In this document: in pieces, positions 1-64,000 of the stretch
Layout of the letters: every line of letters begins with the position of its first letter
Position numbering within the stretch: the first letter of the stretch is position 1
DNA from: Spirochaetales bacterium
Lineage (GTDB): Bacteria; Spirochaetota; Spirochaetia; JAIPGG01
Assembly (NCBI GenBank): GCA_021736255.1
Contig: JAIPGG010000004.1
Coordinates: 3,747 to 67,746 of the forward strand
Reading direction: 5' to 3'
DNA: 64,000 nucleotides
Translations under genes and position numbers: made by a program
The notes under the pieces: model-generated
What the model was told of the DNA's origin: nothing
What the model saw: only the letters and a program-made list of their open reading frames with translations
Database searches by the model: none

Positions 1-48
1 CACAGGGCCTTGATTTTTCCGTTTTGATGAATATACTGTCTCCTACCG

Positions 49-120
49 GCCAGAATAGCTCAGCGGCAGAGCAGCTCACTCGTAATGAGCAGGTCGTCGG
101 TTCAATTCCGACTTCTGGCT
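49..120 (+). tRNA. tRNA-Thr (anticodon CGT)
   Basis: The cloverleaf is readable by eye and totals 72 nt. Acceptor GCCAGAA/TTCTGGC; D-arm GCTC-AGCGGCA-GAGC; anticodon stem GCTCA/TGAGC with loop CTCGTAA (anticodon CGT); T-arm GTCGG-TTCAATT-CCGAC; discriminator T. No CCA is encoded. Confidence 0.85.
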
Positions 121-186
121 TTTCAACGAGACAGATTTTGATGTGGTATGGTATATACCTCCGACACCATGCCGCGAAGCCGAAAA

Positions 187-519
187 TCAGGCAGGACTGA
201 TCATTATCCGTGGATATCGTTCAACCTGTTCGAGAAAGAGACGGACCTTCTTTTTCCCATCCAGTTTCTGTACCGACTTCATGCCCAGTTCCACCGTACC
301 GAGACGGCACTCGTTTTTCTGGTACAATCGGGCATAGACAGGCGGATCATCCTGCTGCAGGGGAAGATTATCAGGATCGGGAGTGATCACGAGTTCAACG
401 GTGGCCTCGGTCATCATGAGTCCCAAATCGAACCCGTCGTTGGGGTTGATAACCAGCTCCTTTTCGGTAAACGATTGGTCGGCGAGGACCTTCAATTCTC
501 CGGTCTTTTTTCTGCTCAT
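187..519 (-). CDS. hypothetical protein (110 aa)
   Basis: An ORF with an ordinary globular composition. It competes with overlapping plus-strand ORFs 143-337 and 148-546, which look less protein-like. I recognise no family, and no clear SD precedes the ATG. Confidence 0.45.
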   Translation of the reverse strand: MSRKKTGELKVLADQSFTEKELVINPNDGFDLGLMMTEATVELVITPDPDNLPLQQDDPPVYARLYQKNECRLGTVELGMKSVQKLDGKKKVRLFLEQVERYPRIMISPA

Positions 520-604
520 AATAGTAGTACTGTAGTGAAGAGGTAGGGGAAAATCAAGGTTGTCGAGCTGAGTTCTTCAATCAAATCGCCCTCGGGAGTT
601 CGGA

Positions 605-1996
605 ATGCCGGTTGAAAAAACTACATTAAGCAGTAGTGATCGCAACAGAGGCCAACGGTTCCTCCGGCGTTTCGTTACCCTGAATGGAATCTCCGTAGCC
701 TTTCTCATGAACGATCTGTTGATACTCTACGGAATCCGGAACGGGCTCGATGATCCGCAGGTTGCACTGCTTGCCTCGTTTATCCATCTGTCCATGCCCT
801 TCATGCTTTTCGGTATGTCCTGGATCCGCCGGGTCGGAGCTGCGCGCACTTGGGGATACGGGTGGCTCTTTCGTTACCTCTCGGGTTCTGTTCTCATTCT
901 CGCGCCTTGGATCGGCCGTTTCGCTCCCGAAACATTTGTCCACCTGGTCATTCTCCTCGGTGCATTCGGCTTTGCTGTTTTCCGAAGCATCGGGTTGGTA
1001 GCGAACTCTCCGCTTATCGGGGAGATAACCACCGAAGGCGAACGGGGCCGGTTCCTTTCGGGAAACTGGGTACGGGCAAATACGACCTATTTCTTTTCCA
1101 TGGCGCTGATAATCGCAATCATGTACTATTTCGATACAATGTGGGTGTACCAGCTGGTCATCGGAGCCGGTTGCGTAATCGGAATATTTGCCAGCCGGGT
1201 ATTGGTCCGGGTCCCGGAAACAGAAGGACCGGCCCGTTCCGCCTCAGAACCGATGGGAAGAGCCCTGAAAGAGATCCTTTCTTCCCCTCGTCTGCGCAGG
1301 ATTATTTTCGCCTGGGGCTCTTCCTTTGCAGCCTTTGTTTTGGTGATTCCCTTTGCCGTCGTTACGGTGAAAAACGGCTACGGCCTGTCGGATTACGCCG
1401 CACTGATCTTTTCACTGCTGGTTTTGGCCGGGGGAATTCTCTCTTCAGCGATAAATGCAGGGGTTTCCGACCACAGCGGGCCCCGGCCGCTTTTGATCCT
1501 CTACGTTACCGGTTTGATTCTGGTAGCGGGGTACTGGGCCTTTGCTCCATCGAGGTTTGCGCCCATACCTACCGCTGCGGCGTTTTTCACCGCGGGTTTC
1601 TGTAAGACCGGCATCATCCTGACCAACAGCCATTACCTGCTCTCAGCCGTCGAAGCCGGCCGGCGGGTGAGTATTTCTCTCTTTGCGCGAATGGCCGGGG
1701 GCGCTATGGCAGGACTCGCCGCTTCGGTCGGCGGCGGCACGCTTCTTCGAATTCTGAGAGAGACCACCTTCGGTAATGTGAGCTTGAATGGAATCGAGGT
1801 CTACCACTGGTATTTCAGGATTCTGGTCCCTGTTCTCCTCCTCCTTTTACTTGTCGTCATGCGGCTGGAGCGACTCAAAGAATGGGGAGTACGCCGGGTA
1901 ATTTCGTTTGTTTTCTCCCTTCAGGGCCTTCAGACAATGCTCATGCCCTCTCAGGACAGTGAAAAAGACGGGAACGAGGAGGACGATTCACGATGA
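605..1996 (+). CDS. MFS-type transporter (about 12 predicted TM helices, acidic C-terminal tail)
   Basis: The 463-aa product is hydrophobic throughout, with the periodic TM segments typical of the major facilitator superfamily. Its stop overlaps the next start (ATGA at 1993-1996). Confidence 0.75.
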   Translation: MPVEKTTLSSSDRNRGQRFLRRFVTLNGISVAFLMNDLLILYGIRNGLDDPQVALLASFIHLSMPFMLFGMSWIRRVGAARTWGYGWLFRYLSGSVLILAPWIGRFAPETFVHLVILLGAFGFAVFRSIGLVANSPLIGEITTEGERGRFLSGNWVRANTTYFFSMALIIAIMYYFDTMWVYQLVIGAGCVIGIFASRVLVRVPETEGPARSASEPMGRALKEILSSPRLRRIIFAWGSSFAAFVLVIPFAVVTVKNGYGLSDYAALIFSLLVLAGGILSSAINAGVSDHSGPRPLLILYVTGLILVAGYWAFAPSRFAPIPTAAAFFTAGFCKTGIILTNSHYLLSAVEAGRRVSISLFARMAGGAMAGLAASVGGGTLLRILRETTFGNVSLNGIEVYHWYFRILVPVLLLLLLVVMRLERLKEWGVRRVISFVFSLQGLQTMLMPSQDSEKDGNEEDDSR

Positions 1997-2364
1997 AAGG
2001 AGTGAAAGGAGTACCCATGCCGCCGCTCGTTTTGATCGCCTGCACGGTGGTGATTGCGAGCGCCGGCCAACTGGCAGCACGCGGCGGCGCGCTTCTTGCC
2101 GGTCAGGCCCCTCTGTGGCTGGTGAGTGTGCTGTTTCTTGGCAGCTACCTGGCTCTTGCCGGACGGGGAGTGCTCTGGCTCTTCGTATTACGCAAAATGC
2201 CCCTCTCCGTTGCCTATCCGCTGTATGCTGCTGTTTTTTTCTTGGTACCTGCTGGGGCGGCATGGCTTTATGATGAAGCGGTTAGTCTTCACTCTGCCGC
2301 AGGCTGGGCTTTGATCGGAGGAGGGGTCGTGTTGACCGGCATTCGTGCGGGGAAACAACGTTGA
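1993..2364 (+). CDS. small 4-TM DMT/EamA-like membrane protein (ArnE/ArnF-like flippase subunit candidate)
   Basis: The 123-aa product has four hydrophobic helices. It is paired with a second similar ORF and sits next to a GT2 gene, as in arnC-arnE-arnF arrangements. Confidence 0.6.
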   Translation: MKGVKGVPMPPLVLIACTVVIASAGQLAARGGALLAGQAPLWLVSVLFLGSYLALAGRGVLWLFVLRKMPLSVAYPLYAAVFFLVPAGAAWLYDEAVSLHSAAGWALIGGGVVLTGIRAGKQR

Positions 2365-2735
2365 TTGAAGCGGGTTTGTTGTCACAGTTGAGGCCTTATC
2401 TTTTTCTCTGCGGAATGCTGATCCTGGTGACCGCCGGGCAGATTCTCCTGAAGGCAGGGGCCCCGCGAATGGAAACGGGGCAGGGACTGAAGACCTTCGT
2501 TATCAGCCTTTTCCGCCCCCCTTTGGTTATCGGGGCCGGGCTCGTTTTTTCCGCTCCGGTGTTGTATTTTCTGGCCCTCCGGGACCTGTCCCTCGGACAA
2601 GCCTTTGCCGTCTCTGCCCTCTCGATTGTCCTCGTTCCCGCAGGCGCCCGAATCTTCCTGCAGGAGAGGATTACACCTTTACAGCTAGCAGCAATGATTA
2701 TGATTGCGGGAGGAGTAGTCCTTGCCAACCTCTGA
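2361..2735 (+). CDS. small 4-TM DMT/EamA-like membrane protein (ArnE/ArnF-like, second subunit)
   Basis: 124 aa with a TTG start that overlaps the previous stop. It has four hydrophobic helices and is a paralogous partner of 1993-2364. Confidence 0.6.
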   Translation: MIEAGLLSQLRPYLFLCGMLILVTAGQILLKAGAPRMETGQGLKTFVISLFRPPLVIGAGLVFSAPVLYFLALRDLSLGQAFAVSALSIVLVPAGARIFLQERITPLQLAAMIMIAGGVVLANL

Positions 2736-3585
2736 TCGTATCAAAGTCTCTCTGATCATCCCCACATTTCATCCTGCCGAATTTCACCCGGAAAGGGCAT
2801 TCCACGGGGAAGATGTTTCATCCGGCGGAGATCCATATTTGAATACAGAGGTGCACAACCCAATACAGACCCTCAGCAGGATGATCAGCAGCTGTGCAGA
2901 CAAGGAAAGAGAGATCATAATCTGTGATGACGGAAGCGGGGCAGAATATCAAACAGCCCTCCGCAATCTCTGCAGAAACCAGAGGGATACGGAAATCTTT
3001 TCTCCACTGAAAAGGAACCGACTTCGCTGTATCTTCATGGACCGGAACCGGGGACAGCAGATTGCCACGATAGCAGGTATGAGTGTTGCCCGGGGCAGCT
3101 GGATTATTACCATGGATGACGACGGTGAGCATCCGCCCGAATGCATTGAAGAATTGATAGCCCGCGGAGAGGAAGGAAACGACTTGGTCTATGCCGCGGT
3201 AAAGCAGCCGGAGAAAAGGAAAACAACCTGTATGCGCAGAACCGGCTCTGCTCTCAATCAATTTCTGTTTACCCGCTTTCTTGGCCTTCCAAAGGAGGTT
3301 CGGGTTTCGAGTTTCCGCGCAATACGGGCAACTTGGTTCCGGCAGACTTTTGAAAATCTGGAGAATCCCTTCCCCTACCTTTCGGCTATGCTCCTCCGGG
3401 AAGGCCCTCGGGTTTCCTCCATCCGGTATTCCGGAAAAGCTGCCTCGGCAAGCCGGTACAGCATTGCCTCTCTCGCGCTAATCTGGTGGAAGCTTTTCCG
3501 CTTCTGGGGCCCTCTCCGGTTTATTCCGTCCGAACGGCCGCATTTGACCGCCGATGATATTCGGTCTATGTACCGGGAGAAATAG
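2722..3585 (+). CDS. family-2 glycosyltransferase (polyprenyl-phosphate sugar synthase-like, ArnC/DPM1-like)
   Basis: N-terminal VSLIIPTF, then IIICDDGSG and ITMDDDGEHPP (the DxD region), which are typical GT-A/GT2 signatures. The gene overlaps its upstream neighbour. Confidence 0.8.
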   Translation: MPTSDRIKVSLIIPTFHPAEFHPERAFHGEDVSSGGDPYLNTEVHNPIQTLSRMISSCADKEREIIICDDGSGAEYQTALRNLCRNQRDTEIFSPLKRNRLRCIFMDRNRGQQIATIAGMSVARGSWIITMDDDGEHPPECIEELIARGEEGNDLVYAAVKQPEKRKTTCMRRTGSALNQFLFTRFLGLPKEVRVSSFRAIRATWFRQTFENLENPFPYLSAMLLREGPRVSSIRYSGKAASASRYSIASLALIWWKLFRFWGPLRFIPSERPHLTADDIRSMYREK

Positions 3586-3610
3586 AGTGAGGAAGAAGCT
3601 CCGTTCAATC

Positions 3611-4891
3611 ATGGTACTCGGCGGGGGCAGCAGCCAGATTCATCTGCTGCAAAGGGCCCTGAAGGCCGGGTTTTATGTGATTCTCGCAGATAAAGATCCC
3701 GATGCACCCGGAAGACGGTACTGCAGCGAATTCGTAGAGGCTTCCACCTTCGACATAGATGCGGTAACGCAGGCAGCCTCCCGGACCGGTGCCGAACGGA
3801 TTATTGCCGCCGGAAGCGATCAGCCGGTACTCACCGCTGCCGCAGCCTCGGCGGCCAACGGTCTGCCCTATCCCCTTTCTCCGGAAACCGCCCTTGCGGT
3901 AACGAACAAGCGAATAATGAAAACTATCTTTCACAAGGCTGATATTCCGACGGTCCGCTGGGCCCTTGCCGATGAAGATGGGAACCTGACGTTTGAACCG
4001 CAACAACAAGCAGAAAAGCCCCGCCCCCTCTTCGAGTCAACAGCCTCTCCTCTGGTGGTAAAACCGGTGGACAGCCAGGGACAGCGGGGTGTTCTGCTCG
4101 TCGACGACCGGAAGAAGATAAAGCAGGCAGCAAGCTACGTTCTCTCATACTCCCGGGAACCTGTTTTTTTGGTAGAGGAATATTATCCTTCGGGGGAAGT
4201 AACGGTTTCAGGCTGGGTGGAAAACGAAAAATGTAAAATCTATGCCGTAACCGACCGGGTAACCATCGATAATCCGCCGAGTCTGGGTGTTTGCACCGCC
4301 CACCGATATCCTTCCCGTTTTTTTCCTGAATTCAAGGAGGAGTTCGAAACGATCACCCGGCAGATAGTATCTTCCTTCGGCATCAGATCAGGCCCGATCT
4401 ATTTTCAGTACTTGATCGGGAAAGAGGGAATCAAGGTAAACGAGATAGCCTGCAGGCTCGGCGGAGCATACGAGGATGAATCTCTTCCGCGGGTCACCGG
4501 CATCGACATCATTGGAAAACTGCTGGGGGAAACGGAGGAAGCAGGCGGCGACAGGATAAGCCGAGAAAACAATACAAACCTGCACAAATATTTCTCTGTC
4601 CCTCTGATCTTCTGCAAACCCGGGCTGATACGTGAAATCCACGGAACCGGAGCAAGCCGGAAGATGAAAGGTGTTCACTCGCTATCCATTCTTCAAAAAC
4701 CGGGTACTCAAATAACCGATATGCAGAACTCCACCCAACGAGCGGCCTATGCCGTTATATCCGGTTTCACTGTCGGGGAGGTGAATAGGGCGGTCGATGA
4801 ATTATTCGATACCCTTCGGTTCTCCGATGAAAGGGGAAACGACCTATTGATAGACAGCCGGGATTCCTGCAAACTGAATCAGGATTTATGA
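3611..4891 (+). CDS. ATP-grasp domain carboxylate-amine ligase
   Basis: A pre-ATP-grasp Rossmann segment (IMVLGGGSSQIHLLQRALKAGFYVILADKD) is followed by an ATP-grasp body (PLVVKPVDSQGQRGV..., EEYYPSGEVTVSG, NEIACRLGG). The start is uncertain: ATG 3611, GTG 3587, or the ORF-track start 3554. Confidence 0.7.
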   Translation: MVLGGGSSQIHLLQRALKAGFYVILADKDPDAPGRRYCSEFVEASTFDIDAVTQAASRTGAERIIAAGSDQPVLTAAAASAANGLPYPLSPETALAVTNKRIMKTIFHKADIPTVRWALADEDGNLTFEPQQQAEKPRPLFESTASPLVVKPVDSQGQRGVLLVDDRKKIKQAASYVLSYSREPVFLVEEYYPSGEVTVSGWVENEKCKIYAVTDRVTIDNPPSLGVCTAHRYPSRFFPEFKEEFETITRQIVSSFGIRSGPIYFQYLIGKEGIKVNEIACRLGGAYEDESLPRVTGIDIIGKLLGETEEAGGDRISRENNTNLHKYFSVPLIFCKPGLIREIHGTGASRKMKGVHSLSILQKPGTQITDMQNSTQRAAYAVISGFTVGEVNRAVDELFDTLRFSDERGNDLLIDSRDSCKLNQDL

Positions 4892-5910
4892 TGGGAAAGC
4901 AGCAGAACCGGCAATATTTTTTTCTTATTATCGCCCTGGTATTGATCGCTCCGCTCGTTCTTGGCTTTCTCGGATGCGGTAGGGAATCTGATCCGCAAAC
5001 GCATTCTGCCGGCACGAAAAGCGGCAAACAGCCGGTTTTACGCATTGCAGAACAGTACGGACTGGCCTATGCCCCGCTTTCTGTTGCCAAGGCCCGGGGA
5101 CTCGTGCAAGCGGAGCTTCCCGGATGGCGAATCGAGTGGAAACAACTCGGGAATACAGCGGCTATTCGAGAGGCAATGATCGCAAAGGATCTCGATACTG
5201 GTTTCATGGGGATCCCCCCGTTCCTGATCGGCTGGGACCGGGGTATGAAATGGAAAATCTTTACCGGTCTTTCACAGGCCCCCCTCGGTCTTGTTACCTG
5301 GCGATCTGATATCCGCTCACTCGAAGACTTTGACCGAGACGACAGGATCGCACTCCCTCAACCCGGCAGCATCCAGCATATTCTCTTATCGATGGCAGCC
5401 GAACGGAGCCTCGGCGCCCCGAAGGCCTTCGATTCCAGGCTGGTAACACTCAACCACCCCAACGGCATGCAAGCATTGCTCGCCAGGCGGGATATTACCG
5501 CGCATTTCACCTCCCCCCCCTACCTGATGATGGAGCTTGCAACAGAAGATATGCACGAGGTGATTTCCGGACAGGAAGCAATGGGCGGTGAGTTTACGTT
5601 CATTGTCGGAACGGTAACCGATGAGTTTGCAGACAGAAATCCGGAAGCTGTGAAAGGTCTCGAACGAGCACTCGACAGGGCGATGACAATTTTGGCCGCC
5701 GGCGGAGGACGAAAGGAACTGGCCGCCGGCTTCAATCTCGAATTACCGGAGATCGAAAGCTATCTCGATCATCCCGATCTCGTCTATACCACAGAGGTTC
5801 AGGGGCTCGCTGAGTTTCTGGATTTTATGCTGCGACACAATTTTATCCGGAGAAAACCCGAAGAGAAAGAAGGAGTTTCCGGACTCTTGTGGGCTGGAGC
5901 CACGAAGTGA
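4888..5910 (+). CDS. ABC transporter substrate-binding lipoprotein, NMT1/SsuA/TauA-like (NitT/TauT family)
   Basis: A lipobox (LGFLGC) follows a hydrophobic signal, and the fold resembles periplasmic aliphatic-sulfonate/taurine/nitrate binders. The start overlaps the ATP-grasp stop (ATGA). Confidence 0.7.
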   Translation: MMGKQQNRQYFFLIIALVLIAPLVLGFLGCGRESDPQTHSAGTKSGKQPVLRIAEQYGLAYAPLSVAKARGLVQAELPGWRIEWKQLGNTAAIREAMIAKDLDTGFMGIPPFLIGWDRGMKWKIFTGLSQAPLGLVTWRSDIRSLEDFDRDDRIALPQPGSIQHILLSMAAERSLGAPKAFDSRLVTLNHPNGMQALLARRDITAHFTSPPYLMMELATEDMHEVISGQEAMGGEFTFIVGTVTDEFADRNPEAVKGLERALDRAMTILAAGGGRKELAAGFNLELPEIESYLDHPDLVYTTEVQGLAEFLDFMLRHNFIRRKPEEKEGVSGLLWAGATK

Positions 5911-6704
5911 CCCCCTCCAAGCGCCTTCTGCATGGAAGAAACAGAATAGTACGAAGGCTGATTTGGGTTGTCGTAATAATTGCCGGTTATGAAATAATAC
6001 GCCGGGGTCTGGAGATCTCTCCGCTCGCACTGCCCCCGATCGTGGAGATAGGAAGCGCCTTTTTTGCCGGTTTTGGAGAAGGAGACCTGCTCCAACAGCT
6101 TGTCCGGTCCTTGATTTTGATCGCAGCGGCCCTCGCTGCAGGAGCTGGGGCCGCCCTTGGTCTGGCCCTGCTCAGTGTTCGCCGTTCCTTTTTTGCCGAG
6201 CTCATCGACGGCCTGGTGGCCATATTCCATCCTCTTCCCGGCATCGCTCTTCTGCCCATTGTCATCCTCTGGTTCGGCACGGGTACCGCCTCTCTGCTGG
6301 TAATCATTATTCATTCCGTCCTCTGGCCGATGATAACGAACCTTACCGCCGGTTTGCGGGGAGTCTCTCCGACCCAAATCATGGCAGGAAAGAACCTCGG
6401 CATGGGCCGTTCCGAACTCTTTTTCCGAATCCTTCTGCCCGCTTCCTTGCCCTATATTATAGCGGGAATGCGGATTGCCTGGGCCCGAAGCTGGAGAGCC
6501 CTTATTAGTGCAGAGATGGTCTTCGGAGCTATCGCAGGGGCCGGAGGAATCGGCTGGTATCTTTATTCGAAGCGGGTCTTCATGGACTCGGCCGGACTGT
6601 TTGCCGGTGTTGTTCTTATTATTCTGATCGGGGTACTGGTAGAGGATGTGGTCTTCCGCCGGATTCAGAGGAAAACGGTAGAACGGTGGGGAATGGAACG
6701 CTGA
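5889..6704 (+). CDS. ABC transporter permease (NitT/TauT family)
   Basis: Six TM segments and an EAA-like loop region (ARSWRALISAEMV), in the context of the neighbouring SBP and ATPase genes. Confidence 0.8.
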   Translation: MGWSHEVTPSKRLLHGRNRIVRRLIWVVVIIAGYEIIRRGLEISPLALPPIVEIGSAFFAGFGEGDLLQQLVRSLILIAAALAAGAGAALGLALLSVRRSFFAELIDGLVAIFHPLPGIALLPIVILWFGTGTASLLVIIIHSVLWPMITNLTAGLRGVSPTQIMAGKNLGMGRSELFFRILLPASLPYIIAGMRIAWARSWRALISAEMVFGAIAGAGGIGWYLYSKRVFMDSAGLFAGVVLIILIGVLVEDVVFRRIQRKTVERWGMER

Positions 6705-7471
6705 TGGAAGAACGGATAATTTTCTCCGCCGAGAGAATTGTAAAATACTACCAGAATGGCGAAACAGGGGTACCCGTTTTATCGAATATTTCATTGAAGC
6801 TGAAGGAGAGAGAATTCGTCTGCATTCTCGGGCCCTCAGGCTGCGGGAAATCGACACTGCTACGGGTTCTTTCCTCCCTCGAAAAGGCCGATTCTGGAAC
6901 TATCGCTCTCGACGGGAACGAGATTACAGGTCCCGGCCCCGATCGAATGCTCATCTTTCAGGAGCAGGACCAGCTCTTCCACTGGCTGAGCACACGTTCG
7001 AATATTCATTTGGCCCTTGGCAAAACAGGCACTCAGAGCGAGCAAGAGCGTGAAAAACAAACCACAGCACTCCTTCGTCAATTCGGATTACAGGAAGCAG
7101 GAGACAAGTTTCCTCATCAGCTTTCCGGCGGAATGAAACAGCGGGCTGCCATCGCCAGGTCACTGGCAGCCGGTCCCCGAATTCTTTTTCTTGATGAACC
7201 GTTTTCCAGTCTCGACGCGATGACCCGAGAACACCTCCAGATATTTCTCCTCGACCTCTGGAAAAGGAGGAATCTTACACTGCTTTTTGTAACCCATGAT
7301 ATTACCGAGGCAGCTCTTCTTTCGGACCGGATAATTATTATGAATGCTGAGGGTAAGCTCGTAAAAGAAGTCGAGAATACACTCAGCCGCCCCCGGGACC
7401 GGGACGGAACAGACCTTCACAAATTCACTGCCGTTCTCCGGCAGGAGCTTTCCCATAATCCCGGTCTTTGA
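6704..7471 (+). CDS. ABC transporter ATP-binding protein (NitT/TauT family)
   Basis: Walker [10 protein letters not shown], signature LSGGMKQR, Walker B LFLDEP. ATG 6704 overlaps the permease stop (TGATG); the alternative GTG start is at 6686. Confidence 0.85.
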   Translation: MEERIIFSAERIVKYYQNGETGVPVLSNISLKLKEREFVCILGPSGCGKSTLLRVLSSLEKADSGTIALDGNEITGPGPDRMLIFQEQDQLFHWLSTRSNIHLALGKTGTQSEQEREKQTTALLRQFGLQEAGDKFPHQLSGGMKQRAAIARSLAAGPRILFLDEPFSSLDAMTREHLQIFLLDLWKRRNLTLLFVTHDITEAALLSDRIIIMNAEGKLVKEVENTLSRPRDRDGTDLHKFTAVLRQELSHNPGL

Positions 7472-9098
7472 TCCGGTAGACAGTTACCGCCCATTCTTTC
7501 CTGTCCTGATAAAGCACAAGCCGCATCCCGTAAACAGGATTCACTATCTCTGCAATTTTTTCACCCTGCTCATCGAGGATATCTTTCAACCGGGGATACC
7601 ACGGCGCGATATTTCCATAGACTGTGTTCCAGACCGGCCGGCTGCGGTAGATTAACTCGAGTTCCTCGGGAAGTAGTATATATTCAACCCTCTCCTGAGC
7701 TAAAAACCTTCCTATCCCCGGGAAATCCGGTCCGCTGAGATCCCGAAAAACCCTGAGTTTCCCATGGTCGAAAGCAAAGGCGGTATTCAAGTTTGCAAGC
7801 ACAGTCGCATCGCCGGGCACATGTCTTTGAATAGCTTCGATATAATCAGCATACCGGGACTTGCGCCAGGGCAGCACTGTATCCGCTGTGTTCCACAAGA
7901 GAAATCCGAAGACTCCTGTCAGGACAAGGATGCCGGCGAGCCTTACAGCCTTACTGAATTGTAAACTGACTTTCCCATATCCTTTTGCTGCCTCCACAAT
8001 AAAAGACAAGAAAACAATAAAACCAAGATAACCGAGGGGGAACAGAAACAATATGCTCGGGGGTGAATATTTTCCAATCAGGAAATATCCAACAGCAACA
8101 AGAGGCAAGCCTGCAAGCAGCCATCCGAATATATCTTTTCCGGAGTTTTGTTTTTTGCGTATGAAGAGGAGACCCACCGTTCCTATCCACGAAACGAGAA
8201 AAAGGCGCAGCTGAAATCCAACCGGCGGTAAAAAGTAGGTTCCGGCAATCTGTCCGTCAATCTTCCGAAAAAAAGAAAAGAACCTGGATAGTCGAGTCAC
8301 CGGATGATCAGTCACCCCTACTTCCCTTCCGAATTCCAGATAATTGTAAAGAAAGTCCGGGTCCATGATGAAGCTTACGGCAACTGCCGATGCAGCACAT
8401 ACAGCCAATCCCAAAATCAGTATACCTGCAGCAGGGAGGGGTCCGATGGTCCTGCTTTTGCTCTTTTTCCTCGAAAGAAGAAACCACAGAAAAAAGGGAA
8501 AGGGAAGTGCGATAATAAAACTGTTTGGATGAATGAAAACCCCGGCGCCGAGAATAAGCGATAAAAGAAAACTGTCGCGAACTCGCCAATCCCTACTTTG
8601 AACCGTCACATACCAAATACCGGCACACATAAGCAGAACCATAAAAATTTCCTGCCTTCCGATATGAGATGCGGTAATAAACTGAATATCTACAGATAGC
8701 AGGATGGCGGGAATCATCCCCGCTGCAACACTTCCAAAGCGGGAAGTAAAAAGACGCCGCCCGGCATCAGCGAGAAACAGCAGGGATGCAAACCCTGCTC
8801 CAAGAGAGGGAACCCTTGCAGCAACGGCAGACCAATCAACCGCTATAAAGGGCATTTGAAAGAGATGAAAAAGGATTTTTATCGCATGCGGCATGCGGGG
8901 TGTACTGTGGAAAAAGTCCTCGGTGGCCGCAAGGGAACCGGATTCAATCATGGACCTGGTCAGTGATGCAAGCCAGGCCTCGTCGGAATGGACAAAGGGG
9001 AAGAAAGGCAAAGACCAGATGTGGAACAAGAGGTAGGCTGCTATGGCTGCTGCGGCAGCGGCGACGCCGAGCAGTTTTCTGTTCACTCCTTTCCTCAC
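7425..9098 (-). CDS. GT-C fold membrane glycosyltransferase (ArnT/PMT-like, GT39/GT83-like)
   Basis: 557 aa with more than 10 TM helices. An acidic DE motif sits after TM1 (FVHSDEAWLA) and there is a soluble C-terminal domain of about 150 aa. GTG start. The 3' end overlaps the convergent ABC ATPase gene by 47 nt. Confidence 0.7.
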   Translation of the reverse strand: MRKGVNRKLLGVAAAAAAIAAYLLFHIWSLPFFPFVHSDEAWLASLTRSMIESGSLAATEDFFHSTPRMPHAIKILFHLFQMPFIAVDWSAVAARVPSLGAGFASLLFLADAGRRLFTSRFGSVAAGMIPAILLSVDIQFITASHIGRQEIFMVLLMCAGIWYVTVQSRDWRVRDSFLLSLILGAGVFIHPNSFIIALPFPFFLWFLLSRKKSKSRTIGPLPAAGILILGLAVCAASAVAVSFIMDPDFLYNYLEFGREVGVTDHPVTRLSRFFSFFRKIDGQIAGTYFLPPVGFQLRLFLVSWIGTVGLLFIRKKQNSGKDIFGWLLAGLPLVAVGYFLIGKYSPPSILFLFPLGYLGFIVFLSFIVEAAKGYGKVSLQFSKAVRLAGILVLTGVFGFLLWNTADTVLPWRKSRYADYIEAIQRHVPGDATVLANLNTAFAFDHGKLRVFRDLSGPDFPGIGRFLAQERVEYILLPEELELIYRSRPVWNTVYGNIAPWYPRLKDILDEQGEKIAEIVNPVYGMRLVLYQDRKEWAVTVYRIKDRDYGKAPAGERQ

Positions 9099-9151
9099 CT
9101 GGAAGCAGCCTCGCCGACTGCTTTCATTCCAGCAGGGGTTGCCGGGGACAG

Positions 9152-9190
9152 AAAAAAGCCCCCGACGCCGCAGCGCCGGGGACTTTTCTT
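9152..9190 (-). terminator. Rho-independent terminator of the sulfur operon
   Basis: On the minus strand, stem CCCCGGCG / CGTCGGGG (one G-U pair) has a 6-nt loop and is followed by GCTTTTTT. It lies 17 nt after the rhodanese stop. Confidence 0.6.
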
Positions 9191-9206
9191 TGACGATGTA
9201 TCGTCG

Positions 9207-10148
9207 TTACTGCACAACAGGGTATCCTTCGGTTACCCAGCCCATGGGCTCGTTCTTCGGTGTTCCCATACCGCCTTTGAGAGAGGCGGCATCATAACCG
9301 ATGACCTTCAGGATGGCCACAGTCTGCCCGGCAGTCTGTCCGCTGTAGCAATTTACTATGAGCTTCTTGTCTGCGGGAAGGCTTCCGAACATCTCGTGCA
9401 TATCGGCCCCGTAGGGAATGTTGACGGCCGTTTCGATATGCCCCTGGTCGTAGTCTTCTTTTCGGCGGATATCGACGAACTGCACCGAATCATCTTCTGC
9501 ATCGAGGATCTTCTTTGCGTTCTCTGAACTAATGATGTTGTTTGCAAAGGGAGTTCCGGCAAGTTCTTCGAATTCCTTATAATAGGCGTCTACCGTTTCC
9601 TGTACGGCCGGAGCGATCTCATTGTTTGCAGAGGGTACGGCTACCTCGGTAGTATCGATAAACTCATCTGCGCCTTCTACCTTGGAAAAACCGTAGTTGA
9701 ACCCGTACCGCACGGACTTGACGGGGATTCCGGCAAGGTTCAAGAGCGCCACCGTCTGCCCGGCGGTCTGCCCGCTGTAGCAGTAGAGATAGACCTGTCC
9801 GCTCTGGGGAATAGATGCCAGGTACTGTGCAAAATCCGGGCCCCAGGGCATGTTTACCGCTCCGGTAACATGTGCCTCTGCATAGGCATCGGGTTGACGG
9901 ATATCAATAACGAACATATCCTCGCCGTTTTGCAGCTTCTCGAGGAGCATCTCCTCCTTGATAATGTAGCCGCCCTGAGGGTATTCGTCGAAGTAGTCCT
10001 TTGCGAGTTCAGTTACATCAACAGCCGGTTCAGCAGCTTCCTGGGCCTGCTGTTCTCCCTGCGCACCTTCCTGCTGCCCCTTCGCGGTTACGGTCGCCGC
10101 GGAAAGTACCAGCAGAAGCACCAATAGAATGGGAAAGAGCTTTTTCAT
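9207..10148 (-). CDS. exported tandem-rhodanese sulfurtransferase
   Basis: Start reassigned to MKKLFPILLVLLLVLSAATVTA (signal peptide, RBS GGAGGAAG). There are two rhodanese domains, each with an active-site loop CYSGQTAGQT. Confidence 0.8.
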   Translation of the reverse strand: MKKLFPILLVLLLVLSAATVTAKGQQEGAQGEQQAQEAAEPAVDVTELAKDYFDEYPQGGYIIKEEMLLEKLQNGEDMFVIDIRQPDAYAEAHVTGAVNMPWGPDFAQYLASIPQSGQVYLYCYSGQTAGQTVALLNLAGIPVKSVRYGFNYGFSKVEGADEFIDTTEVAVPSANNEIAPAVQETVDAYYKEFEELAGTPFANNIISSENAKKILDAEDDSVQFVDIRRKEDYDQGHIETAVNIPYGADMHEMFGSLPADKKLIVNCYSGQTAGQTVAILKVIGYDAASLKGGMGTPKNEPMGWVTEGYPVVQ

Positions 10149-10233
10149 TGCTTCCTCCGAAAATTTCTTGTATTTATCTACTCCATCCGCCGGGCAAACT
10201 GCTCCGGTACGGATGGAGGTCCTGCACACTGTT

Positions 10234-11133
10234 TTATGAATTGTCCGCTGCTTCCAGTTCGAGAACCTCCGGGTCGGGCACATAAACCGGATTCATCGGG
10301 TTCGCGCTCCATTCAACCCACGCGCCGTCGTAAAGCTTCAGGTCCCGGTAACCGGCATTGTAGAGCGCCAGATACGTCTGGGCCCCGCGGATCGAAGTTT
10401 TGCAAAACATGATCACGGTATCGTCGAAATCGATGTCTTCTTCGAGGTAGCGAATTCTGATCTGCTGTACCGGTTTGTAGGTTCCGTCCTGGAAATTATT
10501 GCCGGTGAAATTCAAAAGAATCGATCCGGGGATGGTTCCCTCTTTGTATTCTTCTTCCGTCCGCGTATCGACAATACAGGTATTCTCGTCCGGGGTGTCG
10601 AGATGGTCTCGAATGTCTTCAGTAGTGGCTATCATTTCATCACGCCGAGGACCGGGTTCGAAAACAGCCGGCTGAACCGATGGCTTATCAGTGGTGATCT
10701 TTGCCCCCTCTTGCTTCATTGCAGCCAGGCCGCCGCTTACAACCTTTACCTGATCGTGTCCGTAGACCTTGAGGGTCCACCACAAACGGGCCGAATCCAT
10801 ATTTTTGTTGTTATCGTAAACAACAACCTGGGTATCATTGCTGATCCCCCGGCTTCCCATGACCTCGGCAATCTGCTCGGGCGGAGCCAAGAGGTTGGGA
10901 TACGGATCATTTACGACTATGTCTGCCCGGGCAATCGATACGGCTCCTGCAACATGTTCCTTCCGATAATCCAGAAGGTTCTGAGCATCCACAAGAAGGG
11001 CCCCTTCGCTTACGAGAGTTTGTGCCTCGGCGGCAGTAATTACCTCGGTATCTTGTTCACCGGCCGGCGGTGTCCCGCAGGCGAGAAGCGGAAGAACTAA
11101 AACCGCCACAACGGCTAACAGCTTGATCTTCAT
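10234..11133 (-). CDS. thiosulfate sulfurtransferase-like rhodanese lipoprotein (two-domain, SseA/TST-like)
   Basis: Lipoprotein signal MKIKLLAVVAVLVLPLLAC. It has an inactive N-terminal and a catalytic C-terminal rhodanese domain with loop CKTSIRG. Confidence 0.8.
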   Translation of the reverse strand: MKIKLLAVVAVLVLPLLACGTPPAGEQDTEVITAAEAQTLVSEGALLVDAQNLLDYRKEHVAGAVSIARADIVVNDPYPNLLAPPEQIAEVMGSRGISNDTQVVVYDNNKNMDSARLWWTLKVYGHDQVKVVSGGLAAMKQEGAKITTDKPSVQPAVFEPGPRRDEMIATTEDIRDHLDTPDENTCIVDTRTEEEYKEGTIPGSILLNFTGNNFQDGTYKPVQQIRIRYLEEDIDFDDTVIMFCKTSIRGAQTYLALYNAGYRDLKLYDGAWVEWSANPMNPVYVPDPEVLELEAADNS

Positions 11134-11160
11134 ATATCCTCCAGTTCCTAAATAATGCCG

Positions 11161-12414
11161 TTATACCGAAACCGGCTCGGCAACATATTTGTTCAGGGCT
11201 TCATAGATATGGGGCTTATCGCACTGGGTGGAAGTCTCAACCACTTCTCCCTCCTTGGTATAGAAGATGGTCATTGGTTCCACATCACAGGCAAGCCGGT
11301 CACAAAGGGATTTCCCCTTGTACTGATCGATGACATTCACTTTAACCTGACCGTCATATTCTTCTTCGATCTCCCGCAGCATAGGAAGCAGCTCTCGGCT
11401 CGGTGCATCGATAGCCGAGTACACGTAAATCAGACCTATCTTTTCCTTCTGCATGATCTGGTTTTTAAAGAGCTCGGTTTCCGAAATATGTTTTTCAGCT
11501 TCTACCCCGGCGATTGCACCGTCACCAACGGCGGTTGCAACCTGCTTGAGTTCTTTTTCTCGCACATCCCCGCATGCATAGACTCCGGCGATTCCTGTTT
11601 CCATCTTTTCATTGGTAATGACATATCCCTGCTTGCTGAGAGAAAGTTTGTCTTTGAATATCTCGGTGTTCGGTACATAGCCGATGAACTCGAAACAGGT
11701 ATCCACGTCGATGGGTATAATCTCTCCGGTCTTCAGGTTCTTGAGGTTCACCCGCTCGAGCTGCTCATCGCCTTCGAAGGAGTCGACTACTGTGTTCCAT
11801 ACGAACTCCATCTTCGGATTGTCGAGGGCCTGATCGCGTGAGATCTCGTTGCAGTCCATTTTCCCCTCATCGTGGATGACCGATACGATGACCTTCTTGG
11901 CAAACTTGCTTAGAAACATCCCTTCTTCAATAGCTGCATCCCCGGAACCAATAACCATAACGGTCTTGTCGGTATTTGCCGCAGCATCACAGGTAGCACA
12001 AAAAGATATACCCTTGTCGAAAAGGTATTTCTCCTCGTTCTCGGCACCTGTCGTCCTCGGTCTTCCGCCTGAGGCAACAATCACCGTCTTGGCTTCGAAA
12101 ATATTCCGAAAGGTTTCGACCTTCTTTACTTCGCCGTCGAGTTCGACATTCTTGACATCGGTAAGTTTGAACTTTACACCGAAGTTTTTTGCCTGTTTCT
12201 GGAAGAGCTCCATCAGGCCGAGACCGGTATTTCCCTCCGGAAAGCCGGGGTAATTCATGATCTCGTTCGTGTAGGTGGCTAACCCGCCGACCAGAGACTT
12301 TTCGATAAGCAGGGTTTTCAACTGCGCCCTGCCGCAGTATATTCCTGCAGTCATTCCACCGGCGCCTCCGCCGATTATGACCACATCATATTGTTCTACC
12401 TTCTTTTCTCGCAT
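11161..12414 (-). CDS. thioredoxin-reductase-like flavoprotein fused to a C-terminal thioredoxin-fold domain
   Basis: FAD site VVIIGGGAGG, redox-active CATCD, and second dinucleotide site VIGSGDAAIEE. HDEGKMDC stands where TrxR has HRRDxxRA. The roughly 100-aa C-terminal Trx-like fold has no CxxC. Confidence 0.8.
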   Translation of the reverse strand: MREKKVEQYDVVIIGGGAGGMTAGIYCGRAQLKTLLIEKSLVGGLATYTNEIMNYPGFPEGNTGLGLMELFQKQAKNFGVKFKLTDVKNVELDGEVKKVETFRNIFEAKTVIVASGGRPRTTGAENEEKYLFDKGISFCATCDAAANTDKTVMVIGSGDAAIEEGMFLSKFAKKVIVSVIHDEGKMDCNEISRDQALDNPKMEFVWNTVVDSFEGDEQLERVNLKNLKTGEIIPIDVDTCFEFIGYVPNTEIFKDKLSLSKQGYVITNEKMETGIAGVYACGDVREKELKQVATAVGDGAIAGVEAEKHISETELFKNQIMQKEKIGLIYVYSAIDAPSRELLPMLREIEEEYDGQVKVNVIDQYKGKSLCDRLACDVEPMTIFYTKEGEVVETSTQCDKPHIYEALNKYVAEPVSV

Positions 12415-12438
12415 ATGATCTCCTCTTTTCGGATAAGG

Positions 12439-12984
12439 CTACATAAAGTATTTAACCAGCATCTTGCTGCCGACTACGGCTCCGAAAAACATGGCCAATC
12501 CGAAGACCCAACCGGACAGGGAAAATGAAGCAATACCGGAAAAAAGAGCACCGATATTACACCCGAACCCGATGCGGGCCCCGTAGCCCATAAAAATACC
12601 TCCGAGAATCGCCGCAACAACCTGCCGCCAGGATTTGATTTTCTTGATCTTGAATCCGGAGGCTATAAGAGCGGCAAACAGAGCTCCGACAATAATGCCG
12701 ATATTCCGCCAGCTTCCCGGATCCCGAACAAACCCGCCGTCTATCGTAGTCCAAGCAGACTCTCGGGCAAAGTAATACCATTTATCCACCGAACCGCCGA
12801 GAGATTCGAATATCCAGGCACCCCAGTTGGCAAACACCGCAGAGACTCCCCACGGATTCCGGGTTACAGCAATGGTGAGAATCTGAAATACCGACAGCAA
12901 TATTGCAGCAGTCAGATAGGGCCAGGCATCCTTGAGCCAAAGCTTGTAATATTCGTTTTTCTTGACATTATCGAAGAATTTCAT
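12439..12984 (-). CDS. YeeE/YedE family sulfur-compound transporter, C-terminal half
   Basis: 181 aa and polytopic, with the conserved GFGCNIGALF motif. Confidence 0.8.
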   Translation of the reverse strand: MKFFDNVKKNEYYKLWLKDAWPYLTAAILLSVFQILTIAVTRNPWGVSAVFANWGAWIFESLGGSVDKWYYFARESAWTTIDGGFVRDPGSWRNIGIIVGALFAALIASGFKIKKIKSWRQVVAAILGGIFMGYGARIGFGCNIGALFSGIASFSLSGWVFGLAMFFGAVVGSKMLVKYFM

Positions 12985-12993
12985 ATTGATCCC

Positions 12994-13221
12994 CTACTTT
13001 GTCTTTTCGATGATGACTTCCCATTCACCATCGTCAATCTCTTCGATTTCTACGTTGTGTCCCTCGGTGCGGGCCCATTCGGGAACATTCTTCATTGCAC
13101 AGCTGTGATCGAGCTGAACAATCAGTACATCGCCAACCTCCAGTTCTTCGAGTTTCTTCTGTGCTTTTACCAGAGGAACCGGACAGGCTTCACCGTAACA
13201 ATCTAATTCGACTTCCTTCAT
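12994..13221 (-). CDS. TusA/YeeD-like sulfur carrier protein (copy 1, 75 aa)
   Basis: CPxP-type motif DCYGEACPVPLVKAQKKL. Start reassigned to MKEVELD (RBS AGGAG). The ORF-track N-terminal extension overlaps copy 2. Confidence 0.85.
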   Translation of the reverse strand: MKEVELDCYGEACPVPLVKAQKKLEELEVGDVLIVQLDHSCAMKNVPEWARTEGHNVEIEEIDDGEWEVIIEKTK

Positions 13222-13235
13222 AGCTGTGCTCCTTT

Positions 13236-13463
13236 CTATTTCGTTTTCTCTATGATGACTTCCCATTCACCGTCGTCGATCTCTTCGATCTCGACATTGT
13301 GGCCCTCGGTGCGGGCCCATTCGGGAACATTCTTCATCGCACAACTGTGATCGAGCTGAACGATCAGCACATCACCCACTTCCAGTTCTTCGAGTTTTTT
13401 CTGTGCCTTAACCAGGGGGACCGGACAGGCTTCACCGTAACAATCTAATTCGACTTCCTTCAT
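13236..13463 (-). CDS. TusA/YeeD-like sulfur carrier protein (copy 2, 75 aa, protein identical to copy 1)
   Basis: Same 75-aa sequence as copy 1. RBS GAGGTG. Confidence 0.85.
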   Translation of the reverse strand: MKEVELDCYGEACPVPLVKAQKKLEELEVGDVLIVQLDHSCAMKNVPEWARTEGHNVEIEEIDDGEWEVIIEKTK

Positions 13464-13483
13464 CGTATATCACCTCTTCTTGT

Positions 13484-14215
13484 TTAATGTTCTGCGCCGG
13501 CAGCTGCTGCCTGTTTTCTTTTGGCAAACTTATCCGCGGCAATCCACAGGAACACAATGATCAATAAATGAACAATAAGTGCTCCGATCCAACCAAATAT
13601 ATCCGGTAGAAAGACCTCATCTCCCTTGAGAATTACATTCAGTTTCCACCATCCAAAATGGTACGCTCCGAGCAGTGAACCAACGATGAAGAAGACGAGG
13701 GAAAGAACCTGCATCATAAATCCCTCACCTACCCGCATCAGTGTTCCCGAAGCACATCCGCCGGATATGACCATACCGATACCGAAAATAAATCCTCCGA
13801 CTATAGTCGCCAGACTTATCGGTACAACAAAACCCATACCGGGAATTGGAAGTCCCTGGGTAAAAGCCCCGTACTTGATTGCCCAGAAACCAATACCGGT
13901 AACCGCAAAAGCAACGAGTACGGCTTTTGAAAGATTGGTTCCTCCGGTCAGGTACGGATCCCTCATTGCAGCCGTAAAACAAAACCGGCCGCGCTGGAGA
14001 ATAAACCCGAATCCGATACCCGTGAGCCAAAAGAACGTTAAATTCTCCGACAACCCGCTCAAGACGATCCCGACAATAACGATGCCGATGAAAACGAGAA
14101 TCCCCAGAGGGATCTGGTTCGTTTTCTTCTTCCGGGAACGGGACCGTGAAGAACTCCTGCGGATTGTTGATCCGCCGGATGATGCCGGGGCCGCAGCATT
14201 CGTATCTTCGCCCAT
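13484..14215 (-). CDS. YeeE/YedE family sulfur-compound transporter, N-terminal part with Ser/Arg-rich cytoplasmic tail
   Basis: Motifs RGRFCFTAAMRD and SGGCASGTLMR. The N-terminal 40 aa are low complexity (SSSRSRSRKKK). RBS GGAGG. Confidence 0.8.
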   Translation of the reverse strand: MGEDTNAAAPASSGGSTIRRSSSRSRSRKKKTNQIPLGILVFIGIVIVGIVLSGLSENLTFFWLTGIGFGFILQRGRFCFTAAMRDPYLTGGTNLSKAVLVAFAVTGIGFWAIKYGAFTQGLPIPGMGFVVPISLATIVGGFIFGIGMVISGGCASGTLMRVGEGFMMQVLSLVFFIVGSLLGAYHFGWWKLNVILKGDEVFLPDIFGWIGALIVHLLIIVFLWIAADKFAKRKQAAAAGAEH

Positions 14216-14263
14216 GCACTAACCTCCGTTTTTTTCTTTCTTCTTTCTAAATCGAAAGAGTTC

Positions 14264-14316
14264 TATAGATATATATAGATATATTCTTATATAAAACTAT
14301 GCAAAATCTATATATA
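14264..14316. promoter_or_regulatory. AT-rich repeat cluster (candidate operator/promoter of the sulfur operon)
   Basis: Tandem TATAGATATA x2 at 14264-14283. An 11-bp inverted repeat, TATATATAGAT (14270-14280) and ATCTATATATA (14306-14316), also lies here. The cluster is 50-100 bp upstream of the yeeE-N start. Confidence 0.35.
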
Positions 14317-14478
14317 AGTTTTCATAAGCAAAGTCGTCATGTTTTGTGTGTAAACGATAGTAGTATGATTTCTGTGAGCGGTCAAGTAAGAATCGCTAAA
14401 AAATTATTAAATCAAATTTTATAATATAGTGTTTTTTATATTTCGTGAAAAACTATCAGAAGGATAAAAGATGGAATC

Positions 14479-14507
14479 TTGACTCACCCGGACACTTCTT
14501 CTAATGT
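14479..14507 (+). promoter_or_regulatory. candidate sigma-70 promoter
   Basis: TTGACT, 17 nt, TAATGT, followed 13 nt later by GAGGAG and then ATG 14527. Confidence 0.45.
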
Positions 14508-14526
14508 ATCCTTCGAGGAGAAAGCT

Positions 14527-15423
14527 ATGAAACAAAAAATGATAATGGGAGCTGCCGGGACAGCGGCAGCCTTTTTTCTACTGATAGCCGGTTCATGTGC
14601 CACCAGTGAACCCGCCGCCCCTTCCGATTCCGAAAAACAACATCCAAAACAGCAGCAAGCTGAGAAAGAACGAGAACCCGAGAAGGTAATCGAGACAGAG
14701 TACCTTGTTGCCCGTCAAGGCTCGTACTTCTCAGACGGCGTTCTCGATGAGTATATTGAATATACCTACGCCGATGAAGGCACCCTGCTGCTCAAAAGCG
14801 AACGCTATAATGCTTCAGATCAGTTACAGGAAACCATTCGGAACACCTATGAAAACGGTCTTCTTGTGCGAAGAGAAAGCATTGGCCCCTCCGGAGAACT
14901 GATTTCGTATCATCTTATTTCCTACGACGATGAGGGGAACCTGCTCAGTGACGGGACATATAATGCCGAGGAAGAGCTCCAAACTCTATCCGAATATGAA
15001 TATGATCAAGATGGAAACCGAATTCGTTGGAATATCTATGACGGAAACCGCTCTCTTCTCACTTATACAACCTATGAATACGAGGACGGGCTGAACAGTC
15101 GGATCATGAGCTACAGCCCCGGCGGCAGATTGGAAGAGTATTTCATTAATGAATACAACACAGAAGGAAAAATGACTGCCGCTGCCCATTATAACTCTGA
15201 AGATGAACTCCTTCAGACCCGAGAATACACATATAACAGTGAAGGGTCTCTGAGCGAACTACAGGTACTCCGCCCAAACGGAACTACTATCCGATCAGTC
15301 GAATACACCTACGATGAAGCAGGCAACCCGGTAGTTATCCGTTATCTTCGGGCCGGTAACGACCTTCGGGAAGAAGTGCGCCGTGAATATATAACACGTA
15401 ATGTAGAGCGTGTTGTCGAGTAG
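14527..15423 (+). CDS. YD-repeat-like lipoprotein
   Basis: Start reassigned to MKQKMIMG (RBS GAGGAG), with lipobox LIAGSC. Repeated Y-x-Y-D/E-x-x-G-N/R-like units are visible (YEYDQDGNRIRW, YTYDEAGNPVVI, YTYNSEGSL). Confidence 0.65.
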   Translation: MKQKMIMGAAGTAAAFFLLIAGSCATSEPAAPSDSEKQHPKQQQAEKEREPEKVIETEYLVARQGSYFSDGVLDEYIEYTYADEGTLLLKSERYNASDQLQETIRNTYENGLLVRRESIGPSGELISYHLISYDDEGNLLSDGTYNAEEELQTLSEYEYDQDGNRIRWNIYDGNRSLLTYTTYEYEDGLNSRIMSYSPGGRLEEYFINEYNTEGKMTAAAHYNSEDELLQTREYTYNSEGSLSELQVLRPNGTTIRSVEYTYDEAGNPVVIRYLRAGNDLREEVRREYITRNVERVVE

Positions 15424-15452
15424 ATTCAGATATGAATGAAGGATTACAAACT

Positions 15453-16664
15453 ATGCAGAAAACGATAAAACGAACACTTTTGATACTTCTTCTTGTATCC
15501 ATGACCGGACCTTCCCTTTTCGCAATTGGAGAGGTTTCAGCGGTCTGGTCGAGAATCTACCGGCGGGCCAACACGCTTCAACAAAAACACCAGGTTATGC
15601 AATCCATTGTAGAACAACACAGCCGAGAGATGGTACCGGTTCTCTCCCAGGCCCTTGAGGAGCAACTCCAAAATCTAAGCAATCCCATGAATACAAAGAC
15701 CCGAAACATTTCCACTTCTCTGCTCAAGATAATCGTTAAAGAGTTGGGCAGACTCAAGGCTTCGGAAACTGCACCCCTCGTTTTTGAACTGGTACAAGCA
15801 TCCGACGATCCCCTCTTAAAGGGAGAAGCCATACTATCTTTAGGAAAGATGAGGGCTCGAGGTTATGCCGAGGATTTTGCTCTTATGCTCAGGAATTTGA
15901 ATATGAATTATGGCGATATTCAACAACAGCGGGCGAATGAGACGCTGGCTTATTCATTGGTCCTTGCTCTCGAACTCCTCAAGGATCCTGTCGGATACTC
16001 ACCTGTCTTTTTTGCAGCTTCCGGCTGGTATTCCGATGTCGGTAATGTGAAACAAGCAGCTGAACGGGCATTAAAAACCATGGTGGATGATCCCACCGAC
16101 CAACTCACGAATATTCTCCTCGAAGCGAAGGATATCTCCGTCAAAAAAAGGGCCCTCGAAGCAGCTGTGGAGTCGGATGCCTCCTCACAAAACAAAGTAG
16201 AGCTCGCATCTCTTGCACTGGCCGAAGGACTCAACCGTGAAGCCAACTCTGCAGCACAGCGGCGTGAATTGAAGCAACTGAGGCTTGATTCTCTTCGAAT
16301 TCTTGCCGAGGCGGCAATACCGGATGAGAGCGCCCTGGTGTCCTTCGACGAGATGATTTACCAGTATCGGGTAGACCGTGTTTTCGATGAAGATGAGATG
16401 TTGACTGCCATTCACACGATGGGAAATTACAAAGACAGTGAGGAGGCGGCTGAAATCCTTTCACGCTTTCTTGAATATATGAACAATCAGCGGGAAGCTG
16501 GGAAACAACCTGATTCCCTTAGAATCGCAAAGGCCACGGTTATTGCGCTCGGTGAAATCGGAAGCCCTGTTGCAACGGAACAACTGATGACGCTCACCTT
16601 CATTCCGAACTGGGAGAATTCGATCATTCGGCTGGCCAAGGAAAGTCTGGAGAAGATTCAGTAA
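15453..16664 (+). CDS. exported HEAT/ARM-like repeat protein
   Basis: Signal peptide MQKTIKRTLLILLLVSMTGPSLFA followed by an all-helical repeat composition. The start could instead be 15432. Confidence 0.6.
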   Translation: MQKTIKRTLLILLLVSMTGPSLFAIGEVSAVWSRIYRRANTLQQKHQVMQSIVEQHSREMVPVLSQALEEQLQNLSNPMNTKTRNISTSLLKIIVKELGRLKASETAPLVFELVQASDDPLLKGEAILSLGKMRARGYAEDFALMLRNLNMNYGDIQQQRANETLAYSLVLALELLKDPVGYSPVFFAASGWYSDVGNVKQAAERALKTMVDDPTDQLTNILLEAKDISVKKRALEAAVESDASSQNKVELASLALAEGLNREANSAAQRRELKQLRLDSLRILAEAAIPDESALVSFDEMIYQYRVDRVFDEDEMLTAIHTMGNYKDSEEAAEILSRFLEYMNNQREAGKQPDSLRIAKATVIALGEIGSPVATEQLMTLTFIPNWENSIIRLAKESLEKIQ

Positions 16665-16743
16665 AAAAACGAATCAAAGACCGGGATGGACAGCTGCATA
16701 GACCAGTGCAGTCTGCTCCAAAGTTCGCAGGAGGTTTTCCGCA

Positions 16744-17391
16744 CTATGTCTTTTGTTCGCGGCGTGAACCCACAAACCGTTCAAAATCGTGAATATTTTT
16801 CACGATGATCTTGTCTTTTTGAAGCTCCACTCTCCGCTGCGAGGCAAAATGGTGAATAATCTCCCGGCAAGCCCCCGGAGACATTCCGGCCCAATGGGCA
16901 ATATCCTCGATGGATGTCTTGAATTCCCTCTCATCTTCTTCCGGGTCGGCAACGGGATTGAGTTCGTTCAACATTAAAAAGACATCGGCGACCTTTGCTT
17001 GTTCATCCTGAAGCGTTAAAATCATGAACCGCCGCTTTTGATCGTAAATCCGTTTGGTAAAGAGTTTCAGAAGCTTCATGGCGATTTGAGGATTTCCGCG
17101 CATGAGCACCTCGAAGTTTTCCCGGTTGAATTCGAGAGCTTTTACTTTCTCGTAGGCTATGGCAGTAGCAGAACGAGGTGCCTCTTCGAGGATTGCCATT
17201 TCACCGAAAATCTCCCCCGGATTGAGGATATCGATGGTCTTTTCAATGTCTCCCATTATCTTAACGATTTGCACACGTCCGGATTGAATAAGATAGAAGT
17301 TGTCTCCGGGTTCATATTCACAGAAAATTATATCCCCCGCTTGGAATGTAACCGCAAAACGTTCGAACATTGAAAGGTTCAAAGAGGACAT
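16744..17391 (-). CDS. Crp/Fnr family transcriptional regulator
   Basis: cNMP-binding domain with a canonical phosphate-binding cassette (FGEMAILEEAPRSATA) plus a C-terminal HTH. The ATGA overlaps the upstream gene. Confidence 0.8.
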   Translation of the reverse strand: MSSLNLSMFERFAVTFQAGDIIFCEYEPGDNFYLIQSGRVQIVKIMGDIEKTIDILNPGEIFGEMAILEEAPRSATAIAYEKVKALEFNRENFEVLMRGNPQIAMKLLKLFTKRIYDQKRRFMILTLQDEQAKVADVFLMLNELNPVADPEEDEREFKTSIEDIAHWAGMSPGACREIIHHFASQRRVELQKDKIIVKNIHDFERFVGSRREQKT

Positions 17392-18407
17392 CAGGCGCTA
17401 CCCTCCAGATTCTTCAGAGCCTTTTTTGCTTTGCGCAATATCGGTTCACCATCGGAGGCCATTGAGGTAATCTTTTGATAGAATCCCTTGGCCTTGGCAG
17501 ATTCCTCTTTTTGCTCATAAGAACGGCCAACATGATAAAGCGCCTCCAGAAGATCCGGGTGGCGGGGATAGTTCTTTACCAGATTCGTAAACTGCATAAT
17601 TGCCTTGTCGTACTGTCCGAGCTGAAAAAAACAGCGGCCGATCTCGAACTCAGCTTTTGCAGCATATTCCTTATCACTTGACTGTTCCCGGATTTCTTGG
17701 AACACCTTGAGTGCATCAGGATACATCTGCCTGCTGAACAGGCTGACCGCCTCGTAGTAGCGCTTTGCAACATCCGACATAGTATTTGTTCCGCTGCCTC
17801 CGGCAGGCTTCTCCATATCGGCACCGCGGCTTTGTGTCACAGGGTTTGGGCCGGCCCCTTCCCCATACGCCTGGCTGTACTCCTCCGCCTTTTGAATATA
17901 CTCGGTTGAAGCGGAGGCGTGTACACCTGAAGGATAATAGGTAATATACCGCCGAAAGGCATAAAGCGCCTGAGCATAGCGTTTATTTTTCATATAATAT
18001 TCGCCAATAGTAAATAAACCTGTTTCCGGATTGGCTTGCTCACCCGAGGAAAGAAGATTCTGCACCTGTTTATGAATACGTCTAAGCTGGTTCGAAAAAA
18101 CCCGGAGCATCTTCATAATGATACGGGTGTTGCTCATTGCCAGTTTCTCGAATTCCGGAACGGTAAAAGCAAGGACGGATGCCGTTTTCAATACAACGGC
18201 CGTTTCTTCCCGGGGATACTTCCCTAATGCGGATTTGACACCGAAAAACTCACCTGTCTGAATCAAATCGTGTAGTTCCTGGCCTGTTTCAATGTCCGTC
18301 GAATTAAGACTGACGCTCCCGGATTTAAGAATGTATACACGGTCACTGACGTCTCCTTTGAAATAGATTATGGAGTTCGTCTTGTACTGTATAGCTTTCG
18401 GCGACAT
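17391..18407 (-). CDS. cyclic-nucleotide-binding-domain protein fused to TPR repeats
   Basis: N-terminal CAP effector-like domain (IYFKGDVSDRVYILKSGSV ... FFGVKSALGKYPREETAVV) and C-terminal TPR units (YAQALYAFRRYITYYP, YPDALKVFQEI, YDKAIMQFTNLVKNYP). Confidence 0.75.
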   Translation of the reverse strand: MSPKAIQYKTNSIIYFKGDVSDRVYILKSGSVSLNSTDIETGQELHDLIQTGEFFGVKSALGKYPREETAVVLKTASVLAFTVPEFEKLAMSNTRIIMKMLRVFSNQLRRIHKQVQNLLSSGEQANPETGLFTIGEYYMKNKRYAQALYAFRRYITYYPSGVHASASTEYIQKAEEYSQAYGEGAGPNPVTQSRGADMEKPAGGSGTNTMSDVAKRYYEAVSLFSRQMYPDALKVFQEIREQSSDKEYAAKAEFEIGRCFFQLGQYDKAIMQFTNLVKNYPRHPDLLEALYHVGRSYEQKEESAKAKGFYQKITSMASDGEPILRKAKKALKNLEGSA

Positions 18408-18408
18408 T

Positions 18409-19656
18409 TCAGCTTTCGTCCTCGGTCATGGAAAACGGTAAATAATCGAGATGTTTTTCGAAACCAACAGCCTTCCTAACCGTACGAAGCAGGCCGGCCG
18501 GCTCCCCGGCAACGAGCATCCGCCGGTCTGCTACATTGAGCATCTCGCCATCTACTTCCCTTTGTTCGAAAATCGGGTGAAAATCAGCCTCTCCGTATAT
18601 CGGCTTCCCCTCGAGGGTCAGAAGGGCAATATCCTCCATCCGAGCCTCGACTAATGCCTCATAGGGATCAGCTCTACGCGGTCTGAGGAATAACAAATCA
18701 GCAAACATACCGGGCTCTATCCTACCAATTCTATCATCCATTCGAAAGGCCTTTGCCGGATTTCTCGTAATCATATGCACGAGGGTTTCGGCGGGTATGT
18801 CTTCCTGGTACATTTCCCGGTAAATCCGGCGGGCAAATCGAACCTCTTCGAGCAGGTTTACAGAACCGGTGGCCGTTGAATCAGTTCCGATACTGACGTT
18901 TATACCCGCCTCGAGCATCTCGCGGATTTTGCAGGTTACATTGAACATAAAGATATTCGACCCCGGACACCACGAAACATGGGCGCCGGCTTCACTGGTT
19001 TTCCGGATATCTTCTTCGCTGAAACCGAGACAGTGTATAAACACACAATGATCATCGAGTATATTGAGGCTTTCTAGGTAGTCTATCCCCTGCTGAGATT
19101 CCTGGTCGAAACCTTCTTCCAAGTGGGTAATAAAAGGATGGTTTCTTTTTACCGCCCTCCGGTGTTCGATCTCTACGCCATCGCCCCACCCCAGATCGTA
19201 GGATGAACATTCATGAGCGAGGGTGTAGTCGGAAATGACTCGAATCGGAAGATGTGGAATGAATGGTTCGTTGAACTCATGAGGAAAATGGTCGTTTACC
19301 GTGGTTACCCCGGAAAACAGATTCTTATAGGCGCTGAGGTAGTACATTTGATCGACGGAAATATTTGAACGCTCGGCTACTACATCCGACCCTTTTAAAT
19401 CATTATCCCAATAGGACCAGTTCACATAGTACGCCCGATTTTTCGGTCCTACCCTCGGAAGATAATCCCCGCGCAGATGATCATGAATATTGATTAGTCC
19501 GGGGTAAACATAGAGGGTTCCCGAATAATCTACAAAGTGTTTATCCGCGTTTCCAACTGATCCTATACGTTTGCCTTCGATACCGATCGAACTGTTTTCG
19601 AGTACAGAATCGGGAGTAACGAGGGTAACACCCTGAAACGAATAGTGTTTTTGCAT
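18409..19656 (-). CDS. amidohydrolase-superfamily metal-dependent hydrolase
   Basis: N-terminal beta-sandwich followed by an INIHDHL metal-binding motif, and a later GTDS motif. The length is typical of chlorohydrolase/deaminase-like members. Confidence 0.7.
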   Translation of the reverse strand: MQKHYSFQGVTLVTPDSVLENSSIGIEGKRIGSVGNADKHFVDYSGTLYVYPGLINIHDHLRGDYLPRVGPKNRAYYVNWSYWDNDLKGSDVVAERSNISVDQMYYLSAYKNLFSGVTTVNDHFPHEFNEPFIPHLPIRVISDYTLAHECSSYDLGWGDGVEIEHRRAVKRNHPFITHLEEGFDQESQQGIDYLESLNILDDHCVFIHCLGFSEEDIRKTSEAGAHVSWCPGSNIFMFNVTCKIREMLEAGINVSIGTDSTATGSVNLLEEVRFARRIYREMYQEDIPAETLVHMITRNPAKAFRMDDRIGRIEPGMFADLLFLRPRRADPYEALVEARMEDIALLTLEGKPIYGEADFHPIFEQREVDGEMLNVADRRMLVAGEPAGLLRTVRKAVGFEKHLDYLPFSMTEDES

Positions 19657-19770
19657 GTGGTCCCCTTCGCGGTCTTCTTTATTATCTATCGGCAGATATC
19701 ATCATAACACAAAAATAAAGTTAAAAAAACAGCATATTGACCCTTATATTTTTGCGGGTAAGCTGTAAAT

Positions 19771-20598
19771 ATGATTGACCTCCATACTCACAGCACCGCC
19801 TCCGACGGCACTTTCGCGCCGGGAGATCTCGTCCGTTACGCTTGGAAACAGGGAGTGCATGCCATTGCTGTAACCGATCATGACACACTCGCCGGGCTCG
19901 AAGAAGCAATAAAAGCTGCAGATTCCCTTCCCATCCGTGTTCTTCCCGGTATCGAACTGGAAATCATGTACGAAGGAGGAGAGTTTCACCTCCTAGGACT
20001 CGGTCTAAAATACTGGAAAGAGGTTGCCGGGGAACTGTTGGCTCCGCTGCTCGAACGAAGAACTGTCCGTAATCGGCAGATTATAGAAAAGATGCAGGAA
20101 GCAGGGCTCGAGGTGGAATACGATGATATTCGCCGCTTGGCAGGCGGGACGATAGTAGCTCGACCCCATTTTGCCCGTTACCTGGTTGAATCCGGTTTTG
20201 TTTCTTCTATGGAAGAGGCTTTTACCTCGTATCTTGGAGTGGGAAGACCGTTCTATGTTGAACGGGAAACAATGGGGCTTGCCGAAGGGCTTCATTTTAT
20301 TCACGAAGCGGGGGGAAAAGCGGTTCTTGCACATCCGAAAACCCTGCATTTGAAAATAGACACCCTCGAATCAAAACTGAGAGAATGGAAAGCAATAGGA
20401 CTCGACGGGATCGAGTCGCTGCATTCCAATGCGCGGCCTGCTGAATGCCGGCGTTTCAGCGACTTGGCCGGCCGGCTCGAGCTTTTCATCAGTGCCGGAT
20501 CAGATTTCCACGGCACTCACCGGCCCGACCGTCGAATTGGACATTCCTGTCATGGAAGACCGATCGATGACACCTACCTTCTTCCTTTCATCGATTGA
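19771..20598 (+). CDS. PHP-domain phosphoesterase (TrpH/YciV-like)
   Basis: MIDLHTHSTASDG, then AVTDHDT, and later AHP and SDFHG metal-ligand motifs. Confidence 0.8.
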   Translation: MIDLHTHSTASDGTFAPGDLVRYAWKQGVHAIAVTDHDTLAGLEEAIKAADSLPIRVLPGIELEIMYEGGEFHLLGLGLKYWKEVAGELLAPLLERRTVRNRQIIEKMQEAGLEVEYDDIRRLAGGTIVARPHFARYLVESGFVSSMEEAFTSYLGVGRPFYVERETMGLAEGLHFIHEAGGKAVLAHPKTLHLKIDTLESKLREWKAIGLDGIESLHSNARPAECRRFSDLAGRLELFISAGSDFHGTHRPDRRIGHSCHGRPIDDTYLLPFID

Positions 20599-20610
20599 AT
20601 CAATTCTCGA

Positions 20611-20639
20611 TTGAACCTGACCGGTGAATAGACTATGAT
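20611..20639 (+). promoter_or_regulatory. candidate sigma-70 promoter of the mla-like operon
   Basis: TTGAAC, 17 nt, TATGAT. AGGAGG lies 13 nt further on, before ATG 20663. Confidence 0.5.
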
Positions 20640-20662
20640 ACAATTATCATCCAGGAGGAAGC

Positions 20663-21439
20663 ATGGTAGCCAGGATCGGACACTGGGTAAACGGGAAGAT
20701 ACGGGATTCCGTTTACGCAGCGGGCTATTTTTACGAGACTATCAAGGCCCTTTTGCTTTTTTTCAGAAGAAGACAGGTGGGCTACAAGGTCCTGACCATG
20801 CAGATGCTCTTTACCGGAGTAGAGGCCCTCGGGGTTATCTCCCTCCTGTCTCTATCCCTTGGCGCTGTTATAATCATCGAGGGTTTAATCCTTCTCCCTC
20901 AATTCGGCCAGGGAGATTTGATCTACACGATTCTTATCACCATTATAACCCGGGAACTGGGACCGATTCTTACAGCCTTCATCATCATCGCAAGATCCGG
21001 TACGGCAATATCAACGGAAATCGGAAATATGGTGGTCTCACATGAAATCGAGGCTTACGTGTCCTTTGGAATCAATCCGATATCATATCTGGTTGTCCCG
21101 CGTTTTCTTGGAGTAACCTTTTCCATGGTACTCTTGAATCTCTATTTTAACATCTTTGGGCTTATAGGCTCTTATCTGCTGGGAACCCTGATGCAGCCGA
21201 TCGGTTTTTCAGAGTATCTTAATGGACTGCTTTCGGTTTTGACGACTGCCGACATTATTTCTTCACTGGGCAAAAGTGCTGTTTTCGGTATGATTATCTC
21301 CCTGGTTTCCACTTATTACGGCTTCAAGGTCGAGCGGGCCACGACTGAAGTCCCGCAAAAGGCAATCAAAGCGGTAGGGCACAGCATTGTTTTATGTATC
21401 TTGGCAAATGTAGTGCTGACTTTGTTTTACTACTTATAG
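20663..21439 (+). CDS. mlaE: MlaE-family ABC transporter permease
   Basis: 258 aa and polytopic, with TRELGPILTA and ARSGTAI motifs characteristic of MlaE/YrbE permeases. Confidence 0.8.
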   Translation: MVARIGHWVNGKIRDSVYAAGYFYETIKALLLFFRRRQVGYKVLTMQMLFTGVEALGVISLLSLSLGAVIIIEGLILLPQFGQGDLIYTILITIITRELGPILTAFIIIARSGTAISTEIGNMVVSHEIEAYVSFGINPISYLVVPRFLGVTFSMVLLNLYFNIFGLIGSYLLGTLMQPIGFSEYLNGLLSVLTTADIISSLGKSAVFGMIISLVSTYYGFKVERATTEVPQKAIKAVGHSIVLCILANVVLTLFYYL

Positions 21440-21463
21440 GAAAAGGGGTTTGGCGTAAAAGCA

Positions 21464-22261
21464 GTGAAAGATGCGGTAAAGGTTTCCGGCTTACGGTTTG
21501 AACGAAACAATCTCTTGATTCTAGACGACATCAGCCTCTCCTTTCCGGCTGAGGCCAGTACTGTAGTAATGGGTTCTTCAGGTTCAGGAAAAAGCACTCT
21601 GCTGAAAATTGCTGCCGGGATCATCATGCCGGACGGAGGCCGAGTGGAACTCTACGGGGAAAATATTTTCGGGGTAGGAGAGAAAAAGCTGCTCCAGCTG
21701 CAAAGACGCACCGGCTTTGTTTTTCAGGATGCGGCATTGTGGGCCAATATGAGCCTTTACAGCAACATGGAGGTCCCCCTCCGTTATCACTACCCTGATA
21801 TGACCAATGAAGAGGTTGACTCTAAAATAAACCAGCTTTTAAAACGTGTTGATTTCAGAGAAGATCTGTCAGTCCGGCCGGCTCAGCTTTCGACGGGGGA
21901 GCAGAAAATTTTTTCGTTTCTCAGGGCCCTGGTAACCGAACCGGAGCTTGTTTTTCTCGATGAACCGACAACCTCTGTTGATCAGTCTTCGGCAGATAAA
22001 ATCATCAATCTGATACGAAAACTCAAAGAAGAGGGAAAAACCATTATCGCCGTTACCCACAGTGCTCGCCTTACCTCTCTGATTGCAGATTATTTGATTG
22101 TAATGGGAGAGGGAGGTGTACTGGCTGAGGGCCCATTCTCCGAAGTTATACGAACAAAAGATCAGAGAGTTGCAGACATCCTTTCCGATGTTCTGGATAT
22201 GAGTTCATCGTACGATACCGACCTGCTGGAGCTTCTCGAACCGGAGTTCGACGATGAATAA
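21464..22261 (+). CDS. mlaF: ABC transporter ATP-binding protein (MlaF-like)
   Basis: Walker A GSSGSGKST, signature LSTGEQKI, Walker B VFLDEPT. GTG start. Confidence 0.8.
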   Translation: MKDAVKVSGLRFERNNLLILDDISLSFPAEASTVVMGSSGSGKSTLLKIAAGIIMPDGGRVELYGENIFGVGEKKLLQLQRRTGFVFQDAALWANMSLYSNMEVPLRYHYPDMTNEEVDSKINQLLKRVDFREDLSVRPAQLSTGEQKIFSFLRALVTEPELVFLDEPTTSVDQSSADKIINLIRKLKEEGKTIIAVTHSARLTSLIADYLIVMGEGGVLAEGPFSEVIRTKDQRVADILSDVLDMSSSYDTDLLELLEPEFDDE

Positions 22262-22324
22262 GAAACCCACACGGCAAAGAGATTTGACAGGTAAACCTGT
22301 TACGGCTAGGATGAGGTTAGTGCC

Positions 22325-23374
22325 ATGAGATTTCGAATTCGCTATGCAGATCAGATTGTCGGGGTATTCGTGGTCCTGGCAATTGCCTTTCTCTTGTTTA
22401 TTCTCATACTCATGGGCAGCAAACAGCGCTGGTTTACCGAAGACTATTTTTTCAGCACTACGGTTCGCACGGCCAAGGGCGTAGCCTCCGGGATGGCTAT
22501 AACTCTGTCCGGTATAGAGATAGGAAAAGTCGAAGATGTTAAACTCGATGAAAACAATAATGTTAAGGTTGATTTCCTCATTTTCGAGAGTTACTACGAT
22601 CGCGTAAAGAAAAACTCGGTTATGCAGCTCACAGCCAGCGGAATCGTTGGAAAAGCCCTTATACTTCATCCCGGAATAAATAACGGGGATCCTATCCCTC
22701 CGAATACACATATTCCGTCCCTTGACTTCGCCGAGGGACAGAAATTGGCCGAAAAAGGACTGGTTACTATCTCTCAGACGCACCGATCGGAAAGAATACT
22801 GAGAATTCTCGAAGCGGTGGAACCGGTTATGGAAAATCTCCAGGTTAGCCTGGTAACGGTAAACGAGATCCTGGTAACCCTGCGTGACGCCTTGGAGGGC
22901 GATGAAAGCCGGGCCCTCGGAAAACTCATAAAAAATATCGACGATACCGTGGTGACGATCGACAAATCCCTTTCGGATACTACCGGCAATGCAAATACTC
23001 TCATCAACAATATCGATGAAGTCGTTAAAAACCTGGAAGAGTTAACCGCCGATCCCGAAGGCCTTGTACCGGAACTTCTGGGGAACAAGGGATCTATAGC
23101 AAAAATCCTGGACGATGATGAGGTGCTCTTTGAGGAAATACACACCATTCTGGTGGAACTGAGAAAAACGGCCGAGCAAGCAAGAGAGTTTTCCACCTAC
23201 ATAAATTCAACACAACCCCAGGTTTCCGGTATACTGGAAGAGGGGCGGCAAACTTTGGACAAAACCAAGGACGTATTGGAAGGCCTCCGCAACAACCCAC
23301 TCCTTAGGGGAGGGATACCGGAGGAACGAGAACAGCCGAGCACCTTCGAGAGTTATCGCGATGAAGATTTTTAA
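22325..23374 (+). CDS. mlaD: MlaD/MCE-domain protein with long helical C-terminus
   Basis: An N-terminal TM helix, an MCE-like beta domain (GMAITLSGIEIGKVEDVKLD), then a helical extension. A candidate internal promoter (TTGACA-17-TAGGAT) lies just upstream. Confidence 0.75.
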   Translation: MRFRIRYADQIVGVFVVLAIAFLLFILILMGSKQRWFTEDYFFSTTVRTAKGVASGMAITLSGIEIGKVEDVKLDENNNVKVDFLIFESYYDRVKKNSVMQLTASGIVGKALILHPGINNGDPIPPNTHIPSLDFAEGQKLAEKGLVTISQTHRSERILRILEAVEPVMENLQVSLVTVNEILVTLRDALEGDESRALGKLIKNIDDTVVTIDKSLSDTTGNANTLINNIDEVVKNLEELTADPEGLVPELLGNKGSIAKILDDDEVLFEEIHTILVELRKTAEQAREFSTYINSTQPQVSGILEEGRQTLDKTKDVLEGLRNNPLLRGGIPEEREQPSTFESYRDEDF

Positions 23375-24323
23375 CATTCAACTGATCAAGCCGGCGGCGG
23401 CAGCAGCCTGCTTATCATTCATCCTCATCTTCGGGGCCTGTTCTTCCTCTCCTGAACAGCCGGAAAACATAACTGCGGTAAAGAACCAGGCCGCCCAATA
23501 CGAGGCCTTCGGCAATAACTATTTCGAACAAGCCAAATATCAGCAGGCACTCCAGTTCTACCAGCAGGGGCTCGAGTACAATATTTCGGTCTACAATGAA
23601 CCGGGAATCGTTAAGTCTTACAACTCGATTGCCAGAGTGTTCGTAGAAACCGGCAGCACCGACCGGGCCGAACGGACCTTTCTCAAGGCTTACCGTATAG
23701 CAAAAGACCTCGACAATAACGTCCTTTTGGCTCAAACAGCCAACAATCTCGGGTCTCTGTATCTGAAAACCGGCCGGGAGGAAGAGGCTTTCGAACTTTT
23801 CCAGGAAGCCCTCGAATTGTCGGAGGGAACAGAAAAAGAAAGTGTAGAAGAATCCATCCTCTACCACAATCTCGGAATGTCATACAAACTGCGGGGCAAT
23901 TACAAACAGGCCAAATTATATCTGCATAAAGCTCTGGAGAAAAACCTTGAAAACCGGGAATTCAAGGAAGCAGCATCGAATTACTATGGGCTGGCCTCCG
24001 TCGAATCCAAACAAAACCGCTACGAACAGGCCCTCGATTATGCGCGGTCGGCTTTGGAAAACGACCGGAAAATGGAATACAGTTACGGTATTGCGAAAGA
24101 TTTGAAAGCAATTGGAATCATACAGGAAAAAGCGGGTAACCTCGAAGCTTCATATGAAAGCCTAAAAAAGAGTCTCTTGGTGTTCGGGACTCTCAATCTT
24201 GTCGAGGATATTATCGATATACTTGTACGGCTGGAGGCCGCCGCTCGCGAGCTGGGAAAGCCTAAAGAGGCCGAGGAATATGCAGCTACCCTGAAGAACA
24301 TTCGGGAAAATCAGGACAAATAA
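23361..24323 (+). CDS. TPR-repeat lipoprotein
   Basis: Lipobox ILIFGAC and multiple TPR units (YQQALQFYQQGLEYN, EEAFELFQEALEL, YKQAKLYLHKALE). Confidence 0.7.
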   Translation: MKIFNIQLIKPAAAAACLSFILIFGACSSSPEQPENITAVKNQAAQYEAFGNNYFEQAKYQQALQFYQQGLEYNISVYNEPGIVKSYNSIARVFVETGSTDRAERTFLKAYRIAKDLDNNVLLAQTANNLGSLYLKTGREEEAFELFQEALELSEGTEKESVEESILYHNLGMSYKLRGNYKQAKLYLHKALEKNLENREFKEAASNYYGLASVESKQNRYEQALDYARSALENDRKMEYSYGIAKDLKAIGIIQEKAGNLEASYESLKKSLLVFGTLNLVEDIIDILVRLEAAARELGKPKEAEEYAATLKNIRENQDK

Positions 24324-24766
24324 TGCAGAGCAACCTACCGGCATTTTTTAAAAAGGCATGTATCGGCTATACCCGTATAGGGAAAGGGGTGGTACTGCTG
24401 TCTTCCGTTATTATAGCTACTGCTGTTTTTGTTTTCGCTTTCGTCCTTCCACTCTGGGCTTTCGCAAACAATGCTCCGGAACACTTCACCTTGACCATGC
24501 TCCTGCTTCTCCTTGCCGGTTTTATCTGGGTAATAACCTCTCGAATCCGGAGAGGGATCCAGGATTTCGATGGGAATCGCTCAACATATTTAACCAAACG
24601 GCTTCTCCCAAGACTGCAAAAACTCGGAATTATTCTCGGTTTTATTGTTGCCCCTTATGGTATAGCGCTCTTGTATGTCAATTTTCATCCGGCATACGGG
24701 GGGGTCTCGACAGCTGTTTATCTTTTGGCCCTTGGAGTTCTCATTCATGGCGGGAGAGGTGAATAA
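24323..24766 (+). CDS. hypothetical membrane protein (4 TM)
   Basis: 147 aa with four hydrophobic helices. The start overlaps the previous stop (TAATG). Confidence 0.5.
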   Translation: MQSNLPAFFKKACIGYTRIGKGVVLLSSVIIATAVFVFAFVLPLWAFANNAPEHFTLTMLLLLLAGFIWVITSRIRRGIQDFDGNRSTYLTKRLLPRLQKLGIILGFIVAPYGIALLYVNFHPAYGGVSTAVYLLALGVLIHGGRGE

Positions 24767-24781
24767 AGGAACATCCCGTCG

Positions 24782-25699
24782 ATGAGGCTCATTCTCCTGC
24801 TCATTTTTAGCTTGCTCTTCCTTACCGGAGAAACGGCCCGGGCTGAAAGCTCACAAGAGCCTGGAAATATTTACCCTGAGATCGGTGCACTGCATTCGGG
24901 AAATCTCCTTTTCCGCCAACTTCAACAGGACATAAGCCGATATCACCTGCGCTCTAAGAGCAATGAACCTTTGCCCCAGCTTTTTTTCTATCAATACATC
25001 GTAAAGAAAAACCAGGATTTTTTCAGTCTGGCCAGCAGGATCAACTTGCCCTATGATACGCTGGCCAGCCTGAACGGAATCAGACACCCTTCCCAAATCG
25101 ATGAAGGTTCCCGGATTCTTATCCCGAACATGCCCGGCCTTTTTGTACCTGTCACTCCGCAAAATGATCTCGAGTATATGATGGCTGCTCTCCGTGCGGA
25201 TTCATTCGAGCCCGAAAAACTTATTAAGATAAAACGAAACGACTCATTCTACTTCCTGCCGGGAGAACGTTTTCATTCCTTGGAACGTGCCTATTTTCTC
25301 CAGATTCTCTTTCGTTTTCCGGTGGACCGCGGAAGAATCAGCTCACGTTTCGGAGTGCGCCAAAGTCCTTTTACCGGCCATCGGATTTTTCATAACGGTA
25401 TAGATATCGCCGCCGGCCGGGGCGAATCCGTGCTGGCAGCCCGCGGGGGGGAGGTCGTCGAAACAGGAGCTGATCCGATCTATGGTAAATATATTCTCAT
25501 AGATCATGAGGGAGGCTATTCCACTTTTTACGGGCATCTGGAAAAACAATCAGTTTCGTTGCATGATAGAATCTATTCGGGTATGATTATTGGTAGGATA
25601 GGATCGACCGGCCGCTCAACAGGCCCGCATCTCCATTTCGAGATCAGACGGGACAATGAATTAAGAGATCCGGTCCAACTCATGCCGAACACGAGGTAA
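24782..25699 (+). CDS. LysM-domain M23 family metallopeptidase
   Basis: Signal peptide, then LysM (YIVKKNQDFFSLASRINLPYDTLASLNGI) and M23 motifs HNGIDIAA and GPHLHFEIR. Confidence 0.85.
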   Translation: MRLILLLIFSLLFLTGETARAESSQEPGNIYPEIGALHSGNLLFRQLQQDISRYHLRSKSNEPLPQLFFYQYIVKKNQDFFSLASRINLPYDTLASLNGIRHPSQIDEGSRILIPNMPGLFVPVTPQNDLEYMMAALRADSFEPEKLIKIKRNDSFYFLPGERFHSLERAYFLQILFRFPVDRGRISSRFGVRQSPFTGHRIFHNGIDIAAGRGESVLAARGGEVVETGADPIYGKYILIDHEGGYSTFYGHLEKQSVSLHDRIYSGMIIGRIGSTGRSTGPHLHFEIRRDNELRDPVQLMPNTR

Positions 25700-26700
25700 T
25701 GATGAGGCGTCTAACTCTTTCAGGAGTTCTCTTGTTCCTGCTTTTTTCCCCTGTTTTCATGTTTGCGGAAAATATCTATGGAACGATGAGCAAGATCGTC
25801 AAATTACAAGATACCGGAAGCAGTACGGAGGAGTTTACCCTCAAGCTCGAAGAACTTGCTTCCATTACCGTTCCCAAAAACCCGAAACTTCTTCAGGGTT
25901 TTGAAGTCCTTGTCACCCTCCCTGGTTCCCTCGAGGGATATTCCAACGCCGTTGCTGGAACCCTGTATAAACGAATAAGCCCCTTACCGCAACAAAATAT
26001 CCGGAGTTACCGGGGACAAGAACTCCACAGCGCACTACTCCCCGGCAGGGGGAAACAATACTTACTGGTTTCTTTGAGTTCGGATTATCAACCTGCCGAT
26101 CAATTGAACACTACCGTCATCGAACCGATCCAAGACCCGTCGGACGCTCCTTTTCTCTTTACAATTCTTCCCACCACAAAGGGAATTCCCTCTTCAGTGA
26201 ACCAGGCTCAAATAACGATTTCAGTCCGACCGGTTTACCGGGATGCGGGGCTTCTTGAACTTACTTTACTGAATGAATCAATAGAACTCGAAGCAATTCA
26301 AATTCAACTCGATGGTAACGAACTCGCCGGTATTGCCGCTCTGCCGAATGTGCTTTCTTCCGGTTTGCATACACTTAGCATCTCCGCACCTCGATACAGA
26401 CAGGAAACGGTTCGTTTTACTGTTGAACCGGGTAAAAGGCGTGAAGTCAAGATTGAACTGAAACAAACCCGTACCGCTCTCATTTTCGAAGCCCCTACCG
26501 GTACTGAGGTCTTTCTCGATGGGGAAATGGTAGAGACCGGAACCTCCATAGAGGCGGTCGAACCTGGTACGCACACGGTCACCTATTCTCTCGGCGGATA
26601 CAGACTGACCAGAAATATCGAACTGGCAGAGGGGGCTTCCTATCGGGTCAGTCTCAATATGGATATTAAACTTTCTTTAGAAAATCAGACGAAACAATAA
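25699..26700 (+). CDS. exported PEGA-domain-like protein
   Basis: Signal peptide. The C-terminal segments resemble PEGA repeats (APTGTEVFLDGEMV...VEPGTHTVTYSLGGY). Confidence 0.55.
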   Translation: MMRRLTLSGVLLFLLFSPVFMFAENIYGTMSKIVKLQDTGSSTEEFTLKLEELASITVPKNPKLLQGFEVLVTLPGSLEGYSNAVAGTLYKRISPLPQQNIRSYRGQELHSALLPGRGKQYLLVSLSSDYQPADQLNTTVIEPIQDPSDAPFLFTILPTTKGIPSSVNQAQITISVRPVYRDAGLLELTLLNESIELEAIQIQLDGNELAGIAALPNVLSSGLHTLSISAPRYRQETVRFTVEPGKRREVKIELKQTRTALIFEAPTGTEVFLDGEMVETGTSIEAVEPGTHTVTYSLGGYRLTRNIELAEGASYRVSLNMDIKLSLENQTKQ

Positions 26701-26821
26701 CCATTCAACATAAAGAGGTTAATGTTTCTTCAGCGTTTGTCGATATTTTCAATGTCGGTGCCTTACTATAGTTCCCCTCCCAGTTCACTATATGAGAACC
26801 GACACCATGGCAACATGGGAA

Positions 26822-26850
26822 GGCCGGCTCAACAGCCGGCCTTTTTTTTT
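26822..26850 (+). terminator. Rho-independent terminator
   Basis: A perfect 8-bp stem GGCCGGCT/AGCCGGCC with a CAAC loop, followed by T9. Confidence 0.8.
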
Positions 26851-27011
26851 ATCAGGCTTGTCACGCTTGTCATGTATCGATTTTGTCATGCATCGCTCTC
26901 GAAAACAGCTAAACAACCTGTTTCCACAAGCTTCGTACCAGCCGGCAGCCCGAACCATGATTCAACCACCGACTGCTTGACAAAAGCCCCTCCCCTATCT
27001 ACTCTAGCGCC

Positions 27012-29576
27012 ATGCAGTTTCCCCAGAAACGATACCTTTCCGTTCAAATAGTGATTGCCCTTACGATCCTGATTGCAGCAGCATTGGGCGTCGGTCTGGG
27101 TTACATCCTCTCCGGTACGGCAAACATAAAATATACAGAAGAATTCGGCGAATACGAACAGGCTCTCCCCACCCAGGTCCTGGACCGAAACGGAAGACTG
27201 ATAACAGAATTCTTTTCCGAAGAAAAGCGGGAAATCGTCGCAATCGACGAGCTGCCCGAACACTTGATTTTTGCCCTGATTACTCGGGAGGACAAAGGCT
27301 TTTTCAAGCACAACGGTTTCAGTTTGAAACACACAGTACGAGCTGTATTTCAGATTGTAACCGGTCAGCTGTTTTCCGGGGGAAGCACGATAACCCAACA
27401 GCTGGCAGGACATCTTTATGCCGACCGGTCGGAAATTTCCATTACCCGAAAACTCAAGGAACTATGGTGGGCTTTTCAACTCGAACGGCGCCTTACCAAG
27501 CTGGAGATACTCGAGCTCTATCTTAACAAGATGCCCTTCGGCCACAACACCTACGGCGTACAAGCGGCTTCAGAGTTTTACTTCAATCACCCGGCAACGG
27601 AAATGACCCTTGCCGAATCAGCTATGCTCGTTATCCAACTCGTCCGTCCCGGCCTCTATTCTCCTATACGCCACCCGAACCGGGCCCAACGAGTTCAATA
27701 CGAAATCCTCAACCAAATGGTCGAGCTCGGGTACACCGACAGAGAGACCGCAGAACGTTCATATCAGGAATACTGGAACAGTTACGACTATACGCGATCC
27801 AATACCACCACTGCCTTCTTTGAACGGAAAGACAAGGCGCCTTATTTCAGTGAATATATCCGGGGACGCCTCGAAGAGCTCATGTACGGCTCTCTCGATA
27901 TATACAGAGACGGGTTTACCGTTCATACCACCCTCGATCTTGACTATCAACAACAGGCACAACAACTCATGTCCTCGGGAATCGCTCGAGTGAATTCCGT
28001 GTTTCAATCTCAGACCTCGAAACGGCAAAACTATGCCGAAGATAAATTCCTCCCCATAATCAACCTGCTCGGTCTGAGTTTTAACGTGGAGGATATGCAC
28101 ATTTCCACCAGTATCCAGAGCAAACGAGCAAAAGACTTCTATCACGAACAGATCAATCCTGCAGTAGACATGATCTCTCTCATGTTCGGACTGGATGATC
28201 TCAAATTCGCTTCATCCATGGCCTATTCCCAACAGGAAAAAGAGGCTGAGCGGACTACAGTACAAGGTGCATTGATTACCCTGGAAAACGGCAGCGGTCA
28301 TATTCTTGCAATGATCGGAGGCAGTCAATTTGATCGTACCAACCAGTTCAATCGGGCGGTACAAGCCAAAGTCCAACCCGGTTCGTCCTTCAAACCCTTG
28401 TACTATTCACGAGCTATCGAGTCAAAGACTTTTACCCCGGCAAGCTTTATCTACGATGCGCCTGTTGTCTTCTGGAACGACGACGGAACACCCTATACTC
28501 CTCTCAACTACCGGGGCAGATGGAGGGGCCCGGTACGTCTTCGCTTTGCCCTGGCTCACTCGATGAACGTCCCCTCCCTCAAGGTCCTCGATGCCATCGG
28601 ATTCGATGCAGCAATCGACAACGCATCCTCTCTTTTGGGAATTCACGATCCTCAGGAGATAGCGCGCAACTTTCCGAGAAAATATCCCCTCGGACTCGGA
28701 ATTATCGAGGTTGCCCCGATTCAGATGGCCCGGGCCTATGCCACCTTCCCGAACAAGGGAAAAGAAGTAATACCGATAGGCATCAGTCACATCGAAGACA
28801 ACTCGGGAAACATAATCCTCGAACCGGAAAAAGAACTTCGTTCCCGGCAGGCAAAGAAAGGCGAGGAAGCCCAGCTTCTAACCCCTCAGACTGCTTATAT
28901 TATGGTAGACATGTTGTCCACCACGGTAGAGTCGGGTACCCTCAGCTATGCCAGAAGAACTGCCGACGGGTTTCCTATGCCTATGGGCGGAAAAACCGGC
29001 ACCACCCAAAATTGGTCGGATGCCTGGGCCATGGGATTCTCTCCCTACGTGACGACTGCCGTCTGGTTCGGATTCGATCGGCCCGGCTACTCCCTGGGCA
29101 CGAATCAATCGGGAGCAGTAGCCGCCGGGCCTGTGTGGGCGCAGTACATGAAACGGATTCATCAAAATCTGGAACCCAAAGAATTCGAAAAGCCGGAGAC
29201 AGGCCTGCAGGAAGTTACGGTGTGTGCCGTCTCCGGAGATCTCCCCACCGAGTACTGTGATGAGGGGACAATCGAAGAGATTTTTCTCGATGGGACTGAA
29301 CCCGACAGCTTCTGCTCCTATCATGAATTCGAAAACCGGCGAAACAGCGTTATGGTGAAAAAGCTCGAAGACTCCATGCTGACCGAGGATCTTTCACTTC
29401 AGGACGATTTCAATACATTTTCTGAATTCGAAGAACTCGATGAATCTCTCGATTCTCTCGAGCTCGAGCTCGATGTAGCTCCGGATATGCAGCCCGGTAC
29501 CGCTCCGGACGATACCGAGTCCGAAGCCGATGAAGACCAGCGGGAAACGGATACAAGCAACCCGCTTCTGGACTAA
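27012..29576 (+). CDS. class A penicillin-binding protein (PBP1A type: glycosyltransferase plus transpeptidase)
   Basis: GT51 motifs REDKGFFKHNGF and GGSTITQQL. Transpeptidase motifs SSFKP (SxxK), SMN and KTGTT. There is an N-terminal TM anchor and an acidic C-terminal tail. Confidence 0.9.
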   Translation: MQFPQKRYLSVQIVIALTILIAAALGVGLGYILSGTANIKYTEEFGEYEQALPTQVLDRNGRLITEFFSEEKREIVAIDELPEHLIFALITREDKGFFKHNGFSLKHTVRAVFQIVTGQLFSGGSTITQQLAGHLYADRSEISITRKLKELWWAFQLERRLTKLEILELYLNKMPFGHNTYGVQAASEFYFNHPATEMTLAESAMLVIQLVRPGLYSPIRHPNRAQRVQYEILNQMVELGYTDRETAERSYQEYWNSYDYTRSNTTTAFFERKDKAPYFSEYIRGRLEELMYGSLDIYRDGFTVHTTLDLDYQQQAQQLMSSGIARVNSVFQSQTSKRQNYAEDKFLPIINLLGLSFNVEDMHISTSIQSKRAKDFYHEQINPAVDMISLMFGLDDLKFASSMAYSQQEKEAERTTVQGALITLENGSGHILAMIGGSQFDRTNQFNRAVQAKVQPGSSFKPLYYSRAIESKTFTPASFIYDAPVVFWNDDGTPYTPLNYRGRWRGPVRLRFALAHSMNVPSLKVLDAIGFDAAIDNASSLLGIHDPQEIARNFPRKYPLGLGIIEVAPIQMARAYATFPNKGKEVIPIGISHIEDNSGNIILEPEKELRSRQAKKGEEAQLLTPQTAYIMVDMLSTTVESGTLSYARRTADGFPMPMGGKTGTTQNWSDAWAMGFSPYVTTAVWFGFDRPGYSLGTNQSGAVAAGPVWAQYMKRIHQNLEPKEFEKPETGLQEVTVCAVSGDLPTEYCDEGTIEEIFLDGTEPDSFCSYHEFENRRNSVMVKKLEDSMLTEDLSLQDDFNTFSEFEELDESLDSLELELDVAPDMQPGTAPDDTESEADEDQRETDTSNPLLD

Positions 29577-29581
29577 CAGGG

Positions 29582-29983
29582 ATGAACGTACAAATAGACG
29601 AAATAATCATGAAACGTCGAGTTCGTCATGATATGGGCAATATCAACGGTTTGGTGGAGAGCATCCGCCGCTACGGATTGATGAACCCTATTGTTCTCAA
29701 CACAAACAAGGAACTCATTGCCGGGCACAGACGTCTTCAAGCAGTAAAACAGCTCGGCTGGAAATCCATACCCGCCCTGATAGTCAATACTGAAGATACA
29801 GCCGACAAACTCGAAATGGAGCTCGAAGAAAACGTACAGCGAAAAGAACTCACCCCCGAAGAAATCTCCGAGGGCTACAACCGGCTCGAGCGGTTACGGC
29901 ATCCGGGCATATTCCATAAATTTTTTCAACTCCTCGCCGGACTGTGGCGCAGACTGCTCCGGCTTCTTCGCATCAGGCATTAA
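29582..29983 (+). CDS. small ParB N-terminal-domain (ParB/Srx fold) protein
   Basis: LVESIRRYGLMNPIVL, LIAGHRRLQA (GxxR box) and EENVQRKEL (ENxxR-like). The C-terminus FFQLLAGLWRRLLRLLRI is an Arg-rich hydrophobic helix. Confidence 0.7.
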   Translation: MNVQIDEIIMKRRVRHDMGNINGLVESIRRYGLMNPIVLNTNKELIAGHRRLQAVKQLGWKSIPALIVNTEDTADKLEMELEENVQRKELTPEEISEGYNRLERLRHPGIFHKFFQLLAGLWRRLLRLLRIRH

Positions 29984-30024
29984 CCCTTGAGCTAACCCAG
30001 AGCCCGTGTCCAACCGGCCTCCAC

Positions 30025-31611
30025 TCAGGGAAGCGAGTCCATCAAATCGAGGTTCCTCGGAGAGAAAACGAGAAAACCTCCGCCTCGTTTCTGGACAAGA
30101 ATTCGCCCGTCGTCCAGTTTTCTTATAAGAGTGTCAGGATGCACCTGCTCCGAACTCACCGAAATCCGTTGAAGCTGTTCATCGAAGCTTCCGAGTTTCC
30201 ACTCTCCTCCGTCATCGACTACAGCATAGACAATTCCACGATCGAAAAGCACCTGACCGGAGGCATATACGGTGGTTGCAGAATTTTCTTTTATCTGCAA
30301 GGAAGCGGTATCGAGTAAATAAAGGCGGGAGGTATTTCTGTTTGATTCGCTCCCAACTACCAGAATTCCGTTGGAAAGAAAGTGCAGCGTCCGTCCGTAA
30401 AGAACGAGATCGTCTGCTTCAGCGATTTGCCTGGCTGAATCGAACCTGTTTTTTGTCAACCGTCCCTCGGGAGGATGAACGCCTTCCCGGAGCCGGTAAA
30501 GATATACCGTACGGCCCGAATCTTCTTCGGGAACGGCTTGCTCCGCAGGTTCTTCTTCCTCGAGCTCCTCCTGCTGATCACGAGCTATCTCTTCCCTGGA
30601 CTCTTCGATTGCTTTTTGACGATCTTCGAGTTCCTCCCGGGTTTCATCGAGCTGCTGCTGTGTCTGTTCGGCCTCTTCTTCCTGCTCTTCGAGCTCCCTC
30701 TGTCTCTGTTCGACCTCTTCGGTCCTCTGGTCTATCTGTTCGATTTCTTCCTGATCTCCCCTTTCTTCTGCTGTCTCTCTTGCCTCGGCAAGCTCAGCCT
30801 CCTCTTCTTCCAGTGCCTGCTGTTCGTCTTCTCTCTGCTGCCGGCCCTCTTCTACGGCTTCTTCCTGCGTCTCGAGCGCCTCTTCCTCTTCGGCAAGCTC
30901 CTCATCCTGGAATTCCGACATCTCTTTCCGTTCTTCCAGACCCCGATCTTCCCTTTCTTGCAACTCGGAGACTACATCCTCATCGGTTAACTCAATAGAA
31001 TCCGGTGTATCCTGGCTGGTTCCGTCTTCGGTAAGACGCCGGCGAAGCGGAATAAGCATCCGGGTACTCCCGGCCCACTGCTCATAATTTGTTGCAAGCC
31101 CGGCATTATCAGCATTCAAGTATGAATTGACGTCCGATGTGTACCTGGTTGAAAAGAAGTCCATATCTCCACGGTGAACGGCGTTGTAAAGGGTAACAAA
31201 CTCGGCCAATAAGAGAGCTTCATTCTCTTCGTAATCAAAAGAGGCAGCAAGGTATCCGGCAAGTATCGTTCGCAGATTCCGAATATGATCGACCTGAGCC
31301 TCTTCTTCAATAATGAAGATGTCCGCATCCATTCGGTTTTCTGCTTGCGGATCCACCGAGCGTATTACCCGGTATTTTCCGTAAAAAGCCTGTTCTCCTC
31401 CGCTCTCGGTCAAACCCTGTGCCAGGGCCTCACCTATATCATAAATTTCCTGATAGGTGTCTATACGCTCATAAGGGCCCTGATAATTGGTAAAACTGAT
31501 CCCGGAGGCTTCTACATCCCGCACTTCTCCCTCGTCGACTTCGAGTGCCGTCACAGCAGTCCCGATTGCCGCAAGCAAAACTATCGTCAGAATAAATATA
31601 CAGCGTTTCAT
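30025..31611 (-). CDS. exported protein with central Glu/Gln-rich coiled-coil
   Basis: Start reassigned to MKRCIFILTIVLLAAIGTAVTA (signal peptide). The central acidic low-complexity stretch is about 140 aa. Confidence 0.6.
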   Translation of the reverse strand: MKRCIFILTIVLLAAIGTAVTALEVDEGEVRDVEASGISFTNYQGPYERIDTYQEIYDIGEALAQGLTESGGEQAFYGKYRVIRSVDPQAENRMDADIFIIEEEAQVDHIRNLRTILAGYLAASFDYEENEALLLAEFVTLYNAVHRGDMDFFSTRYTSDVNSYLNADNAGLATNYEQWAGSTRMLIPLRRRLTEDGTSQDTPDSIELTDEDVVSELQEREDRGLEERKEMSEFQDEELAEEEEALETQEEAVEEGRQQREDEQQALEEEEAELAEARETAEERGDQEEIEQIDQRTEEVEQRQRELEEQEEEAEQTQQQLDETREELEDRQKAIEESREEIARDQQEELEEEEPAEQAVPEEDSGRTVYLYRLREGVHPPEGRLTKNRFDSARQIAEADDLVLYGRTLHFLSNGILVVGSESNRNTSRLYLLDTASLQIKENSATTVYASGQVLFDRGIVYAVVDDGGEWKLGSFDEQLQRISVSSEQVHPDTLIRKLDDGRILVQKRGGGFLVFSPRNLDLMDSLP

Positions 31612-31630
31612 GCTACCCCCCTGGATATGG

Positions 31631-33430
31631 TTACCTTCCGGTGCCGGTCCCGCTGCGAATAGTTTCGAGCAAGTCCAGTGCCGCCTGTCTCGTTTCACGC
31701 CGATAATCTCCGGAAAAAACCTCGAGCAAGAGTTCATACCCCGCCACGTCGGGTAGACTCCCATGATAGTGATATATTGATTCTACAGCCTTGACCACTG
31801 TATGCACAAGATGGGCTGAGCCGGAGCCGCCGTTTCCTTCGCCAATTGCAGCCCCCTCCAAAGCCCAGCGGAGCCATCGTGTCATCCTTCCGTCAGGATC
31901 CGCAGCAATAGTCCCCATACCCTCAACAGCAGCCGTCCGCACTTCAATGGAAGGGTCGAAGCGGAGAAGCTTTATCATCATATGAAGCTGGTCGAGCCCT
32001 CCGTATTCAGCAAGCAGCCGCACCGCTTCAGCTCGCCGGCCGGGGAGCATGCGCCGGTCTTGCAGCGTAAGTGCAGAACCTGCAACCTGTTCGAGTAGAT
32101 CGAGCAGCGCCCAACGCAATGTTCCCGAATGCCCTGAATTAATGTGGGCCCGCGTTTCCTCGAGAAACTGACGGTGGTCTCGGTCTTCCGGTGAATTTAC
32201 CAAGTGCCGCAAATATTGTTCCTCAATACCGCCTGGAGAGGGTGTGGGCCTGCCTTTCACGAGCCTGCCTGAACTGCCCCTGCCGGCTGGACCGCCCCTC
32301 CGGAGAGTCCATCCGGAGGCAGGAGGCGAATCTATATCCCAACCGCTCACGATCCAGTCGGAAGTTCCTGCTACCAGCACTCCTGTTTTGTTCAGAGTCA
32401 GATCCCCGGGCTTCCCCTTAACAGACTTCATTCCCAGAAAACCCCCGTCGAGACCAAAGGACATGATATAACCCGAAGAAACGGGAAGAAATATTCGGCC
32501 GTCAGCAGACCAAACAGGAAAACCTGTAATCTGCGCTCCTGCAGCCCGCTTCCACAAGACCTGTCCCCTGCCGTCGACGGCCCATGCTCCCCGGTCGAGA
32601 GCCCAAAGTGCGGTGTCTTTACCTGCGGTAATGATCATGTTGTCGGATAACAGCAGATACTCTAAACCCGCTTCCAGAAAAACCTCCCACAGGACCTCGC
32701 CTTCAGGAGAAATACGAAGAATGTATCCTCTGCCGGTAACGCAGAGTAAACCCCGATCGGCCGGAATCACGATAGAGGGAATTCCGCGTACCGGAACCTT
32801 CCAGGCCAAAACACCATTGCTGCGATAAGCCCTGACAAAACGGTCCCTGCAGGGCACAATCAGAACTCCGTTAGTTAATAAGGGATCCCCCGAAACAGGT
32901 GCCGGCAGATCCGCCCCCCATATCTGGTGCCCCTGATGGGTAAGTGCACGCAAACCACCCTTGTCATCTGCTAGATATAAAACACCGTTATGATCGATGG
33001 CCGGCCGATAGAAACTTCCGCGTTCTGTCTTTAACCGCCAGACGACTCCTCCCTGCGGGTTAACAGCGTAGAAGCTGCCGTTTTTCGTCCCGGCATATAT
33101 CGTCCCGTCAGGTCCGACAGCCAAAGAATCGGAGAGCCTTTCCGGGATTCTCTTTTGTCGAAGTTTTTTTCCGTACTCAGACAAATATACGAGGTGCCGA
33201 GGCTCCACAATCGCATAAATAGATCCATCATTACCAAAAACCGGCTGATGCATTACCCGGCCGGTAGCGGCATAATCCCAACGCTCTGTTTGCCGGGCTT
33301 CGTTTTCCTGAGCAGAAAGGGACCCGGAAAAACAGGCAAGGAAAACAGTCAGGCAGAAAAATGCCGGCAGCTTGAACGGGACCGGAGGTTTTAGAATGGC
33401 TCGATGGTGTCGGCCGGAAATCATAATCAT
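31631..33430 (-). CDS. PQQ-like beta-propeller repeat protein with C-terminal HEAT-like repeats
   Basis: Repeats of the DGTIYAGTKNGSFYAVNPQGGVVW type, then a helical C-terminal third. The start was moved to MIMISGRHH to avoid overlapping the upstream gene. A hydrophobic signal-like segment follows. Confidence 0.6.
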   Translation of the reverse strand: MIMISGRHHRAILKPPVPFKLPAFFCLTVFLACFSGSLSAQENEARQTERWDYAATGRVMHQPVFGNDGSIYAIVEPRHLVYLSEYGKKLRQKRIPERLSDSLAVGPDGTIYAGTKNGSFYAVNPQGGVVWRLKTERGSFYRPAIDHNGVLYLADDKGGLRALTHQGHQIWGADLPAPVSGDPLLTNGVLIVPCRDRFVRAYRSNGVLAWKVPVRGIPSIVIPADRGLLCVTGRGYILRISPEGEVLWEVFLEAGLEYLLLSDNMIITAGKDTALWALDRGAWAVDGRGQVLWKRAAGAQITGFPVWSADGRIFLPVSSGYIMSFGLDGGFLGMKSVKGKPGDLTLNKTGVLVAGTSDWIVSGWDIDSPPASGWTLRRGGPAGRGSSGRLVKGRPTPSPGGIEEQYLRHLVNSPEDRDHRQFLEETRAHINSGHSGTLRWALLDLLEQVAGSALTLQDRRMLPGRRAEAVRLLAEYGGLDQLHMMIKLLRFDPSIEVRTAAVEGMGTIAADPDGRMTRWLRWALEGAAIGEGNGGSGSAHLVHTVVKAVESIYHYHGSLPDVAGYELLLEVFSGDYRRETRQAALDLLETIRSGTGTGR

Positions 33431-33479
33431 GTATACTTTACCATATCCTGGCCGGGCAAGCCAGTTTCTTCGAATTCTC

Positions 33480-34223
33480 TTATCGGTGGGAACCGGTGAG
33501 GCAACCGGGCTGGAGGGGACAACCGGGGCAAAGCGGTTTGGAGCGGCAATAGTCTTTGGCAAGGTGTACGATCAAGGCATGGAATTCATTAAAAATTACT
33601 TCTGATTCCGGCAAATTTTTTTGAAACAATTCCTGTAATCCATGATATCTCAAAGAGTCGCGGGAGGTTTCATCTTTTGCGTACAGCCTGTCCACAAGCC
33701 GATTTGTATACGTATCTACTACAAACACCGGCACATGAAACCCATAGAGCAGAATCGAATCGGCCGTTTCCGGTCCGATCCCCCAGAGAGCGAGGAGCTC
33801 TTCTCGGGCAGGTATCCGCTTTCCATCGTCGAGTTTAGAAAGAAAAAACTCAGCAAGGATATGCAGTTTTCGTGCCTTCTGATTGAAATATCCGGAAGGT
33901 CTTATCAGTAGGGCCAAATCGTCTGTCTGAAGCGACAGTATATTTGCAGGATCGATAAGATCGAGCTCGTGAAGGCGGGCAAGTACTGCTTCTACATTTT
34001 TCCAGGAGGTGTTTTGGGTTAATACAGCGCCGAGGGCTACCTCGAAAGATGAAGACGCACTTCCTGGTTCCCAATAGATTTCCGGATGATAACCCCGTTC
34101 ATTGAAACCTTGCCGCTTTCTATAGGAAACAAGGGGCCACCATCCTTGAGGACCATAATATGAATAAAGAGTCCGGTATATTTTTTCCGGCGCGAACTCA
34201 TTGTATGGTGCCTGTTCCGGCAC
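33480..34223 (-). CDS. HhH-GPD superfamily DNA glycosylase (endonuclease III-related) with Fe-S cluster loop
   Basis: HhH motif LWGIGPETADSILLYG, catalytic Asp context VDTYTNR, and a C-terminal cluster CRSKPLCPGCPLQPGC. GTG start. Confidence 0.75.
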   Translation of the reverse strand: MPEQAPYNEFAPEKIYRTLYSYYGPQGWWPLVSYRKRQGFNERGYHPEIYWEPGSASSSFEVALGAVLTQNTSWKNVEAVLARLHELDLIDPANILSLQTDDLALLIRPSGYFNQKARKLHILAEFFLSKLDDGKRIPAREELLALWGIGPETADSILLYGFHVPVFVVDTYTNRLVDRLYAKDETSRDSLRYHGLQELFQKNLPESEVIFNEFHALIVHLAKDYCRSKPLCPGCPLQPGCLTGSHR

Positions 34224-34244
34224 GGTTAGTCCCTTTTGCCCATA

Positions 34245-34274
34245 CGAAAAGCAGCCGCCGTTTCCGGCGGCTGC
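34245..34274 (-). terminator. Rho-independent terminator after ppdK
   Basis: A perfect 10-bp stem GCAGCCGCCG/CGGCGGCTGC with a 4-nt loop, followed on the minus strand by TTTT. Confidence 0.7.
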
Positions 34275-34292
34275 ATGTGTTTGCCTTCTTCT

Positions 34293-36959
34293 TTACTTGT
34301 TGCTAACTGCAGACTGGGCAGCGGCAAGCCTTGCTATAGGAACCCTATAGGGGGAACAGGATACATAATTCATACCTGAGCGAAAGCAGAAATCGATGGA
34401 AGGGGGGTTGCCTCCATGTTCTCCGCATATTCCCATTTTAAGCCCATTTTTGACCGAACGCCCTTTTTCAATTGCCAATTCAATGAGTGAACCGACTCCC
34501 GTCTGATCGAGTTCGGCAAAGGGGTCCTTTGAATAAATGGCTTCAGTCTGATAGGTCGGCAGAAAACTCCCCATGTCGTCACGAGACATCCCCAGGGTCA
34601 TCTGCGTTAGATCATTCGTCCCGAAGGAAAAGAAATCAGCATGTTCGGCAATCTCTTCTGCAGTCAAAGCTGCACGCGGAACTTCAATCATCGTTCCAAC
34701 CTGGTATTTCACCTGTTTCCTCATCTTCCTGCGGTCGAGAACAGATTCCGCTACCTCGATTGCCTTGTCACGAAGAATCTCGAGCTCTCGGGCGCTGCCG
34801 ACAAGCGGTATCATGATCTCGGGAAACACCTTTGCTCCCGACTTTGCTACATCGCAGGCGGCAGTAATAATAGCTTCAACCTGCATGTCATAGATTTCAG
34901 GATAGGTGACTCCCAGACGGCATCCACGGTGACCGAGCATGGGATTCTGTTCACTCAATTCGGATGCCTTGGTTTTGATCTTATTCGCGCTTACGCCGCT
35001 GAAGGAAGCGAGATCATCAATCTCTTTCTTGCTCTTCGGTACGAATTCATGAAGAGGAGGATCGAGAAGCCGGATGTTTACCGGAAGGCCTTCCATAGCC
35101 TTGAAAATCCCCCGGAAATCCTTTTTTTGCAGCGGAAGCAGTTTCTTGAGCGCCTTCTTTCGCGATTCTATATCTTCAGCGACAATCATCTGTCGAAAGT
35201 ACAGTAATTTTTCGCCTTCAAAGAACATGTGCTCGGTTCTGCACAAACCGATTCCCTCGGCACCGAACACGCGAGCCTTCTTAGCATCTGCGGGGGTATC
35301 TGCATTTGTCCGGACAATAAAGCCTACCTGATCCGTGTTACTTCGTTTTGCTTTCTTTCTAATCTTGTCCGTCCATTCGAGAAAGGTCTTCAACTCACCG
35401 GAAATTTTCGGTTGAATCAGATCCATTCCTCCGCCGTATACATCGCCGGTGGTCCCATCGATGGTTATGTAATCGCCCTCTTTGTACTTCTTTTTCCCGA
35501 TAGTCATGGATTTGGATGCTATGGATACCGATTTTGCACCGACAACACAGGGAATACCCATTCCTCTCGCTACCACTGCTGCATGACTGGTCATGCCGCC
35601 GGTAGAGGTCAAAACACCCTGTGCGGCATGCATTCCCCCGATGTCCTCGGGAGAGGTTTCTTTTCGAACCAGAATAACCTTTTTGCCTTTTTCAGCCCAG
35701 CTTTCAGCCTCATCGGCAGTAAAGATGATCATCCCCGTAGCCGCCCCAGGCGATGCATTCAGCCCGCGGGTTAGCGGTGTATTGTTCTTCTTTCCCTTCG
35801 GGTCGATCATAGGATGGAAAATCTGGTCGAGCTGATCCGGAGTAACGCGGTTGATTGCCTCATCCTCTTTGATCAATTTTTCCTGAACCATATCCACTGC
35901 AACCTTGACCGCAGCAGCACCGGTTCTCTTTCCATTCCGGGTCTGGAGCAAAAACAGTTCTCCTTCCTGAATCGTGAACTCTATGTCCTGCATGTCGCGA
36001 TAGTGTGCTTCGAGCTTGTCTTTTATCTCTTCGAGCTGCTGGTAGATCTTCGGGTTCTTTTTCTTCAGTGTTGTCAATTTCATGGGAGTCCGGATACCGG
36101 CAACAACATCCTCTCCCTGTGCATTCATGAGGTACTCACCAAAAAAGATCTTCTTCCCGGTCGAAGGATCTCGAGAAAAACAGACCCCGGTACCGGAAGT
36201 ATCGCCGAAATTACCGTAAACCATACTCTGCACGTTCACAGCGGTACCCTTAAGGCCTTCGATGTCGTTGATTTTCCTGTATTTTATAGCTTTTGTATTA
36301 TTCCATGAACCGAAAACAGCATTAATAGCCATCCAGAGCTGTTTTTTGGGATCCTGAGGAAACGCTTGGCCGGTTTCCTTTTTATAAACAGCTTTATAAT
36401 CCTTGACCAGGTTTTTCAGATCTTCGATTCCAAGATCCGTATCCAGGTCATATTTCTTTTTCTTTTTAAGGGCTTCAATTTTTTCTTCGAAGGATTCATT
36501 GGGCACGCCTTTTACCACATTTCCGAACATGTGTATGAAACGCCGATACGCATCCCATGCAAACCGTTCGTTTTCGGTAATCCGAGCAAGCCCTTCCACT
36601 ACCTCTTCGTTGAGACCGAGATTGAGGATTGTATCCATCATCCCCGGCATAGAAACAGCAGCGCCGGACCGCACGGAAACAAGAAGGGGGTTATCCGGAT
36701 TACCGAATTCTTTATTGAGAACCTCTTCGACCTTCTTCAGATTATTTTCGACTTCTTCTTCGAGACCTGTCGGATATGTCTTATCATGATCATAAAACCA
36801 TTCACAAACTTCCGTAGAAATCGTAAAACCAGGCGGGACAGGAATACCGATGTTCGTCATTTCTGCAAGATTGGCCCCTTTGCCTCCCAAAAGGTCCTTC
36901 ATTGCTGACTTGCCGTCGGCCTTTCCCCGCCCAAAAAAATACACAAATTTTTGAGCCAT
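34293..36959 (-). CDS. ppdK: pyruvate, phosphate dikinase
   Basis: Start reassigned to MAQKFVYFFGRGKADG (RBS GGAGG). Phosphohistidine motif GGMTSHAAVVARG and a PEP-utilising C-terminal domain (GICGEHGG). Confidence 0.92.
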   Translation of the reverse strand: MAQKFVYFFGRGKADGKSAMKDLLGGKGANLAEMTNIGIPVPPGFTISTEVCEWFYDHDKTYPTGLEEEVENNLKKVEEVLNKEFGNPDNPLLVSVRSGAAVSMPGMMDTILNLGLNEEVVEGLARITENERFAWDAYRRFIHMFGNVVKGVPNESFEEKIEALKKKKKYDLDTDLGIEDLKNLVKDYKAVYKKETGQAFPQDPKKQLWMAINAVFGSWNNTKAIKYRKINDIEGLKGTAVNVQSMVYGNFGDTSGTGVCFSRDPSTGKKIFFGEYLMNAQGEDVVAGIRTPMKLTTLKKKNPKIYQQLEEIKDKLEAHYRDMQDIEFTIQEGELFLLQTRNGKRTGAAAVKVAVDMVQEKLIKEDEAINRVTPDQLDQIFHPMIDPKGKKNNTPLTRGLNASPGAATGMIIFTADEAESWAEKGKKVILVRKETSPEDIGGMHAAQGVLTSTGGMTSHAAVVARGMGIPCVVGAKSVSIASKSMTIGKKKYKEGDYITIDGTTGDVYGGGMDLIQPKISGELKTFLEWTDKIRKKAKRSNTDQVGFIVRTNADTPADAKKARVFGAEGIGLCRTEHMFFEGEKLLYFRQMIVAEDIESRKKALKKLLPLQKKDFRGIFKAMEGLPVNIRLLDPPLHEFVPKSKKEIDDLASFSGVSANKIKTKASELSEQNPMLGHRGCRLGVTYPEIYDMQVEAIITAACDVAKSGAKVFPEIMIPLVGSARELEILRDKAIEVAESVLDRRKMRKQVKYQVGTMIEVPRAALTAEEIAEHADFFSFGTNDLTQMTLGMSRDDMGSFLPTYQTEAIYSKDPFAELDQTGVGSLIELAIEKGRSVKNGLKMGICGEHGGNPPSIDFCFRSGMNYVSCSPYRVPIARLAAAQSAVSNK

Positions 36960-37004
36960 AACCGGAATATACCTCCATTCAAGGGATCGAATATTGTTGG
37001 AATA

Positions 37005-37058
37005 GGGAAAAACTAAAACAAACAGCACCTTCTGTCAACTCTGACGGCAAGGTGCTGT
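37005..37058 (-). terminator. Rho-independent terminator after the sigma-factor gene
   Basis: A 10-bp stem ACAGCACCTT/AAGGTGCTGT. On the minus strand it is followed by TTTGTTTTAGTTTTT. Confidence 0.6.
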
Positions 37059-37098
37059 CTGTTATCTGCATGATATTTCTGAAATAACGACCGGAAAC

Positions 37099-37986
37099 TC
37101 AGCCCATATAGGATTCGAGAAGCGCACTTCTCGACGGATGCTGCAACCGCTTGATTGCCTTTTTCTCTATCTGCCGTATTCTTTCCTTCGTGAGCTCATA
37201 ACGATCTCCGATTTCTTTGAGGGAAAGAGGGCTTCTTCCGTTCAAACCGAAACGATACTGTATGATCTCTGATTCCTTTTCGGTGAGCGAATCAAGTACC
37301 TGATTAATGTCTTCCCGCAAGGAGTTTCCGAGTACTCTTTGATCGGGCGATTCATACCCAAAATCCTCAACAAAATCACTGAGAACTGCTGAATCCTTCT
37401 CGGAATACATGGGGGTTTCCAGTGAAACCAGATCCCGGGATATGTTGATCAAGTCGGCTACATGTTTTTCATCCATGTTCAGCTCTTTTGCAATGTCGTC
37501 GACTTCCGGGTCGCCGTTTTTTTCTCGCTGGAGCTGTTTGCGGGCCTTATCGATTTGAACAAGCTCATTGGCGCGATTAAGCGGCAGCCGGATCATACGT
37601 GATTTTTCGCAAACTGCCTTGAGAATGGCCTGTCTGATCCACCACACGGCATACGAGATAAAGTGATACCCCTTGGTTACATCATAGCGCTCTATCGCGT
37701 TCATGAGGCCGATATTCCCTTCGCTTATAAGATCCGATAGAGGAAGGCCCTGATTCTGGTATTTCTTTGCAACGTTTACAACAAAACGGAGATTCGCCTG
37801 GACCAGCTTGTGTTTTGCAATTTCGTCACCTTCGGCCGCACGAGTAGCATATTCATTCTCTTCCTCTCTGCTCAAAAGAGGAATACGATTGATTTCTTTC
37901 AGATACATGGAAAGTACATTCTCATCATCTGCATTTTCCGTGTAGATTTCGTTCTGTTTACCTGTCTTTGTCTTTGTCTTCGTCAT
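37099..37986 (-). CDS. sigma-70 family RNA polymerase sigma factor, short group-2 (RpoS-like) type
   Basis: Start reassigned to MTKTKTKTGKQ (RBS GGGAGGAG), giving 295 aa. Region 2 (YHFISYAVWWIRQAI), region 3, and region 4.2 (ELTKERIRQIEKKAIKRL) are present. There is no long region 1.1. Confidence 0.85.
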   Translation of the reverse strand: MTKTKTKTGKQNEIYTENADDENVLSMYLKEINRIPLLSREEENEYATRAAEGDEIAKHKLVQANLRFVVNVAKKYQNQGLPLSDLISEGNIGLMNAIERYDVTKGYHFISYAVWWIRQAILKAVCEKSRMIRLPLNRANELVQIDKARKQLQREKNGDPEVDDIAKELNMDEKHVADLINISRDLVSLETPMYSEKDSAVLSDFVEDFGYESPDQRVLGNSLREDINQVLDSLTEKESEIIQYRFGLNGRSPLSLKEIGDRYELTKERIRQIEKKAIKRLQHPSRSALLESYMG

Positions 37987-38008
37987 AACTCCTCCCACTG
38001 GTATATAC

Positions 38009-38024
38009 TGCAAAGAGCATGCCA
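38009..38024 (-). promoter_or_regulatory. sigma-54 (-24/-12) promoter candidate
   Basis: The minus strand reads TGGCATG-CTCT-TTGCA, one mismatch from the consensus TGGCACG-N4-TTGCW. It ends 22 nt upstream of the sigma-factor ATG. Confidence 0.6.
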
Positions 38025-38066
38025 ACACCATCCGGAGGAACTCTGCTGTAAATTCTTATATTACAA

Positions 38067-38080
38067 TGATTTGCAAATCA
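38067..38080. promoter_or_regulatory. perfect 14-bp palindrome TGATTTGCAAATCA (candidate operator)
   Basis: The sequence is self-complementary as read. It lies about 45 bp upstream of the -24 element and overlaps a possible TTGATT -35 hexamer. Confidence 0.35.
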
Positions 38081-38158
38081 ATAGATAAAAGCCGGAATTC
38101 AAGAACTCCTGATTTGAGTTGTTTTGACACATTCTATATTCGCCTTTCCTAATTTGAG

Positions 38159-38926
38159 TCATTCTGCCCCACTCAAGAGCTCTTCAGGGGATGGAGTGCG
38201 CCCGCAGCAAAGGTAATTGGGCAGTCCGCTCCCGCAAGAGCACGGGGCGGTATAGTTTTGATAGTAACAGCCGCTTCTTCGAAGCGATTGAGGGAGCAGA
38301 TCCTGATAGAGCATCGTCGTTGTGGGAAAAATGATGGAATAACTCTGGAAATACTCGAGCTTTTCTATGGTCCCCATCAGTTCCAGCTCATTCGATTCAC
38401 AAATAGTCTGCCAGGCGTCCAGGATGAGCTCCCGGACCATATCTTGCTCTGCAAAAGTCCCGATTTTCCCACTGGGTTTGAGGGCCATGTAACGCTTCAG
38501 TTGAATCGAATAAAAGGCAACCCAGTCATCGAGTTCAGGGGTGCTCTGTCGCACCATTCCGTAATCATTGGTATACTTCTCCAACATCTCGGCGATGAAG
38601 GGAAAGTGATGATACCTTTCTGCGGAAATCCAGCTCCGAACGGCTCTGCCTACGGATCCGAGCTTTTGCAGTGCCAGACCGGTGTAGTACAGGATTCTCG
38701 AGACTTCCCGGGATAAATGTTCAGGACAGGTCCTCGAGGCGGCACGAAAGAGTTCCAGAGCTTCCTCGGTCTTGCCGTCTTCAAGAGCATCAAGCCCCAT
38801 GTCGAGGAAAATACTATGGGTAAAGAATTTTTCCGATCCCTCCATATCTGTAAAATAGCAAGAATACAGATCGCGGGCAACAATAGATTTTTCTTGACCC
38901 CTTTGCAGTTCAAACGTATATTTCAT
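38159..38926 (-). CDS. SEC-C metal-binding-motif protein with TPR-like helical region
   Basis: C-terminal CSCGSGLPNYLCCG (SEC-C motif). The start is ambiguous between 38926 (MKYTFEL) and 38950. Confidence 0.55.
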   Translation of the reverse strand: MKYTFELQRGQEKSIVARDLYSCYFTDMEGSEKFFTHSIFLDMGLDALEDGKTEEALELFRAASRTCPEHLSREVSRILYYTGLALQKLGSVGRAVRSWISAERYHHFPFIAEMLEKYTNDYGMVRQSTPELDDWVAFYSIQLKRYMALKPSGKIGTFAEQDMVRELILDAWQTICESNELELMGTIEKLEYFQSYSIIFPTTTMLYQDLLPQSLRRSGCYYQNYTAPCSCGSGLPNYLCCGRTPSPEELLSGAE

Positions 38927-38982
38927 ATCGAGAAAATACACATACAACAATACTCATTATGAATCATCGTAGGAGGATGAGA

Positions 38983-39246
38983 ATGAAGATCAATCCTATT
39001 GGAGACAGAGTCCTGGTAAAAATGCAGGAAGGAGAAACCAAAACTGCAGGTGGTATTTTCATTCCTGATACCGCCCAGGAAAAGACCCAGATCGGGGAAG
39101 TTATCGCAGTCGGAGATGATGAAGCGGTTACCGTAAAAATCGGTCAAAAGATCATCTATGACAAATATGCCGGTACTTCCATCAAGGTAGACGGTGATGA
39201 ACAGCTCATCCTGAATATGGATGATATACTGGCTGTAGTCGAATAA
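38983..39246 (+). CDS. groES: co-chaperonin GroES
   Basis: MKINPIGDRVLVKMQEGETKTAGGIFIPDTAQEK. AGGAGG lies 7 nt upstream. No groEL follows. Confidence 0.9.
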   Translation: MKINPIGDRVLVKMQEGETKTAGGIFIPDTAQEKTQIGEVIAVGDDEAVTVKIGQKIIYDKYAGTSIKVDGDEQLILNMDDILAVVE

Positions 39247-39288
39247 GCCGGGTATCCAAAGCTTATTTTCCTGTCACACGTTAATCAA

Positions 39289-39332
39289 CGGGAATACTTC
39301 CACAACAAACTGGAGGTGTTTCCGTTTTTTTT
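39289..39332 (+). terminator. Rho-independent terminator after groES
   Basis: Stem CGGGAATACTTCCA / TGGAGGTGTTTCCG (with G-U pairs) followed by T8. Confidence 0.7.
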
Positions 39333-39343
39333 CGTGTTATTCG

Positions 39344-41779
39344 TCATTCGAACAGAAAGTCTTCAATCGCTTCTGATACCTGAGCGGTATTCCCCCCTGC
39401 AGACCGGGTTTCCGGAACGGATTTAAGAAAGAGTTTTCCGTAGCCCTTGGTAGAGAGCCGGGGATCGAGTACTAAAACCACTCCCCGGTCCTCGTTCCCC
39501 CGAATCAGGCGTCCGAACCCCTGCCTAAAGCGCATCACAGCTTCCGGAAGAGAAAGATCCCGGAATCCGCTTTTCCCCTGAGCCTCCAGCCAACTGTAAC
39601 GAGCCCGGGCAACCGGGTGCGAGGGAACACGAAAGGGAAGCCGGGTCAGAACAACTATACTCAGTGATTCACCCGGCGCATCGACTCCCTCCCAAAACGA
39701 ACTCGTAGCAAGGAGCACGCTCGAAATATCGTCATGGAAACTCCTCAAAAGACGGGCGCGGTCCTGCTGTCCCTGACGAAGCACAGTAATTCCCAAGGGT
39801 TCGAGCCGGGTTTTTATACTCTGGTAGACATCGTTGAGGAGTTCATAAGAGGTAAACAGCACAAGGGCTCGCCCCTCCGTCAGTTCCATCATTTCCGGCA
39901 GAACGGTTTTCAGATATTCTCTCCATTCCGGGCTTCCTGTGGCTGGTATGTCCTCCGGCGAAGCAAGCAGGACCCTGTTCTTGTAATCAAAAGGGGACTG
40001 GAGAAGCAGGGTCCGCACCCCTTCGAGACGGTCCAGACCGACCCGTTTAAACCAGAAGGAAAAGGAAGAAGCCACCGTAAGCGTAGCGGAGGTAAAAACA
40101 GCGGCCGAAACCGGCTCATAGAGGGATTCCCGCATCAAGGGTGCAATATCAACAGGTGTCGCCGACCACCGGACCTGCGGACCTCCCTCGCCGAAAGAAA
40201 CCTGTTCGAGCCAGTAGATCGTCTGGTCATCTTCGTACCATCGATTCCAGGCCTCACATACGGAAGACCACTCTTCAACCCGGCGAAGATAAGCCCGGAG
40301 CTCGAGGACCTCCTGCTCCTCTTCGAGGGTAGCAGGACAGGCATCCAGAAGGGATGCAATTCGGTCAGCCGTTTCGATCAGAGAATTCGATAATACACCG
40401 ATAGCCGAAAGAATTTCATCCTGCTTTTCCTGCGGAAGAGCAGGTTCCATAAGCAGGTTCCGTTCACCGGCGAGAAGGTCTATTGTCCGAGCCAGGGCTC
40501 GCTCCGAAGATGTGCGAAGATTTTCAACCGAATCCACCACCCCGGCATATTCTTTTCCGAGTGAGCTCCCGGCCTTCCGAATGAAGCGGGGCAGAACCCC
40601 GCCCTTTCTTCTTTTCCTCTGGTGTATTAAGCGATTGCACAGCCCCTCGACTCCGGCAGGCATGACGGTGCGGGAAAAAAACGATGTAGCGCTCTCTTCG
40701 ATATTATGGGCTTCATCAAAAATGACTCTCCTGAAGGCCGGCAGAACCGCCGCTCCATCGAAATCTCCCCCGCCTAGACGAAGAGAAAGGTCTGCAAACA
40801 GGAGATGGTGATTCGTTACAAGAATTCGTGCTGAGGCAGCCTGCCTTCGTGCGTGGATGAAAAAGCATGTATCCCGATAGGGACAGCGCAGACCCAAGCA
40901 GCTTTCCCGCTCTGAGCGTACAAGGGACCAGATCCTGTCGGATACAGGTACAGGAAGACCGGACCTGCTGCCGTCTTGATCGTTTTCAGCCCACTCTTTC
41001 AGCATCTCTAATTGATCTGATTCATTTTCGAAGAGTTCCGGTTCCAGAAGGATGTCCTTCAACCTCCGGAGACAAAGATAATTCCCCCGGCCCTTTACCA
41101 GAACCGCCTGCAGACCGGAAGCGAGGTGCCTCTGCACAAGGGGAATATCCTTCTCTATGAGCTGCTGTTGGAGATTGATCGTCGCGGTAGAGATCACGAT
41201 CCGTTCATCATTCTTTTCCGCCCATACACAAGCCGGTACCAAGTAAGCCAGAGATTTCCCGACTCCCGTCCCCGCTTCGACTACCGAGAGCTCCTTTTGG
41301 TTGAACGCTTCGGCCACCCGGCGGAGCATCCGAACCTGCTCCTCCCGGGGTTCAAAACCTTCGATCTCTGCGGGGAAACGACCCCCGGCATCTATCAGAG
41401 AAGCAAGCTCATCCGGATTGATGGGAGTTATCGCACCTGCGGGGTGGGCCCGGGCAACAACCGTTACCTCCTCGATGGTATTGTTTACAAGATAAAATCC
41501 TACCCCCTGGTTCCCGATCCTCGAGGCCACCGCAAGGTCGGCCCTGCTCGGTTCGAGAATCCCCGATGGGTGATTATGGATTACCACATCGCCTCGTTCC
41601 ATGTGCGGCTCGAGGGCCGGAACCATGTCTGTTGAACCGCGGGCAGCCTTTTCCACCCCGTTAACCCGGCCCTCTTCATCCAGCCTGCCCACCCAGAGGA
41701 TCTCGTTTCCGTTTTCATCGGAGACGTTCGCTCTCATCTCGAGGAGTACTTCCGATGCAAACCATTTTTCTATCGACAT
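39344..41779 (-). CDS. DinG/XPD-family Fe-S DNA helicase with N-terminal JAB/MPN (RadC-like) domain
   Basis: The N-terminal 115 aa carry an intact JAMM motif, HNHPSGILEPSRAD. Helicase motif I is AGTGVGKSLAY, with a Cys cluster (CLRRL...CLGLRCPYRDTC) and a DEAH box (FDEAHN). Confidence 0.85.
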   Translation of the reverse strand: MSIEKWFASEVLLEMRANVSDENGNEILWVGRLDEEGRVNGVEKAARGSTDMVPALEPHMERGDVVIHNHPSGILEPSRADLAVASRIGNQGVGFYLVNNTIEEVTVVARAHPAGAITPINPDELASLIDAGGRFPAEIEGFEPREEQVRMLRRVAEAFNQKELSVVEAGTGVGKSLAYLVPACVWAEKNDERIVISTATINLQQQLIEKDIPLVQRHLASGLQAVLVKGRGNYLCLRRLKDILLEPELFENESDQLEMLKEWAENDQDGSRSGLPVPVSDRIWSLVRSERESCLGLRCPYRDTCFFIHARRQAASARILVTNHHLLFADLSLRLGGGDFDGAAVLPAFRRVIFDEAHNIEESATSFFSRTVMPAGVEGLCNRLIHQRKRRKGGVLPRFIRKAGSSLGKEYAGVVDSVENLRTSSERALARTIDLLAGERNLLMEPALPQEKQDEILSAIGVLSNSLIETADRIASLLDACPATLEEEQEVLELRAYLRRVEEWSSVCEAWNRWYEDDQTIYWLEQVSFGEGGPQVRWSATPVDIAPLMRESLYEPVSAAVFTSATLTVASSFSFWFKRVGLDRLEGVRTLLLQSPFDYKNRVLLASPEDIPATGSPEWREYLKTVLPEMMELTEGRALVLFTSYELLNDVYQSIKTRLEPLGITVLRQGQQDRARLLRSFHDDISSVLLATSSFWEGVDAPGESLSIVVLTRLPFRVPSHPVARARYSWLEAQGKSGFRDLSLPEAVMRFRQGFGRLIRGNEDRGVVLVLDPRLSTKGYGKLFLKSVPETRSAGGNTAQVSEAIEDFLFE

Positions 41780-41798
41780 CAGTTCTTAGTAATAAAGA

Positions 41799-42608
41799 TC
41801 ACGATCGCCCCAAAGATCCGGCTAGTCCGGTGACTATTCCCGTCATTTCCTGTTTTACACTCTTGCCTGCAGCAACGACCTCTTCATGGTTCAGCGGCTG
41901 ATCACTGATCCCCGCTGCATAGTTTGTAACGGTGGAAATCCCGAGCACTCGCATACCGAGATATGCAGCGACAATGGCCTCTGGAACAGTGGACATCCCG
42001 ACCATATCGGCACCGAGGGTTTTGAGCATCCGGACCTCCGCCGGTGTTTCATAGCTAGGCCCAATCATGGCTGCATAAACGCCCCGCTTCATCTGTTTTC
42101 CTGCAGCCTTATCCGCTTCCTCCATTAAACCAGGATCGTACACGCTGCTCATATCCGGAAACCTCGGACCGAGCTGCTCATCGTTGGGTCCCCAAAGCGG
42201 ATTCGCCCCGAGCATGTTTATATGATCGGAAATGACAACCAGGTCGCCGGGAACAAGATGATCGCCAATTCCACCCGAAGCGTTTGTAAGGATCAGGATC
42301 TCAACCCCCAATCCCTGCAAAAGAAGAACAGGGAGTACGAGATTCGAAAGACTATTTCCCTCATAATAATGGAATCGGCCCCCCATAACAGCAATAGTAT
42401 CGTTGACCTTTAAAACCCCTACATGCCCGACTACGCCGATTTGAGGAAAATCTTCAATTTCTTTATAGGAAATCTTTTCTCCTGTGAAGGCATCAGCGAT
42501 CGAGGCCAGCCCTGAACCGAGGATGATTCCGACCCGGGGACGGGCGGAAGAAACCTTTCTTACCGAAGCCACTGCCTTGTCGCGGCGTTCACGAATATTT
42601 GCGTCCAT
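41799..42608 (-). CDS. purine nucleoside phosphorylase (PNP/MTAP family, PunA-like)
   Basis: RPRVGIILGSGL, VMGGRFHYYEG, and GPSYETPAE...GADMVGMSTVPE. Confidence 0.85.
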   Translation of the reverse strand: MDANIRERRDKAVASVRKVSSARPRVGIILGSGLASIADAFTGEKISYKEIEDFPQIGVVGHVGVLKVNDTIAVMGGRFHYYEGNSLSNLVLPVLLLQGLGVEILILTNASGGIGDHLVPGDLVVISDHINMLGANPLWGPNDEQLGPRFPDMSSVYDPGLMEEADKAAGKQMKRGVYAAMIGPSYETPAEVRMLKTLGADMVGMSTVPEAIVAAYLGMRVLGISTVTNYAAGISDQPLNHEEVVAAGKSVKQEMTGIVTGLAGSLGRS

Positions 42609-42808
42609 ACTCCCTCCTTTTGTATCTATACAGTATTATTCCTATCATAGATTACCATACGTGGTCACCGCCGCAAATTCACCCCTTTCCGGCAACCGAC
42701 CGTAAAGTCGGAATAGGTTCGTAAACCTGAATCCCGGAACTTGACACAAGGAGAATGGTGTGGTAGCACTAGCCGCTGGACATAAAATATTCTTTTTTGG
42801 AGACAGAC

Positions 42809-43849
42809 ATGAACCAGATTCCTGTTGCAGTCCTCGGTGCCACCGGCACAGTCGGACAAAAGTTCATTGCCCTTTTACAGGGTCATCCCTATTTCAGAAT
42901 TCATGAACTGGTAGCATCCCCTCGATCAGCCGGTAAGCCCTACCATGAGGTATGCCGCTGGAAACAGGAAATTCCTATGCCGGAGGAGATTGCCTCCAAA
43001 GTAGTCAAAACAACCGAGGACTCTCTCGAGAGCAGAGTACTTTTTTCAGGTCTCGACTCGAGCGTTGCAGGATCGGTAGAAACTCGATATGCCGAACAGG
43101 GACATGCTGTGATCAGCAATTCCAAGAATCACCGAATGGATCCGGATGTTCCACTCATCATTCCGGAAATCAACCCGGACCATTTCGAGATAACCAAAAA
43201 GCAACCCTACAAGGGAGCAATCATCACAAACTCCAACTGCTCCACCATGTTCCTTGCCATGACCCTCGCCCCCCTGAGGGACGCCTTCGGGATCGAGGCT
43301 GTACAGGTCACTACAATGCAGGCGATATCTGGGGCTGGGTATCCCGGCGTCCCGTCAATGGACATTCTCGGAAATGTTGTCCCCTATATATCAGGCGAAG
43401 AAGACAAGGTAGAAACGGAAGCCCAGAAGATCCTCGGTTCCATAAATGGAGACAGGATCGAGCCGGCGGAGTTTGCAGTCAGTGCACAGTGCACGCGGGT
43501 GCCGGTTTTCGACGGGCATACCGAATCCTTGTCGATCAAGTTTCAAAAGAAAGCGACGGTAGATGAAGTGAAACAGGTACTCTCCGGTTTCAAGGGAATG
43601 CCCCAGGAAGCCGAACTGCACTCAGCTCCCAAGCATCCAATCGAGGTCATGGAGCAGGAAGACCGCCCCCAGCCTGCCAGAGATGTCTGGCGAAACAAAG
43701 GAATGTCCGCGCTGGTCGGGAGAATACGTCCCTGCTCGGTTCTGGACATGAAGATGATGATAATGGGACACAACACAGTGCGCGGTGCTGCAGGGGCTGC
43801 CATATTGAACGGAGAAGCCTACGTCCACCTGGGGTATCTCGACTCATGA
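42809..43849 (+). CDS. asd: aspartate-semialdehyde dehydrogenase
   Basis: Start reassigned to MNQIPVAVLGATGTVGQ (RBS GGAGA). Active-site SNCSTM. Confidence 0.9.
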   Translation: MNQIPVAVLGATGTVGQKFIALLQGHPYFRIHELVASPRSAGKPYHEVCRWKQEIPMPEEIASKVVKTTEDSLESRVLFSGLDSSVAGSVETRYAEQGHAVISNSKNHRMDPDVPLIIPEINPDHFEITKKQPYKGAIITNSNCSTMFLAMTLAPLRDAFGIEAVQVTTMQAISGAGYPGVPSMDILGNVVPYISGEEDKVETEAQKILGSINGDRIEPAEFAVSAQCTRVPVFDGHTESLSIKFQKKATVDEVKQVLSGFKGMPQEAELHSAPKHPIEVMEQEDRPQPARDVWRNKGMSALVGRIRPCSVLDMKMMIMGHNTVRGAAGAAILNGEAYVHLGYLDS

Positions 43850-45189
43850 TAGTAGCCAAGTTCGGCGGTACCTCGGTACAGGATGCCGAGAAGATCGACC
43901 GTGCGCTGGATATTGTAGAGGCGCAACTCGAGAGAGCTCCTTTTCTCGTAGCCTCGGCTATGGGAAAAACCACGGACCGCCTCGTCGAAACAAGCCGCGA
44001 AGCTGAAAAGGGAAACTACCGAGAAAGCTTGAAAATACTGGAGGAGATCAAAACCCTCCACTACGAAACAGCCCGGTCATTTTTGCGTGGAAAAAATCTT
44101 GAAACCCTTCTCGCTAAGCTCGATCAGTTTTTTCAGGAACTCGGGTCTATCATTCGCGGCCTGTCCCTGCTCAAGGAATGCACTGCCAGAAGTTCGGACA
44201 CCCTCCTCTCTTTCGGAGAACTTCTCTCAACAACCGTAATCGCCGCCCGGGCTGAAGAACGTGGAATTCCGGTTACCTGGCTCGATTCCCGCCTGCTAAT
44301 CAAAACCGACAGCCAATATACGAATGCGGCCCCGGACAGAACAGCAACAGACGAGATTGTCCGCTCGGCTATAGAACCGGAACCCGGAAGGCTCTTTATT
44401 GCTCAAGGATTTATCGCCTCCGATCATCGAGGTATTACAACCACCCTCGGACGGGGGGGGTCCGATTTTTCGGCTGCTGTATACGGAGCCGCTCTTGGAG
44501 CGGAGGAAGTACAGATCTGGACCGATGTTCCCGGCATCATGACAAGCGATCCGCGGATTGTTCCGGAGGCTGGAACGGTCAGTGAGATAAGCTACCAGGA
44601 AGCGGCGGAACTTGCATATTTCGGCGCAAAGGTTCTGCACCCATCAACTATACAACCGGCCGTGGAGCGTTCAATCCCCGTATACGTCAGAAACACAGCG
44701 GATCCGGAGGGGAAACACACCAAGATAGTCAAAAAGGCATCCGGGCTCGAGGTTCGGGCTTTGGCAATGAAAAAGAACACCGTCCTTATCAATGTTTATT
44801 CGACTCGAATGCTCAACGCCTACGGATTTTTAAGCAGAATGTTCACGGTTTTTGAACGGTACAAAACGCCGGTAGACCTCATCGCAACCTCCGAGGTTTC
44901 GGTTTCCATGACCATAGACAGTGAAAACTCCCTGCAGGATATCCGCAAGGAACTCGAAGAGTTTTCCCAGGTTGAGATTGAAAAGGATCGCTCGATTATC
45001 AGCCTTGTCGGTACCGGACTGCGTGAACGGAACAACCTTCTTCTTTCGGTTTTCAAGAGTCTGAACGGTTATCCCGTCGAGATGATCTCTTTCGGTTCTT
45101 CCGATGTAAACCTCTCTTTGGTTGTTCCCGACAGCGAGGCCGAAGAAGCCCTGCGTGCACTCCACCGGGAATTCTTTTCAACGTTATGA
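43846..45189 (+). CDS. lysC: aspartate kinase
   Basis: VAKFGGTSV, an amino-acid kinase fold and C-terminal ACT domains. The ATGA overlaps asd. Confidence 0.9.
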   Translation: MIVAKFGGTSVQDAEKIDRALDIVEAQLERAPFLVASAMGKTTDRLVETSREAEKGNYRESLKILEEIKTLHYETARSFLRGKNLETLLAKLDQFFQELGSIIRGLSLLKECTARSSDTLLSFGELLSTTVIAARAEERGIPVTWLDSRLLIKTDSQYTNAAPDRTATDEIVRSAIEPEPGRLFIAQGFIASDHRGITTTLGRGGSDFSAAVYGAALGAEEVQIWTDVPGIMTSDPRIVPEAGTVSEISYQEAAELAYFGAKVLHPSTIQPAVERSIPVYVRNTADPEGKHTKIVKKASGLEVRALAMKKNTVLINVYSTRMLNAYGFLSRMFTVFERYKTPVDLIATSEVSVSMTIDSENSLQDIRKELEEFSQVEIEKDRSIISLVGTGLRERNNLLLSVFKSLNGYPVEMISFGSSDVNLSLVVPDSEAEEALRALHREFFSTL

Positions 45190-46019
45190 ACCTCACCCTG
45201 ATAAAAATCCAGGGGCCCGGTCGACACGACTTTCTTATACTCGACGACAGCTATCGCGGAAATTTTAAAACTGGAGAGGGGCTGCCGGAGCTGTCTCGTG
45301 TGGTATGCAAACGGCGTGCGGGGATAGGGGCCGACGGCCTCGTGCTTCTCAGCTGGGAGGAGCAGGAGGAGCTGTTCCGGCTTCAGCTTTTCCGGAGTAC
45401 CGGCAAAGAAAGTTCTCGTGTCGAAGATGCACTCTTTTGTGCCGGCAGATATCTCTTCGATTCCGGTCGGACCGGACGCGAAATGAATATTCTCACTCCC
45501 CGAGAAACCGCCGAACTCGAGGTCATCAACAGCGAAACACTCCGCCTCTATCTTTCCAGACCGGAAGATGAGTCGGGCCCCTTGAAAGAAGACCCCGATC
45601 GTTCATTTCTTCGAAGCCTCGGCAGCGAAGAGGGTGAAGCAACCTACATACCGGTACGAATCAACGAAAGGAATCATCTGGTCCGCTTTACCCGGAGCAA
45701 TGAACGAAAGGAAATAAAGGCTTTTACCCGCGCAGCCGCTTCCGAGGGATTGAGGGGAGATGTAGTATCTGTGATCGTTGCAAATAGAGAAAAACTGATT
45801 TTACCGGCCGTCCCACGCCGCGAGGGAGTACAGTACAGTCTCCAGTCCGCAGCTGCTCAAGTGGCTTCGGTGCTCCAGGGCTTTTGCGACCGAACAGTTC
45901 TCGTACGTGCGGGAAAACATACCTGCATCAGTGAATGGGACGAGGAGGATGACCGCATTACGATCACCGGGAAAGCCGGATATCGGTTTTCCGCCGAGTA
46001 TTATTATGAGCCCGGCTGA
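45186..46019 (+). CDS. diaminopimelate-epimerase-fold (DapF-like) protein, probably non-canonical
   Basis: IKIQGPGRHDFLILD and RRAGIGADGLVLL resemble DapF N-terminal motifs. I could not recognise the two Cys-containing catalytic motifs. The ATGA overlaps lysC. Confidence 0.55.
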   Translation: MNLTLIKIQGPGRHDFLILDDSYRGNFKTGEGLPELSRVVCKRRAGIGADGLVLLSWEEQEELFRLQLFRSTGKESSRVEDALFCAGRYLFDSGRTGREMNILTPRETAELEVINSETLRLYLSRPEDESGPLKEDPDRSFLRSLGSEEGEATYIPVRINERNHLVRFTRSNERKEIKAFTRAAASEGLRGDVVSVIVANREKLILPAVPRREGVQYSLQSAAAQVASVLQGFCDRTVLVRAGKHTCISEWDEEDDRITITGKAGYRFSAEYYYEPG

Positions 46020-46073
46020 ACGAGGACAGACTGCGTCTGTTTCGAAGCGGTCCGCTGTTTCAAAGCGGTTTTA

Positions 46074-46101
46074 TTGACAGTTTAGCAGAGTTTGCTATAT
46101 T
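46074..46101 (+). promoter_or_regulatory. candidate sigma-70 promoter
   Basis: TTGACA, 16 nt, TATATT, located 13 nt before ATG 46115. Confidence 0.5.
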
Positions 46102-46114
46102 CTCAAATCCGAAG

Positions 46115-47188
46115 ATGGAGCAGCATATCGGACTACTGATCTGCGCAGGAGCGGGTTTTGGGTTGAACATACTGATTACCCCCCTTATCCTGCGATTGTC
46201 TAAAAAATATAATCTCTACGACCACAGCAACAATCGAAAGATACACACTGGAGACATTTCCAGACTCGGGGGTATAGGGATCCTTCTCTCGTTCTTTGGA
46301 AGTATACTTCTCCTTTACGGCATAAACAGCATAGTACCGATTCCCGGTTCGACTTTTCTGGTTTCCAAGGAACTGCTTTTTTTTGTTTCCGGACTGATAA
46401 TTATTCACTTCATCGGTTTACTTGATGATTTCTGGAACCTGAGTCCTTTGTATAAACTGATTGGTCAAATTCTTGCAGCTGCAATTGTTGTAGCCGGCGG
46501 CTTACAGATAAACACTATCCTCCTTCCTTATGTGTGGTGCAGTATCGACCTGGGATGGACGGCTGTCCCGATCACCATGTTCTGGTTGGTGGGGCTGGCG
46601 AATGCAGTAAACCTCGTAGATGGTCTCGACGGCCTTGCCGGAGGGATTTCCGGTATAGCTGCTCTCGCTTTGGGTCTGTTCTTTCTCTTGCAGGGCCAGG
46701 CCCTCCCGTCCCTCATGAGCTTTGCATTGGTAGGCAGCGTTGCAGCATTTCTCGTTTTTAATTTTCCGCCGGCCCGTATCTTTATGGGTGACTCGGGAGC
46801 GCTTTTTCTCGGCTTCTTTGTGGGAGCTGTCCCGTTGCTGTTTCAACCCGGAGAAACTACCACCTTTTCTCTGCTTGTCCCGATTACCATGTTGATCATC
46901 CCGATTCTCGATACAGCTGCCGCAATCGTCAGAAGAATCTCCAGAAAAAAATCCATCGGATCTGCCGATCGTGAACATTTCCACCACAAACTGCTCGAAC
47001 TCGGATTTAGCGTAAAGAAAATACTTGTTCTTGTTTACATCCTCAGCATCGGGCTGCTGTTGTTAGCGGTTCTTACCACAAATCTAGAAAGGAATCTTTT
47101 TTTCAGCCTGCTTCTCTCTGCCTGGTTTGGATTCGGCCTCTTTTTCTACTGGCTTCATCGACGCATTCATCGCCCTCAAAACAGCTGA
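46115..47188 (+). CDS. polyprenyl-phosphate N-acetylhexosamine-1-phosphate transferase (MraY/WecA family, GT4)
   Basis: Polytopic, with NAVNLVDGLDGLAGG and FMGDSGALFLG motifs. Confidence 0.85.
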   Translation: MEQHIGLLICAGAGFGLNILITPLILRLSKKYNLYDHSNNRKIHTGDISRLGGIGILLSFFGSILLLYGINSIVPIPGSTFLVSKELLFFVSGLIIIHFIGLLDDFWNLSPLYKLIGQILAAAIVVAGGLQINTILLPYVWCSIDLGWTAVPITMFWLVGLANAVNLVDGLDGLAGGISGIAALALGLFFLLQGQALPSLMSFALVGSVAAFLVFNFPPARIFMGDSGALFLGFFVGAVPLLFQPGETTTFSLLVPITMLIIPILDTAAAIVRRISRKKSIGSADREHFHHKLLELGFSVKKILVLVYILSIGLLLLAVLTTNLERNLFFSLLLSAWFGFGLFFYWLHRRIHRPQNS

Positions 47189-47208
47189 GGGGGGAACCTC
47201 TTTTCCGT

Positions 47209-48558
47209 TCACCCGTCGATTGCGTATTCCTGCACTTTCCGGTGCAAGGTCTTCCGACCGATTCCGAGGGTCTCCGCTGTCTTGCTCTTGTTGCCCTTTT
47301 GGGACAAAAGAGTGGCCTTTATCACCTGTTTTTCAGCCTCCTGTAGTGTGGAACCGAGTGGAATTTTAATAGCATCATCCTCACTGCCGGAGAGCACCGA
47401 AGGAGGAAGATCATCCAGGGTGAGTATAGGTTTTTTAGACATCACGACCGCACTCTCGATACAGTTCCTGAGCTCCCGCACATTTCCCGGCCATGAATAC
47501 CGGTAGAGGGCCGATCTGGCCTCCGGATCGATTCCCTCCACGGATTTCTCGTTCTCTTTGGCGAACTCCTTGAGAAAGGCCGAAGTGAGCAGAGGGATAT
47601 CATCCTTCCGCTCACGCAGAGGGGGTATATTGATATTAACAACATTCAACCGGTAAAACAGGTCCTCCCTGAAACGCCCTTCTTCGATTTCCTTTTTCAG
47701 ATCTCTGTTCGTGGCAGAGATTATCCGCACATCGACTTCGAGGGTTTCCTCTCCTCCTACCCGCTCGAAGCGTTTTTCCTGCAAAACCCGCAGGATTTTG
47801 ATCTGCACGGACTGATTGATCTCCCCGATCTCGTCAAGGAATATATCTCCCCGATTTGCCAATTCGAATCTCCCCCGTTTCCGTGAAATAGCCCCGGTGA
47901 AGGCGCCCTTTTCATGGCCAAAGAGCTCGCTCTCCAAAAGAGATTCGGCAAGGGCTGCACAGTGTACCTTGATAAAGGGTTTTTCCTTTCTACTTGAAAG
48001 ATTGTGGATTGCATCGGCGATGAGTTCTTTCCCGACACCGCTTTCCCCAGTAATCAAGACCGAGGCCTTGGTAGGTGCTACCTGCTCGATCAGTTCGAAA
48101 ATCTTCTTCATCTGAGGGCTGCGGCCGATTATGTTCGAGGTGTGCTTTTTCTTTTCGAGTTCTTCCTGCAAAGCCTCGTGCTGCAGAACGAGCGCCCGGT
48201 TGGACAGGGCGCGTTTCATTAAGAGAAAAAGCCTGTCCAAATTCACCGGCTTGGTTAGAAAATCATAGGCGCCGTCACGCATTGCTTCTACGGCACTTTC
48301 TATCGTTCCATGTCCGGTAAGGATAATGACCGGGACGGTAGGATAAGCCGAGACTATCCGTTTGAGCAATTCTCCACCGGACATCTTCGGCATCTTGAGA
48401 TCGGCAATCACCAGATCCACATCGCCCCGATTCATGGCTTTCCAGCCTTCCTCTCCATCGGCGGCAAGAAGGACCTCATATTCCTCCATCTCCAGCGCTT
48501 TTTTCAAACCCTCACGTATATTCTTCTCATCATCAACGATCAGAATCTGAAAATTCAT
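47209..48558 (-). CDS. sigma-54-dependent response regulator (NtrC family enhancer-binding protein)
   Basis: Receiver (DLVIADLKMP), an AAA+ domain with GESGVGKE and GAFTGA, and a C-terminal Fis-type HTH. Confidence 0.9.
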   Translation of the reverse strand: MNFQILIVDDEKNIREGLKKALEMEEYEVLLAADGEEGWKAMNRGDVDLVIADLKMPKMSGGELLKRIVSAYPTVPVIILTGHGTIESAVEAMRDGAYDFLTKPVNLDRLFLLMKRALSNRALVLQHEALQEELEKKKHTSNIIGRSPQMKKIFELIEQVAPTKASVLITGESGVGKELIADAIHNLSSRKEKPFIKVHCAALAESLLESELFGHEKGAFTGAISRKRGRFELANRGDIFLDEIGEINQSVQIKILRVLQEKRFERVGGEETLEVDVRIISATNRDLKKEIEEGRFREDLFYRLNVVNINIPPLRERKDDIPLLTSAFLKEFAKENEKSVEGIDPEARSALYRYSWPGNVRELRNCIESAVVMSKKPILTLDDLPPSVLSGSEDDAIKIPLGSTLQEAEKQVIKATLLSQKGNKSKTAETLGIGRKTLHRKVQEYAIDG

Positions 48559-49723
48559 CCTGTTCTCCTTTCCAGTCCAACAAACGTCGCTTTCCTTCGG
48601 GCACGGGAAAAATTAGAGAAAAAACTGTTCCCTTTCCAGGCTTCGACTCCACCTGTATCTCTCCCATATGTTCCTTGATGATCTTGTAGGTCAATGTCAA
48701 ACCGAGTCCCGAGCCAAAATCCCGGGTGGTAAAATAGGGTTCGAATATTTTTTCCATTGTCTCTTCATCCATGCCATGTCCGGTATCCCGAATAGACAGA
48801 ACCACATCATTCCCTTCATTTTTGGTGGAAATTGTTAAAACGCCTCCGTCTTCCATAGCATAGAGAGCATTTTTGATGATATTGAGAACCGCCTGTTTTA
48901 TGTATTTCTCGTCGAGCTGCAACTCCGGCAAGTCAGACGAAAAATCCCGTTCGATGGCAACGCCCTTCTGCTCGAGTTCGTAGTGCATGAAATCCGCGAG
49001 ATCATCCATGAGGCTGTTTAAATTGGTCGGTTCGGGTTCAACATTCATCGGCCGAACGGCAAAGAGAAAATCAACAACGATCTTGTTCAGTCTCTCAACC
49101 TCTTCCTCCAAAACCCCGAGGTATTCTGTGAGTTTTGTCTTTTTTTCCTCTTCCAGCTGATTTGCAAGTTTCTGTATGAGCTGAATGTGAATACCCATTG
49201 ATCCGAGGGGATTTTTGATTTCATGAGCAACCCCGGCCGCCAGCGTGGTAAGCGAAGCAAGGTTTTCGGCCCTTCTGAGCCGTGCTTCCCGTTCACGCTG
49301 ATCGGTAATCTCGATAACATGAAGCAGGTTTCCTTCAATACCACCCTCCAGAACCAGGGGAACAATACTGCAGCTGAGTATCCTCTTTTTAGAACCTGAT
49401 TCGATGGTGAACACCTTGTCCCGAACACTGATTTGATCCTGCAGGTTGTCACGAACAAACTCGGCTACATCCTCGTCTTCTATTACCGTCCAGATTTGTT
49501 TTTCATACCAGTCCGGATCATGTAACGGTAAAAACCGCTCTATCTGTTTATTCATCAAAATCAGACGGTGTTCGGTATCTGCAACCATCACCCCGTCAAT
49601 CATCGAATCGAGAACCATTTCCAAAAGCTCGTTTTCATCCGCCAGGTCCAGAAAAAGAGAACGCAGCTGATGATGATCTATCCGATCGATTCTGTTCAAT
49701 GCCTTCTGAATGAATTTTCTCAT
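48533..49723 (-). CDS. cytoplasmic PAS-domain sensor histidine kinase
   Basis: PAS-like N-terminus, H-box VAHEIKNPL, and ATPase motifs DTGHGM and GSGLGL. It has no TM segments and overlaps the RR gene by 26 nt. Confidence 0.85.
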   Translation of the reverse strand: MRKFIQKALNRIDRIDHHQLRSLFLDLADENELLEMVLDSMIDGVMVADTEHRLILMNKQIERFLPLHDPDWYEKQIWTVIEDEDVAEFVRDNLQDQISVRDKVFTIESGSKKRILSCSIVPLVLEGGIEGNLLHVIEITDQREREARLRRAENLASLTTLAAGVAHEIKNPLGSMGIHIQLIQKLANQLEEEKKTKLTEYLGVLEEEVERLNKIVVDFLFAVRPMNVEPEPTNLNSLMDDLADFMHYELEQKGVAIERDFSSDLPELQLDEKYIKQAVLNIIKNALYAMEDGGVLTISTKNEGNDVVLSIRDTGHGMDEETMEKIFEPYFTTRDFGSGLGLTLTYKIIKEHMGEIQVESKPGKGTVFSLIFPVPEGKRRLLDWKGEQDEFSDSDR

Positions 49724-50931
49724 ACAGCGTCCCTGAGTCGATAAACAAGAGTTTCAGAGAGAAACTCCGGGGTTTGGTTATAGCTCTCCGCCATACGTCC
49801 AGTCTCCATAATAATCCTCTTCATTCGGTCGAACCGCTCAACGACACCGGGCCCAAAATCCTGGTTTTCTATCTGCTTCATCCCCGCCTCGAGGGCCGCA
49901 AGGAGCTCTTCGAGGAACACTTGAAAGCTTTGCGGAGGTCCTTCCTGTATAAGCCGGAGCGGCTCAGAAATAAGTGTTCCCGACTGCTTTTCTCCATTGA
50001 AAACAGATTCAAAAAGGCGGGCGGCGGTTTTTTGCATCCTGTCCCGGTCGATACCGCTGAAGCTGTGCATATAGTCGCGAATACGATGGTAATACCCTGG
50101 TTCTCTTCGAAAGACTCTGGCGAGTACTTCCTGTTCCCCGGAGGAGCCGCGGTCGGCAAACTCATAATTCCGGAGTCGCGAAAGTATAGTGGGAAGGAGT
50201 CTGCTCCGCTCCCGAGCTATAAGAATAAAAAAGGTATCGGTCGGAGGTTCCTCGAGGATTTTGAGAAACGCATTCGCTGCGCTGGTCTGAAGCTGCTGTG
50301 CTCTATCGATGATAACGGTCTTCGGGCCGCCGGAAGATGCGCTCATTCTCGACCAGAAGGCCACATTCCGAACGAGATGCACGGGAATACCGCCGGTCGG
50401 CAACCGGGTGGAAAGCTTTTCGGCTGATTCAATCAAATTCGTCAGCCGCTTCTCCAAAATCGCTTCAGACTCCAGTTCAGCCGGGGGAGCAATGGCTTCC
50501 GAATGATCCATGAGTTCTTCGAGAAGTCCTGCCGCCCCCCGGATACGGTCATTAGCCCCCTCCCAGAGGACCGGATCAAAACGCCGCGTGAGTTTTCTTA
50601 CCGCCCGTACGAGCATGTATCTCACTGCCGGGCTGTGATCGGCCCGCAGCATCTCAGCTGCGGCACGCAGTTCTTCCAGATGAGCTCGGTTCCCAATGAG
50701 CATCATATCCGGATGTTCGAGCAAACGGTGACTTCTGCATGAAGAACAACTGCAGTTCCATTCAGCCTGTCCTTTGCGGCAAGAGAGTGCACGGGAAAGC
50801 TCGAGAGCTGCAGTCAGCTTCCCGGAAAAGTCAGGTCCCGAAAATAACAACCCGCCCGGTAAATTGCCGGAGGCAACAGCAGCTGCCAATTCCTGGGCCA
50901 ACACGGGATGCCCGAGAAGATTATCAAACAT
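49720..50931 (-). CDS. holB: DNA polymerase III delta-prime-like AAA+ protein
   Basis: GGLLFSGPDFSGK P-loop-like motif, a Cys module CSCSSCRSH, and IIDRA and SRL motifs. At 403 aa it is longer than typical HolB. Confidence 0.65.
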   Translation of the reverse strand: MFDNLLGHPVLAQELAAAVASGNLPGGLLFSGPDFSGKLTAALELSRALSCRKGQAEWNCSCSSCRSHRLLEHPDMMLIGNRAHLEELRAAAEMLRADHSPAVRYMLVRAVRKLTRRFDPVLWEGANDRIRGAAGLLEELMDHSEAIAPPAELESEAILEKRLTNLIESAEKLSTRLPTGGIPVHLVRNVAFWSRMSASSGGPKTVIIDRAQQLQTSAANAFLKILEEPPTDTFFILIARERSRLLPTILSRLRNYEFADRGSSGEQEVLARVFRREPGYYHRIRDYMHSFSGIDRDRMQKTAARLFESVFNGEKQSGTLISEPLRLIQEGPPQSFQVFLEELLAALEAGMKQIENQDFGPGVVERFDRMKRIIMETGRMAESYNQTPEFLSETLVYRLRDAV

Positions 50932-51430
50932 TCAACACCTCCAAACGCTGATTCAAATCCCAGGGGAGTTCCTGCAACACCGGGGGAAGATAACGAAAGG
51001 TCCATTGTGCACCAAGACTCTCGTCGAGGAGTTCCTGCGCATCAAAAAACGGTTGGAGTTGAAGCGCCATAACGATGAGTACGACAAGCAGTACACCCTC
51101 TACCCAACCGAGAAGAAAACCGAATGCCCGATCGAGCTTTTCAAGATGGATTGCCTCCAAAAGACGGTGAAGCGCACTCTCGAGTATTTTTACCACAAGA
51201 TACACAACGAGTAAAATCATCAGAAAAGAAATGACCGGATTCCAGGCGGATTCTCCGAATGTCCTTTCAAGGTATGCTGAACCTGTACGGTAGAGCGTGA
51301 TTGCCGCCACCAGACTCAGGATAATCCCCGCCAGGGACATGAACTCTGCAATAAATCCCCGAATAGTACACCTGATAACAGCAACAAGGAGTACCGCGGC
51401 CAGGATGACATCAAGGACACCGATCTGCAT
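50924..51430 (-). CDS. cvpA: CvpA family membrane protein
   Basis: 168 aa with four TM helices, and an N-terminus typical of CvpA (VLDVILAAVLLVAVIRCTIRGF). Confidence 0.7.
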   Translation of the reverse strand: MQIGVLDVILAAVLLVAVIRCTIRGFIAEFMSLAGIILSLVAAITLYRTGSAYLERTFGESAWNPVISFLMILLVVYLVVKILESALHRLLEAIHLEKLDRAFGFLLGWVEGVLLVVLIVMALQLQPFFDAQELLDESLGAQWTFRYLPPVLQELPWDLNQRLEVLNV

Positions 51431-52570
51431 TCATACACCCGCCGTCTCGAGAATCCGGGCTGCTATCCGTTGTGCCGCCCCGGCCCGGAAGAGCCGGCTC
51501 GCCTTCTCTTCCATTGTTCGAAGCCGCTCCGGCTCGGCGGCCAGAGTATTCAAGTCATCCGAAAAAACCTTCGCCGGCGGGAGTTCGAGCGGCAGCTCAT
51601 CCCCCGTCCCGCTCCTGCCCGGGTCGGTGTCCTTCAGCCCGGGGCCGGCAGCAGCCCCCTGACCTCGGAAAAAAGCAGCATTCCGCACCTGGTCACCCCG
51701 AGTTCCCGAACCCGACAAAGGCAGAAGATAAGACGCCTTTCCAAGGGCTGCAAATTCCCACAAAGCACCCGCTCCGGAGCGGGACACGACAAGATCGGCT
51801 GCAGCAAGAATGGAGGGAAATTCACTGGTCCAAAAAGGACGACTGATATATCGTTTTGTATCGATGGAGGAAGGGACGGGAATCGGCTTCCCCGTTTGAT
51901 GGACTACAATCCAGCGCGGCAGTAAAAGAGGCAGGGCTTCGAGGACGAGCATGTTCATCTTTTCTGCTCCCTGACTTCCGCCTATAACCAGGAGGATCGG
52001 TTCCTCCCTGCTTACCCCCAGATAGCGTCTGCCTGCTGCGGAATCGGCTTCCATGATTTCTGAACGCACCGGATTCCCGGTTACTTCGAGTCTTTCCTGG
52101 ATAGAATCAGGGTAAAATTCCCTGCTTTCACAGAAAGGAATAAATACCCGCCTTGCACGCTTGAGCGCTACGCGGGTAGCAAGCCCGGGATCCATATCCG
52201 ATTCATGAGCATAAACCGGTATTCCGAGTTGCCCTGCTGCTAGTACGGAAGGAACGCTCACATATCCTCCCTTCGAAAAGAGGGCGTCGGGAGCAAGCCG
52301 TTTCAGCAACCTGCGGGACTGGAGAACCCCCAGAGCTACCCGAAACAGATCCAGCAGGTTTCTTACAGATAGATACCGGCGAACCTTGCCGGTTGATACC
52401 GGATAATATTGATATGGCCAACGAGAGAGAATTTCCCGCTCAATACCGTTTTTCGAACCTATCCAGACTATCCGGCATTCGTCGACGGTGGTCAAAGCTT
52501 CCGCAACGGCAATGCCCGGGAAGACGTGACCCCCGCTCCCACCGCCGGTTATTGCTATCAATCTTTTCAT
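51431..52570 (-). CDS. murG: lipid II synthase MurG (UDP-GlcNAc:lipid I GlcNAc transferase)
   Basis: ITGGGSGGHVFPG N-terminal motif and a GT28 C-terminal domain (GGSQGA). Confidence 0.85.
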   Translation of the reverse strand: MKRLIAITGGGSGGHVFPGIAVAEALTTVDECRIVWIGSKNGIEREILSRWPYQYYPVSTGKVRRYLSVRNLLDLFRVALGVLQSRRLLKRLAPDALFSKGGYVSVPSVLAAGQLGIPVYAHESDMDPGLATRVALKRARRVFIPFCESREFYPDSIQERLEVTGNPVRSEIMEADSAAGRRYLGVSREEPILLVIGGSQGAEKMNMLVLEALPLLLPRWIVVHQTGKPIPVPSSIDTKRYISRPFWTSEFPSILAAADLVVSRSGAGALWEFAALGKASYLLPLSGSGTRGDQVRNAAFFRGQGAAAGPGLKDTDPGRSGTGDELPLELPPAKVFSDDLNTLAAEPERLRTMEEKASRLFRAGAAQRIAARILETAGV

Positions 52571-52643
52571 GACGGATCAAATAATAGCACAGGCCTTCAA
52601 AGCGTATCAATGTAAAGCTGATGAGCACGGGATGGGTCGCTGT

Positions 52644-53477
52644 TTATCCGAATCTTCCGCTGATATAATCGGTTGTTTGTTTTTTGGAAGGATTGAGAAA
52701 TATTTTTTCAGTCGTATCAAACTCTTCGAGGGAACCGTTCAGAAAAAACGCGGAATAGTCTCCCACTCTACCTGCCTGCTGCATATTGTGGGTAACAATA
52801 ACGACGGTATAATTTTCTTTCAATTCGTAAATAAGGTCCTCGATATATGTCGTCGCAATCGGGTCGAGAGCCGATGCAGGTTCATCCATGAGAATAACCT
52901 CGGGCTCGACGGCGATCGCTCTGGCTATACACAATCGCTGCTGCTGTCCTCCGGAGAGGGACAGGGCGTTTTTATGAAGACGATCCTTTACCTCATCGAA
53001 AAGAGCCGCTTTTTTGAGACTGGTCTCTACGATTTCTTCCAGGCTGCTTTTGTTCCTTACTCCGTGCATTTTCGGACCATAGGCTACATTGTCAAAGATA
53101 GTTTTCGGAAACGGATTCGGCTGCTGAAACACCATTCCTACATGACGGCGCAATCGTACCGGGTCGATTTCTTTCGCATAAATATCCACCCCATCGAGCA
53201 GAACTTTGCCCTCCACTCTGGTTCCTTCGATTAAGTCGTTCATTCGATTAAAACACCGCAGCATGGTGGATTTCCCGCAGCCGCTGGGGCCGATAATCGA
53301 GGTAACCTTGTTTTTATAGATGTGCATATCGACATCGATCAGTGCTTGGGTGGAGCCGTAATAAAAATTCAGTTTGTTTACTTCTATAACCGACTCGAGC
53401 TTTGTTTCTTGTGTTTGTTCCGTCCCGTTTTTTTCTTCCCGGGTATTAAGTGCACCTGAACCATCAATCTCAATCAC
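52644..53477 (-). CDS. pstB: phosphate ABC transporter ATP-binding protein
   Basis: [22 protein letters not shown], and a typical PstB C-terminus ending YISGRFG. Confidence 0.92.
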
Positions 53478-53489
53478 GATGTACTCCTG

Positions 53490-54386
53490 TTACTTCTTGT
53501 TCTTGTAGTATTTATTTCGAGCATAAACAGCAATTCCATTCATTGTCAGTATTACCAGCAGTAAAACAACGATAGCAGCCGGTAGAACCCCGTGTTGAAA
53601 CTCCGACTTCGGAAAATCCGACCAGGCGTAAATCTGCAGGGGCATTGCGCTGAAAGAGCTGAGCAGACCGTGGGGAGGCGAAAAGATCGTGGTAGCCGCA
53701 CCGATCATAATCAGAGGAGCGGTTTCCCCTATGGCATTAGCCAGGGAGATAATTGTCCCGGTCATAATTCCCGGAAATGCCTCCGGGAGAACAATACTGC
53801 GGATCATCTGCCACTTGGTGGCCCCGAGGCCCAAGGCTGCCTGCCTTTGCAGGTCGGGTACAGCACGTATCGCCTCCTGAGAGGAAACGATCACGATAGG
53901 AAGCACCCGGAGTGTCAGGGTAAAGGCCCCGACCAAGACGACCCCGTGAGGAAGCCCGAGAGTGCCCACAAAAAGTCCAAGCCCCAAAAGGCCGTAAACA
54001 ATAGAGGGAACACCTGCCAGGTTTGCAATGTTCGTCTGAAGGAACCTCTGAATAAAATTTTTCCGCGAATACTCCTCCAGATATACCGCAGCTCCCACCC
54101 CAAGAGGGAGAGCGAAAAGGGCTACCAGGGCAACGACAAAGGCCGAACCGAGTATCGCCGGATAGTACCCGGCTTTTTCCGCAAAACGTGAGGGGGTGCT
54201 GGTAAGAAACTGGAGATCCAACCATCCTGCCGCCTCGGTAAAAACATAAGCGAGAAGGACGGCGAGGGAAACGATCCCAATCAATGTTGCAAGAACAGCA
54301 ACTATCTTGAAACCGAACTCTTTCTTGTGTTCCTTTCCAATGTTGTCTTTTTCCGCTGTTCCGCTCAGATAATCTAATGTACTCAT
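53490..54386 (-). CDS. pstA: phosphate ABC transporter permease PstA
   Basis: Polytopic with an EAA-type loop. Its position is between pstC and pstB. Confidence 0.9.
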   Translation of the reverse strand: MSTLDYLSGTAEKDNIGKEHKKEFGFKIVAVLATLIGIVSLAVLLAYVFTEAAGWLDLQFLTSTPSRFAEKAGYYPAILGSAFVVALVALFALPLGVGAAVYLEEYSRKNFIQRFLQTNIANLAGVPSIVYGLLGLGLFVGTLGLPHGVVLVGAFTLTLRVLPIVIVSSQEAIRAVPDLQRQAALGLGATKWQMIRSIVLPEAFPGIMTGTIISLANAIGETAPLIMIGAATTIFSPPHGLLSSFSAMPLQIYAWSDFPKSEFQHGVLPAAIVVLLLVILTMNGIAVYARNKYYKNKK

Positions 54387-55354
54387 TATTCGTATTTCTC
54401 TCTGTATTTATTCTTAATACGCTGGCTCACCAGATTGAGAAGCATGGTCATAACAAAGAGTGTCAGCCCTACGGCGAACAGGCTCTTGTAGGCTACCGAG
54501 GTCCCTGTTACATCGCTCGTGCCTACCTCGACCATTGCCGACGTCATTGTCTGAACCGGCTGCAGAAAGGCCTCTTTCGGATTGAGCCAGTTTACTATTC
54601 TCGAAAGATTACCGGCGGCGATCGTAACCGCCATGGTCTCTCCGATCGCCCTGGATATACCCAGGATGAAAGAAGAGATAATACCGGACAAGGAGGCCGG
54701 GACCACTACCGTACTGGTTACCTGAAATTTCGTAATGCCCAGTCCATACCCTGCTTGCCGCAGACTGTTCGGAACCGCCCTCATTGCATCCTCGCTCAGA
54801 CTGGCTATGGTCGGAATAATCATAATACCGACCATTATAGAAGCGCTCAGCACATTAAATGTGGAAATCTCGGGAAATATCTTTTTCAAGAGCGGGGTGA
54901 CATAGATCAGAGCAAAATATCCATACACAACCGTCGGGATACCGGCAAGGACCTCGAGTGCCGGCTTGACGATTCTCCGAAAGCGTTCGCTTGCGTACTC
55001 ACTGAGGTAAATTGCAGCCAGCACACCGATCGGTATGGCAACCAGAGCAGTTAGAAAGGTAAATGTGAGTGTACCGCTGATAATCGGAAGGACACCGAAC
55101 TCTATCGGCTTTATAACCGGACTCCAGCGGGTAGATGTGAAGAATTCTACTATAGAGACCTGGCTGAAGAAATCAACAGAATCAGCAAAGAGGACAACAA
55201 CAATACCGACAGTAGTAATAATCGATACAAGGGCGGTGGCAAAAAACACCCCGCGTACGGAGTTCTCTTTCAAGTCGGCTCGAAATTCTTTGTGCAAGCT
55301 CTTTGGCGTTGCCATCTTTTCCACCTTGCTCAGTCTGCTGTTTTTTTCCATCAC
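54386..55354 (-). CDS. pstC: phosphate ABC transporter permease PstC
   Basis: Polytopic, following pstS. The stop and next start overlap by 1 nt. Confidence 0.9.
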   Translation of the reverse strand: MMEKNSRLSKVEKMATPKSLHKEFRADLKENSVRGVFFATALVSIITTVGIVVVLFADSVDFFSQVSIVEFFTSTRWSPVIKPIEFGVLPIISGTLTFTFLTALVAIPIGVLAAIYLSEYASERFRRIVKPALEVLAGIPTVVYGYFALIYVTPLLKKIFPEISTFNVLSASIMVGIMIIPTIASLSEDAMRAVPNSLRQAGYGLGITKFQVTSTVVVPASLSGIISSFILGISRAIGETMAVTIAAGNLSRIVNWLNPKEAFLQPVQTMTSAMVEVGTSDVTGTSVAYKSLFAVGLTLFVMTMLLNLVSQRIKNKYREKYE

Positions 55355-55361
55355 GAAAACA

Positions 55362-55387
55362 GGGAGAATACCCGAAGGTATTCTCCC
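55362..55387 (-). promoter_or_regulatory. perfect intercistronic hairpin between pstS and pstC
   Basis: GGGAGAATACC-CGAA-GGTATTCTCCC, an 11-bp perfect stem with only a weak T-run after it on the minus strand. Confidence 0.5.
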
Positions 55388-55448
55388 GAATTATTCAATG
55401 TTTTGTCAATCAAAAGATTTCAGTTTTTTTTGTAATCAGGTTTTCTTC

Positions 55449-56408
55449 TCATTCAACACCCAGATCCGCAAGAGCAGACTCGAATTTCTCCATCTGGGCG
55501 GCCTTGTCGGTGGAGGTCATGGGCACATACCCTATCTGCGAAATGATCTCCGTATCGATCCGCTCGAGATAAAAGCGCACGAACTCGCGAACCTCAGGGC
55601 GCTCGAGGGAATCCTTCCGTACATAGATGAACAGAGGGCGGGATAGCGGGCTGTATTCACCTGATTTAGCGGTCTCTAGGGAAGGCATTACACCGTTTAC
55701 CGACAGGGCCTTTACCTTATCCTTGTTTTCGAGATAGTAGGCCATGCCAAAATAGCCGAGGGCCGTCTCGGATCCGGACACCGCCTGAACAATGGTGTTA
55801 TCCTGTTCGGTTCCCTGATAATCGGAGCGGGAAGCGCCCTCTTCACCGACAATCTCTTCGGTAAAATAAGCGAAGGTCCCCGAAGCGCCGGTAGGCCCGT
55901 AGAGTTCGAACTCTGCATCAGGCCAATTGGAATCAACATCACTCCACTTCTGAGCCGGGTTTTCCGGGCGCCAGATCTGTGCAAGCTGCTTTACAGTGAT
56001 GTTGTCTACAGGATTGTTTTTGTTCACAGCGATGGTAATGGCATCGGTCCCTACCTGGAACTCGAGTGCGGTAACACCGCTTTCTTCGAGTTGAGCCACC
56101 TCGCTGTCTTTGATCTTCCGGCTGGCATCGTTGATCACAGTCTTGCCGGGGATGAAAAAATTGTTGAATCCCCCGCCGGTCCCGGTGGACTGGACAGGAA
56201 TCTCAACATCGGGGTGCACCCTGCTGAACTCTTCGGCCATGGCCATACTTACCGGATAGACCGTGCTGCTGCCTGCAATCTTGATCGAACCTGATAGTTT
56301 CTGTGTTTCTCCTGTTGCTTCACCGCTCGCCTCTTCCTGGGATCCGCCGGCAAAGGAAAATGCCGGAACGAGCAGCGCAATAAAAAGGATCGCTATAACC
56401 TTTCTCAT
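55449..56408 (-). CDS. pstS: phosphate ABC transporter substrate-binding protein
   Basis: Start reassigned to MRKVIAILFIALLVPAFSFA (RBS AGGAG). GSSTVYP and TGTGGGF motifs. Confidence 0.9.
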   Translation of the reverse strand: MRKVIAILFIALLVPAFSFAGGSQEEASGEATGETQKLSGSIKIAGSSTVYPVSMAMAEEFSRVHPDVEIPVQSTGTGGGFNNFFIPGKTVINDASRKIKDSEVAQLEESGVTALEFQVGTDAITIAVNKNNPVDNITVKQLAQIWRPENPAQKWSDVDSNWPDAEFELYGPTGASGTFAYFTEEIVGEEGASRSDYQGTEQDNTIVQAVSGSETALGYFGMAYYLENKDKVKALSVNGVMPSLETAKSGEYSPLSRPLFIYVRKDSLERPEVREFVRFYLERIDTEIISQIGYVPMTSTDKAAQMEKFESALADLGVE

Positions 56409-56479
56409 TTCTAATCTCCTTTTGGAAGTATTTAACATGCACAAGATGCCCTTGTTTTGTTAAAAACCTGCATTGATCC

Positions 56480-56534
56480 TGTTAGAAAACTCTTATATTT
56501 TGGTTCAGATATTGTTAGGATTGTGTTATAATCC
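56480..56534 (-). promoter_or_regulatory. candidate Pho-box array (five 11-bp-phased direct repeats)
   Basis: On the plus strand: TGTTAGAAAAC, TCTTATATTTT, GGTTCAGATAT, TGTTAGGATTG, TGTTATAATCC. On the pstS strand these read (C/A)TAACA, resembling PhoP/PhoB TTAACA-type half-sites spaced 11 bp apart. Confidence 0.45.
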
Positions 56535-56723
56535 TTCTAGCAGTGATTCGAAACAGACGGTACGGCACGAAATTCACAGGGACAGACCCTAGTCGACAAA
56601 AAATCTTAACCAATACCTAAAAGAATACTAACATTCTGCAAATGCAAAACGTGTTTTAATACAATGATTTTATCCGGATAACCCGGCAATTACCGGCATC
56701 AAAGAGGGGGACAGGAGGTTTAA

Positions 56724-57380
56724 ATGCCTAATCGACAACATTATCAAGAAAAACTCGACACACTCCACCAGGAAATTCTTCGGCTCAGCACCTATGTTGA
56801 GGAACTTCACAGAAAGGGTCTGGAAGCCTTAATGAATCAGGATTACAAAACGGCCGAAGAGGTTATCCAGGAAGATACGAAAATCAACGACCTCCAACTC
56901 AGAATAGAAAATGAATGCGCCAATCTTATCGCTATCGAGCAGCCGGTAGGGCAGGATCTCCGTTTCATTGTTACTGCGCTAAAAATCGTTTCCAATCTTG
57001 AACGCATCGGCGATCATGCCGTGCATCTCGGGCGCCATACGAAGCGCTTGTACAACCAATCATTCATGATTTCCATGGCACCGATCAATGAGATGGCGAG
57101 TATAGGTCTGGAGATGATGCAGAGCAGCATCAAGGCTCTTCTCGAAGGTGATGCTGATTCCGCACGCAAAATCTCAGCACGAGATGACGAAATCGACGAA
57201 ATCCATGGCCGGTTCATGAAAGAGCTTATTAATAAAATGCAGGAAAACCCCCAAACCATCGAACAGGGAATTTCTCTCCTGCTCATTGCCAGATTTATGG
57301 AACGGATGGGAGACCATGTAACCAATATTTGCGAATGGATAGTCTATGCAATAGAAAGTGAGCATGTTGAATTGAATTAA
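56724..57380 (+). CDS. phoU: phosphate signalling modulator PhoU
   Basis: Two PhoU repeats with ERIGDHA and ERMGDHV motifs. RBS AGGAGG. Confidence 0.9.
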   Translation: MPNRQHYQEKLDTLHQEILRLSTYVEELHRKGLEALMNQDYKTAEEVIQEDTKINDLQLRIENECANLIAIEQPVGQDLRFIVTALKIVSNLERIGDHAVHLGRHTKRLYNQSFMISMAPINEMASIGLEMMQSSIKALLEGDADSARKISARDDEIDEIHGRFMKELINKMQENPQTIEQGISLLLIARFMERMGDHVTNICEWIVYAIESEHVELN

Positions 57381-57395
57381 AGAGGAATAGAAGCA

Positions 57396-58115
57396 ATGGC
57401 CAGAGAAACCATCCTTGTTGTTGATGATGAATCAGATATCCTCGAACTCGTTCGATTCAACCTGGAACGCGAGGGATACACGGTTATAACCAAAACAACC
57501 GGAGAAGACGCGTTATCGGATATTTCTCAGAACATGCCCGACTTAATTGTTCTCGACATCATGCTCCCTGGTATAGACGGGCTGGATGTGGCAAGACAAC
57601 TCAAACAGAAAACCGAGACCCGGTCCGTACCTATCCTGATGCTGACGGCAAAGAATGAGGACAGCGATGTAATCACCGGCCTCGAACTCGGAGCTGATGA
57701 TTATATTGCCAAGCCCTTCAGCCCGAAGGTTCTGATAGCCCGCATCCGTGCCATCCTGCGAAAGACAGGTTCTCTTCCCGAAGAAGAAATGCATGAAGAA
57801 CGGATTACTGCTGGAGAAATCGAGGTCGACATTTCCCGTCACGAGGTTAAGTGCAACAACAAGATTATCAACCTTTCGGCTACCGAATTCTCAGTTCTCG
57901 AGTTCCTGTCCAGGAACCCCGGTTGGGTCTTTTCCCGGAACCAAATCATCAACGGGGTTAAGGGAAAAGACTACCCGGTTACCGAACGCTCGGTAGATGT
58001 TCAGATACTTGGTTTACGAAAAAAACTCGGGTCTTGCGGCCACTATATCCAGACCGTCCGCGGAGTCGGTTACCGCTTGGATGCTGAACCGTCTTCTTCC
58101 GGGCAGAAGAGTTGA
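57396..58115 (+). CDS. OmpR/PhoB-family response regulator
   Basis: Receiver (DLIVLDIMLPGIDG) plus a winged-helix output domain (TVRGVGYRL). It follows phoU directly. Confidence 0.85.
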   Translation: MARETILVVDDESDILELVRFNLEREGYTVITKTTGEDALSDISQNMPDLIVLDIMLPGIDGLDVARQLKQKTETRSVPILMLTAKNEDSDVITGLELGADDYIAKPFSPKVLIARIRAILRKTGSLPEEEMHEERITAGEIEVDISRHEVKCNNKIINLSATEFSVLEFLSRNPGWVFSRNQIINGVKGKDYPVTERSVDVQILGLRKKLGSCGHYIQTVRGVGYRLDAEPSSSGQKS

Positions 58116-59006
58116 TCAGCCGCCTTTCGAATCCGGTAAAGCTTCCGCACATTCGGCGAGAAAATTCCCGGGTATCTTTATCGGCCTGCCGGTATAACGA
58201 TCCACCCACACCCACAAAGACGAGGCCCTGGCCAGAACCGCTCCATCAGATATTCGATGTATCTGAAAATCCCGCTCCGCCTTGATCCCCCGGGCATACC
58301 TAACCCACGTGGTAACACCAAGCGTATCTCCGAGAAATGCCGGCTGAAGATAATCGATCTGATAGCTCCGGGCTACTATGAGAAATCCTTCATCGATCAT
58401 CCGCTGTACCGGCCACCCGAAGGCAGCACATTGGCGCAGAGCACTCTCTTCCATGTAGGAAACGTAAACGGCATTGTTCACATGCCATTCCGTATCAATA
58501 TCCCGGTGCTCCACCTGTCGCTCAATTGAAAAGGCTATCCTGTCTGAAAGAGAACCGACCTCCCGCTCCACCTTAGGCGGCTTGTACGCATCCTTTCTGT
58601 TTACCTCGCCTCCGAGAAATGCATCGACAACATCCTTGGGACAGGGTTTGGGGCGGTTCCGGGCAAGATCCATATAAATCCATTCGGTCTCCGCACGGGA
58701 TGCGGTACGCCCCTGTTCGTCGATAAACTCATAGCGGCGGTAGGCACCCGGTCCGCGGAAGGCTTCCACCCAGGTTCGTACTCGTACTGTCTTGCGCATT
58801 TCGAGAGGGATTAGGTAATCAATAGAACTTCTCCTGATTACCCACCCCTCTTCCCGCTCCATATAGGCTTCCCTGGTAAGCCCCAATGCTGCTGATGCTT
58901 CCATGGCTGATTCCTGCATATAACGGAAGTATCCAGCATGGTTCAGATGTCCGAAGACATCACACTGATAGTGTCGTACTCGAAAGGGTTCTTCATGGAT
59001 GTTCAC
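58116..59006 (-). CDS. tandem hotdog-fold acyl-CoA thioesterase (4HBT/YbgC-like)
   Basis: Two repeats with a D-x-x-G-H-L/V-N-N/H pattern (CDVFGHLNHAGY and DIDTEWHVNNAVY). The ORF-track start 59174 overlaps the upstream gene. GTG 59006, with GGAG upstream, is preferred but uncertain. Confidence 0.6.
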   Translation of the reverse strand: MNIHEEPFRVRHYQCDVFGHLNHAGYFRYMQESAMEASAALGLTREAYMEREEGWVIRRSSIDYLIPLEMRKTVRVRTWVEAFRGPGAYRRYEFIDEQGRTASRAETEWIYMDLARNRPKPCPKDVVDAFLGGEVNRKDAYKPPKVEREVGSLSDRIAFSIERQVEHRDIDTEWHVNNAVYVSYMEESALRQCAAFGWPVQRMIDEGFLIVARSYQIDYLQPAFLGDTLGVTTWVRYARGIKAERDFQIHRISDGAVLARASSLWVWVDRYTGRPIKIPGNFLAECAEALPDSKGG

Positions 59007-59026
59007 GTATTTTGTTACTCCGTAGT

Positions 59027-60067
59027 TCAGCTTTCTCCACAGACATTGTTCTTGCCGCGCTGTTTTGATGTATACATCGCCCTGTCGGCACGTTCTATCC
59101 AGTGCTCTCGGCTTTCTCCGGAACGGAACTGAGCAACCCCCAGTGAAGCAGTTACATTCAGTCCCTCGATACAATCGGAGAGAGAGGTCTTCTCAATGGA
59201 TTCACGAAAACGCTCCGCAATAGTCAGGGCCTGATCATGCTCGGTCGTGGGAAGAACTATAATAAATTCCTCCCCACCGTAACGCCCAGCGTGATCGTAT
59301 TTACGCAGACCGGAGTTGAGGGTCCTGCCTATTGCCCGGATTGCCTGGTCACCGCATTGATGCCCGTATTCATCATTTATCCGTTTGAAATTGTCTATAT
59401 CCAGCATGATACAAGAAAGCGGCTGCTCATTACGAATAGCCCGTTCGATCTCCATATCCATCGCATTTATCAGGTTCATCCTGTTATAGAGTCCAGAAAG
59501 CATATCATACTTGGCAATGCGTTCCAGGTCACGATATGAAGCTTCGAGTTCTTCGTTGTTCTGATATACTTGTTGGTAAGCCTTTTTCAGTTGAAGGTTT
59601 TCATCCAATACCCTGGCAGACAGGTCCTGTTCTTTTCTTACGGCGTGCTTGAAGTATTCCCGCTCTTCGAAAAGGCTCTGCTGCCGCATATAGCGAATGC
59701 GGGCAGCCCGTACCCGGGCAACCAGTTCCATTGAAGAAAAGGGTTTTTTGATAAAGTCGTCGGCCCCTACAGACAAGCCCCGATGGAGGGAAGAGTCATC
59801 AGTATATCCCGAGACAAGCACGATCTGCAAAGGAGTTGTATAATATTTACTCCGGATATTCTTGCATACGGTAAAACCGTCTTCCGACTCAGGTCCGAGA
59901 TCGATATCCAGGAGTATCAATCTAATATTTTCTTCTTCCAGTATTCGACATGCAGAATCCGTTTCTCCGGCCGCCCAAATATTAAGCCCCTCATTTTCCA
60001 GCATTCTCTGCATGAGTACGCGTTCCTGTTCTTCATCATCCAGGATCATTATCTCAAAACCCGGCAT
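59027..60067 (-). CDS. response-regulator receiver fused to GGDEF diguanylate cyclase
   Basis: Receiver (LILLDIDL), a coiled linker, the GGEEF active site, and RKYD (RxxD I-site) five residues upstream. Confidence 0.85.
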   Translation of the reverse strand: MPGFEIMILDDEEQERVLMQRMLENEGLNIWAAGETDSACRILEEENIRLILLDIDLGPESEDGFTVCKNIRSKYYTTPLQIVLVSGYTDDSSLHRGLSVGADDFIKKPFSSMELVARVRAARIRYMRQQSLFEEREYFKHAVRKEQDLSARVLDENLQLKKAYQQVYQNNEELEASYRDLERIAKYDMLSGLYNRMNLINAMDMEIERAIRNEQPLSCIMLDIDNFKRINDEYGHQCGDQAIRAIGRTLNSGLRKYDHAGRYGGEEFIIVLPTTEHDQALTIAERFRESIEKTSLSDCIEGLNVTASLGVAQFRSGESREHWIERADRAMYTSKQRGKNNVCGES

Positions 60068-60068
60068 A

Positions 60069-60452
60069 TCATTCCAGCTCCGCCGCTCGGACAGCCTTTT
60101 CTCGGGTTTCGAACAATTCTATAGAATCACCGAAGACCCATCCCTTCACCTCGTCATTCTCGACAAGGTACCAGTAATCACGAGTATCATTCATCTCATA
60201 AAGTCGCTGCGAAATAGCAAGAACCTCTGCTACACTGCCCTTGCGCATCATCCCAATCGTTTCGCTCGTATCCTCGGATGATCCACGGATCCGTAAATAG
60301 GGAACAGAAACGACCGCCCATAGATCCCGCTCGGAAAGCTGGGGCGTTTCCGGAAGTTTTAATTGTAATTCCTCCTCTTGTTTCGCACAGGCGGTTACGG
60401 AAAAAGAGATGACTGCGAGTATAATCACCATAAGAGACAAACCGAATCTCAC
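60069..60452 (-). CDS. SH3b-domain lipoprotein
   Basis: A GTG start (RBS AAGGAG) gives VRFGLSLMVIILAVISFSVTAC with a lipobox. The SH3_3-like segment is YLRIRGSSEDTSETIGMMRKGSVAEVL...GWVFG. Confidence 0.55.
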   Translation of the reverse strand: MRFGLSLMVIILAVISFSVTACAKQEEELQLKLPETPQLSERDLWAVVSVPYLRIRGSSEDTSETIGMMRKGSVAEVLAISQRLYEMNDTRDYWYLVENDEVKGWVFGDSIELFETREKAVRAAELE

Positions 60453-60459
60453 TACTGAA

Positions 60460-62499
60460 TCACTCCTTTCCAGATTTCTTTGTTCCCTGCTGCGGTGCTG
60501 CAGAACCATTCTGCTTGCCTTGATTTTTTATCCGTTCAATCTCATCCCGGATTACAGCCGCAGCTTCGAACTCGAGGTTTTTTGCCTTCTCCAGCATCTC
60601 TTTTTCCATTTCTTTGATGAGCTGATTCCTTTCTTTTGGTATTAGTATATTATAATGTTGTTCAAGAAGTTCAAGAGAAAATTCCTCATCTTTCCGCTTT
60701 TCTTCCTGTTTGCGGACGAGAATGTCCTTCACCGCTTTTTGTATGGTCTGAGGGGTTATTCCGTGTTCCTGGTTGTATTCAAGCTGTATCTGTCTTCTTC
60801 GTTCGGTTTCCCGGATAGCCTCCTGCATAGCATCCGTAGTCTTATCGGCATACATAACGACCATTCCGTTCACGTTTCGAGCCGCCCGTCCGATTGTCTG
60901 GATCAATGACGTGGATGAACGAAGAAAACCAATCTTGTCGGCATCGAGGATGGCCACCAGCGAAACCTCCGGCAGGTCGAGTCCTTCCCTCAGCAGATTG
61001 ATTCCCACCAGTATATCAAAATTCCCGAGACGAAGATCTCGCAGAATATCCACCCGCTCGATTGTTTCTACCTCCGAATGAAGATACCGTACTTTCAAAC
61101 CGAGTTCGGTAAAATAATCGGTGAGATCTTCCGCCATTTTTTTTGTCAGTGTTGTTACCAATACCCGTTCGTTGTCTTCTATACGGCTCCGGATTTCCCC
61201 GTACAGGTCTTCTATCTGCCCCTCCGTCGGCCGCACGCTTATCTTTGGATCGAGCAAACCCGTCGGACGAATGATTTGCTCTACCACCTCGCTCGACCTT
61301 TTTCTCTCCTGTGATCCAGGCGTTGCAGAAACATACACCACACGCCCGGTCAATTTATCGAATTCCTCATAGTAGAGGGGTCGGTTATCCAGAGCCGATG
61401 GAAGACGAAATCCATAATCAACCAGATTTCGTTTGCGGGACCGGTCCCCCTCATACATGGCACCTATCTGCGGCAGGCTAACATGGGATTCATCGATGAA
61501 GGTAAGAAAGCGATCGGGGAAATAATCGAGAAGAACTGCAGGCCTCTCCCCGGCAGACCGGCCGGACAGATGTCTGGAATAATTTTCGATACCGGAGCAG
61601 TACCCCATTTCCTCGAGCATCTCCAGGTCATACTCGGTTCTGGTTCTAAGCCTTTGCGCTTCCACCAGTTTCTTCTGAGCCGTCAATTCGGCGTGCCGCT
61701 CTTCCAGTTCTTCCCTGATACGATAAAGGGCCTGCTGGATTTCTTCTTCGGGCATCACAAAGTGTTTGGCAGGATAAATGGTGCACAAATCGAGTTCCTC
61801 GAGCACTTCTCCGCTTACCGGATGGATACGGGATATTCGTGAGACCACATCCCAGTCAGTTTCGATCCGGTAGGCGGTTTTCTGGTATGCCGGAAAGATG
61901 TCCATTACCTCGCCCTTGAGTCGAAACCCGCCCCGCTGTAGAATTGCATCATTCCGGTTGTACTGCAGGGTTATCAGTGTGTTCTTCACGAGTTGCAGGT
62001 CGAGCTCCTTGCCGACCTCGGCCTGTACGCGCATTTCCTTGAAGGCAGAGGGGTTTCCCAAACCATAAATACAGGAAACTGTGGCCACTACCAGCACATC
62101 CCTCCGTTCGAGAAGGGCCGCTGTCGCGGACAAACGCATCCGGTCGATCTCTTCGTTAATTGAGGCATCCTTTTCGATATAGAGGTCCCGGGAAGCAACA
62201 TAGGCCTCCGGCTGATAATAGTCATAATAGGAAACAAAATACTCTACGGCATTATCCGGAAAATATTCAGAAAACTCCCGGTAGAGCTGGGCGGCAAGGG
62301 TTTTGTTGTGAGATACCACCAGGGTAGGAAGCTGAAGCTCCTCGACAATTTTGGCCATGGTGTAGGTTTTCCCTGAACCTGTCACTCCCTTGAGAGTAAG
62401 GCGTTCGGATCCCTCCCGCAGGTGCCCGCTCAGGCGCTTAATAGCTTCTCCCTGATCCCCCGCCGGCTGATAATCTGAAACAACTCGGAACTTCCTCAT
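60460..62499 (-). CDS. uvrB: excinuclease ABC subunit B
   Basis: GVTGSGKT, DESH, and the C-terminal UVR domain (FEAAAVIRDEIERIK). Confidence 0.95.
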   Translation of the reverse strand: MRKFRVVSDYQPAGDQGEAIKRLSGHLREGSERLTLKGVTGSGKTYTMAKIVEELQLPTLVVSHNKTLAAQLYREFSEYFPDNAVEYFVSYYDYYQPEAYVASRDLYIEKDASINEEIDRMRLSATAALLERRDVLVVATVSCIYGLGNPSAFKEMRVQAEVGKELDLQLVKNTLITLQYNRNDAILQRGGFRLKGEVMDIFPAYQKTAYRIETDWDVVSRISRIHPVSGEVLEELDLCTIYPAKHFVMPEEEIQQALYRIREELEERHAELTAQKKLVEAQRLRTRTEYDLEMLEEMGYCSGIENYSRHLSGRSAGERPAVLLDYFPDRFLTFIDESHVSLPQIGAMYEGDRSRKRNLVDYGFRLPSALDNRPLYYEEFDKLTGRVVYVSATPGSQERKRSSEVVEQIIRPTGLLDPKISVRPTEGQIEDLYGEIRSRIEDNERVLVTTLTKKMAEDLTDYFTELGLKVRYLHSEVETIERVDILRDLRLGNFDILVGINLLREGLDLPEVSLVAILDADKIGFLRSSTSLIQTIGRAARNVNGMVVMYADKTTDAMQEAIRETERRRQIQLEYNQEHGITPQTIQKAVKDILVRKQEEKRKDEEFSLELLEQHYNILIPKERNQLIKEMEKEMLEKAKNLEFEAAAVIRDEIERIKNQGKQNGSAAPQQGTKKSGKE

Positions 62500-62526
62500 T
62501 ATTGATTGTTTACCGCTTTCACCTTT

Positions 62527-63789
62527 TTAATCCCATCGATACTGCTGCGGACGCTCGGAGAGCTCGAGTTCGATCGTTTTTTCCTTACGGCCCCGAACCA
62601 CAACGACATCGATTACTTCTCCCGGTTTATTGTCTTCGAGGGCATTGTACAAATCGCTCAGAGAGGTTACCCGGTCCCCATCGATTTCGATGATGATATC
62701 ACCCCCGAGATAAATTACCGATCGCCCGTAGCGAACCGCCTTATCCCGGTCCCCGCCGCGCAGACCGGCTTCATCCGCATTCCCCCCGGGCAGAACCCGA
62801 GAAACGAGAATACCGCGCTTGACCGGGAGATCCGCATAATCGGCAAGCTGGGGGAATATCTGTACTGGGACAATATCTATCCACCCTCTCCGAACGGAAC
62901 CGTATTCGATCAGTTCAGGAACAACCCGGCGAGCCGTATCAACAGGCACGGCAAAGCCTATTCCCACCGAACCGCCTGAAGGCGAGTAAATCATCGTATT
63001 GATACCGATCATCTCTCCCCGGGAATTGAGCAGGGGCCCGCCGGAATTTCCGGGATTGATAGATGCATCCGTCTGGATCATCTCCCGCACAATCAGCCCC
63101 TCAGAGTTCTTGACCGGCCTCCCGAGACCGGAAACGATTCCAGTAGTCAGGGTACGGTCGAAGGCAAAGGGGTTTCCGATAGCAAGGACCTTTTGTCCAA
63201 CCCTGAGGTTTTTCGAGGTTCCCATGGGAATGGTCGTCAGTTCTGCATCTCCAGGATCAAACTTGACGACCGCCAGATCATTTTCCGGGTCGGTACCGAT
63301 GACTTCTCCTTCATACCGGCTGCCGTCGGCCAGGGTGAGTTTTACCGTATAGGCATCCTTTACGACATGATGATTCGTAAGTATGTAGCCGCGTTTATCG
63401 ATAATTGCACCGGAACCGGAACTCCCCTCCCGGGGAACGGGTTCGAGAAACCAGTTGTAGGCAACAATTTCGGTGGTGATGTTTACCACCCCGTAGTTCA
63501 ATCGTTCATATATGCGAATATTTTCCAGTTCTTCTTTGCCGTAATTCCCTTCAGCCGCAGGTACAATATCCCCGCTGCTCGAAGATACATTATCCGAAGG
63601 AATCGGAGCTGAATTAGGGTTCGTCTGCAGCATGAACCGGTTTTCTTCCTCTGCGGCGCCTCCGGTTTGCTGCACATCTCCTTTTATATTCTCAGTGTTT
63701 TCCCGGAAAACCCCCATGCCTATCAAGACGAGGAGAGCCAATACCAGGCCCAAAATCGGTAAGATTAGCTTCGGCTGCGTTTTCCTCAT
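62527..63789 (-). CDS. htrA: HtrA/DegP-family serine protease with one PDZ domain
   Basis: Catalytic triad contexts TNHHVV, NDLAVVK and GNSGGPL. There is a C-terminal PDZ and an N-terminal TM/signal segment. Start chosen at MRKTQPK (RBS GGGGGA). Confidence 0.85.
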   Translation of the reverse strand: MRKTQPKLILPILGLVLALLVLIGMGVFRENTENIKGDVQQTGGAAEEENRFMLQTNPNSAPIPSDNVSSSSGDIVPAAEGNYGKEELENIRIYERLNYGVVNITTEIVAYNWFLEPVPREGSSGSGAIIDKRGYILTNHHVVKDAYTVKLTLADGSRYEGEVIGTDPENDLAVVKFDPGDAELTTIPMGTSKNLRVGQKVLAIGNPFAFDRTLTTGIVSGLGRPVKNSEGLIVREMIQTDASINPGNSGGPLLNSRGEMIGINTMIYSPSGGSVGIGFAVPVDTARRVVPELIEYGSVRRGWIDIVPVQIFPQLADYADLPVKRGILVSRVLPGGNADEAGLRGGDRDKAVRYGRSVIYLGGDIIIEIDGDRVTSLSDLYNALEDNKPGEVIDVVVVRGRKEKTIELELSERPQQYRWD

Positions 63790-63910
63790 TTGTTCCCCCA
63801 TCCGGCCGGTCAGTCCGCCGTACCCTCTTTTTTGCGACTTTTCAAGCATAATGAAAATGGCGGTATCTGTCACCTACGGGAAAATCGGATTGCCTCCTGT
63901 TTGCCGGCGT

Positions 63911-64000
63911 TCAAATAATCAGACGCATTTTTTCTCCTGGAATATCCTCTTCTTCTCCGGTTCGGCGGTACTGCAGCGCCTCGAAAAGGTGCTCCTTCCC
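63911..64000 (-). CDS. 3' end of a gene running off the window (possibly a YifB/ComM-type Mg-chelatase-like ATPase)
   Basis: My own translation of the minus strand gives ...GKEHLFEALQYRRTGEEEDIPGEKMRLII*. The EALQYR segment recalls the C-terminal region of ComM/YifB. The fragment is very short. Confidence 0.3.
   Translation of the reverse strand, partial: GKEHLFEALQYRRTGEEEDIPGEKMRLII

Follow-up and report, generated by a model that had tools for sequence, protein, structure and literature searches.

A conserved bacterial gene cluster that may join Arn-like surface glycosylation to extracytoplasmic sulfur handling

A gene cluster at positions 605-14215 of a 64-kb stretch of Spirochaetales DNA (hereafter the window) is proposed, with a probability of roughly 0.55, to encode Arn-like machinery for surface glycosylation in the service of sulfur handling outside the cytoplasm. 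The original prediction covered positions 605-9098, and in the best reading those genes are the plus-strand half of a system of two operons and about 15 genes. That prediction recognized a real group of genes but stopped short of the most constant partners, which are two exported rhodaneses and a module of YeeE, TusA, and thioredoxin-reductase-like proteins. The cluster has been conserved across some 500 species of anaerobic bacteria, with relatives of its ATP-grasp protein present in 504 species genomes. Gene neighborhood is what suggests the connection between glycosylation and sulfur; a link between glycosylation and rhodaneses was not found in the literature searched.

All nine genes proposed at 605-9098 are present as open reading frames, and their family assignments were upheld by Pfam and NCBIfam profile searches. 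The plus-strand chain begins with an MFS transporter (605-1996; MFS_1, E = 1.6e-11) that has nine TM-like segments. Next are two small 4-TM proteins, one of the SMR type and ArnE-like (1993-2364; 41 bits against an ArnE cut-off of 92), the other of the SMR/EamA type and ArnF-like (2361-2735; EamA 31 bits; ArnF 25.6 bits against a cut-off of 99). These are followed by a GT2 glycosyltransferase (2722-3585; Glycos_transf_2, E = 1e-22; best NCBIfam matches ArnC and PgfS) and an ATP-grasp ligase (3554-4891; LAL_C2 43.9 bits and ATP-grasp_4 34.3 bits, both above cut-off). The chain closes with a NitT/TauT-family importer, comprising a lipoprotein substrate-binding protein (4888-5910; NMT1_2 33 bits; SsuA_fam 70 bits against a cut-off of 163), a permease (5889-6704; BPD_transp_1, E = 1.6e-18; nearest to SaoP, TauC, and NtrB, all below cut-off), and an ATPase (6686-7471, with a likely start at ATG 6704; ABC_tran, E = 1e-31; nearest to SaoA and ntrCD). 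An ArnT/PMT-like GT-C glycosyltransferase (7425-9098, minus strand; PMT_2 31 bits) is encoded convergently, and its coding end overlaps that of the ATPase gene by 47 nt.

The predicted stop/start overlaps are seen in the sequence at ATGA 1993-1996, ATGA 4888-4891, and TGATG 6702-6706, and a further overlap (TTGA 2361-2364) can be read there directly. Whether the GT2 and ATP-grasp genes overlap depends on the choice of start codon. GTG 3587, which is preceded by GGGAGA, and ATG 3611, the start implied by a 426-aa database protein, are both more likely than position 3554, and both lie just past the GT2 stop. This gene order recurs: of 83 related loci, 81 have GT2 directly 5' of the ATP-grasp gene, and the arrangement is therefore more than chance.

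Conservation was counted in 37 fully flanked loci, each having some 10 kb of sequence on either side, supplemented by the 83 related loci and by a set of 81 loci used to score family recurrence. GT2 and GT-C genes accompany the ATP-grasp gene in 37/37 fully flanked loci, which makes that gene a genuine, syntenic member of the group and upholds the proposed carrier-lipid logic, with or without small flippases. At least one rhodanese is present in 36 of the 37 and the ABC importer in 29-30, whereas the MFS transporter, originally counted as a member, was recovered by tblastn in none of the 83 related loci and is a lineage-specific gene outside the conserved system. The proposed small flippase pair is real and lies in the window, but it is not part of the core. 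The pair occurs in 7-8 of the 37 loci (ArnE-like family 21/81, ArnF-like family 23/81), its carriers, except for a single unclassified MAG, are records with spirochaete names, and most relatives have no dedicated flippase within the cluster. The two small proteins are best regarded as candidate flippase subunits.

The GT2 catalytic domain resembles polyprenyl-phosphate-sugar synthases of the ArnC/GtrB/DPMS type, which are its only PDB sequence matches, and it scores 52 bits against an ArnC cut-off of 529. ArnC and GtrB carry TM helices, whereas the cluster GT2 lacks them at its C-terminus, and a TM-like segment is absent from 69 of 79 members of the GT2 family. Seven of these 79 members are fused to the ATP-grasp protein. 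The GT-C protein was modeled with AF2 at pLDDT 90 and pTM 0.92, its predicted fold matches STT3, AglB, PglB, ArnT, ALG9/12, and Emb, and residues H37-S38-D39-E40 in its first external loop are invariant. The Arn system adds aminoarabinose to lipid A. Together, the conserved trio of GT2, ATP-grasp, and GT-C and the occasional GT2-ligase fusion support a pathway with Arn-system logic. Lipid A is an unlikely acceptor because the system is also present in Bacillota (Firmicutes).

By sequence and predicted structure, the ATP-grasp protein is of the L-amino-acid-ligase type. Its AF2 model (pLDDT 88) is nearest to 4dim, whose function is unknown, and to the L-amino-acid ligases 3vot, BacD, and RizA, followed by PurK and PurT. 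It does not belong to a housekeeping family, since the PurK, PurD, and Ddl models all score far below their cut-offs. The usual sugar-tailoring enzymes were described as absent. This holds for the window, where no aminotransferase or sugar-nucleotide genes were found within the 64 kb, but not for relatives. In 39 of 81 loci, a WecE-type dTDP-4-amino-4,6-dideoxyhexose transaminase is encoded 5' of GT2, directly so in many relatives, and sometimes with RmlA/RmlB. These transaminases pass the NF008687 cut-off (518 bits in Wukongibacter, 495 in Halanaerobium congolense, and 416 in a spirochaete), and the RmlB of relatives passes TIGR01181. Because relatives place this transaminase before GT2, the ligase probably attaches an acyl group to an amino sugar rather than forming an amide on a sugar acid. 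The identity given here to this organism's own sugar is extrapolated from those relatives.

The minus-strand string is contiguous and runs YeeE, TusA, YeeE, thioredoxin-reductase-like protein, Rhod2, Rhod1, and GT-C. Promoter-like sites 5' of its first gene (14451-14357, minus strand) match the consensus only weakly. That gene (13484-14215; Sulf_transp, E = 8e-31) and a second one (12439-12984; Sulf_transp, E = 2e-33) encode the halves of a split YeeE/YedE-family membrane protein; the second half stays below cut-off with its nearest families, selenium YedE/FdhT (103 bits) and TsuA. Between them lies a gene for a TusA/YeeD-type sulfur carrier (12994-13266; TusA, E = 1e-24), nearest to TsuB/YeeD (50 bits) and YedF (44 bits), also below cut-off. 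The cytoplasmic thioredoxin-reductase-like flavoprotein (11161-12414; Pyr_redox_2, E = 7e-43, plus Thioredoxin) has a C-terminal thioredoxin-fold domain, scores 312 bits with TRX_reduct against a cut-off of 343, and contains a CATCD motif; its thioredoxin-like part has no CxxC when read in the sequence.

Both rhodaneses yield two Pfam Rhodanese stretches, and every ortholog of either protein carries a signal peptide or lipobox. Rhod2 (10234-11133) is a tandem-domain lipoprotein resembling thiosulfate/3-mercaptopyruvate sulfurtransferases, in which neither lipobox Cys19 nor catalytic Cys244 (CKTSIRG) varies (47/47). Rhod1 (9207-10283) has two catalytic domains whose cysteines (CYSGQTA) are both invariant (43/43), and its likely start at ATG 10148 gives a signal peptide beginning MKKLFPILLV. 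Rhod1 occurs in 36/37 and Rhod2 in 34/37 fully flanked loci, and rhodaneses adjoin the GT-C gene in 36/37 relatives. The split YeeE, TusA, and thioredoxin-reductase-like genes usually accompany the pair (module in 32/37, YeeE in 31-32/37, thioredoxin-reductase-like gene in 25/37). Entering the search independently through rhodanese homologs recovered the whole gene set in 3/3 loci, and entering through YeeE recovered it in all orthologs of at least 60% identity with sufficient flank. The Halanaerobium orthologs of Rhod1 (Ga0073283_11116) and Rhod2 (Ga0073283_11115) have been used to follow thiosulfate-dependent sulfidogenesis, both being abundant proteins of that proteome, and five neighboring locus tags appear in the same sample, four of them with 1-3 spectral counts (PMC5497025). 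Three unnamed rhodaneses were reported to be more abundant with thiosulfate in that study, for which the cluster's pair served as search queries (PMC5497025). Furthermore, the carriers Halanaerobium and Spirochaeta smaragdinae reduce thiosulfate and sulfur (PMC5497025; PMC3035371). These partners point to sulfur metabolism rather than to cationic-peptide resistance.

The predicted ABC importer is indeed frequent in relatives (permease in 30/37 loci), and lipobox Cys30 of its binding protein is found in 95% of them. Taurine, one of the ligands originally suggested, is unlikely because the amine-binding residues of TauA are missing from the alignment, with a gap replacing Glu106 and Ile replacing Asp205. 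The family's own invariant residues are Q56, N89, R94, E95, Q158, S161, Q163, H164, and H190, with H206 conserved in 92%. The ligand is probably an anion.

In the favored mechanism, the ATP-grasp ligase would N-acylate an activated 4-amino sugar, with the carboxylic acid activated as an acyl phosphate. In relatives, RmlA/RmlB and the WecE-type transaminase would produce this sugar as a dTDP-4-amino-4,6-dideoxyhexose; here, those genes would lie elsewhere. The ArnC-like GT2 would load the sugar onto polyprenyl phosphate, and the existence of GT2-ATP-grasp fusions suggests that acylation and loading are consecutive, in either order. The lipid-linked sugar would then be flipped, by the ArnE/F-like pair here and by something else in most relatives, and GT-C would hand it over, at the outer face of the cytoplasmic membrane, to an acceptor. 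The rhodanese, split YeeE, TusA, and thioredoxin-reductase-like set fits a route in which sulfane sulfur from thiosulfate or polysulfide is captured outside the cell, imported, and reduced inside at the expense of NAD(P)H. The importer could supply either the acid that the ligase uses or an oxyanion of sulfur, for instance sulfite or thiosulfate.

Four other explanations deserve consideration. The glycosylation and sulfur-uptake cassettes might be functionally unrelated and share a horizontally transferred island, in which case their adjacency would say nothing about function. Conservation across phyla is far higher for the sulfur proteins (67-88% identity for in-cluster TusA orthologs of Spirochaetota and Bacillota, 58-81% for the thioredoxin-reductase-like protein) than for the glycosylation proteins (24-58%), which may mean different histories, and gene order and orientation differ among spirochaetes, Clostridia, and Christensenellales. 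In addition, the YeeE/TusA/thioredoxin-reductase-like unit is also found by itself, at loci L096, L098, and L103, where neither rhodanese nor glycosylation genes accompany it, and is thus separable. However, the rhodaneses are not the separable part. Their adjacency to GT-C survives rearrangement across orders of two phyla, a persistence predicted by selection for co-regulation and not by hitch-hiking, and the modules interleave here, with GT-C inside the rhodanese string and the importer inside the glycosylation string. An island is accordingly unlikely, if the strongest of the alternatives. The original model is improbable. It has the ATP-grasp enzyme couple an amine, sulfonate, or amino acid brought in by the importer to the carboxyl group of a carrier-linked sugar acid, after which GT-C transfer would alter envelope charge (for example, to resist cationic peptides) with the sulfur genes uninvolved. 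Translational coupling of the importer genes to the ATP-grasp gene at ATGA 4888 and their co-occurrence in relatives favor it, as does the lack of amino-sugar genes in the window; ATP-grasp amidation of glucuronate is known from the Campylobacter jejuni capsule (Cj1438). Yet the transaminase context points to the reverse chemistry, an amino sugar plus a carboxylic acid, and no UDP-sugar dehydrogenase of the uronic-acid route is found among families present in at least 8 of 81 loci. Eight of the 37 loci do without the importer yet retain the GT2, ATP-grasp, GT-C, and rhodanese genes, the binding protein lacks the TauA amine site, and the tie to rhodaneses is near-constant.

Just as improbable is a system for selenium, which the rhodaneses would capture and the YedE-, YedF-, and thioredoxin-reductase-like proteins would take up and reduce, with the glycosylation genes in a supporting role. 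YedE, YedF, and LysR_Se have been tied to selenium use by comparative genomics (PMC5322559). Both YeeE halves have selenium YedE/FdhT as their best NCBIfam match (103 bits each), a Firmicute LysR regulator best matches LysR_Sec_metab (196 bits against a cut-off of 250), and Rhod2 weakly matches ExtH, a rhodanese of a selenite/tellurite reduction operon, but all these matches fall below family cut-offs. TusA scores slightly higher with the thiosulfate TsuB/YeeD family, and none of the selD, selA, and selB families is recurrent among the 81 loci. The thiosulfate and sulfur reduction by known carriers and the thiosulfate response of the three unnamed rhodaneses, reported in a study whose search queries were the cluster's pair, also count against selenium. 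Finally, GT2 and the ATP-grasp ligase might make a soluble cytoplasmic glycoside, for example a compatible solute or a low-molecular-weight thiol resembling bacillithiol or mycothiol, that is moved by the MFS or ABC proteins while GT-C acts elsewhere. GT2 does lack TM helices, many carriers are halophiles, and in both of those thiols cysteine is joined to an amino sugar through an amide. This reading is nonetheless highly improbable. GT-C enzymes require a lipid-linked donor and GT-C is never missing from the fully flanked loci, the only PDB sequence matches of GT2 are polyprenyl-phosphate glycosyltransferases, and the MFS gene is not conserved.

Under the favored reading of Arn-like glycosylation in the service of sulfur handling, the glycan would support sulfur chemistry outside the cytoplasm, most simply by modifying the rhodanese lipoproteins or an envelope component on which they work. 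The cluster as a whole combines a lipid-carrier route for sugar transfer with a pair of exported rhodaneses that have been implicated in the reduction of thiosulfate.

The arrangement flagged at 605-9098 is a real and non-trivial finding whose boundaries and chemistry need revision. It belongs to a carrier-lipid glycosylation system that includes an ATP-grasp tailoring step, is conserved in two phyla, and is coupled to exported rhodaneses; this strong and broad association is described nowhere in the literature that was searched. The original prediction of a chain of eight plus-strand genes and a convergent glycosyltransferase gene was borne out by the open reading frame list, which holds eight co-directional genes at 605-7471 and a minus-strand gene at 7425-9098, and Pfam and NCBIfam searches confirm every family assignment in 605-9098. 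In order, the plus-strand genes encode an MFS_1 transporter (by Pfam), two four-TM SMR/EamA-like proteins, a GT2 enzyme whose best NCBIfam matches are ArnC and then PgfS, an ATP-grasp protein carrying the L-amino-acid-ligase C-terminal domain LAL_C2, and the binding protein (NMT1_2/SsuA-family), permease (TauC/NtrB-like), and ATPase (NtrCD/TauB-like) of an ABC importer. The minus-strand gene encodes a GT-C enzyme (PMT_2). Overlapping stop and start codons can indeed be read at ATGA 1993 and 4888, TTGA 2361, and TGATG 6702-6706, but the overlap between the GT2 and ATP-grasp genes may not be real, because GTG 3587 (with GGGAGA upstream) or ATG 3611 (implied by a 426-aa database protein) is a more plausible ATP-grasp start than ATG 3554. 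A promoter and terminator scan leaves the transcription units undefined, since promoter-like sites occur at about the level expected from shuffling and terminator-like sites do not fall at operon ends.

The surroundings of the cluster can be described briefly. Divergent from it is a 110-aa open reading frame (187-519, minus strand) that may not be a gene, with no family match and no relative in the first 83 loci. The downstream genes at 14479-24323 have no relation to the cluster; they encode YD-repeat, HEAT-repeat, two cNMP-binding (one with TPR repeats), and PHP-domain proteins, as well as an ABC system of the MlaE/MlaF/MlaD-like type. Housekeeping genes at 24782-41779 (M23/LysM peptidase, class A PBP, pyruvate phosphate dikinase, and a sigma-70 factor, together with a Borrelia P83/100 homolog at E 1.5e-74) confirm the spirochaete origin of the DNA.

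Relatives of the ATP-grasp protein were present in 504 genomes in a scan of one genome per species. Every window protein was compared by tblastn with 83 loci, 80 of them from that scan, and presence was counted in the 37 "full" loci having about 10 kb on either side. In 81/83 loci GT2 is the gene immediately before that for the ATP-grasp protein, and GT2 and GT-C genes are each found in all 37 full loci, which removes the concern that the genes might not be syntenic in any relative. The importer also holds its place as a component of the cluster (29-30 of the 37 full loci). The MFS transporter does not belong to the pathway in which it had been placed, as it occurs in 0/83 loci by tblastn and likewise in 0/37 full loci. 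The SMR pair is ruled out as an essential flippase, being present in 7-8 of the 37 full loci and 21-23 of 81 loci overall, and in no Bacillota-named locus.

Genes just past 9098, beyond the right edge originally drawn, recur no less regularly than the importer. One or both of two rhodanese genes, Rhod1 (9207-10283) and Rhod2 (10234-11133), are found in 36 of the 37 full loci, and a split YeeE/YedE-family protein (12439-12984 and 13484-14215) with TusA (12994-13266) in 32; a gene at 11161-12414 for a TrxR-like flavoprotein that ends in a Trx-fold domain is found in 25. Unsupervised clustering of all open reading frames in the loci gave these families again, and no further family came near them in frequency. 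The eight full loci without the importer still keep the GT2, ATP-grasp, GT-C, and rhodanese genes. Christensenellales-type loci have GT-C first, then transaminase, GT2, and ATP-grasp, all in the same direction, so the association survives rearrangement. Entry from Rhod2 homologs recovered the complete set on 3/3 previously unused long contigs. On one contig reached in this way (L085, from a spirochaete), a DDE transposase gene at 11958-13523 lies between the Rhod1 and GT-C genes.

The ATP-grasp protein passes the Pfam cut-offs for both LAL_C2 (PF18603, 43.9 bits against 29.4) and the ATP-grasp core (PF13535, 34.3 against 27), the domain pair that defines the L-amino-acid ligases (LAL). Its predicted model (pLDDT 88) is nearest to the uncharacterised structure 4dim; next come 3vot, BacD, and RizA, L-amino-acid ligases whose fold it matches, and then PurK/PurT. 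A housekeeping identity, which the original prediction had raised against itself, is ruled out by NCBIfam scores of 15-39 bits for PurK, PurD, PurT, Ddl, and CarB, whose cut-offs are 243-1027. BacD/YwfE, RizA, and BL00235 share LAL_C2 and the ATP-grasp core with the window ligase and are its closest characterised structures, but their identity to it is only 15-18% and 4dim is closer overall. The closest sequence relative is only about 50% identical, whereas Spirochaetota, Clostridia, and Halanaerobiales hold many at 40-50%. Nine or more of the relatives are GT2-ATP-grasp fusion proteins of 650-710 aa. These fusions, with the adjacent WecE genes, suggest that the amine acceptor is an amino sugar, a contextual difference from LAL enzymes, for which the amine substrate is an amino acid.

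Relatives of the cluster provide hints regarding the sugar. A DegT-family gene stands directly before GT2 in 39/81 loci, among them nearly all Bacillota loci and one spirochaete locus. Such proteins pass the model for the WecE-type dTDP-4-amino-4,6-dideoxygalactose transaminase (NF008687, cut-off 375) in Wukongibacter (518 bits), Halanaerobium congolense (495), and the spirochaete locus L037 (416), and score 168-215 bits against ArnB (NF008658, cut-off 631). At some loci there are also genes for RmlB, passing TIGR01181, and for an RmlA-like protein. With a WecE-type transaminase before GT2, the likely ligation is that of an amino sugar with a carboxylic acid, and in this Arn-parallel pathway the ATP-grasp ligase would stand where the formyltransferase of ArnA would be. 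No aminotransferase or sugar-nucleotide gene occurs within the 64 kb of the window, so that the sugar in this organism is an extrapolation. The reported absence of ArnA, ArnB, and ArnD therefore holds for the 64-kb window, but not for a 4-aminotransferase step in the family as a whole.

The GT2 enzyme has ArnC, GtrB, and DPMS as its sole PDB sequence relatives; unlike these, 69/79 members of its family have no TM-like segment, and it scores 52 bits against the ArnC model (NF007986, cut-off 529). Its kinship with ArnC thus appears, from sequence comparison, to be confined to the catalytic domain. The best named relatives of the SMR proteins are ArnE (41 bits, cut-off 92) and ArnF (25.6 bits, cut-off 99), which makes them SMR-fold relatives and not equivalogs. 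A PDB sequence search with the GT-C protein returned no match, and a fold search was used instead. The predicted structure (AF2; pLDDT 90, pTM 0.92) matches STT3, AglB, PglB, ArnT, ALG9, and Emb at a Foldseek probability of 1.00, with ALG12 also among the fold matches; ArnT (E 2e-6) falls behind STT3 and AglB, and the PMT_2 domain was confirmed. An invariant His37-Ser38-Asp39-Glu40 directly follows TM1, and the multi-TM model, with acidic residues D39/E40 in the first external loop, places the protein among the GT-C glycosyltransferases. This predicted fold would suit a lipid, glycan, or protein acceptor alike. Bacillota (Firmicutes) carriers generally have no lipid A, and since the system occurs in Bacillota as well as spirochaetes, lipid A is unlikely to be the acceptor.

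The comparison with Arn therefore has two sides. The working order of GT2, flippase, and GT-C parallels Arn, as had been claimed: the window has an SMR-type ArnE/F-like pair, relatives have a DegT/WecE-family 4-aminotransferase, and in the proposed scheme the sugar amine would be N-acylated, an ArnC-like GT2 would use polyprenyl phosphate, and an ArnT/PMT-like GT-C would carry out the transfer on the outer face. However, the window system is not a member of Arn, as judged by the ArnC and ArnE/F scores and by the absence of ArnA, ArnB, and ArnD from the 64 kb; all Arn models fall far below cut-off. The cluster has no ArnA or ArnD and encodes no deacylase, its GT2 has no TM helices, acylation would use an ATP-grasp ligase in place of a formyltransferase (ArnA), and the sugar would be a dTDP-4-amino-4,6-dideoxyhexose (found through relatives and extrapolated here) and not the UDP-Ara4N of Arn. 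It is also tied to exported rhodaneses and found in Bacillota as well as spirochaetes. The same route from GT2 synthase to flippase to GT-C and an extracytoplasmic acceptor is followed by GtrA/GtrB/GtrX, CsbB/GtcA/YfhO, and the Streptococcus mutans PgfS/PgfM1/PgfE/PgfM2 system, in which the acceptor is a protein and whose PgfS is the second-best NCBIfam match for the window GT2. These systems differ in their sugars and have no ATP-grasp ligase, amino-sugar transaminase, or sulfurtransferase link.

The binding protein of the importer is a lipoprotein with TauA as its sole PDB sequence match. TauA binds the amine of taurine through Glu106 and Asp205 and the sulfonate through Gln30 (PMC6906117). 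In an approximate alignment (about 20% identity) of 63 cluster binding proteins with TauA, Q30 is replaced by Gly, E106 by a gap, and D205 by Ile, T132 is kept as Ser, and the family holds its own invariant set of Gln, Asn, Arg, and His. Taurine is ruled out as the ligand by the loss of these three residues, as far as an alignment at this identity can be read. The window protein scores 70 bits against SsuA_fam (TIGR01728, cut-off 163) and 34 against TIGR01729 (cut-off 304). The assignment to the NitT/TauT type can thus be kept for the binding-protein, permease, and ATPase families, which are those of TauABC/SsuABC, but not for taurine as substrate. The ligand is probably an anion.

Both rhodaneses appear, from their sequences, to be extracytoplasmic and catalytically competent. 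Every Rhod1 and Rhod2 ortholog starts with a signal peptide or lipobox, and the rhodanese domain PF00581 was matched at E 3e-27 and 2.5e-32. The lipobox Cys and catalytic Cys (CKTSIRG/A) of Rhod2 are invariant in 47/47 sequences, and each of the two rhodanese domains of Rhod1 has an invariant CY[ST][GA]QT cysteine (43/43). The NCBIfam family NF045521, "rhoda_near_glyco", matches window 9207-11133 weakly (31-36 bits against 145), and the window proteins are not members; its name suggests that curators saw some rhodanese-glycosyltransferase neighbourhood, not necessarily that of the window. The TrxR-like protein keeps a CATCD redox motif, and its Trx-fold tail has no CxxC, with YSAIDAPS where WCGPC would be expected. 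As in YeeE/YeeD (TsuA/TsuB) and YedE/YedF, a Sulf_transp membrane protein is paired with a TusA-fold partner, but the window YeeE is split into two genes and scores under both family cut-offs, and the unit adds the TrxR-like flavoprotein with its Trx-fold tail. In the Firmicute Wukongibacter locus (L003, at 3050-3882 and 5954-6172), four TusA genes surround the YeeE genes, one of the four lying between a LysR regulator and sugar-nucleotide genes. Spirochaete genomes repeatedly have an Amidohydro_1 gene close to the cluster (window 18409-19656; L001 8580-9965; L084 5374-6666), with an S-adenosylhomocysteine hydrolase gene adjacent in L084 and about 5 kb off in L001. This recurrence may mark methionine/sulfur salvage, or lineage synteny only.

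Carriers of the cluster include Halanaerobium congolense, H. saccharolyticum, and Sediminispirochaeta, from lineages known as thiosulfate or sulfur reducers that use rhodanese-like proteins (PMC5497025, PMC3035371). The query proteins Ga0073283_11115 and _11116 of Halanaerobium WG8, printed in a supplement (PMC5497025), have N-termini identical to those of the Rhod2 and Rhod1 orthologs, respectively, in Halanaerobium loci. Both were abundant in one proteome sample reported there (41 and 87 spectral counts), in which five neighbouring locus tags also appear, with 11110, 11111, 11113, and 11114 at 1-3 counts (PMC5497025). Gene order in the related loci implies that the five tags preceding Rhod2 should correspond to the ATP-grasp ligase, the binding protein, the permease, the ATPase, and GT-C. 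Three rhodaneses, not named, were more abundant with thiosulfate, and export signals and neighbouring genes are not mentioned (PMC5497025). The two rhodaneses of the cluster are thus orthologs of these WG8 proteins, and known thiosulfate reducers are among the carriers, but the work on RdlA (H. congolense) and on the WG8 rhodaneses and AsrABC handled rhodaneses as isolated enzymes, with the adjacent glycosylation and YeeE genes unmentioned. No asr genes lie inside the conserved block. A full-text literature search found no description of the combined glycosylation-rhodanese cluster, in agreement with the initial impression that it was not a described pathway.

The sequences and predicted models show the gene families and their folds, the export signals, the catalytic residues, the fusions, and the synteny counts. 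The functional reading drawn from the gene neighbourhood is that of a composite Arn-like glycosylation pathway that would serve the exported rhodaneses, with a probability of roughly 0.55. The ATP-grasp ligase would N-acylate a 4-amino sugar, GT2 would form the polyprenyl-phosphate sugar, and GT-C would transfer the sugar outside. The product might serve the rhodaneses by modifying those lipoproteins or an envelope component, and the importer might provide the acid or recover a sulfur oxyanion.

Most of the remaining weight falls on three other readings. One is that the glycosylation half and the sulfur half are functionally independent. Entry was also made from a YeeE half, with metagenome contigs scanned and tblastn run on the loci. 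All YeeE orthologs of at least 60% identity with adequate flank carry the glycosylation genes, and rhodaneses too where the flank extends. At 44-59% identity, one locus (L102) has rhodanese and glycosylation genes, and three (L096, L098, and L103) are stand-alone LysR-YeeE-TusA-YeeE-TrxR-like units with no rhodanese or glycosylation gene within 10 kb. The YeeE/TusA/TrxR-like unit is therefore not inseparable from the system; it is an uptake/reduction unit that can stand apart, and the tight coupling is that between glycosylation genes and exported rhodaneses. In the window, a single unbroken series of minus-strand genes (14215 to 7425) encodes YeeE, TusA, YeeE, the TrxR-like protein, Rhod2, Rhod1, and GT-C, and it converges with the plus-strand string. 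Since GT-C sits with the rhodaneses and the importer with the ligase, the halves are interleaved. The split-YeeE and TrxR-like unit of the stand-alone loci is itself a conserved module, of which no description was found. Between Spirochaetota and Bacillota (L001-L083), identity is unusually high for the sulfur-module proteins, at 67-88% for in-cluster TusA orthologs, 58-81% for the TrxR-like protein, and 50-75% for the YeeE halves, whereas it is no more than 24-58% for the neighbouring glycosylation proteins; such conservation of the sulfur half suggests horizontal transfer or very strong constraint.

Another reading is the chemistry originally proposed, in which an imported amine, sulfonate, or amino acid is ligated to a carrier-linked sugar acid. 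The importer that it calls on is a cluster component, and the WecE-type genes before GT2 favour the opposite polarity. A minor rival has the system handle selenium rather than sulfur. Its appeal is that the YeeE halves and the Firmicute LysR regulator score best against selenium-associated models: the halves score 103 and 104 bits for YedE/FdhT (cut-off 350) and 73 and 49 bits for TsuA (cut-off 400), passing the Pfam Sulf_transp superfamily only, and the regulator best matches the selenium-metabolism LysR model. However, every selenium-family match is under its cut-off, and TusA is slightly nearer the thiosulfate TsuB/YeeD family, also below cut-off. Sulfur is favoured because of the thiosulfate phenotypes and proteomics. 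A further proposal, speculative and improbable in our estimation, specifies the acyl group as thiol-bearing (cysteine- or lipoate-like) on the 4-amino sugar and displayed outside as a tethered sulfane-sulfur acceptor for the rhodaneses. GT2, the flippase, and GT-C would bring this group to the outer face of the membrane, attached to the rhodanese lipoproteins or to an envelope polymer, and the ABC importer with YeeE, TusA, and the TrxR-like protein would recover and reduce the products. Bacillithiol and mycothiol offer a precedent of cysteine amide-linked to glucosamine. If true, thiosulfate or polysulfide would be turned over outside the cell by fermentative anaerobes for which, to our knowledge, glutathione synthesis has not been reported.

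The association of a glycosylation pathway with exported rhodaneses is relevant to a step in the reduction of thiosulfate by fermenters that lacks an explanation. In Halanaerobium and related fermenters, rhodanese-based thiosulfate reduction makes oil, gas, and shale systems sour and corrode, and we know of no explanation so far for how a rhodanese that requires a thiol acceptor works in these organisms. The relevant rhodaneses are exported, and in about 500 species of Spirochaetota and Bacillota their genes adjoin those of a dedicated carrier-lipid glycosylation pathway, whose ATP-grasp tailoring enzyme is unusual. Arn-type logic, with its transaminase, N-acylation, GT2, flippase, and GT-C steps, is thereby extended to Bacillota, to a new sugar, and to another ligase class, the ATP-grasp class, for which we know of no earlier case in such pathways. 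Surface glycosylation, or a cofactor borne on a glycan, may belong to extracytoplasmic sulfur metabolism.

Follow-up and report, generated by a model that had tools for sequence, protein, structure and literature searches.

We found that a seven-gene array on the minus strand of a Spirochaetales contig, analysed as a window of 64,000 nucleotides, contains a four-gene core (half of a split YeeE/YedE-family channel, one to three TusA carriers, the other half and a thioredoxin reductase (TrxR)-like flavoprotein) shared by all 69 loci that could be tested in Spirochaetota, Bacillota and Chloroflexota. Unchanged, the core recurs across hundreds of species of anaerobic bacteria and is not yet described in the literature. 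From sequence features we lean, with modest confidence, towards a system that imports sulfane sulfur or thiosulfate through a cysteine relay onto TusA, with sulfide then released by a probably NADH-driven reductase. Systems already known include YeeE-YeeD, split YedE pairs and TrxR fusions, while the core combination of split channel, TusA and reductase is new. New hallmarks of the family are a basic tail on the first channel half (P1), an acidic replacement of the NADPH motif in the reductase (P5), and a C-terminal thioredoxin fold in P5 that lacks CxxC.

All seven ORFs were confirmed on the minus strand (14215..9207) with gaps of 20, 14, 9, 24, 27 and 85 nt, and the close spacing described in an earlier, sequence-only reading of this DNA (about 10-90 nt) was upheld, as were the motifs it had quoted (RFCFTAAMRD, GGCASGTLMR, GFGCNIGALF, CKTSIRG and two copies of CYSGQTAGQT). 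The AT-rich control region and the terminator that it had placed at the two ends were also recovered. Upstream of P1, the AT-rich region 14216..14480 (GC 0.33, measured at 14200-14599) contained TA-rich palindromes and a sigma-70-like site, TTGACC-17-TACTAT, placed by a promoter scan at 14385..14357 on the minus strand. The palindromes include perfect 11-nt arms at 14270-14280 and 14306-14316, but they are weak evidence because this is low-complexity TA sequence. No Rfam riboswitch was found in the region upstream of P1. After the last gene, P7, a strong intrinsic terminator (~9152-9190, minus strand) consisted of a G+C-rich hairpin with arms GUCCCCGGCGC/GCGUCGGGGGC followed by UUUUUU. This hairpin was missed by a simple scan and was caught by folding the 108-nt spacer after P7 against shuffled sequences (-56.6 kcal/mol, z=-5.5). 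The array is compact and operon-like, bounded by the promoter-like site and this terminator.

The channel halves were P1 (243 aa, two cysteines; 13484..14215, minus strand), which matched positions 1-161 of Pfam Sulf_transp (E=8e-31), and P4 (181 aa, one cysteine; 12439..12984, minus strand), which matched positions 164-310 (E=2e-33). P1 aligned to residues 7-129 of S. thermophila YeeE (StYeeE, PDB 6LEO) with RFCFTAAMRD and GGCASGTLMR falling on C22 and C91, and P4 aligned to residues 187-319 with GFGCNIGALF falling on C293. The corresponding cysteines were conserved in 97% (C79) and 100% (C154) of 64 P1 orthologues and in 100% (C142) of 63 P4 orthologues. Judged by these alignments, a YeeE-type channel is divided between P1 and P4, which together retain all three essential cysteines of S. 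thermophila YeeE; this agrees with the split transporter first described. Such a split has precedents, as PmpAB/YedE1E2 and archaeal split YedE proteins have been described (PMC11582611, PMC10812762, PMC5322559). The PmpAB/YedE1E2 proteins of Proteobacteria are also half-size membrane proteins of the YeeE family with neighbouring genes, presumed to form a heterodimer with cysteine-dependent function (PMC10812762, PMC11582611), and split pairs of this family bring in zero-valent sulfur through conserved cysteines (PMC10812762). Each of their halves has four helices, a single cysteine and ~130-140 aa, whereas P1 and P4 have the 2+1 cysteines of full-length YeeE; they also occur in other phyla, without a TusA gene between the halves and without a reductase. 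The P1 N-terminal tail, SSGGSTIRRSSSRSRSRKKKTNQIP, is basic and cytoplasmic. It had been taken for an unusual Ser/Arg-rich feature of this ORF, but a Ser/Arg/Lys-rich tail is conserved across the whole family, with the motif SIRRSS..RKKKKNQ[IL]P present in all phyla. The computed pI of the tail (11.8) and that of the acidic TusA (4.4) are complementary in charge.

The two TusA/YeeD-like carrier genes reported between the halves were confirmed (TusA-1, 13236..13463; TusA-2, 12994..13221; both minus strand, 75 aa, Pfam TusA E=6e-25). The two genes encode the same protein (100% identity) from DNA of 89.9% identity; 23 of the 228 positions differ, all of them synonymous third codon positions, an observation absent from the earlier reading. 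Tandem copies were also observed at 11 other loci, including three copies in Wukongibacter, and the TusA paralogues differed by ~100 synonymous vs 9 non-synonymous changes, which argues that both copies are under strong selection. Each carrier has Cys13 in a CPVP motif, a second conserved cysteine (Cys41) and an extra Cys8, and matched E. coli TsuB/YeeD (34% identity, 59 bits, both cysteines aligned) more closely than YedF (40 bits). YeeD is needed for uptake by YeeE, binds it, and splits thiosulfate via its CPxP cysteine (PMC11073785).

Overall, the system resembles YeeE/TsuA-YeeD/TsuB (E. coli; S. thermophila 6LEO, 8J4C) in its Sulf_transp fold with three equivalently placed essential cysteines, in the order of a two-Cys half before a one-Cys half, and in a neighbouring TusA-family protein that carries CPxP as well as YeeD's second cysteine. 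It differs in having two channel polypeptides with the carrier gene(s) between them, in the basic tail of P1, in scores far under the TsuA and TsuB cut-offs, and in the TrxR-like reductase that always comes next, none having been reported for YeeE-YeeD loci.

P5 (417 aa; 11161..12414, minus strand) is a low-Mr TrxR-like flavoprotein (Pyr_redox_2 E=7e-43; Thioredoxin also matched, weakly), in keeping with the cytoplasmic, atypical TrxR-like protein first proposed. Its best PDB match was the TrxR 2q7v (265 bits), an AF2 model (pLDDT 77) has the TrxR fold, and P5 shares with low-Mr TrxR a two-Rossmann FAD/NAD(P)H fold, an intact CATC redox centre and 42-50% identity to the D. radiodurans enzyme. 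Unlike TrxR, it scored under the TIGR01292 cut-off (311.8 vs 343.45) and has an acidic HDEGKMDC where the NADPH motif HRRxxxR is expected, a replacement invariant in the orthologue alignment. Because the arginines for the NADPH 2'-phosphate are replaced by Asp/Glu, the cofactor is probably NADH. As in NTRC-type TrxR-Trx fusions, a thioredoxin-fold domain lies at the C-terminus, but this one has IDAPS at the WCGPC position, no CxxC, and an invariant CxxxxC (C371/C376) near the cis-Pro loop; it aligns to thioredoxins without catalytic cysteines. Since the canonical redox cysteines are absent, any role for this domain is a guess. The invariable position of the P5 gene after the split channel also sets it apart from TrxR and NTRC.

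Both of the rhodaneses first read as carrying export signals were found to have two rhodanese domains each. P6 (299 aa; 10234..11133, minus strand; Pfam Rhodanese E=2.5e-32) is a lipoprotein (lipobox LLAC) with its catalytic Cys244 in the CKTSIRG loop and an N-terminal domain lacking a catalytic cysteine; among 33 orthologues the lipobox C19 was conserved in 97% and C244 in 100%. P7 (313 aa, exported; 9207..10148, minus strand; Pfam Rhodanese E=2e-27) has a catalytic cysteine in the CYSGQTAGQT loop of each domain (C168 and C312 in long-ORF numbering), both 100% conserved in 30 orthologues. Its start is most likely 10148 (MKKLF...) and not that of the longest ORF at 10283, because an independent gene call gave 313 aa and orthologue conservation begins there. 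The best small-protein matches of P7 were PspE and GlpE. Like Sud (Wolinella) and PspE (E. coli), P6 and P7 are exported rhodanese-domain proteins with the catalytic cysteine in a six-residue loop; unlike them, both are tandem two-domain proteins, one is lipid-anchored, and they are encoded with an importer, not with a respiratory polysulfide reductase.

Conservation of the seven genes as a unit, which the sequence-only reading had proposed, was largely borne out in Spirochaetota. The full order P1-TusA-P4-P5-P6-P7 was observed in 30 of the 38 Spirochaetota loci with enough flank, but the unit conserved in all three phyla is the four-gene core, with P1-TusA-P4-P5 on one strand in 39/39 Spirochaetota and 30/30 other loci. 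We argue that the core is a single functional unit because its order is invariant in these 69 loci and its proteins are 60-78% identical across phyla. The rhodanese pair directly followed the core in 30/38 Spirochaetota vs 0/27 other loci; in Bacillota the rhodaneses were placed elsewhere, within 10 kb of the core in some cases, and Sediminispirochaeta-like loci had the core with neither the rhodaneses nor the glycosylation block described below. As rhodaneses are absent from many core loci they are not obligatory, and on gene order the pair is a lineage-specific attachment.

In the favoured reading, membrane-anchored P6 and soluble P7 would capture the sulfane sulfur of thiosulfate or polysulfide in the form of Cys-persulfides and hand it to the outer mouth of a P1/P4 heterodimer, where the sulfur species would pass along the three channel cysteines. 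The acidic TusA, perhaps held near the channel by the basic P1 tail, would accept it on the cytoplasmic side and then bear a thiosulfonate or persulfide, as in YeeD (PMC11073785). P5 with NADH would reduce the TusA-bound sulfur via the CATC centre, its cysteine-less Trx-fold domain possibly serving as a docking module for TusA, to give H2S (with sulfite if the substrate is thiosulfate) and regenerated TusA. The extra tusA copies fit a stoichiometric, high-flux carrier. If this is correct, P5 would supply the reducing power given elsewhere by small thiols such as glutathione, on the assumption that these anaerobes lack them. The sulfide may feed assimilation, or in fermenters the pathway could instead be a sink for NADH electrons. 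Sulfur or thiosulfate import, the function first proposed, stands as the favoured reading; its substrate is less settled, with profiles and a Bacillota LysR regulator leaning towards selenium.

Selenium as the cargo is the first alternative, one we consider unlikely but deserving of weight. The split channel would import selenite or another Se species, TusA would bind Se on its two cysteines as a selenotrisulfide or perselenide, P5 would reduce it to selenide for selenophosphate synthetase, and the exported rhodaneses would capture scarce Se outside. Thioredoxin reductase systems and rhodanese handle selenite and selenium, and the host lineages are anaerobes of a kind that often use selenoproteins. 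No dedicated Se transporter has been proven in any organism (PMC11097638). P1, P4 and their closest fused relatives all scored best on NF033796 selen_YedE_FdhT, the profile of a putative Se transport system (YedE/FdhT-YedF) that also has a TusA-like partner, and lower on the TsuA profiles (80/73 and 20/49 bits for the two halves). The match of P4 to the N-half of E. coli YedE was full-length (98 bits), vs 79 residues for the TsuA C-half (45 bits). A divergent regulator in Bacillota was nearest to LysR_Sec_metab, the selenium-metabolism LysR (196 bits; next family 121), and an extra Bacillota TusA was nearest to the YedF N-domain. The channel scores and this regulator are points against the sulfur reading. 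However, P1 and P4 reached only 104 and 103 bits against a NF033796 cut-off of 350, and both halves, like the fused relatives, fell below every curated cut-off. Compared with YeeE, E. coli YedE is a circular permutation that begins with the one-Cys half, while the order here is that of YeeE/TsuA, the array's TusA is nearer YeeD than YedF, and YedF-type DsrE domains are absent here. YedE proper often adjoins selD or Sec genes (PMC5322559), but no selD was observed within 10 kb of 81 loci or anywhere in the window of 64 kb, nor Sec genes nearby. Two to three carrier copies and two rhodaneses also suggest macronutrient-scale flux and not that of a trace element.

Quite improbable, in our view, is a sulfane-sulfur detoxification or signalling module that imports reactive sulfur for controlled reduction, not for nutrition or energy, by analogy with the cst and CoA-persulfide-reductase operons of Firmicutes. 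Known reactive-sulfur-species operons have a similar parts list (rhodaneses, TusA and a pyridine-nucleotide disulfide reductase), and the Bacillota loci carry a dedicated regulator. The hosts, however, inhabit sulfidic habitats where sulfide is abundant, bringing in a toxic species to detoxify it is not parsimonious, and neither a persulfide dioxygenase nor SQR nor a CstR/ArsR-type sensor was observed among the conserved neighbour clusters. Expression of YedE1E2 does alter both oxidative stress and the pool of sulfane sulfur in the cell (PMC10812762).

A larger conserved neighbourhood, comprising a glycosylation/ABC block and the Bacillota regulator, surrounds these genes and was absent from the earlier account. 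In the window (coordinates here are 13091 minus the L001 coordinate), gene calls, Pfam and NCBIfam placed on the plus strand (1993..7471), in order, a small EamA pair (ArnE/F-like), a GT2 (ArnC/PgfS-like), an ATP-grasp ligase (LAL_C2), and ABC genes for an SsuA-like binding protein, a permease and an ATPase. This PMT/Arn-like block accompanies the core both in Spirochaetota and, differently arranged, in Bacillota/Chloroflexota, an association that the sulfur-import model leaves unexplained. A TusA persulfide feeding this aminosugar/PMT-like glycosylation and ATP-grasp pathway (for example towards a thiol- or sulfur-bearing surface glycoconjugate), with P5 recycling the carrier, would suit that association, in which the block is only 30-43% identical, and the extra Bacillota tusA divergent from it. 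This reading is also quite improbable: about half of the loci have no block within 10 kb, Sediminispirochaeta-like genomes have the core but not the block, and no enzyme for inserting sulfur (radical SAM, ThiI/MnmA-like, sulfotransferase) was observed among the conserved clusters. Convergent with the block lies a 557-aa PMT_2/GT-C membrane glycosyltransferase gene (7425..9098, minus strand; Pfam PMT_2), probably on a separate transcript from the array; it was observed at 38 loci, adjoins the rhodanese pair in Spirochaetota and Bacillota, and has an orthologue in Vallitalea that matches PF02366 PMT.

We found seven minus-strand open reading frames in the window with strong matches in profile searches. 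The sequence-only reading had described these ORFs, the stretch they occupy and their gene families, an observation that was confirmed, and every motif it quoted is present in the sequence; its interpretation of the cluster was partly supported overall. The first and fourth genes, P1 (14215..13484, 243 aa) and P4 (12984..12439, 181 aa), encode the two-cysteine and one-cysteine halves of a split YeeE/YedE-type channel, and between them lie two TusA carriers of 75 aa each, TusA-1 (13463..13236) and TusA-2 (13221..12994). These are followed by P5 (12414..11161, 417 aa), a thioredoxin reductase (TrxR)-like flavoprotein with a Pyr_redox_2 and a weak thioredoxin match, and by P6 (11133..10234, 299 aa) and P7 (10148..9207, 313 aa), each with two rhodanese domains. 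The longest ORF for P7 begins at 10283, and the start at 10148 is backed by an independent gene call and by the conservation pattern. Intergenic gaps within the cluster are 9-85 nt. The spacer 5' of P1 has a GC content of 33% and contains a sigma-70-like match, and a G+C-rich hairpin with a U-run was observed 3' of P7 (spacer -56.6 kcal/mol, z=-5.5 versus shuffles). No riboswitch or other known RNA was found in Rfam at E<=1 in the leader upstream of P1 (14100-14600), and no riboswitch reached the gathering threshold in the whole window. The sole Rfam match at that threshold in the 64 kb was a tRNA gene at 49-120. TA-rich inverted repeats in the leader, considered as an operator, are low-complexity sequence.

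A search of GTDB, with each species represented by a single genome, returned 315 P5 relatives, from which 80 loci were retrieved. Counted by these relatives, the core (P1-TusA-P4-P5) recurs in at least 315 species-level genomes from three phyla, and P5 itself keeps 65-85% identity between Spirochaetia, Clostridia, Halanaerobiales and Anaerolineae. Among loci with sufficient flank, the order P1-TusA(x1-3)-P4-P5 was observed in 39 of 39 from Spirochaetota and 30 of 30 from elsewhere, while P6 and P7 came directly after the core at 30 of the 38 Spirochaetota loci and at none of 27 others. The cluster had been read as one seven-gene unit, and this held for the core (69/69 loci) while the rhodanese pair behind it was observed in Spirochaetota only. 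In Bacillota and Chloroflexota (L048-L081 and L086, e.g. L056 6219-7337) the gene immediately upstream of P1 encodes a LysR-type regulator and is divergently oriented, and beyond it lies a second, distant tusA-like gene of ~30-37% identity. Alongside the Spirochaetota clusters we recognised no regulator gene.

Both channel halves match the Sulf_transp family (PF04143), with P1 covering profile positions 1-161 (E=8e-31) and P4 covering positions 164-310 (E=2e-33). Aligned to Spirochaeta thermophila YeeE (StYeeE, PDB 6LEO), P1 covers residues 7-129 with C22 and C91 retained, and P4 covers residues 187-319 with C293 retained. The equivalents of these three channel cysteines show 97-100% conservation among 63-64 orthologues. 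Instead of a single ~330-350-aa polypeptide with a central helix, all 69 of the 69 testable loci had P1 and P4 as separate genes with tusA between them. The N-terminal tail of P1 (residues 1-38, window 14100-14215) carries a motif, SIRRSS..R.RKKKKNQ[IL]P, that is conserved in every phylum (L003-L081), and this tail is strongly basic (pI 11.8) versus the acidic TusA encoded next to it (pI 4.4). In one long-read MAG (L040 8365-9022) the P1 orthologue was matched as two overlapping segments that are out of frame with each other; a frameshift or misassembly is the probable cause.

The halves fell far under every curated cut-off with which they were compared. On the TsuA models NF041049 and NF052577 (cut-offs 645 and 400), P1 scored 79.8 and 72.6 bits and P4 scored 19.7 and 49.1, and both halves scored higher on the selen_YedE_FdhT model NF033796 (103.7 and 102.7 bits, cut-off 350), on which the nearest fused relatives reached 150-202 bits. 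Among the E. coli proteins, P1 was about equally close to the C-terminal half of YedE (97 bits) and the N-terminal half of TsuA (89 bits), whereas P4 matched the N-terminal half of YedE over its full length (98 bits) and the C-terminal half of TsuA over its last 79 residues only (45 bits). E. coli YedE (L082 1278-2483) is circularly permuted relative to YeeE/TsuA (L083 3468-4526), with the one-Cys half at the N-terminus of YedE but at the C-terminus of TsuA. On NF033796 the two-Cys P1 maps to positions 179-383 and the one-Cys P4 to positions 3-159, but the genes run P1 then P4, the reverse of the YedE order of one-Cys half first and two-Cys half second. An exhaustive search with P4 returned split relatives and ~400-aa fused relatives in both half-orders, none of which reached a curated cut-off. 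We therefore place P1 and P4 in a clade of the YeeE/YedE superfamily outside the curated families. Since fused relatives occur in both orders, the halves of this fold behave as shuffleable modules. They are found split, permuted and fused both ways round, which makes them useful for studying the evolution of the channel fold.

Split forms within the superfamily are already known, namely PmpAB/YedE1E2 and an archaeal YedE (PMC11582611, PMC10812762, PMC5322559). PmpAB/YedE1E2 likewise consists of two neighbouring half-size YeeE-family genes, but each of its halves has ~130-140 aa, four helices and a single conserved Cys (PMC11582611, PMC10812762), whereas those described here are 243 and 181 aa and carry two and one conserved cysteines. 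YeeE/TsuA shares the Sulf_transp domain and the three cysteines with P1 and P4, and differs in the split and in their scores below its cut-offs. The P1/P4 clusters differ from YedE/FdhT in half-order, score below its model cut-off and show no linkage to selD or Sec genes within the regions searched. In the literature searched, where coverage was limited, we found no publication on the coupling of a thioredoxin reductase to YeeE.

TusA (PF01206, E=6e-25) has the CPxP cysteine within a CPVP motif and, as in E. coli YeeD, a second cysteine. Identity to E. coli TsuB is 34%, and the protein is nearer YeeD (59 bits) than YedF (40 bits), with a score on the curated TsuB/YeeD model of 50.9 bits against a cut-off of 147.5. 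TusA-1 and TusA-2 (12994-13463) have the same protein sequence, with 23 synonymous differences between the genes. None of these falls within the first 44 nt, all being further downstream, a pattern that could reflect partial gene conversion or a constraint where translation starts. In an independent short-read assembly from this sample there is a break exactly at the tusA repeat. We rejected an assembly artefact as the source of the duplication because of the 23 differing sites and because tandem tusA copies are present in 11 other loci (L020, L022-L024, L026, L030, L033, L056, L064, L076, L081); Wukongibacter has three. Individual pairs showed 0-23 synonymous and 0-3 non-synonymous differences, giving pooled totals of ~100 versus 9 (omega ~0.02). 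Strong purifying selection of this degree suffices to account for the identity of the two proteins, and a special mechanism keeping them identical was rejected, since only ~2 non-synonymous changes would be expected and the probability of none is ~0.13.

The fold of P5 matches TrxR structures (Pyr_redox_2, E=7e-43), with FAD and NAD(P)H Rossmann domains and an invariant CATC motif, and its score on TIGR01292 was 311.8 bits, under the cut-off of 343.45. The NADPH 2'-phosphate motif HRRxxxR is replaced, an acidic HDEGKMDC aligning to HRRDTLRA of 2q7v. The C-terminal domain has a thioredoxin fold with an invariant CxxxxC, and at the active-site position it carries IDAPS, invariant across the family, unlike the NTRC-type TrxR-thioredoxin fusion, which has WCGPC there. 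Flavoenzymes of the FFTR and DDOR types were rejected as the closest relatives of P5 (95 and 159 bits versus 265 for canonical TrxR). Both rhodaneses match PF00581 (P6, E=2.5e-32; P7, E=2e-27), and the catalytic Cys, in a six-residue loop, is 100% conserved in orthologues. The two proteins may be extracytoplasmic: read from the sequence, P6 carries an LLAC lipobox and the N-terminus of P7 is signal-peptide-like.

YeeE-YeeD accounts for the crossing of the membrane by thiosulfate. In the best-supported reading of the core, which extends that model, sulfane sulfur or thiosulfate would be imported by a cysteine relay and loaded onto TusA before being released reductively. The channel cysteines would relay the sulfur inward to TusA, P5 would release the TusA-bound sulfur reductively, probably with NADH, and the rhodaneses may serve as optional extracytoplasmic collectors.

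Selenium rather than sulfur as the substrate is a real rival to this reading, given the profile affinities and the regulator. Both channel halves score best on the selen_YedE_FdhT profile (~103 bits), and the Bacillota LysR regulator is nearest the selenium-metabolism LysR family (196 bits, cut-off 250; next family 121). Against selenium, E. coli SelD as a tblastn query had no match in the window or within 10 kb of the core at any of 81 loci (~1.3 Mb), and the carrier is nearer YeeD than YedF. Should the substrate be selenium, the cluster would be a complete candidate route of uptake and reduction for an element with no dedicated transporter proven. Under the sulfur reading, a reductase whose gene invariably accompanies those for the channel and carrier offers a concrete, testable answer to how carrier-bound sulfur is reduced, especially in anaerobes if, as we assume, these are without glutathione. 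The core could also act as a fermentative electron sink yielding sulfide in sediments, soda lakes, oil fields and guts. We regard the split channel, carrier and reductase as a good experimental lead.

Clustering of all locus ORFs showed that a second block accompanies the core in Spirochaetota and in Bacillota/Chloroflexota, in varied arrangements (window 1993-9098; also L086 1-8400 and many of the loci L007-L081). This block includes a PMT_2/PMT GT-C glycosyltransferase (7425..9098, minus strand), an ArnC/PgfS-like GT2, ArnE/F-like small EamA proteins, an ATP-grasp (LAL_C2) ligase and an SsuA-like ABC importer, to which the Bacillota add a WecE-like transaminase and RmlA/B-like enzymes. The PMT-like gene is convergent with the rest of the block, and in Spirochaetota as in Bacillota it directly adjoins the rhodanese pair. 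Every part was observed in the complete genome of Vallitalea guaymasensis, where two rhodanese genes sit beside the PMT-like gene. Identity within the block was 30-43% where that of the core was 60-78%, so recent transfer of a single island is not favoured as the explanation of the linkage. We consider it a doubtful proposal that the seven genes are the compact spirochaetal form of a ~15-gene cross-phylum system in which the exported rhodaneses would act alongside the PMT-like GT-C enzyme, a lipid-linked aminosugar pathway (DegT/WecE-like transaminase, ArnC/PgfS-like GT2, ArnE/F-like flippase), the ATP-grasp ligase and the SsuA-like importer. Such a system might glycosylate the rhodaneses, or make a glycoconjugate outside the cytoplasm by which insoluble or polymeric sulfur is mobilised and handed on to the channel, TusA and flavoprotein in turn.

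In Sediminispirochaeta-like loci (L022, L023, L025, L026, L033), the genes on the opposite strand after P5 resemble, by eye, those for an encapsulin-type shell protein and a ferritin-like partner. From the same reading of the sequences, these and the other neighbours at such loci, among them a sucrose-phosphate synthase-like protein, were judged unrelated to the core.

Follow-up and report, generated by a model that had tools for sequence, protein, structure and literature searches.

Work on the YeeE channel and its partner YeeD has stated that neither the reductant used when YeeD breaks down thiosulfate nor the acceptor proteins have been identified (PMC11073785). A similar gap exists in Sediminispirochaeta smaragdinae, which forms sulfide from thiosulfate and elemental sulfur (S0) along a rhodanese-linked pathway with no reductase named (PMC3035371). 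Rhodanese-based thiosulfate reduction in non-sulfate-reducing anaerobes sours and corrodes oil and gas installations, and the route has been described with rhodaneses and a sulfite reductase, again with no sulfane-sulfur-reducing enzyme named (PMC5497025, PMC3035371). Our literature search for YeeE together with YeeD and thioredoxin reductase (TrxR or TR) found nothing; a search combining YeeE, TusA and pyridine nucleotide-disulfide oxidoreductase returned nothing bearing on the gene described here, and papers on SoxT and on disproportionation made no mention of such a reductase gene. Among described low-Mr TRs, FFTR, TRi and DTR have lost both the GxGxxA pyrophosphate motif and HRRxxxR (PMC10880999, PMC5627308), and the NADH-dependent enzymes of Thermoplasma acidophilum (TaTR) and Thermotoga maritima (TmTR) also lack HRR (PMC6262447, PMC5627308).

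We detected a TrxR-like flavoprotein gene beside a split YeeE and TusA-type carriers in the window, meaning the whole 64,000-nt stretch of DNA that was analysed (Table 1). The open reading frame has a Shine-Dalgarno sequence, AAGAGGAG, 6 nt 5' of its ATG, and its product matched Pyr_redox_2 of Pfam over residues 9-299 (E 7e-43), followed by the thioredoxin (Trx) family PF00085 over residues 312-407 at 27.9 bits, above the membership cut-off of 23.5. An AlphaFold (AF2) model built from a 79-sequence alignment had a pLDDT of 90.2, and a Foldseek search with the whole model gave the TrxR 2q7v as top match (TM-score 0.92), though the matches were all TrxRs and leave the C-terminal domain unaddressed. 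A sequence-only reading of this DNA had proposed the low-Mr TrxR layout, and translation located each of the GGGAGG, CATC and GSGDAAIEE sites; with its FAD GxGxxG, a nucleotide-domain CxxC and an architecture of two domains, the protein shows the hallmarks of the TrxB fold. It is thus confirmed as a low-Mr TrxR paralogue with a C-terminal thioredoxin-family domain, and its score on the TrxB equivalog model TIGR01292 (311.8 bits) falls below the cut-off of 343.45. We rejected identity with the AhpF homologues of TIGR03143, defined by a TrxR module that precedes some 240 aa comprising two Trx folds and a CxxC: the protein reached 310.6 bits against a cut-off of 687.65 over profile positions 4-311 only, and true members are about 555 aa long with a C-terminal CxxC and a REPEFTC motif and form a separate clade in the tree.

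Table 1. Coordinates of the reductase, its motifs and the neighbouring genes within the window.
Feature	Position	Strand	Evidence or remark
TrxR-like flavoprotein fused to a thioredoxin-family domain	11161..12414	(-)	417 aa; ORF, translation, Pfam, NCBIfam, AF2, Foldseek
FAD-binding GGGAGG, residues 15-20	12355..12372	(-)	translation; columns G15/G17/G20 invariant
DKG, residues 133-135, at the Trx-contact G[R/K]G site	12010..12018	(-)	E. coli TrxB alignment
Redox-active CATC (C139, C142)	11989..12000	(-)	CATCD in 120/120 and 120/120 relatives
AAAN, residues 144-147, for the G-F-F-Y Trx-docking loop of TrxB	11974..11985	(-)	F141/F142 = A145/A146
Dinucleotide pyrophosphate motif GSGDAAIEE (GxGxxAxE), kept	11923..11949	(-)	111/120 and 118/120 relatives
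HDEGKMDCN in place of HRRDGFRAE	11848..11874	(-)	alignments to E. coli TrxB and 2q7v
Thioredoxin-family domain, residues 312-407	11194..11481	(-)	PF00085, profile vs PDB thioredoxins (E down to 2e-26), AF2 secondary structure
DAPS at the CGPC position (C32=D336, C35=S339)	11398..11409	(-)	from alignment to E. coli TrxA and to Trx of the same genome
CDRLAC (C371, C376), in and just past helix alpha3	11287..11304	(-)	four residues before cis-Pro P380
YeeE/YedE N-terminal half, 243 aa	13484..14215	(-)	matches PF04143 at profile positions 1-161 (model length 310); synteny kept at every clade locus
TusA/YeeD-type carrier copy 1, 75 aa (C8, C13-P-V-P, C41)	13236..13463	(-)	PF01206 E 6e-25
TusA copy 2	12994..13221	(-)	protein identical to copy 1; 23 synonymous nucleotide differences
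YeeE/YedE C-terminal half, 181 aa	12439..12984	(-)	matches PF04143 at profile positions 164-310 (model length 310)
Two-domain rhodanese lipoprotein, lipobox LLAC	10234..11133	(-)	PF00581 twice; GGAGG ribosome-binding site
Second exported two-domain rhodanese	9207..10148	(-)	PF00581 twice; likely start = MKKLFPILL Met at 10148

In the window the genes of the module lie 9-27 nt apart, each with its own Shine-Dalgarno site. The association of the reductase with TusA and YeeE suspected from the sequence alone extends well beyond the window: the order YeeE-N/TusA/YeeE-C/reductase on one strand recurred in 14/14 loci examined, all with a reductase relative of at least 57% identity and together spanning Spirochaetota, Eubacteriales, Paenibacillus, Geosporobacter and Bacillota MAGs. 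Because the reductase gene always lies directly behind split YeeE and TusA, its product is a good candidate to supply electrons to sulfur import. C13 and C41 of TusA were invariant in 12 orthologues, and the rhodanese lipoprotein was syntenic in seven loci. Both YeeE halves and TusA belong to their Pfam families, with the halves scoring 20-80 bits on three TsuA models (cut-offs 400 and 645) and TusA 50.9 bits on the TsuB model (cut-off 147.5). No reductase of this clade was found at the full-length TsuA/TsuB loci examined, including a probable Spirochaeta thermophila genome, so the reductase is not a universal partner of YeeE/YeeD. The YeeE-linked reductases are monophyletic (support 100/100), and a separate housekeeping TrxB/Trx system is present in the same genome, comprising a canonical TrxB (365.6 bits on TIGR01292) that carries VHRRDRFRA and retains Phe-Phe, and two classical thioredoxins with WCMPC and WCAPC. 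The module is also carried by cultured strains, namely S. smaragdinae, Paenibacillus dendritiformis and Geosporobacter ferrireducens. We dropped an assimilatory link to cysteine synthase, considered from the S. smaragdinae operon, because the PALP gene beside it encodes a Ser/Thr or hydroxyaspartate dehydratase and not CysK.

Motif conservation was counted in about 240 relatives, made up of 120 close homologues from the window's subclade and 120 members of the wider clade. Judged by its invariant FAD motif, CATC and GxGxxAxE, the TrxB catalytic core is intact; in the set where GSGDAAIEE was found in 111/120, the other nine read GSGDAAVEE, and all exceptions differ by one conservative residue. 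The NADPH site is a different matter, as the sequence-only reading had noted in reporting IHDEGKMDC where HRR was expected. When the protein was aligned with the TrxB encoded in the E. coli record NC_000913, H175, R176, R177, R181 and A182 of TrxB fell residue by residue on H181, D182, E183, D187 and C188, and the register agreed with that of 2q7v, the closest PDB sequence match, indicating that the HRR motif has been replaced rather than shifted. The three arginines of the 2'-phosphate pocket have thereby become Asp, Glu and Asp, a charge reversal (R176D, R177E, R181D). The pattern H-[DE]-x-G-[KI]-M-D-C-N held in 119/120 wider relatives, with His at the K/I position in the remaining one, and free variation was confined to position 183. 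Near-invariance of both GSGDAAIEE and H-[DE]-x-G-x-M-D-C-N across these relatives shows that the site is under strong selection and has not decayed.

The electron donor is most likely NADH, as suggested by motif logic and the acidic residues at the 2'-site. Absence of HRR with the pyrophosphate motif kept is the pattern of NADH-dependent low-Mr TRs, and since TaTR and TmTR also lack HRR, NADH is the more economical reading; it is likelier than ferredoxin because FFTR and TRi lose both motifs while this clade keeps GSGDAAIEE. The earlier comparison with ferredoxin- and deazaflavin-dependent TrxRs thus holds for the loss of HRR, common to both, but fails at GxGxxA, which those pyridine-nucleotide-independent classes also lack. 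One feature counts against NADH: the usual NADH Glu, as seen in AhpF, sits at the H175 position, whereas the reductase keeps His there and has Asp one position later.

Positions that distinguish the YeeE-linked reductases concentrate at residues 133-150, where TrxB contacts thioredoxin. D133 is present in 100% of the YeeE-linked clade, against Gly in 100% of the Trx-partnered clade, and CATCDAAAN was found in 113/120 relatives, against AEFF kept by the Trx-partnered clade in 114/117. The TrxB docking signature is missing clade-wide in both its elements, the G[R/K]G and the Phe-Phe pair behind CATCD, and the alignments indicate that the thioredoxin docking site is lost from these enzymes.

The C-terminal domain was predicted from the sequence to have a thioredoxin fold, a view now backed by PF00085, by the beta-alpha-beta-alpha-beta-beta-alpha topology of the AF2 model and by profile matches to bona fide thioredoxins in the PDB, including E. 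coli Trx1 (E 1e-16 to 1e-26 over 96/99 positions). The missing CxxC at the WCGPC position was likewise evident on alignment to E. coli TrxA, where the site reads I-D-A-P-S, with C32, G33, P34, C35 and cis-Pro P76 falling on D336, A337, P338, S339 and P380. A redox-active CxxC in this domain, as in NTRC, is therefore not present, and CDRLAC is indeed its sole paired-Cys motif, with C371 and C376 falling on A67 and I72 of TrxA. Of 120 close homologues, all have C371 and 117 have C376, and the pair was found in none of 120 sampled wider-clade members; restricted to the window's subclade, CDRLAC cannot be a general requirement of the module. Among the 120 wider relatives, the old active site reads CxxC in 15, xxxC in 76 and has no Cys in 29, so the role of the fused domain may differ between lineages. 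A sister Spirochaetales subclade keeps CxxC there (CELC, CSNC and CVNC at loci L016, L017 and L022), while other relatives are mostly DxxC or Cys-less. The domain is under purifying selection, given its mean pairwise identity of 68% and its invariant residues, and it is a plausible candidate for a docking or persulfide-handling module.

Our best reading is that the protein is a dedicated reductase, probably NADH-linked, for sulfur carried by TusA/YeeE, with gene order pointing to TusA as the acceptor. We hold with moderate confidence that it is a specialised low-Mr TrxR paralogue that works for split-YeeE/TusA sulfur import rather than for the cell's thioredoxins at large. A pyridine nucleotide, most likely NADH, would reduce the FAD, which would in turn reduce the C139/C142 disulfide as in TrxB; the resulting dithiol would then reduce oxidised sulfur on TusA/YeeD, freeing sulfide and regenerating the carrier. 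On TusA the sulfur could be bound as persulfide or thiosulfonate, or the oxidised state could be a C13-C41 disulfide within the carrier. With its canonical site lost, the fused domain would most likely act as a tethered adaptor that brings TusA, or YeeE by its cytoplasmic face, to the reductase, and in the window's subclade only, C371/C376, a new pair adjoining the former active-site groove, may have assumed a thiol role. Counting against the main reading, the sulfite reductase AsrC was not found in the 82%-complete genome, a point that concerns the fate of sulfite.

The acceptor side could be the same and the electrons come from ferredoxin, flavodoxin or another non-pyridine donor, as in FFTR, TRi and DTR; we consider this unlikely. 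A ferredoxin-type donor was the leaning of the sequence-only reading. HRRxxxR is absent here as in FFTR, DFTR, TRi and DTR, the hosts are mostly fermentative anaerobes rich in ferredoxin, and 6gna, 5n0j and 5jri of those classes are detectable PDB homologues; yet those classes lose GxGxxA(xE) (PMC10880999, PMC5627308), near-invariant in this clade, the reductase is nearer to NADPH-TrxRs (E 7e-78) than to FFTR/DTR structures (E 1e-18 to 1e-26), and the clade also occurs in the facultatively aerobic Paenibacillus. Quite improbable, in our estimation, is a second, NADH-linked general TrxR that recycles classical Trx, with Trx then reducing TusA or rhodanese persulfides in the manner of GlpE-thioredoxin and the fused domain vestigial. 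The genome does encode two free Trx, and Firmicute/Desulfobulbus relatives with H[DE]EG and a Cys-less C-terminal domain lie directly behind a free 108-aa thioredoxin (CSVC). That sister family keeps its Phe-Phe (114/117), however, whereas in the YeeE-linked clade the pair is gone and residues 133-150 have been reshaped; moreover, a free Trx gene was found in 0/14 loci, and selection still acts on the fused domain.

We give little credence to carrier-free, direct reduction of a small sulfur molecule by the CATC dithiol, for which NSR and Npsr are analogues and polysulfide, thiosulfate, S-sulfocysteine and a low-molecular-weight persulfide are candidate substrates. In its favour, NSR of T. maritima, a flavoprotein of the cytoplasm that uses NAD(P)H, acts as a thiosulfate/polysulfide reductase and is co-induced with yeeE (PMC9431562), zero-valent sulfur is imported by split YedE1E2 transporters (PMC10812762), and loss of the docking Phe-Phe suits a non-protein substrate. 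TusA is nonetheless extremely conserved, always between the YeeE halves and next to the reductase, and a Trx-family domain is retained. TrxB-type enzymes, furthermore, expose their dithiol only after domain rotation, and towards a protein partner. A selenium module of the YedE/YedF type, in which the reductase would act on selenite or selenotrisulfides, appears very improbable: TrxR systems do reduce selenite, and the YeeE halves scored about 103 bits on the YedE/FdhT model against 49-80 on TsuA models, all far below cut-off, but the operon holds two rhodaneses, the phenotype of S. smaragdinae is thiosulfate and S0 reduction, and selD was not found in the 82%-complete genome (best match 19 bits against a cut-off of 125), an absence that is no proof.

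Returning to a dedicated reductase for sulfur import, we suggest, more tentatively, that the clade may be the missing electron-input enzyme, an NADH:TusA-persulfide (or thiosulfonate) oxidoreductase making sulfide from imported thiosulfate or sulfane sulfur, and that in the window's subclade the thiol chemistry has moved from CxxC to C371/C376. If so, fermenters like Sediminispirochaeta could dispose of NADH onto thiosulfate or S0; S. smaragdinae carries the YeeE-N/TusA/YeeE-C/reductase module. As to relocation of the thiols, the canonical CxxC is still present in the sister subclade, and C371/C376 adjoins the cis-Pro groove. Always encoded with channel and carrier, and with a docking surface remodelled away from thioredoxin, the reductase is a concrete and testable candidate for both the reductant of YeeD and the sulfane-sulfur-reducing step of the rhodanese route, and experiments are practical because cultured strains have the module. 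The clade also offers a natural series for the change of cofactor and partner in TrxRs, from HRR to HD.G..D, from FF to AA, and from CxxC through DxxC to DxxS.

Among known systems, TrxB (E. coli 1F6M/1TDF; D. radiodurans 2q7v, 42% identity) has the same two-domain fold, FAD motif, CATC in the nucleotide domain and GxGxxAxE, and differs in that HRRxxxR has become HDExxxD, FF has become AA and GRG has become DKG; the reductase further has a 2-aa insertion in strand beta2 and the extra C-terminal domain. The TrxR-linker-Trx order is that of NTRC-type fusions (Chlamydomonas NTRC, 7p9d/7p9e), and Mycobacterium leprae has another TrxR-Trx fusion. NTRC differs in that the reductase has DAPS for CxxC, no NADPH motif, and linkage to YeeE/TusA instead of peroxiredoxin. 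The ~405-aa 'thioredoxin-disulfide reductase' of Firmicutes and Desulfobulbus (Clostridium beijerinckii, Desulfitobacterium) is about 40% identical and shares H[DE]EG.LDC, GSGD.AIEE and a Cys-less C-terminal Trx-family domain, but it keeps the docking FF, directly follows a free atypical thioredoxin (CSVC) and has no YeeE/TusA linkage. Npsr is a CoADR-rhodanese of the NAD(P)H persulfide reductase type, and it and NSR belong to a single-Cys CoADR flavoprotein class whose active-site arrangement is not homologous to that of the reductase. The proposed job is nevertheless common to T. maritima NSR, which makes sulfide from sulfane sulfur or thiosulfate with NAD(P)H alongside yeeE (PMC9431562).

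TaTR (3cty) and TmTR also have the low-Mr TR scaffold without the Arg cluster, and the pyridine nucleotide they use is not NADPH (PMC6262447, PMC5627308), but they have no fused domain and reduce free Trx or a Grx-like protein. FFTR, TRi, DTR and DFTR resemble the reductase in lacking HRRxxxR and in occurring in anaerobes, and differ in the absence of GxGxxA (PMC10880999, PMC5627308); TRi, in addition, keeps the Trx-docking residues (PMC5627308) that are lost here. The YeeE(TsuA)-YeeD(TsuB) systems of E. coli and Spirochaeta thermophila have, as in the window, a YeeE channel with a TusA-family CPxP-cysteine partner, whereas in the window two genes, one on each side of tusA, encode the YeeE halves, all scores fall below the TsuA/TsuB cut-offs, and a dedicated flavoprotein is attached.

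We found the order YeeE-N/TusA/YeeE-C/reductase on one strand at every examinable locus holding a relative at 57% identity or more, which bears out the functional link to TusA and YeeE proposed by the sequence-only reading. The loci taken in came from S. smaragdinae (two assemblies), A. americana, nine entries of the genome collection (Spirochaetales, Eubacteriales and Bacillota MAGs and Paenibacillus sp. DMB20), P. dendritiformis and Geosporobacter ferrireducens. This YeeE-linked clade is monophyletic in the tree (support 100/100), and the module is rare across the phylum (3/301 sampled genomes). Rhodanese genes come next in seven of the examined YeeE-linked loci; Firmicute loci often carry an additional TusA-like gene and a divergent LysR regulator. 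In the window the genes form a tight co-directional row with intergenic gaps of 9-27 nt, except for ~85 nt ahead of the last gene, and a strong Shine-Dalgarno sequence, AAGAGGAG, lies 6 nt 5' of the reductase ATG. Both YeeE halves score below all curated model cut-offs. Conservation of TusA is exceptional, C13 (CPxP) and C41 being invariant. The signal peptide of one rhodanese and the lipobox LLAC of the other, upstream one indicate that both are likely exported, in contrast to the reductase and TusA, which are cytoplasmic.

Features of the window and of compared loci
Feature	Position	Strand	Remark
YeeE N-half	13484-14215	-	first in row
tusA	13236-13463	-	second in row
tusA, second copy	12994-13221	-	third in row
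YeeE C-half	12439-12984	-	fourth in row
Reductase gene	11161-12414	-	fifth in row, 417 aa
Codon of C188	11851-11853	-	reductase
Codon of C240	11695-11697	-	reductase
Two-domain rhodanese lipoprotein	10234-11133	-	sixth in row
Exported two-domain rhodanese, second	9207-10148	-	last in row; listed as 358 aa (9207-10283), start probably the internal Met at 10148 (MKKLFPILL...)
DegT/GT2/ATP-grasp set	605-9098		window
Same set	10449-13565; 1-1959		L020; L111 (Bacillota MAG, Geosporobacter ferrireducens)
Sister-family genes	7657-9224; 5633-7221; 7591-9158		L009; L012; L027
ORFs near yeeD-yeeE, L107	8399-9847; 8027-8269; 7020-8012; 5643-5996	+; -; -; -

The tandem tusA pair (12994-13463, minus strand) encodes identical 75-aa proteins with 90% DNA identity, all 23 nucleotide differences being synonymous, and two tandem copies likewise occur at one Eubacteriales locus (L015). 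Genes for a DegT aminotransferase, a GT2 glycosyltransferase and an ATP-grasp ligase lie upstream in the window and adjoin the module in a Bacillota MAG and Geosporobacter ferrireducens; this co-location suggests that the sulfur module and the sugar-transfer set travel together across phyla. The reductase was absent from the full-length TsuA/TsuB loci examined. At one of these, L107 (G094:C1:838000-853000, in a complete 2,560,222-bp genome), TsuA exceeds the Spirochaeta TsuA model cut-off (559 bits), and the yeeD-yeeE pair lies between genes for a GcvH lipoyl protein and, in divergent orientation, a 482-aa class-I pyridine-nucleotide disulfide reductase that includes a dimerisation domain; these may form an electron route that is analogous but not homologous, or just be glycine-cleavage genes. 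At another, L108 (G127:C37:18000-32000), full-length TsuA stands with a rhodanese, two TusA, DsrE2, ThiF, a JAB peptidase and an O-acetylhomoserine sulfhydrylase-type enzyme, an assimilation cluster of sulfur-carrier-protein type without a flavoprotein.

The reductase core matches Pyr_redox_2 (Pfam; residues 9-299, E 7e-43) and falls just short of the NCBIfam TrxB equivalog model (311.8 against a cut-off of 343.45). In the alignment with E. coli trxB (taken, like ahpF and trxA, from NC_000913), VHLIHRRDGFRAE pairs with VSVIHDEGKMDCN, the preceding strand carrying a two-residue insertion; H175 is retained as H181, and R176/R177/R181 become D182/E183/D187. The register is unchanged against the best PDB relative, Deinococcus radiodurans TrxR 2q7v (E 7e-78), so the HRR motif is replaced rather than merely shifted, and the TrxR-like flavoprotein without HRRxxxR claimed from sequence was confirmed. 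In an AlphaFold model of the full-length protein, built from 79 sequences (pLDDT 90.2, pTM 0.81), the reductase part superposes on TrxR structures that are in their flavin-oxidising state (TM-score 0.92). In the nearest 120 relatives from the database (73-100% identical, from Alkalispirochaeta, Sediminispirochaeta and related MAGs), CATCD and GSGDAA[IV]EE are invariant and VIHD.GKMDCNE almost so. A wider set of 120, collected around a more distant member, retains GSGDAAIEE in 118 and H-[DE]-x-G-[KI]-M-D-C-N in 119, the one exception carrying H in place of K/I; free variation is confined to position 183. The acidic motif is thus selected, not decayed. The nucleotide-binding domain holds two extra cysteines: C188, aligned with TrxB A182 and common to the YeeE-linked and Trx-linked clades, and C240, invariant in the YeeE-linked clade and Val in its sister.

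These motifs bear on the electron donor, for which the sequence-only reading had pointed to ferredoxin- or deazaflavin-dependent relatives. In FFTR, TRi and DFTR, which use no pyridine nucleotide, both HRRxxxR and the pyrophosphate motif GxGxxA(xE) are reported as lost or degraded (PMC10880999; PMC5627308), whereas the reductase keeps the latter; NADH-using reductases without HRR are known from Thermoplasma and Thermotoga (PMC6262447; PMC5627308). The combination of a conserved pyrophosphate motif and conserved acidic residues in place of the 2'-site motif agrees best with NADH, making it a likelier donor than ferredoxin or deazaflavin, so that the earlier interpretation is supported only in part. 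The likeness to TaTR/TmTR is taken from published descriptions, and in NADH-specific AhpF the Glu sits one position earlier than the acidic residue of the reductase.

In the E. coli TrxB-thioredoxin complex, contact is made through F141/F142 and the GRG turn. At this thioredoxin-binding surface of TrxB (PMC5627308), the reductase aligns A145/A146 with the phenylalanines and DKG with GRG. The wider set has CATCDAAAN in 113/120; in the close family it accounts for 115 of the 119 sequences covered by eight listed motif variants, with AASN in the remaining four. AEFF is retained in 114/117 members of the sister family, which is ~40% identical. Positions fixed differently between the two clades (127 and 116 sequences) cluster at 133-150, round the redox disulfide, and at 237-249. 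The substrate side has therefore been rebuilt relative to TrxB.

Members of this widespread ~405-aa sister family, annotated "thioredoxin-disulfide reductase" and present also in Desulfosporosinus, share with the reductase the H[DE]EG.LDC motif. Their C-terminal Trx domain lacks cysteines, and they are paired with a free CSVC thioredoxin; we found no characterisation of them. Their genes lie directly behind that 108-aa thioredoxin in Clostridium beijerinckii, Desulfitobacterium and Desulfobulbus, which suggests that the ancestral job was reduction of a dedicated thioredoxin. This partner gene is gone from YeeE-linked loci, and the window's genome encodes elsewhere a normal TrxB (VHRRDRFRA, FF) and two classical thioredoxins. 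Genomic context decides the function assigned to the reductase.

The fused domain matches Thioredoxin PF00085 (residues 312-407, 27.9 bits against a cut-off of 23.5). A 17-member family profile retrieved classical PDB thioredoxins over nearly full length (E 1e-16 to 1e-26), and in the model a long linker helix is followed by elements in the order beta-alpha-beta-alpha-beta-beta-alpha, so the domain is genuinely related to thioredoxin and no look-alike. It has D336-A-P-S339 at TrxA C32-G-P-C35, as expected of the thioredoxin fold without CxxC read from the sequence, retains cis-Pro P76 as P380, and aligns C371/C376, the CDRLAC pair, with A67/I72. Canonical sites in the wider set are CxxC in 15, xxxC in 76 (mostly DPKC) and Cys-less in 29, with Asp the common state at the C32 position; this variation indicates that the site is dispensable for the module. 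No member of that set (0/120) has Cys at 371 or 376, and the window's subclade has C371 in 120/120 and C376 in 117/120; in the tree it is sister to a Spirochaetales subclade still carrying CxxC (CELC, CSNC, CVNC). CDRLAC is thus a lineage-specific gain, coincident with the old site having been lost entirely, and may be a relocated thiol pair, though Cys-less members (L015, L018) show that such a pair is not generally required. The fused domain is in evolutionary flux.

Thiosulfate and zero-valent sulfur are both possible imported substrates, the latter known to be imported by split YedE1E2 transporters (PMC10812762). A selenium role for the module is weakened, since selD was not found in the window's own genome (82% complete; 19 bits against a cut-off of 125). 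Neither was asrC, for anaerobic sulfite reductase, in the same 82% complete genome (best 35.5 bits against 324); speculatively, exported rhodaneses cleaving thiosulfate outside, so that only sulfane sulfur enters, would explain this lack. From the conserved motifs we infer NADH as donor, and from gene order TusA-held sulfur as acceptor. NADH would reduce FAD, which would reduce C139/C142; after the usual TrxB domain rotation the dithiol would attack sulfur held by TusA as a persulfide, thiosulfonate or C13-C41 disulfide, releasing sulfide, with the fused domain a putative tethered adaptor. We found no description of this YeeE/TusA-linked variant in the literature searched. The YeeE/YeeD study states the electron route as unknown (PMC11073785), and the proposed mechanism would supply it. 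It also fits work on Halanaerobium, which names no sulfane reductase (PMC5497025), and the rhodanese-linked route by which S. smaragdinae reduces thiosulfate and S0 (PMC3035371).
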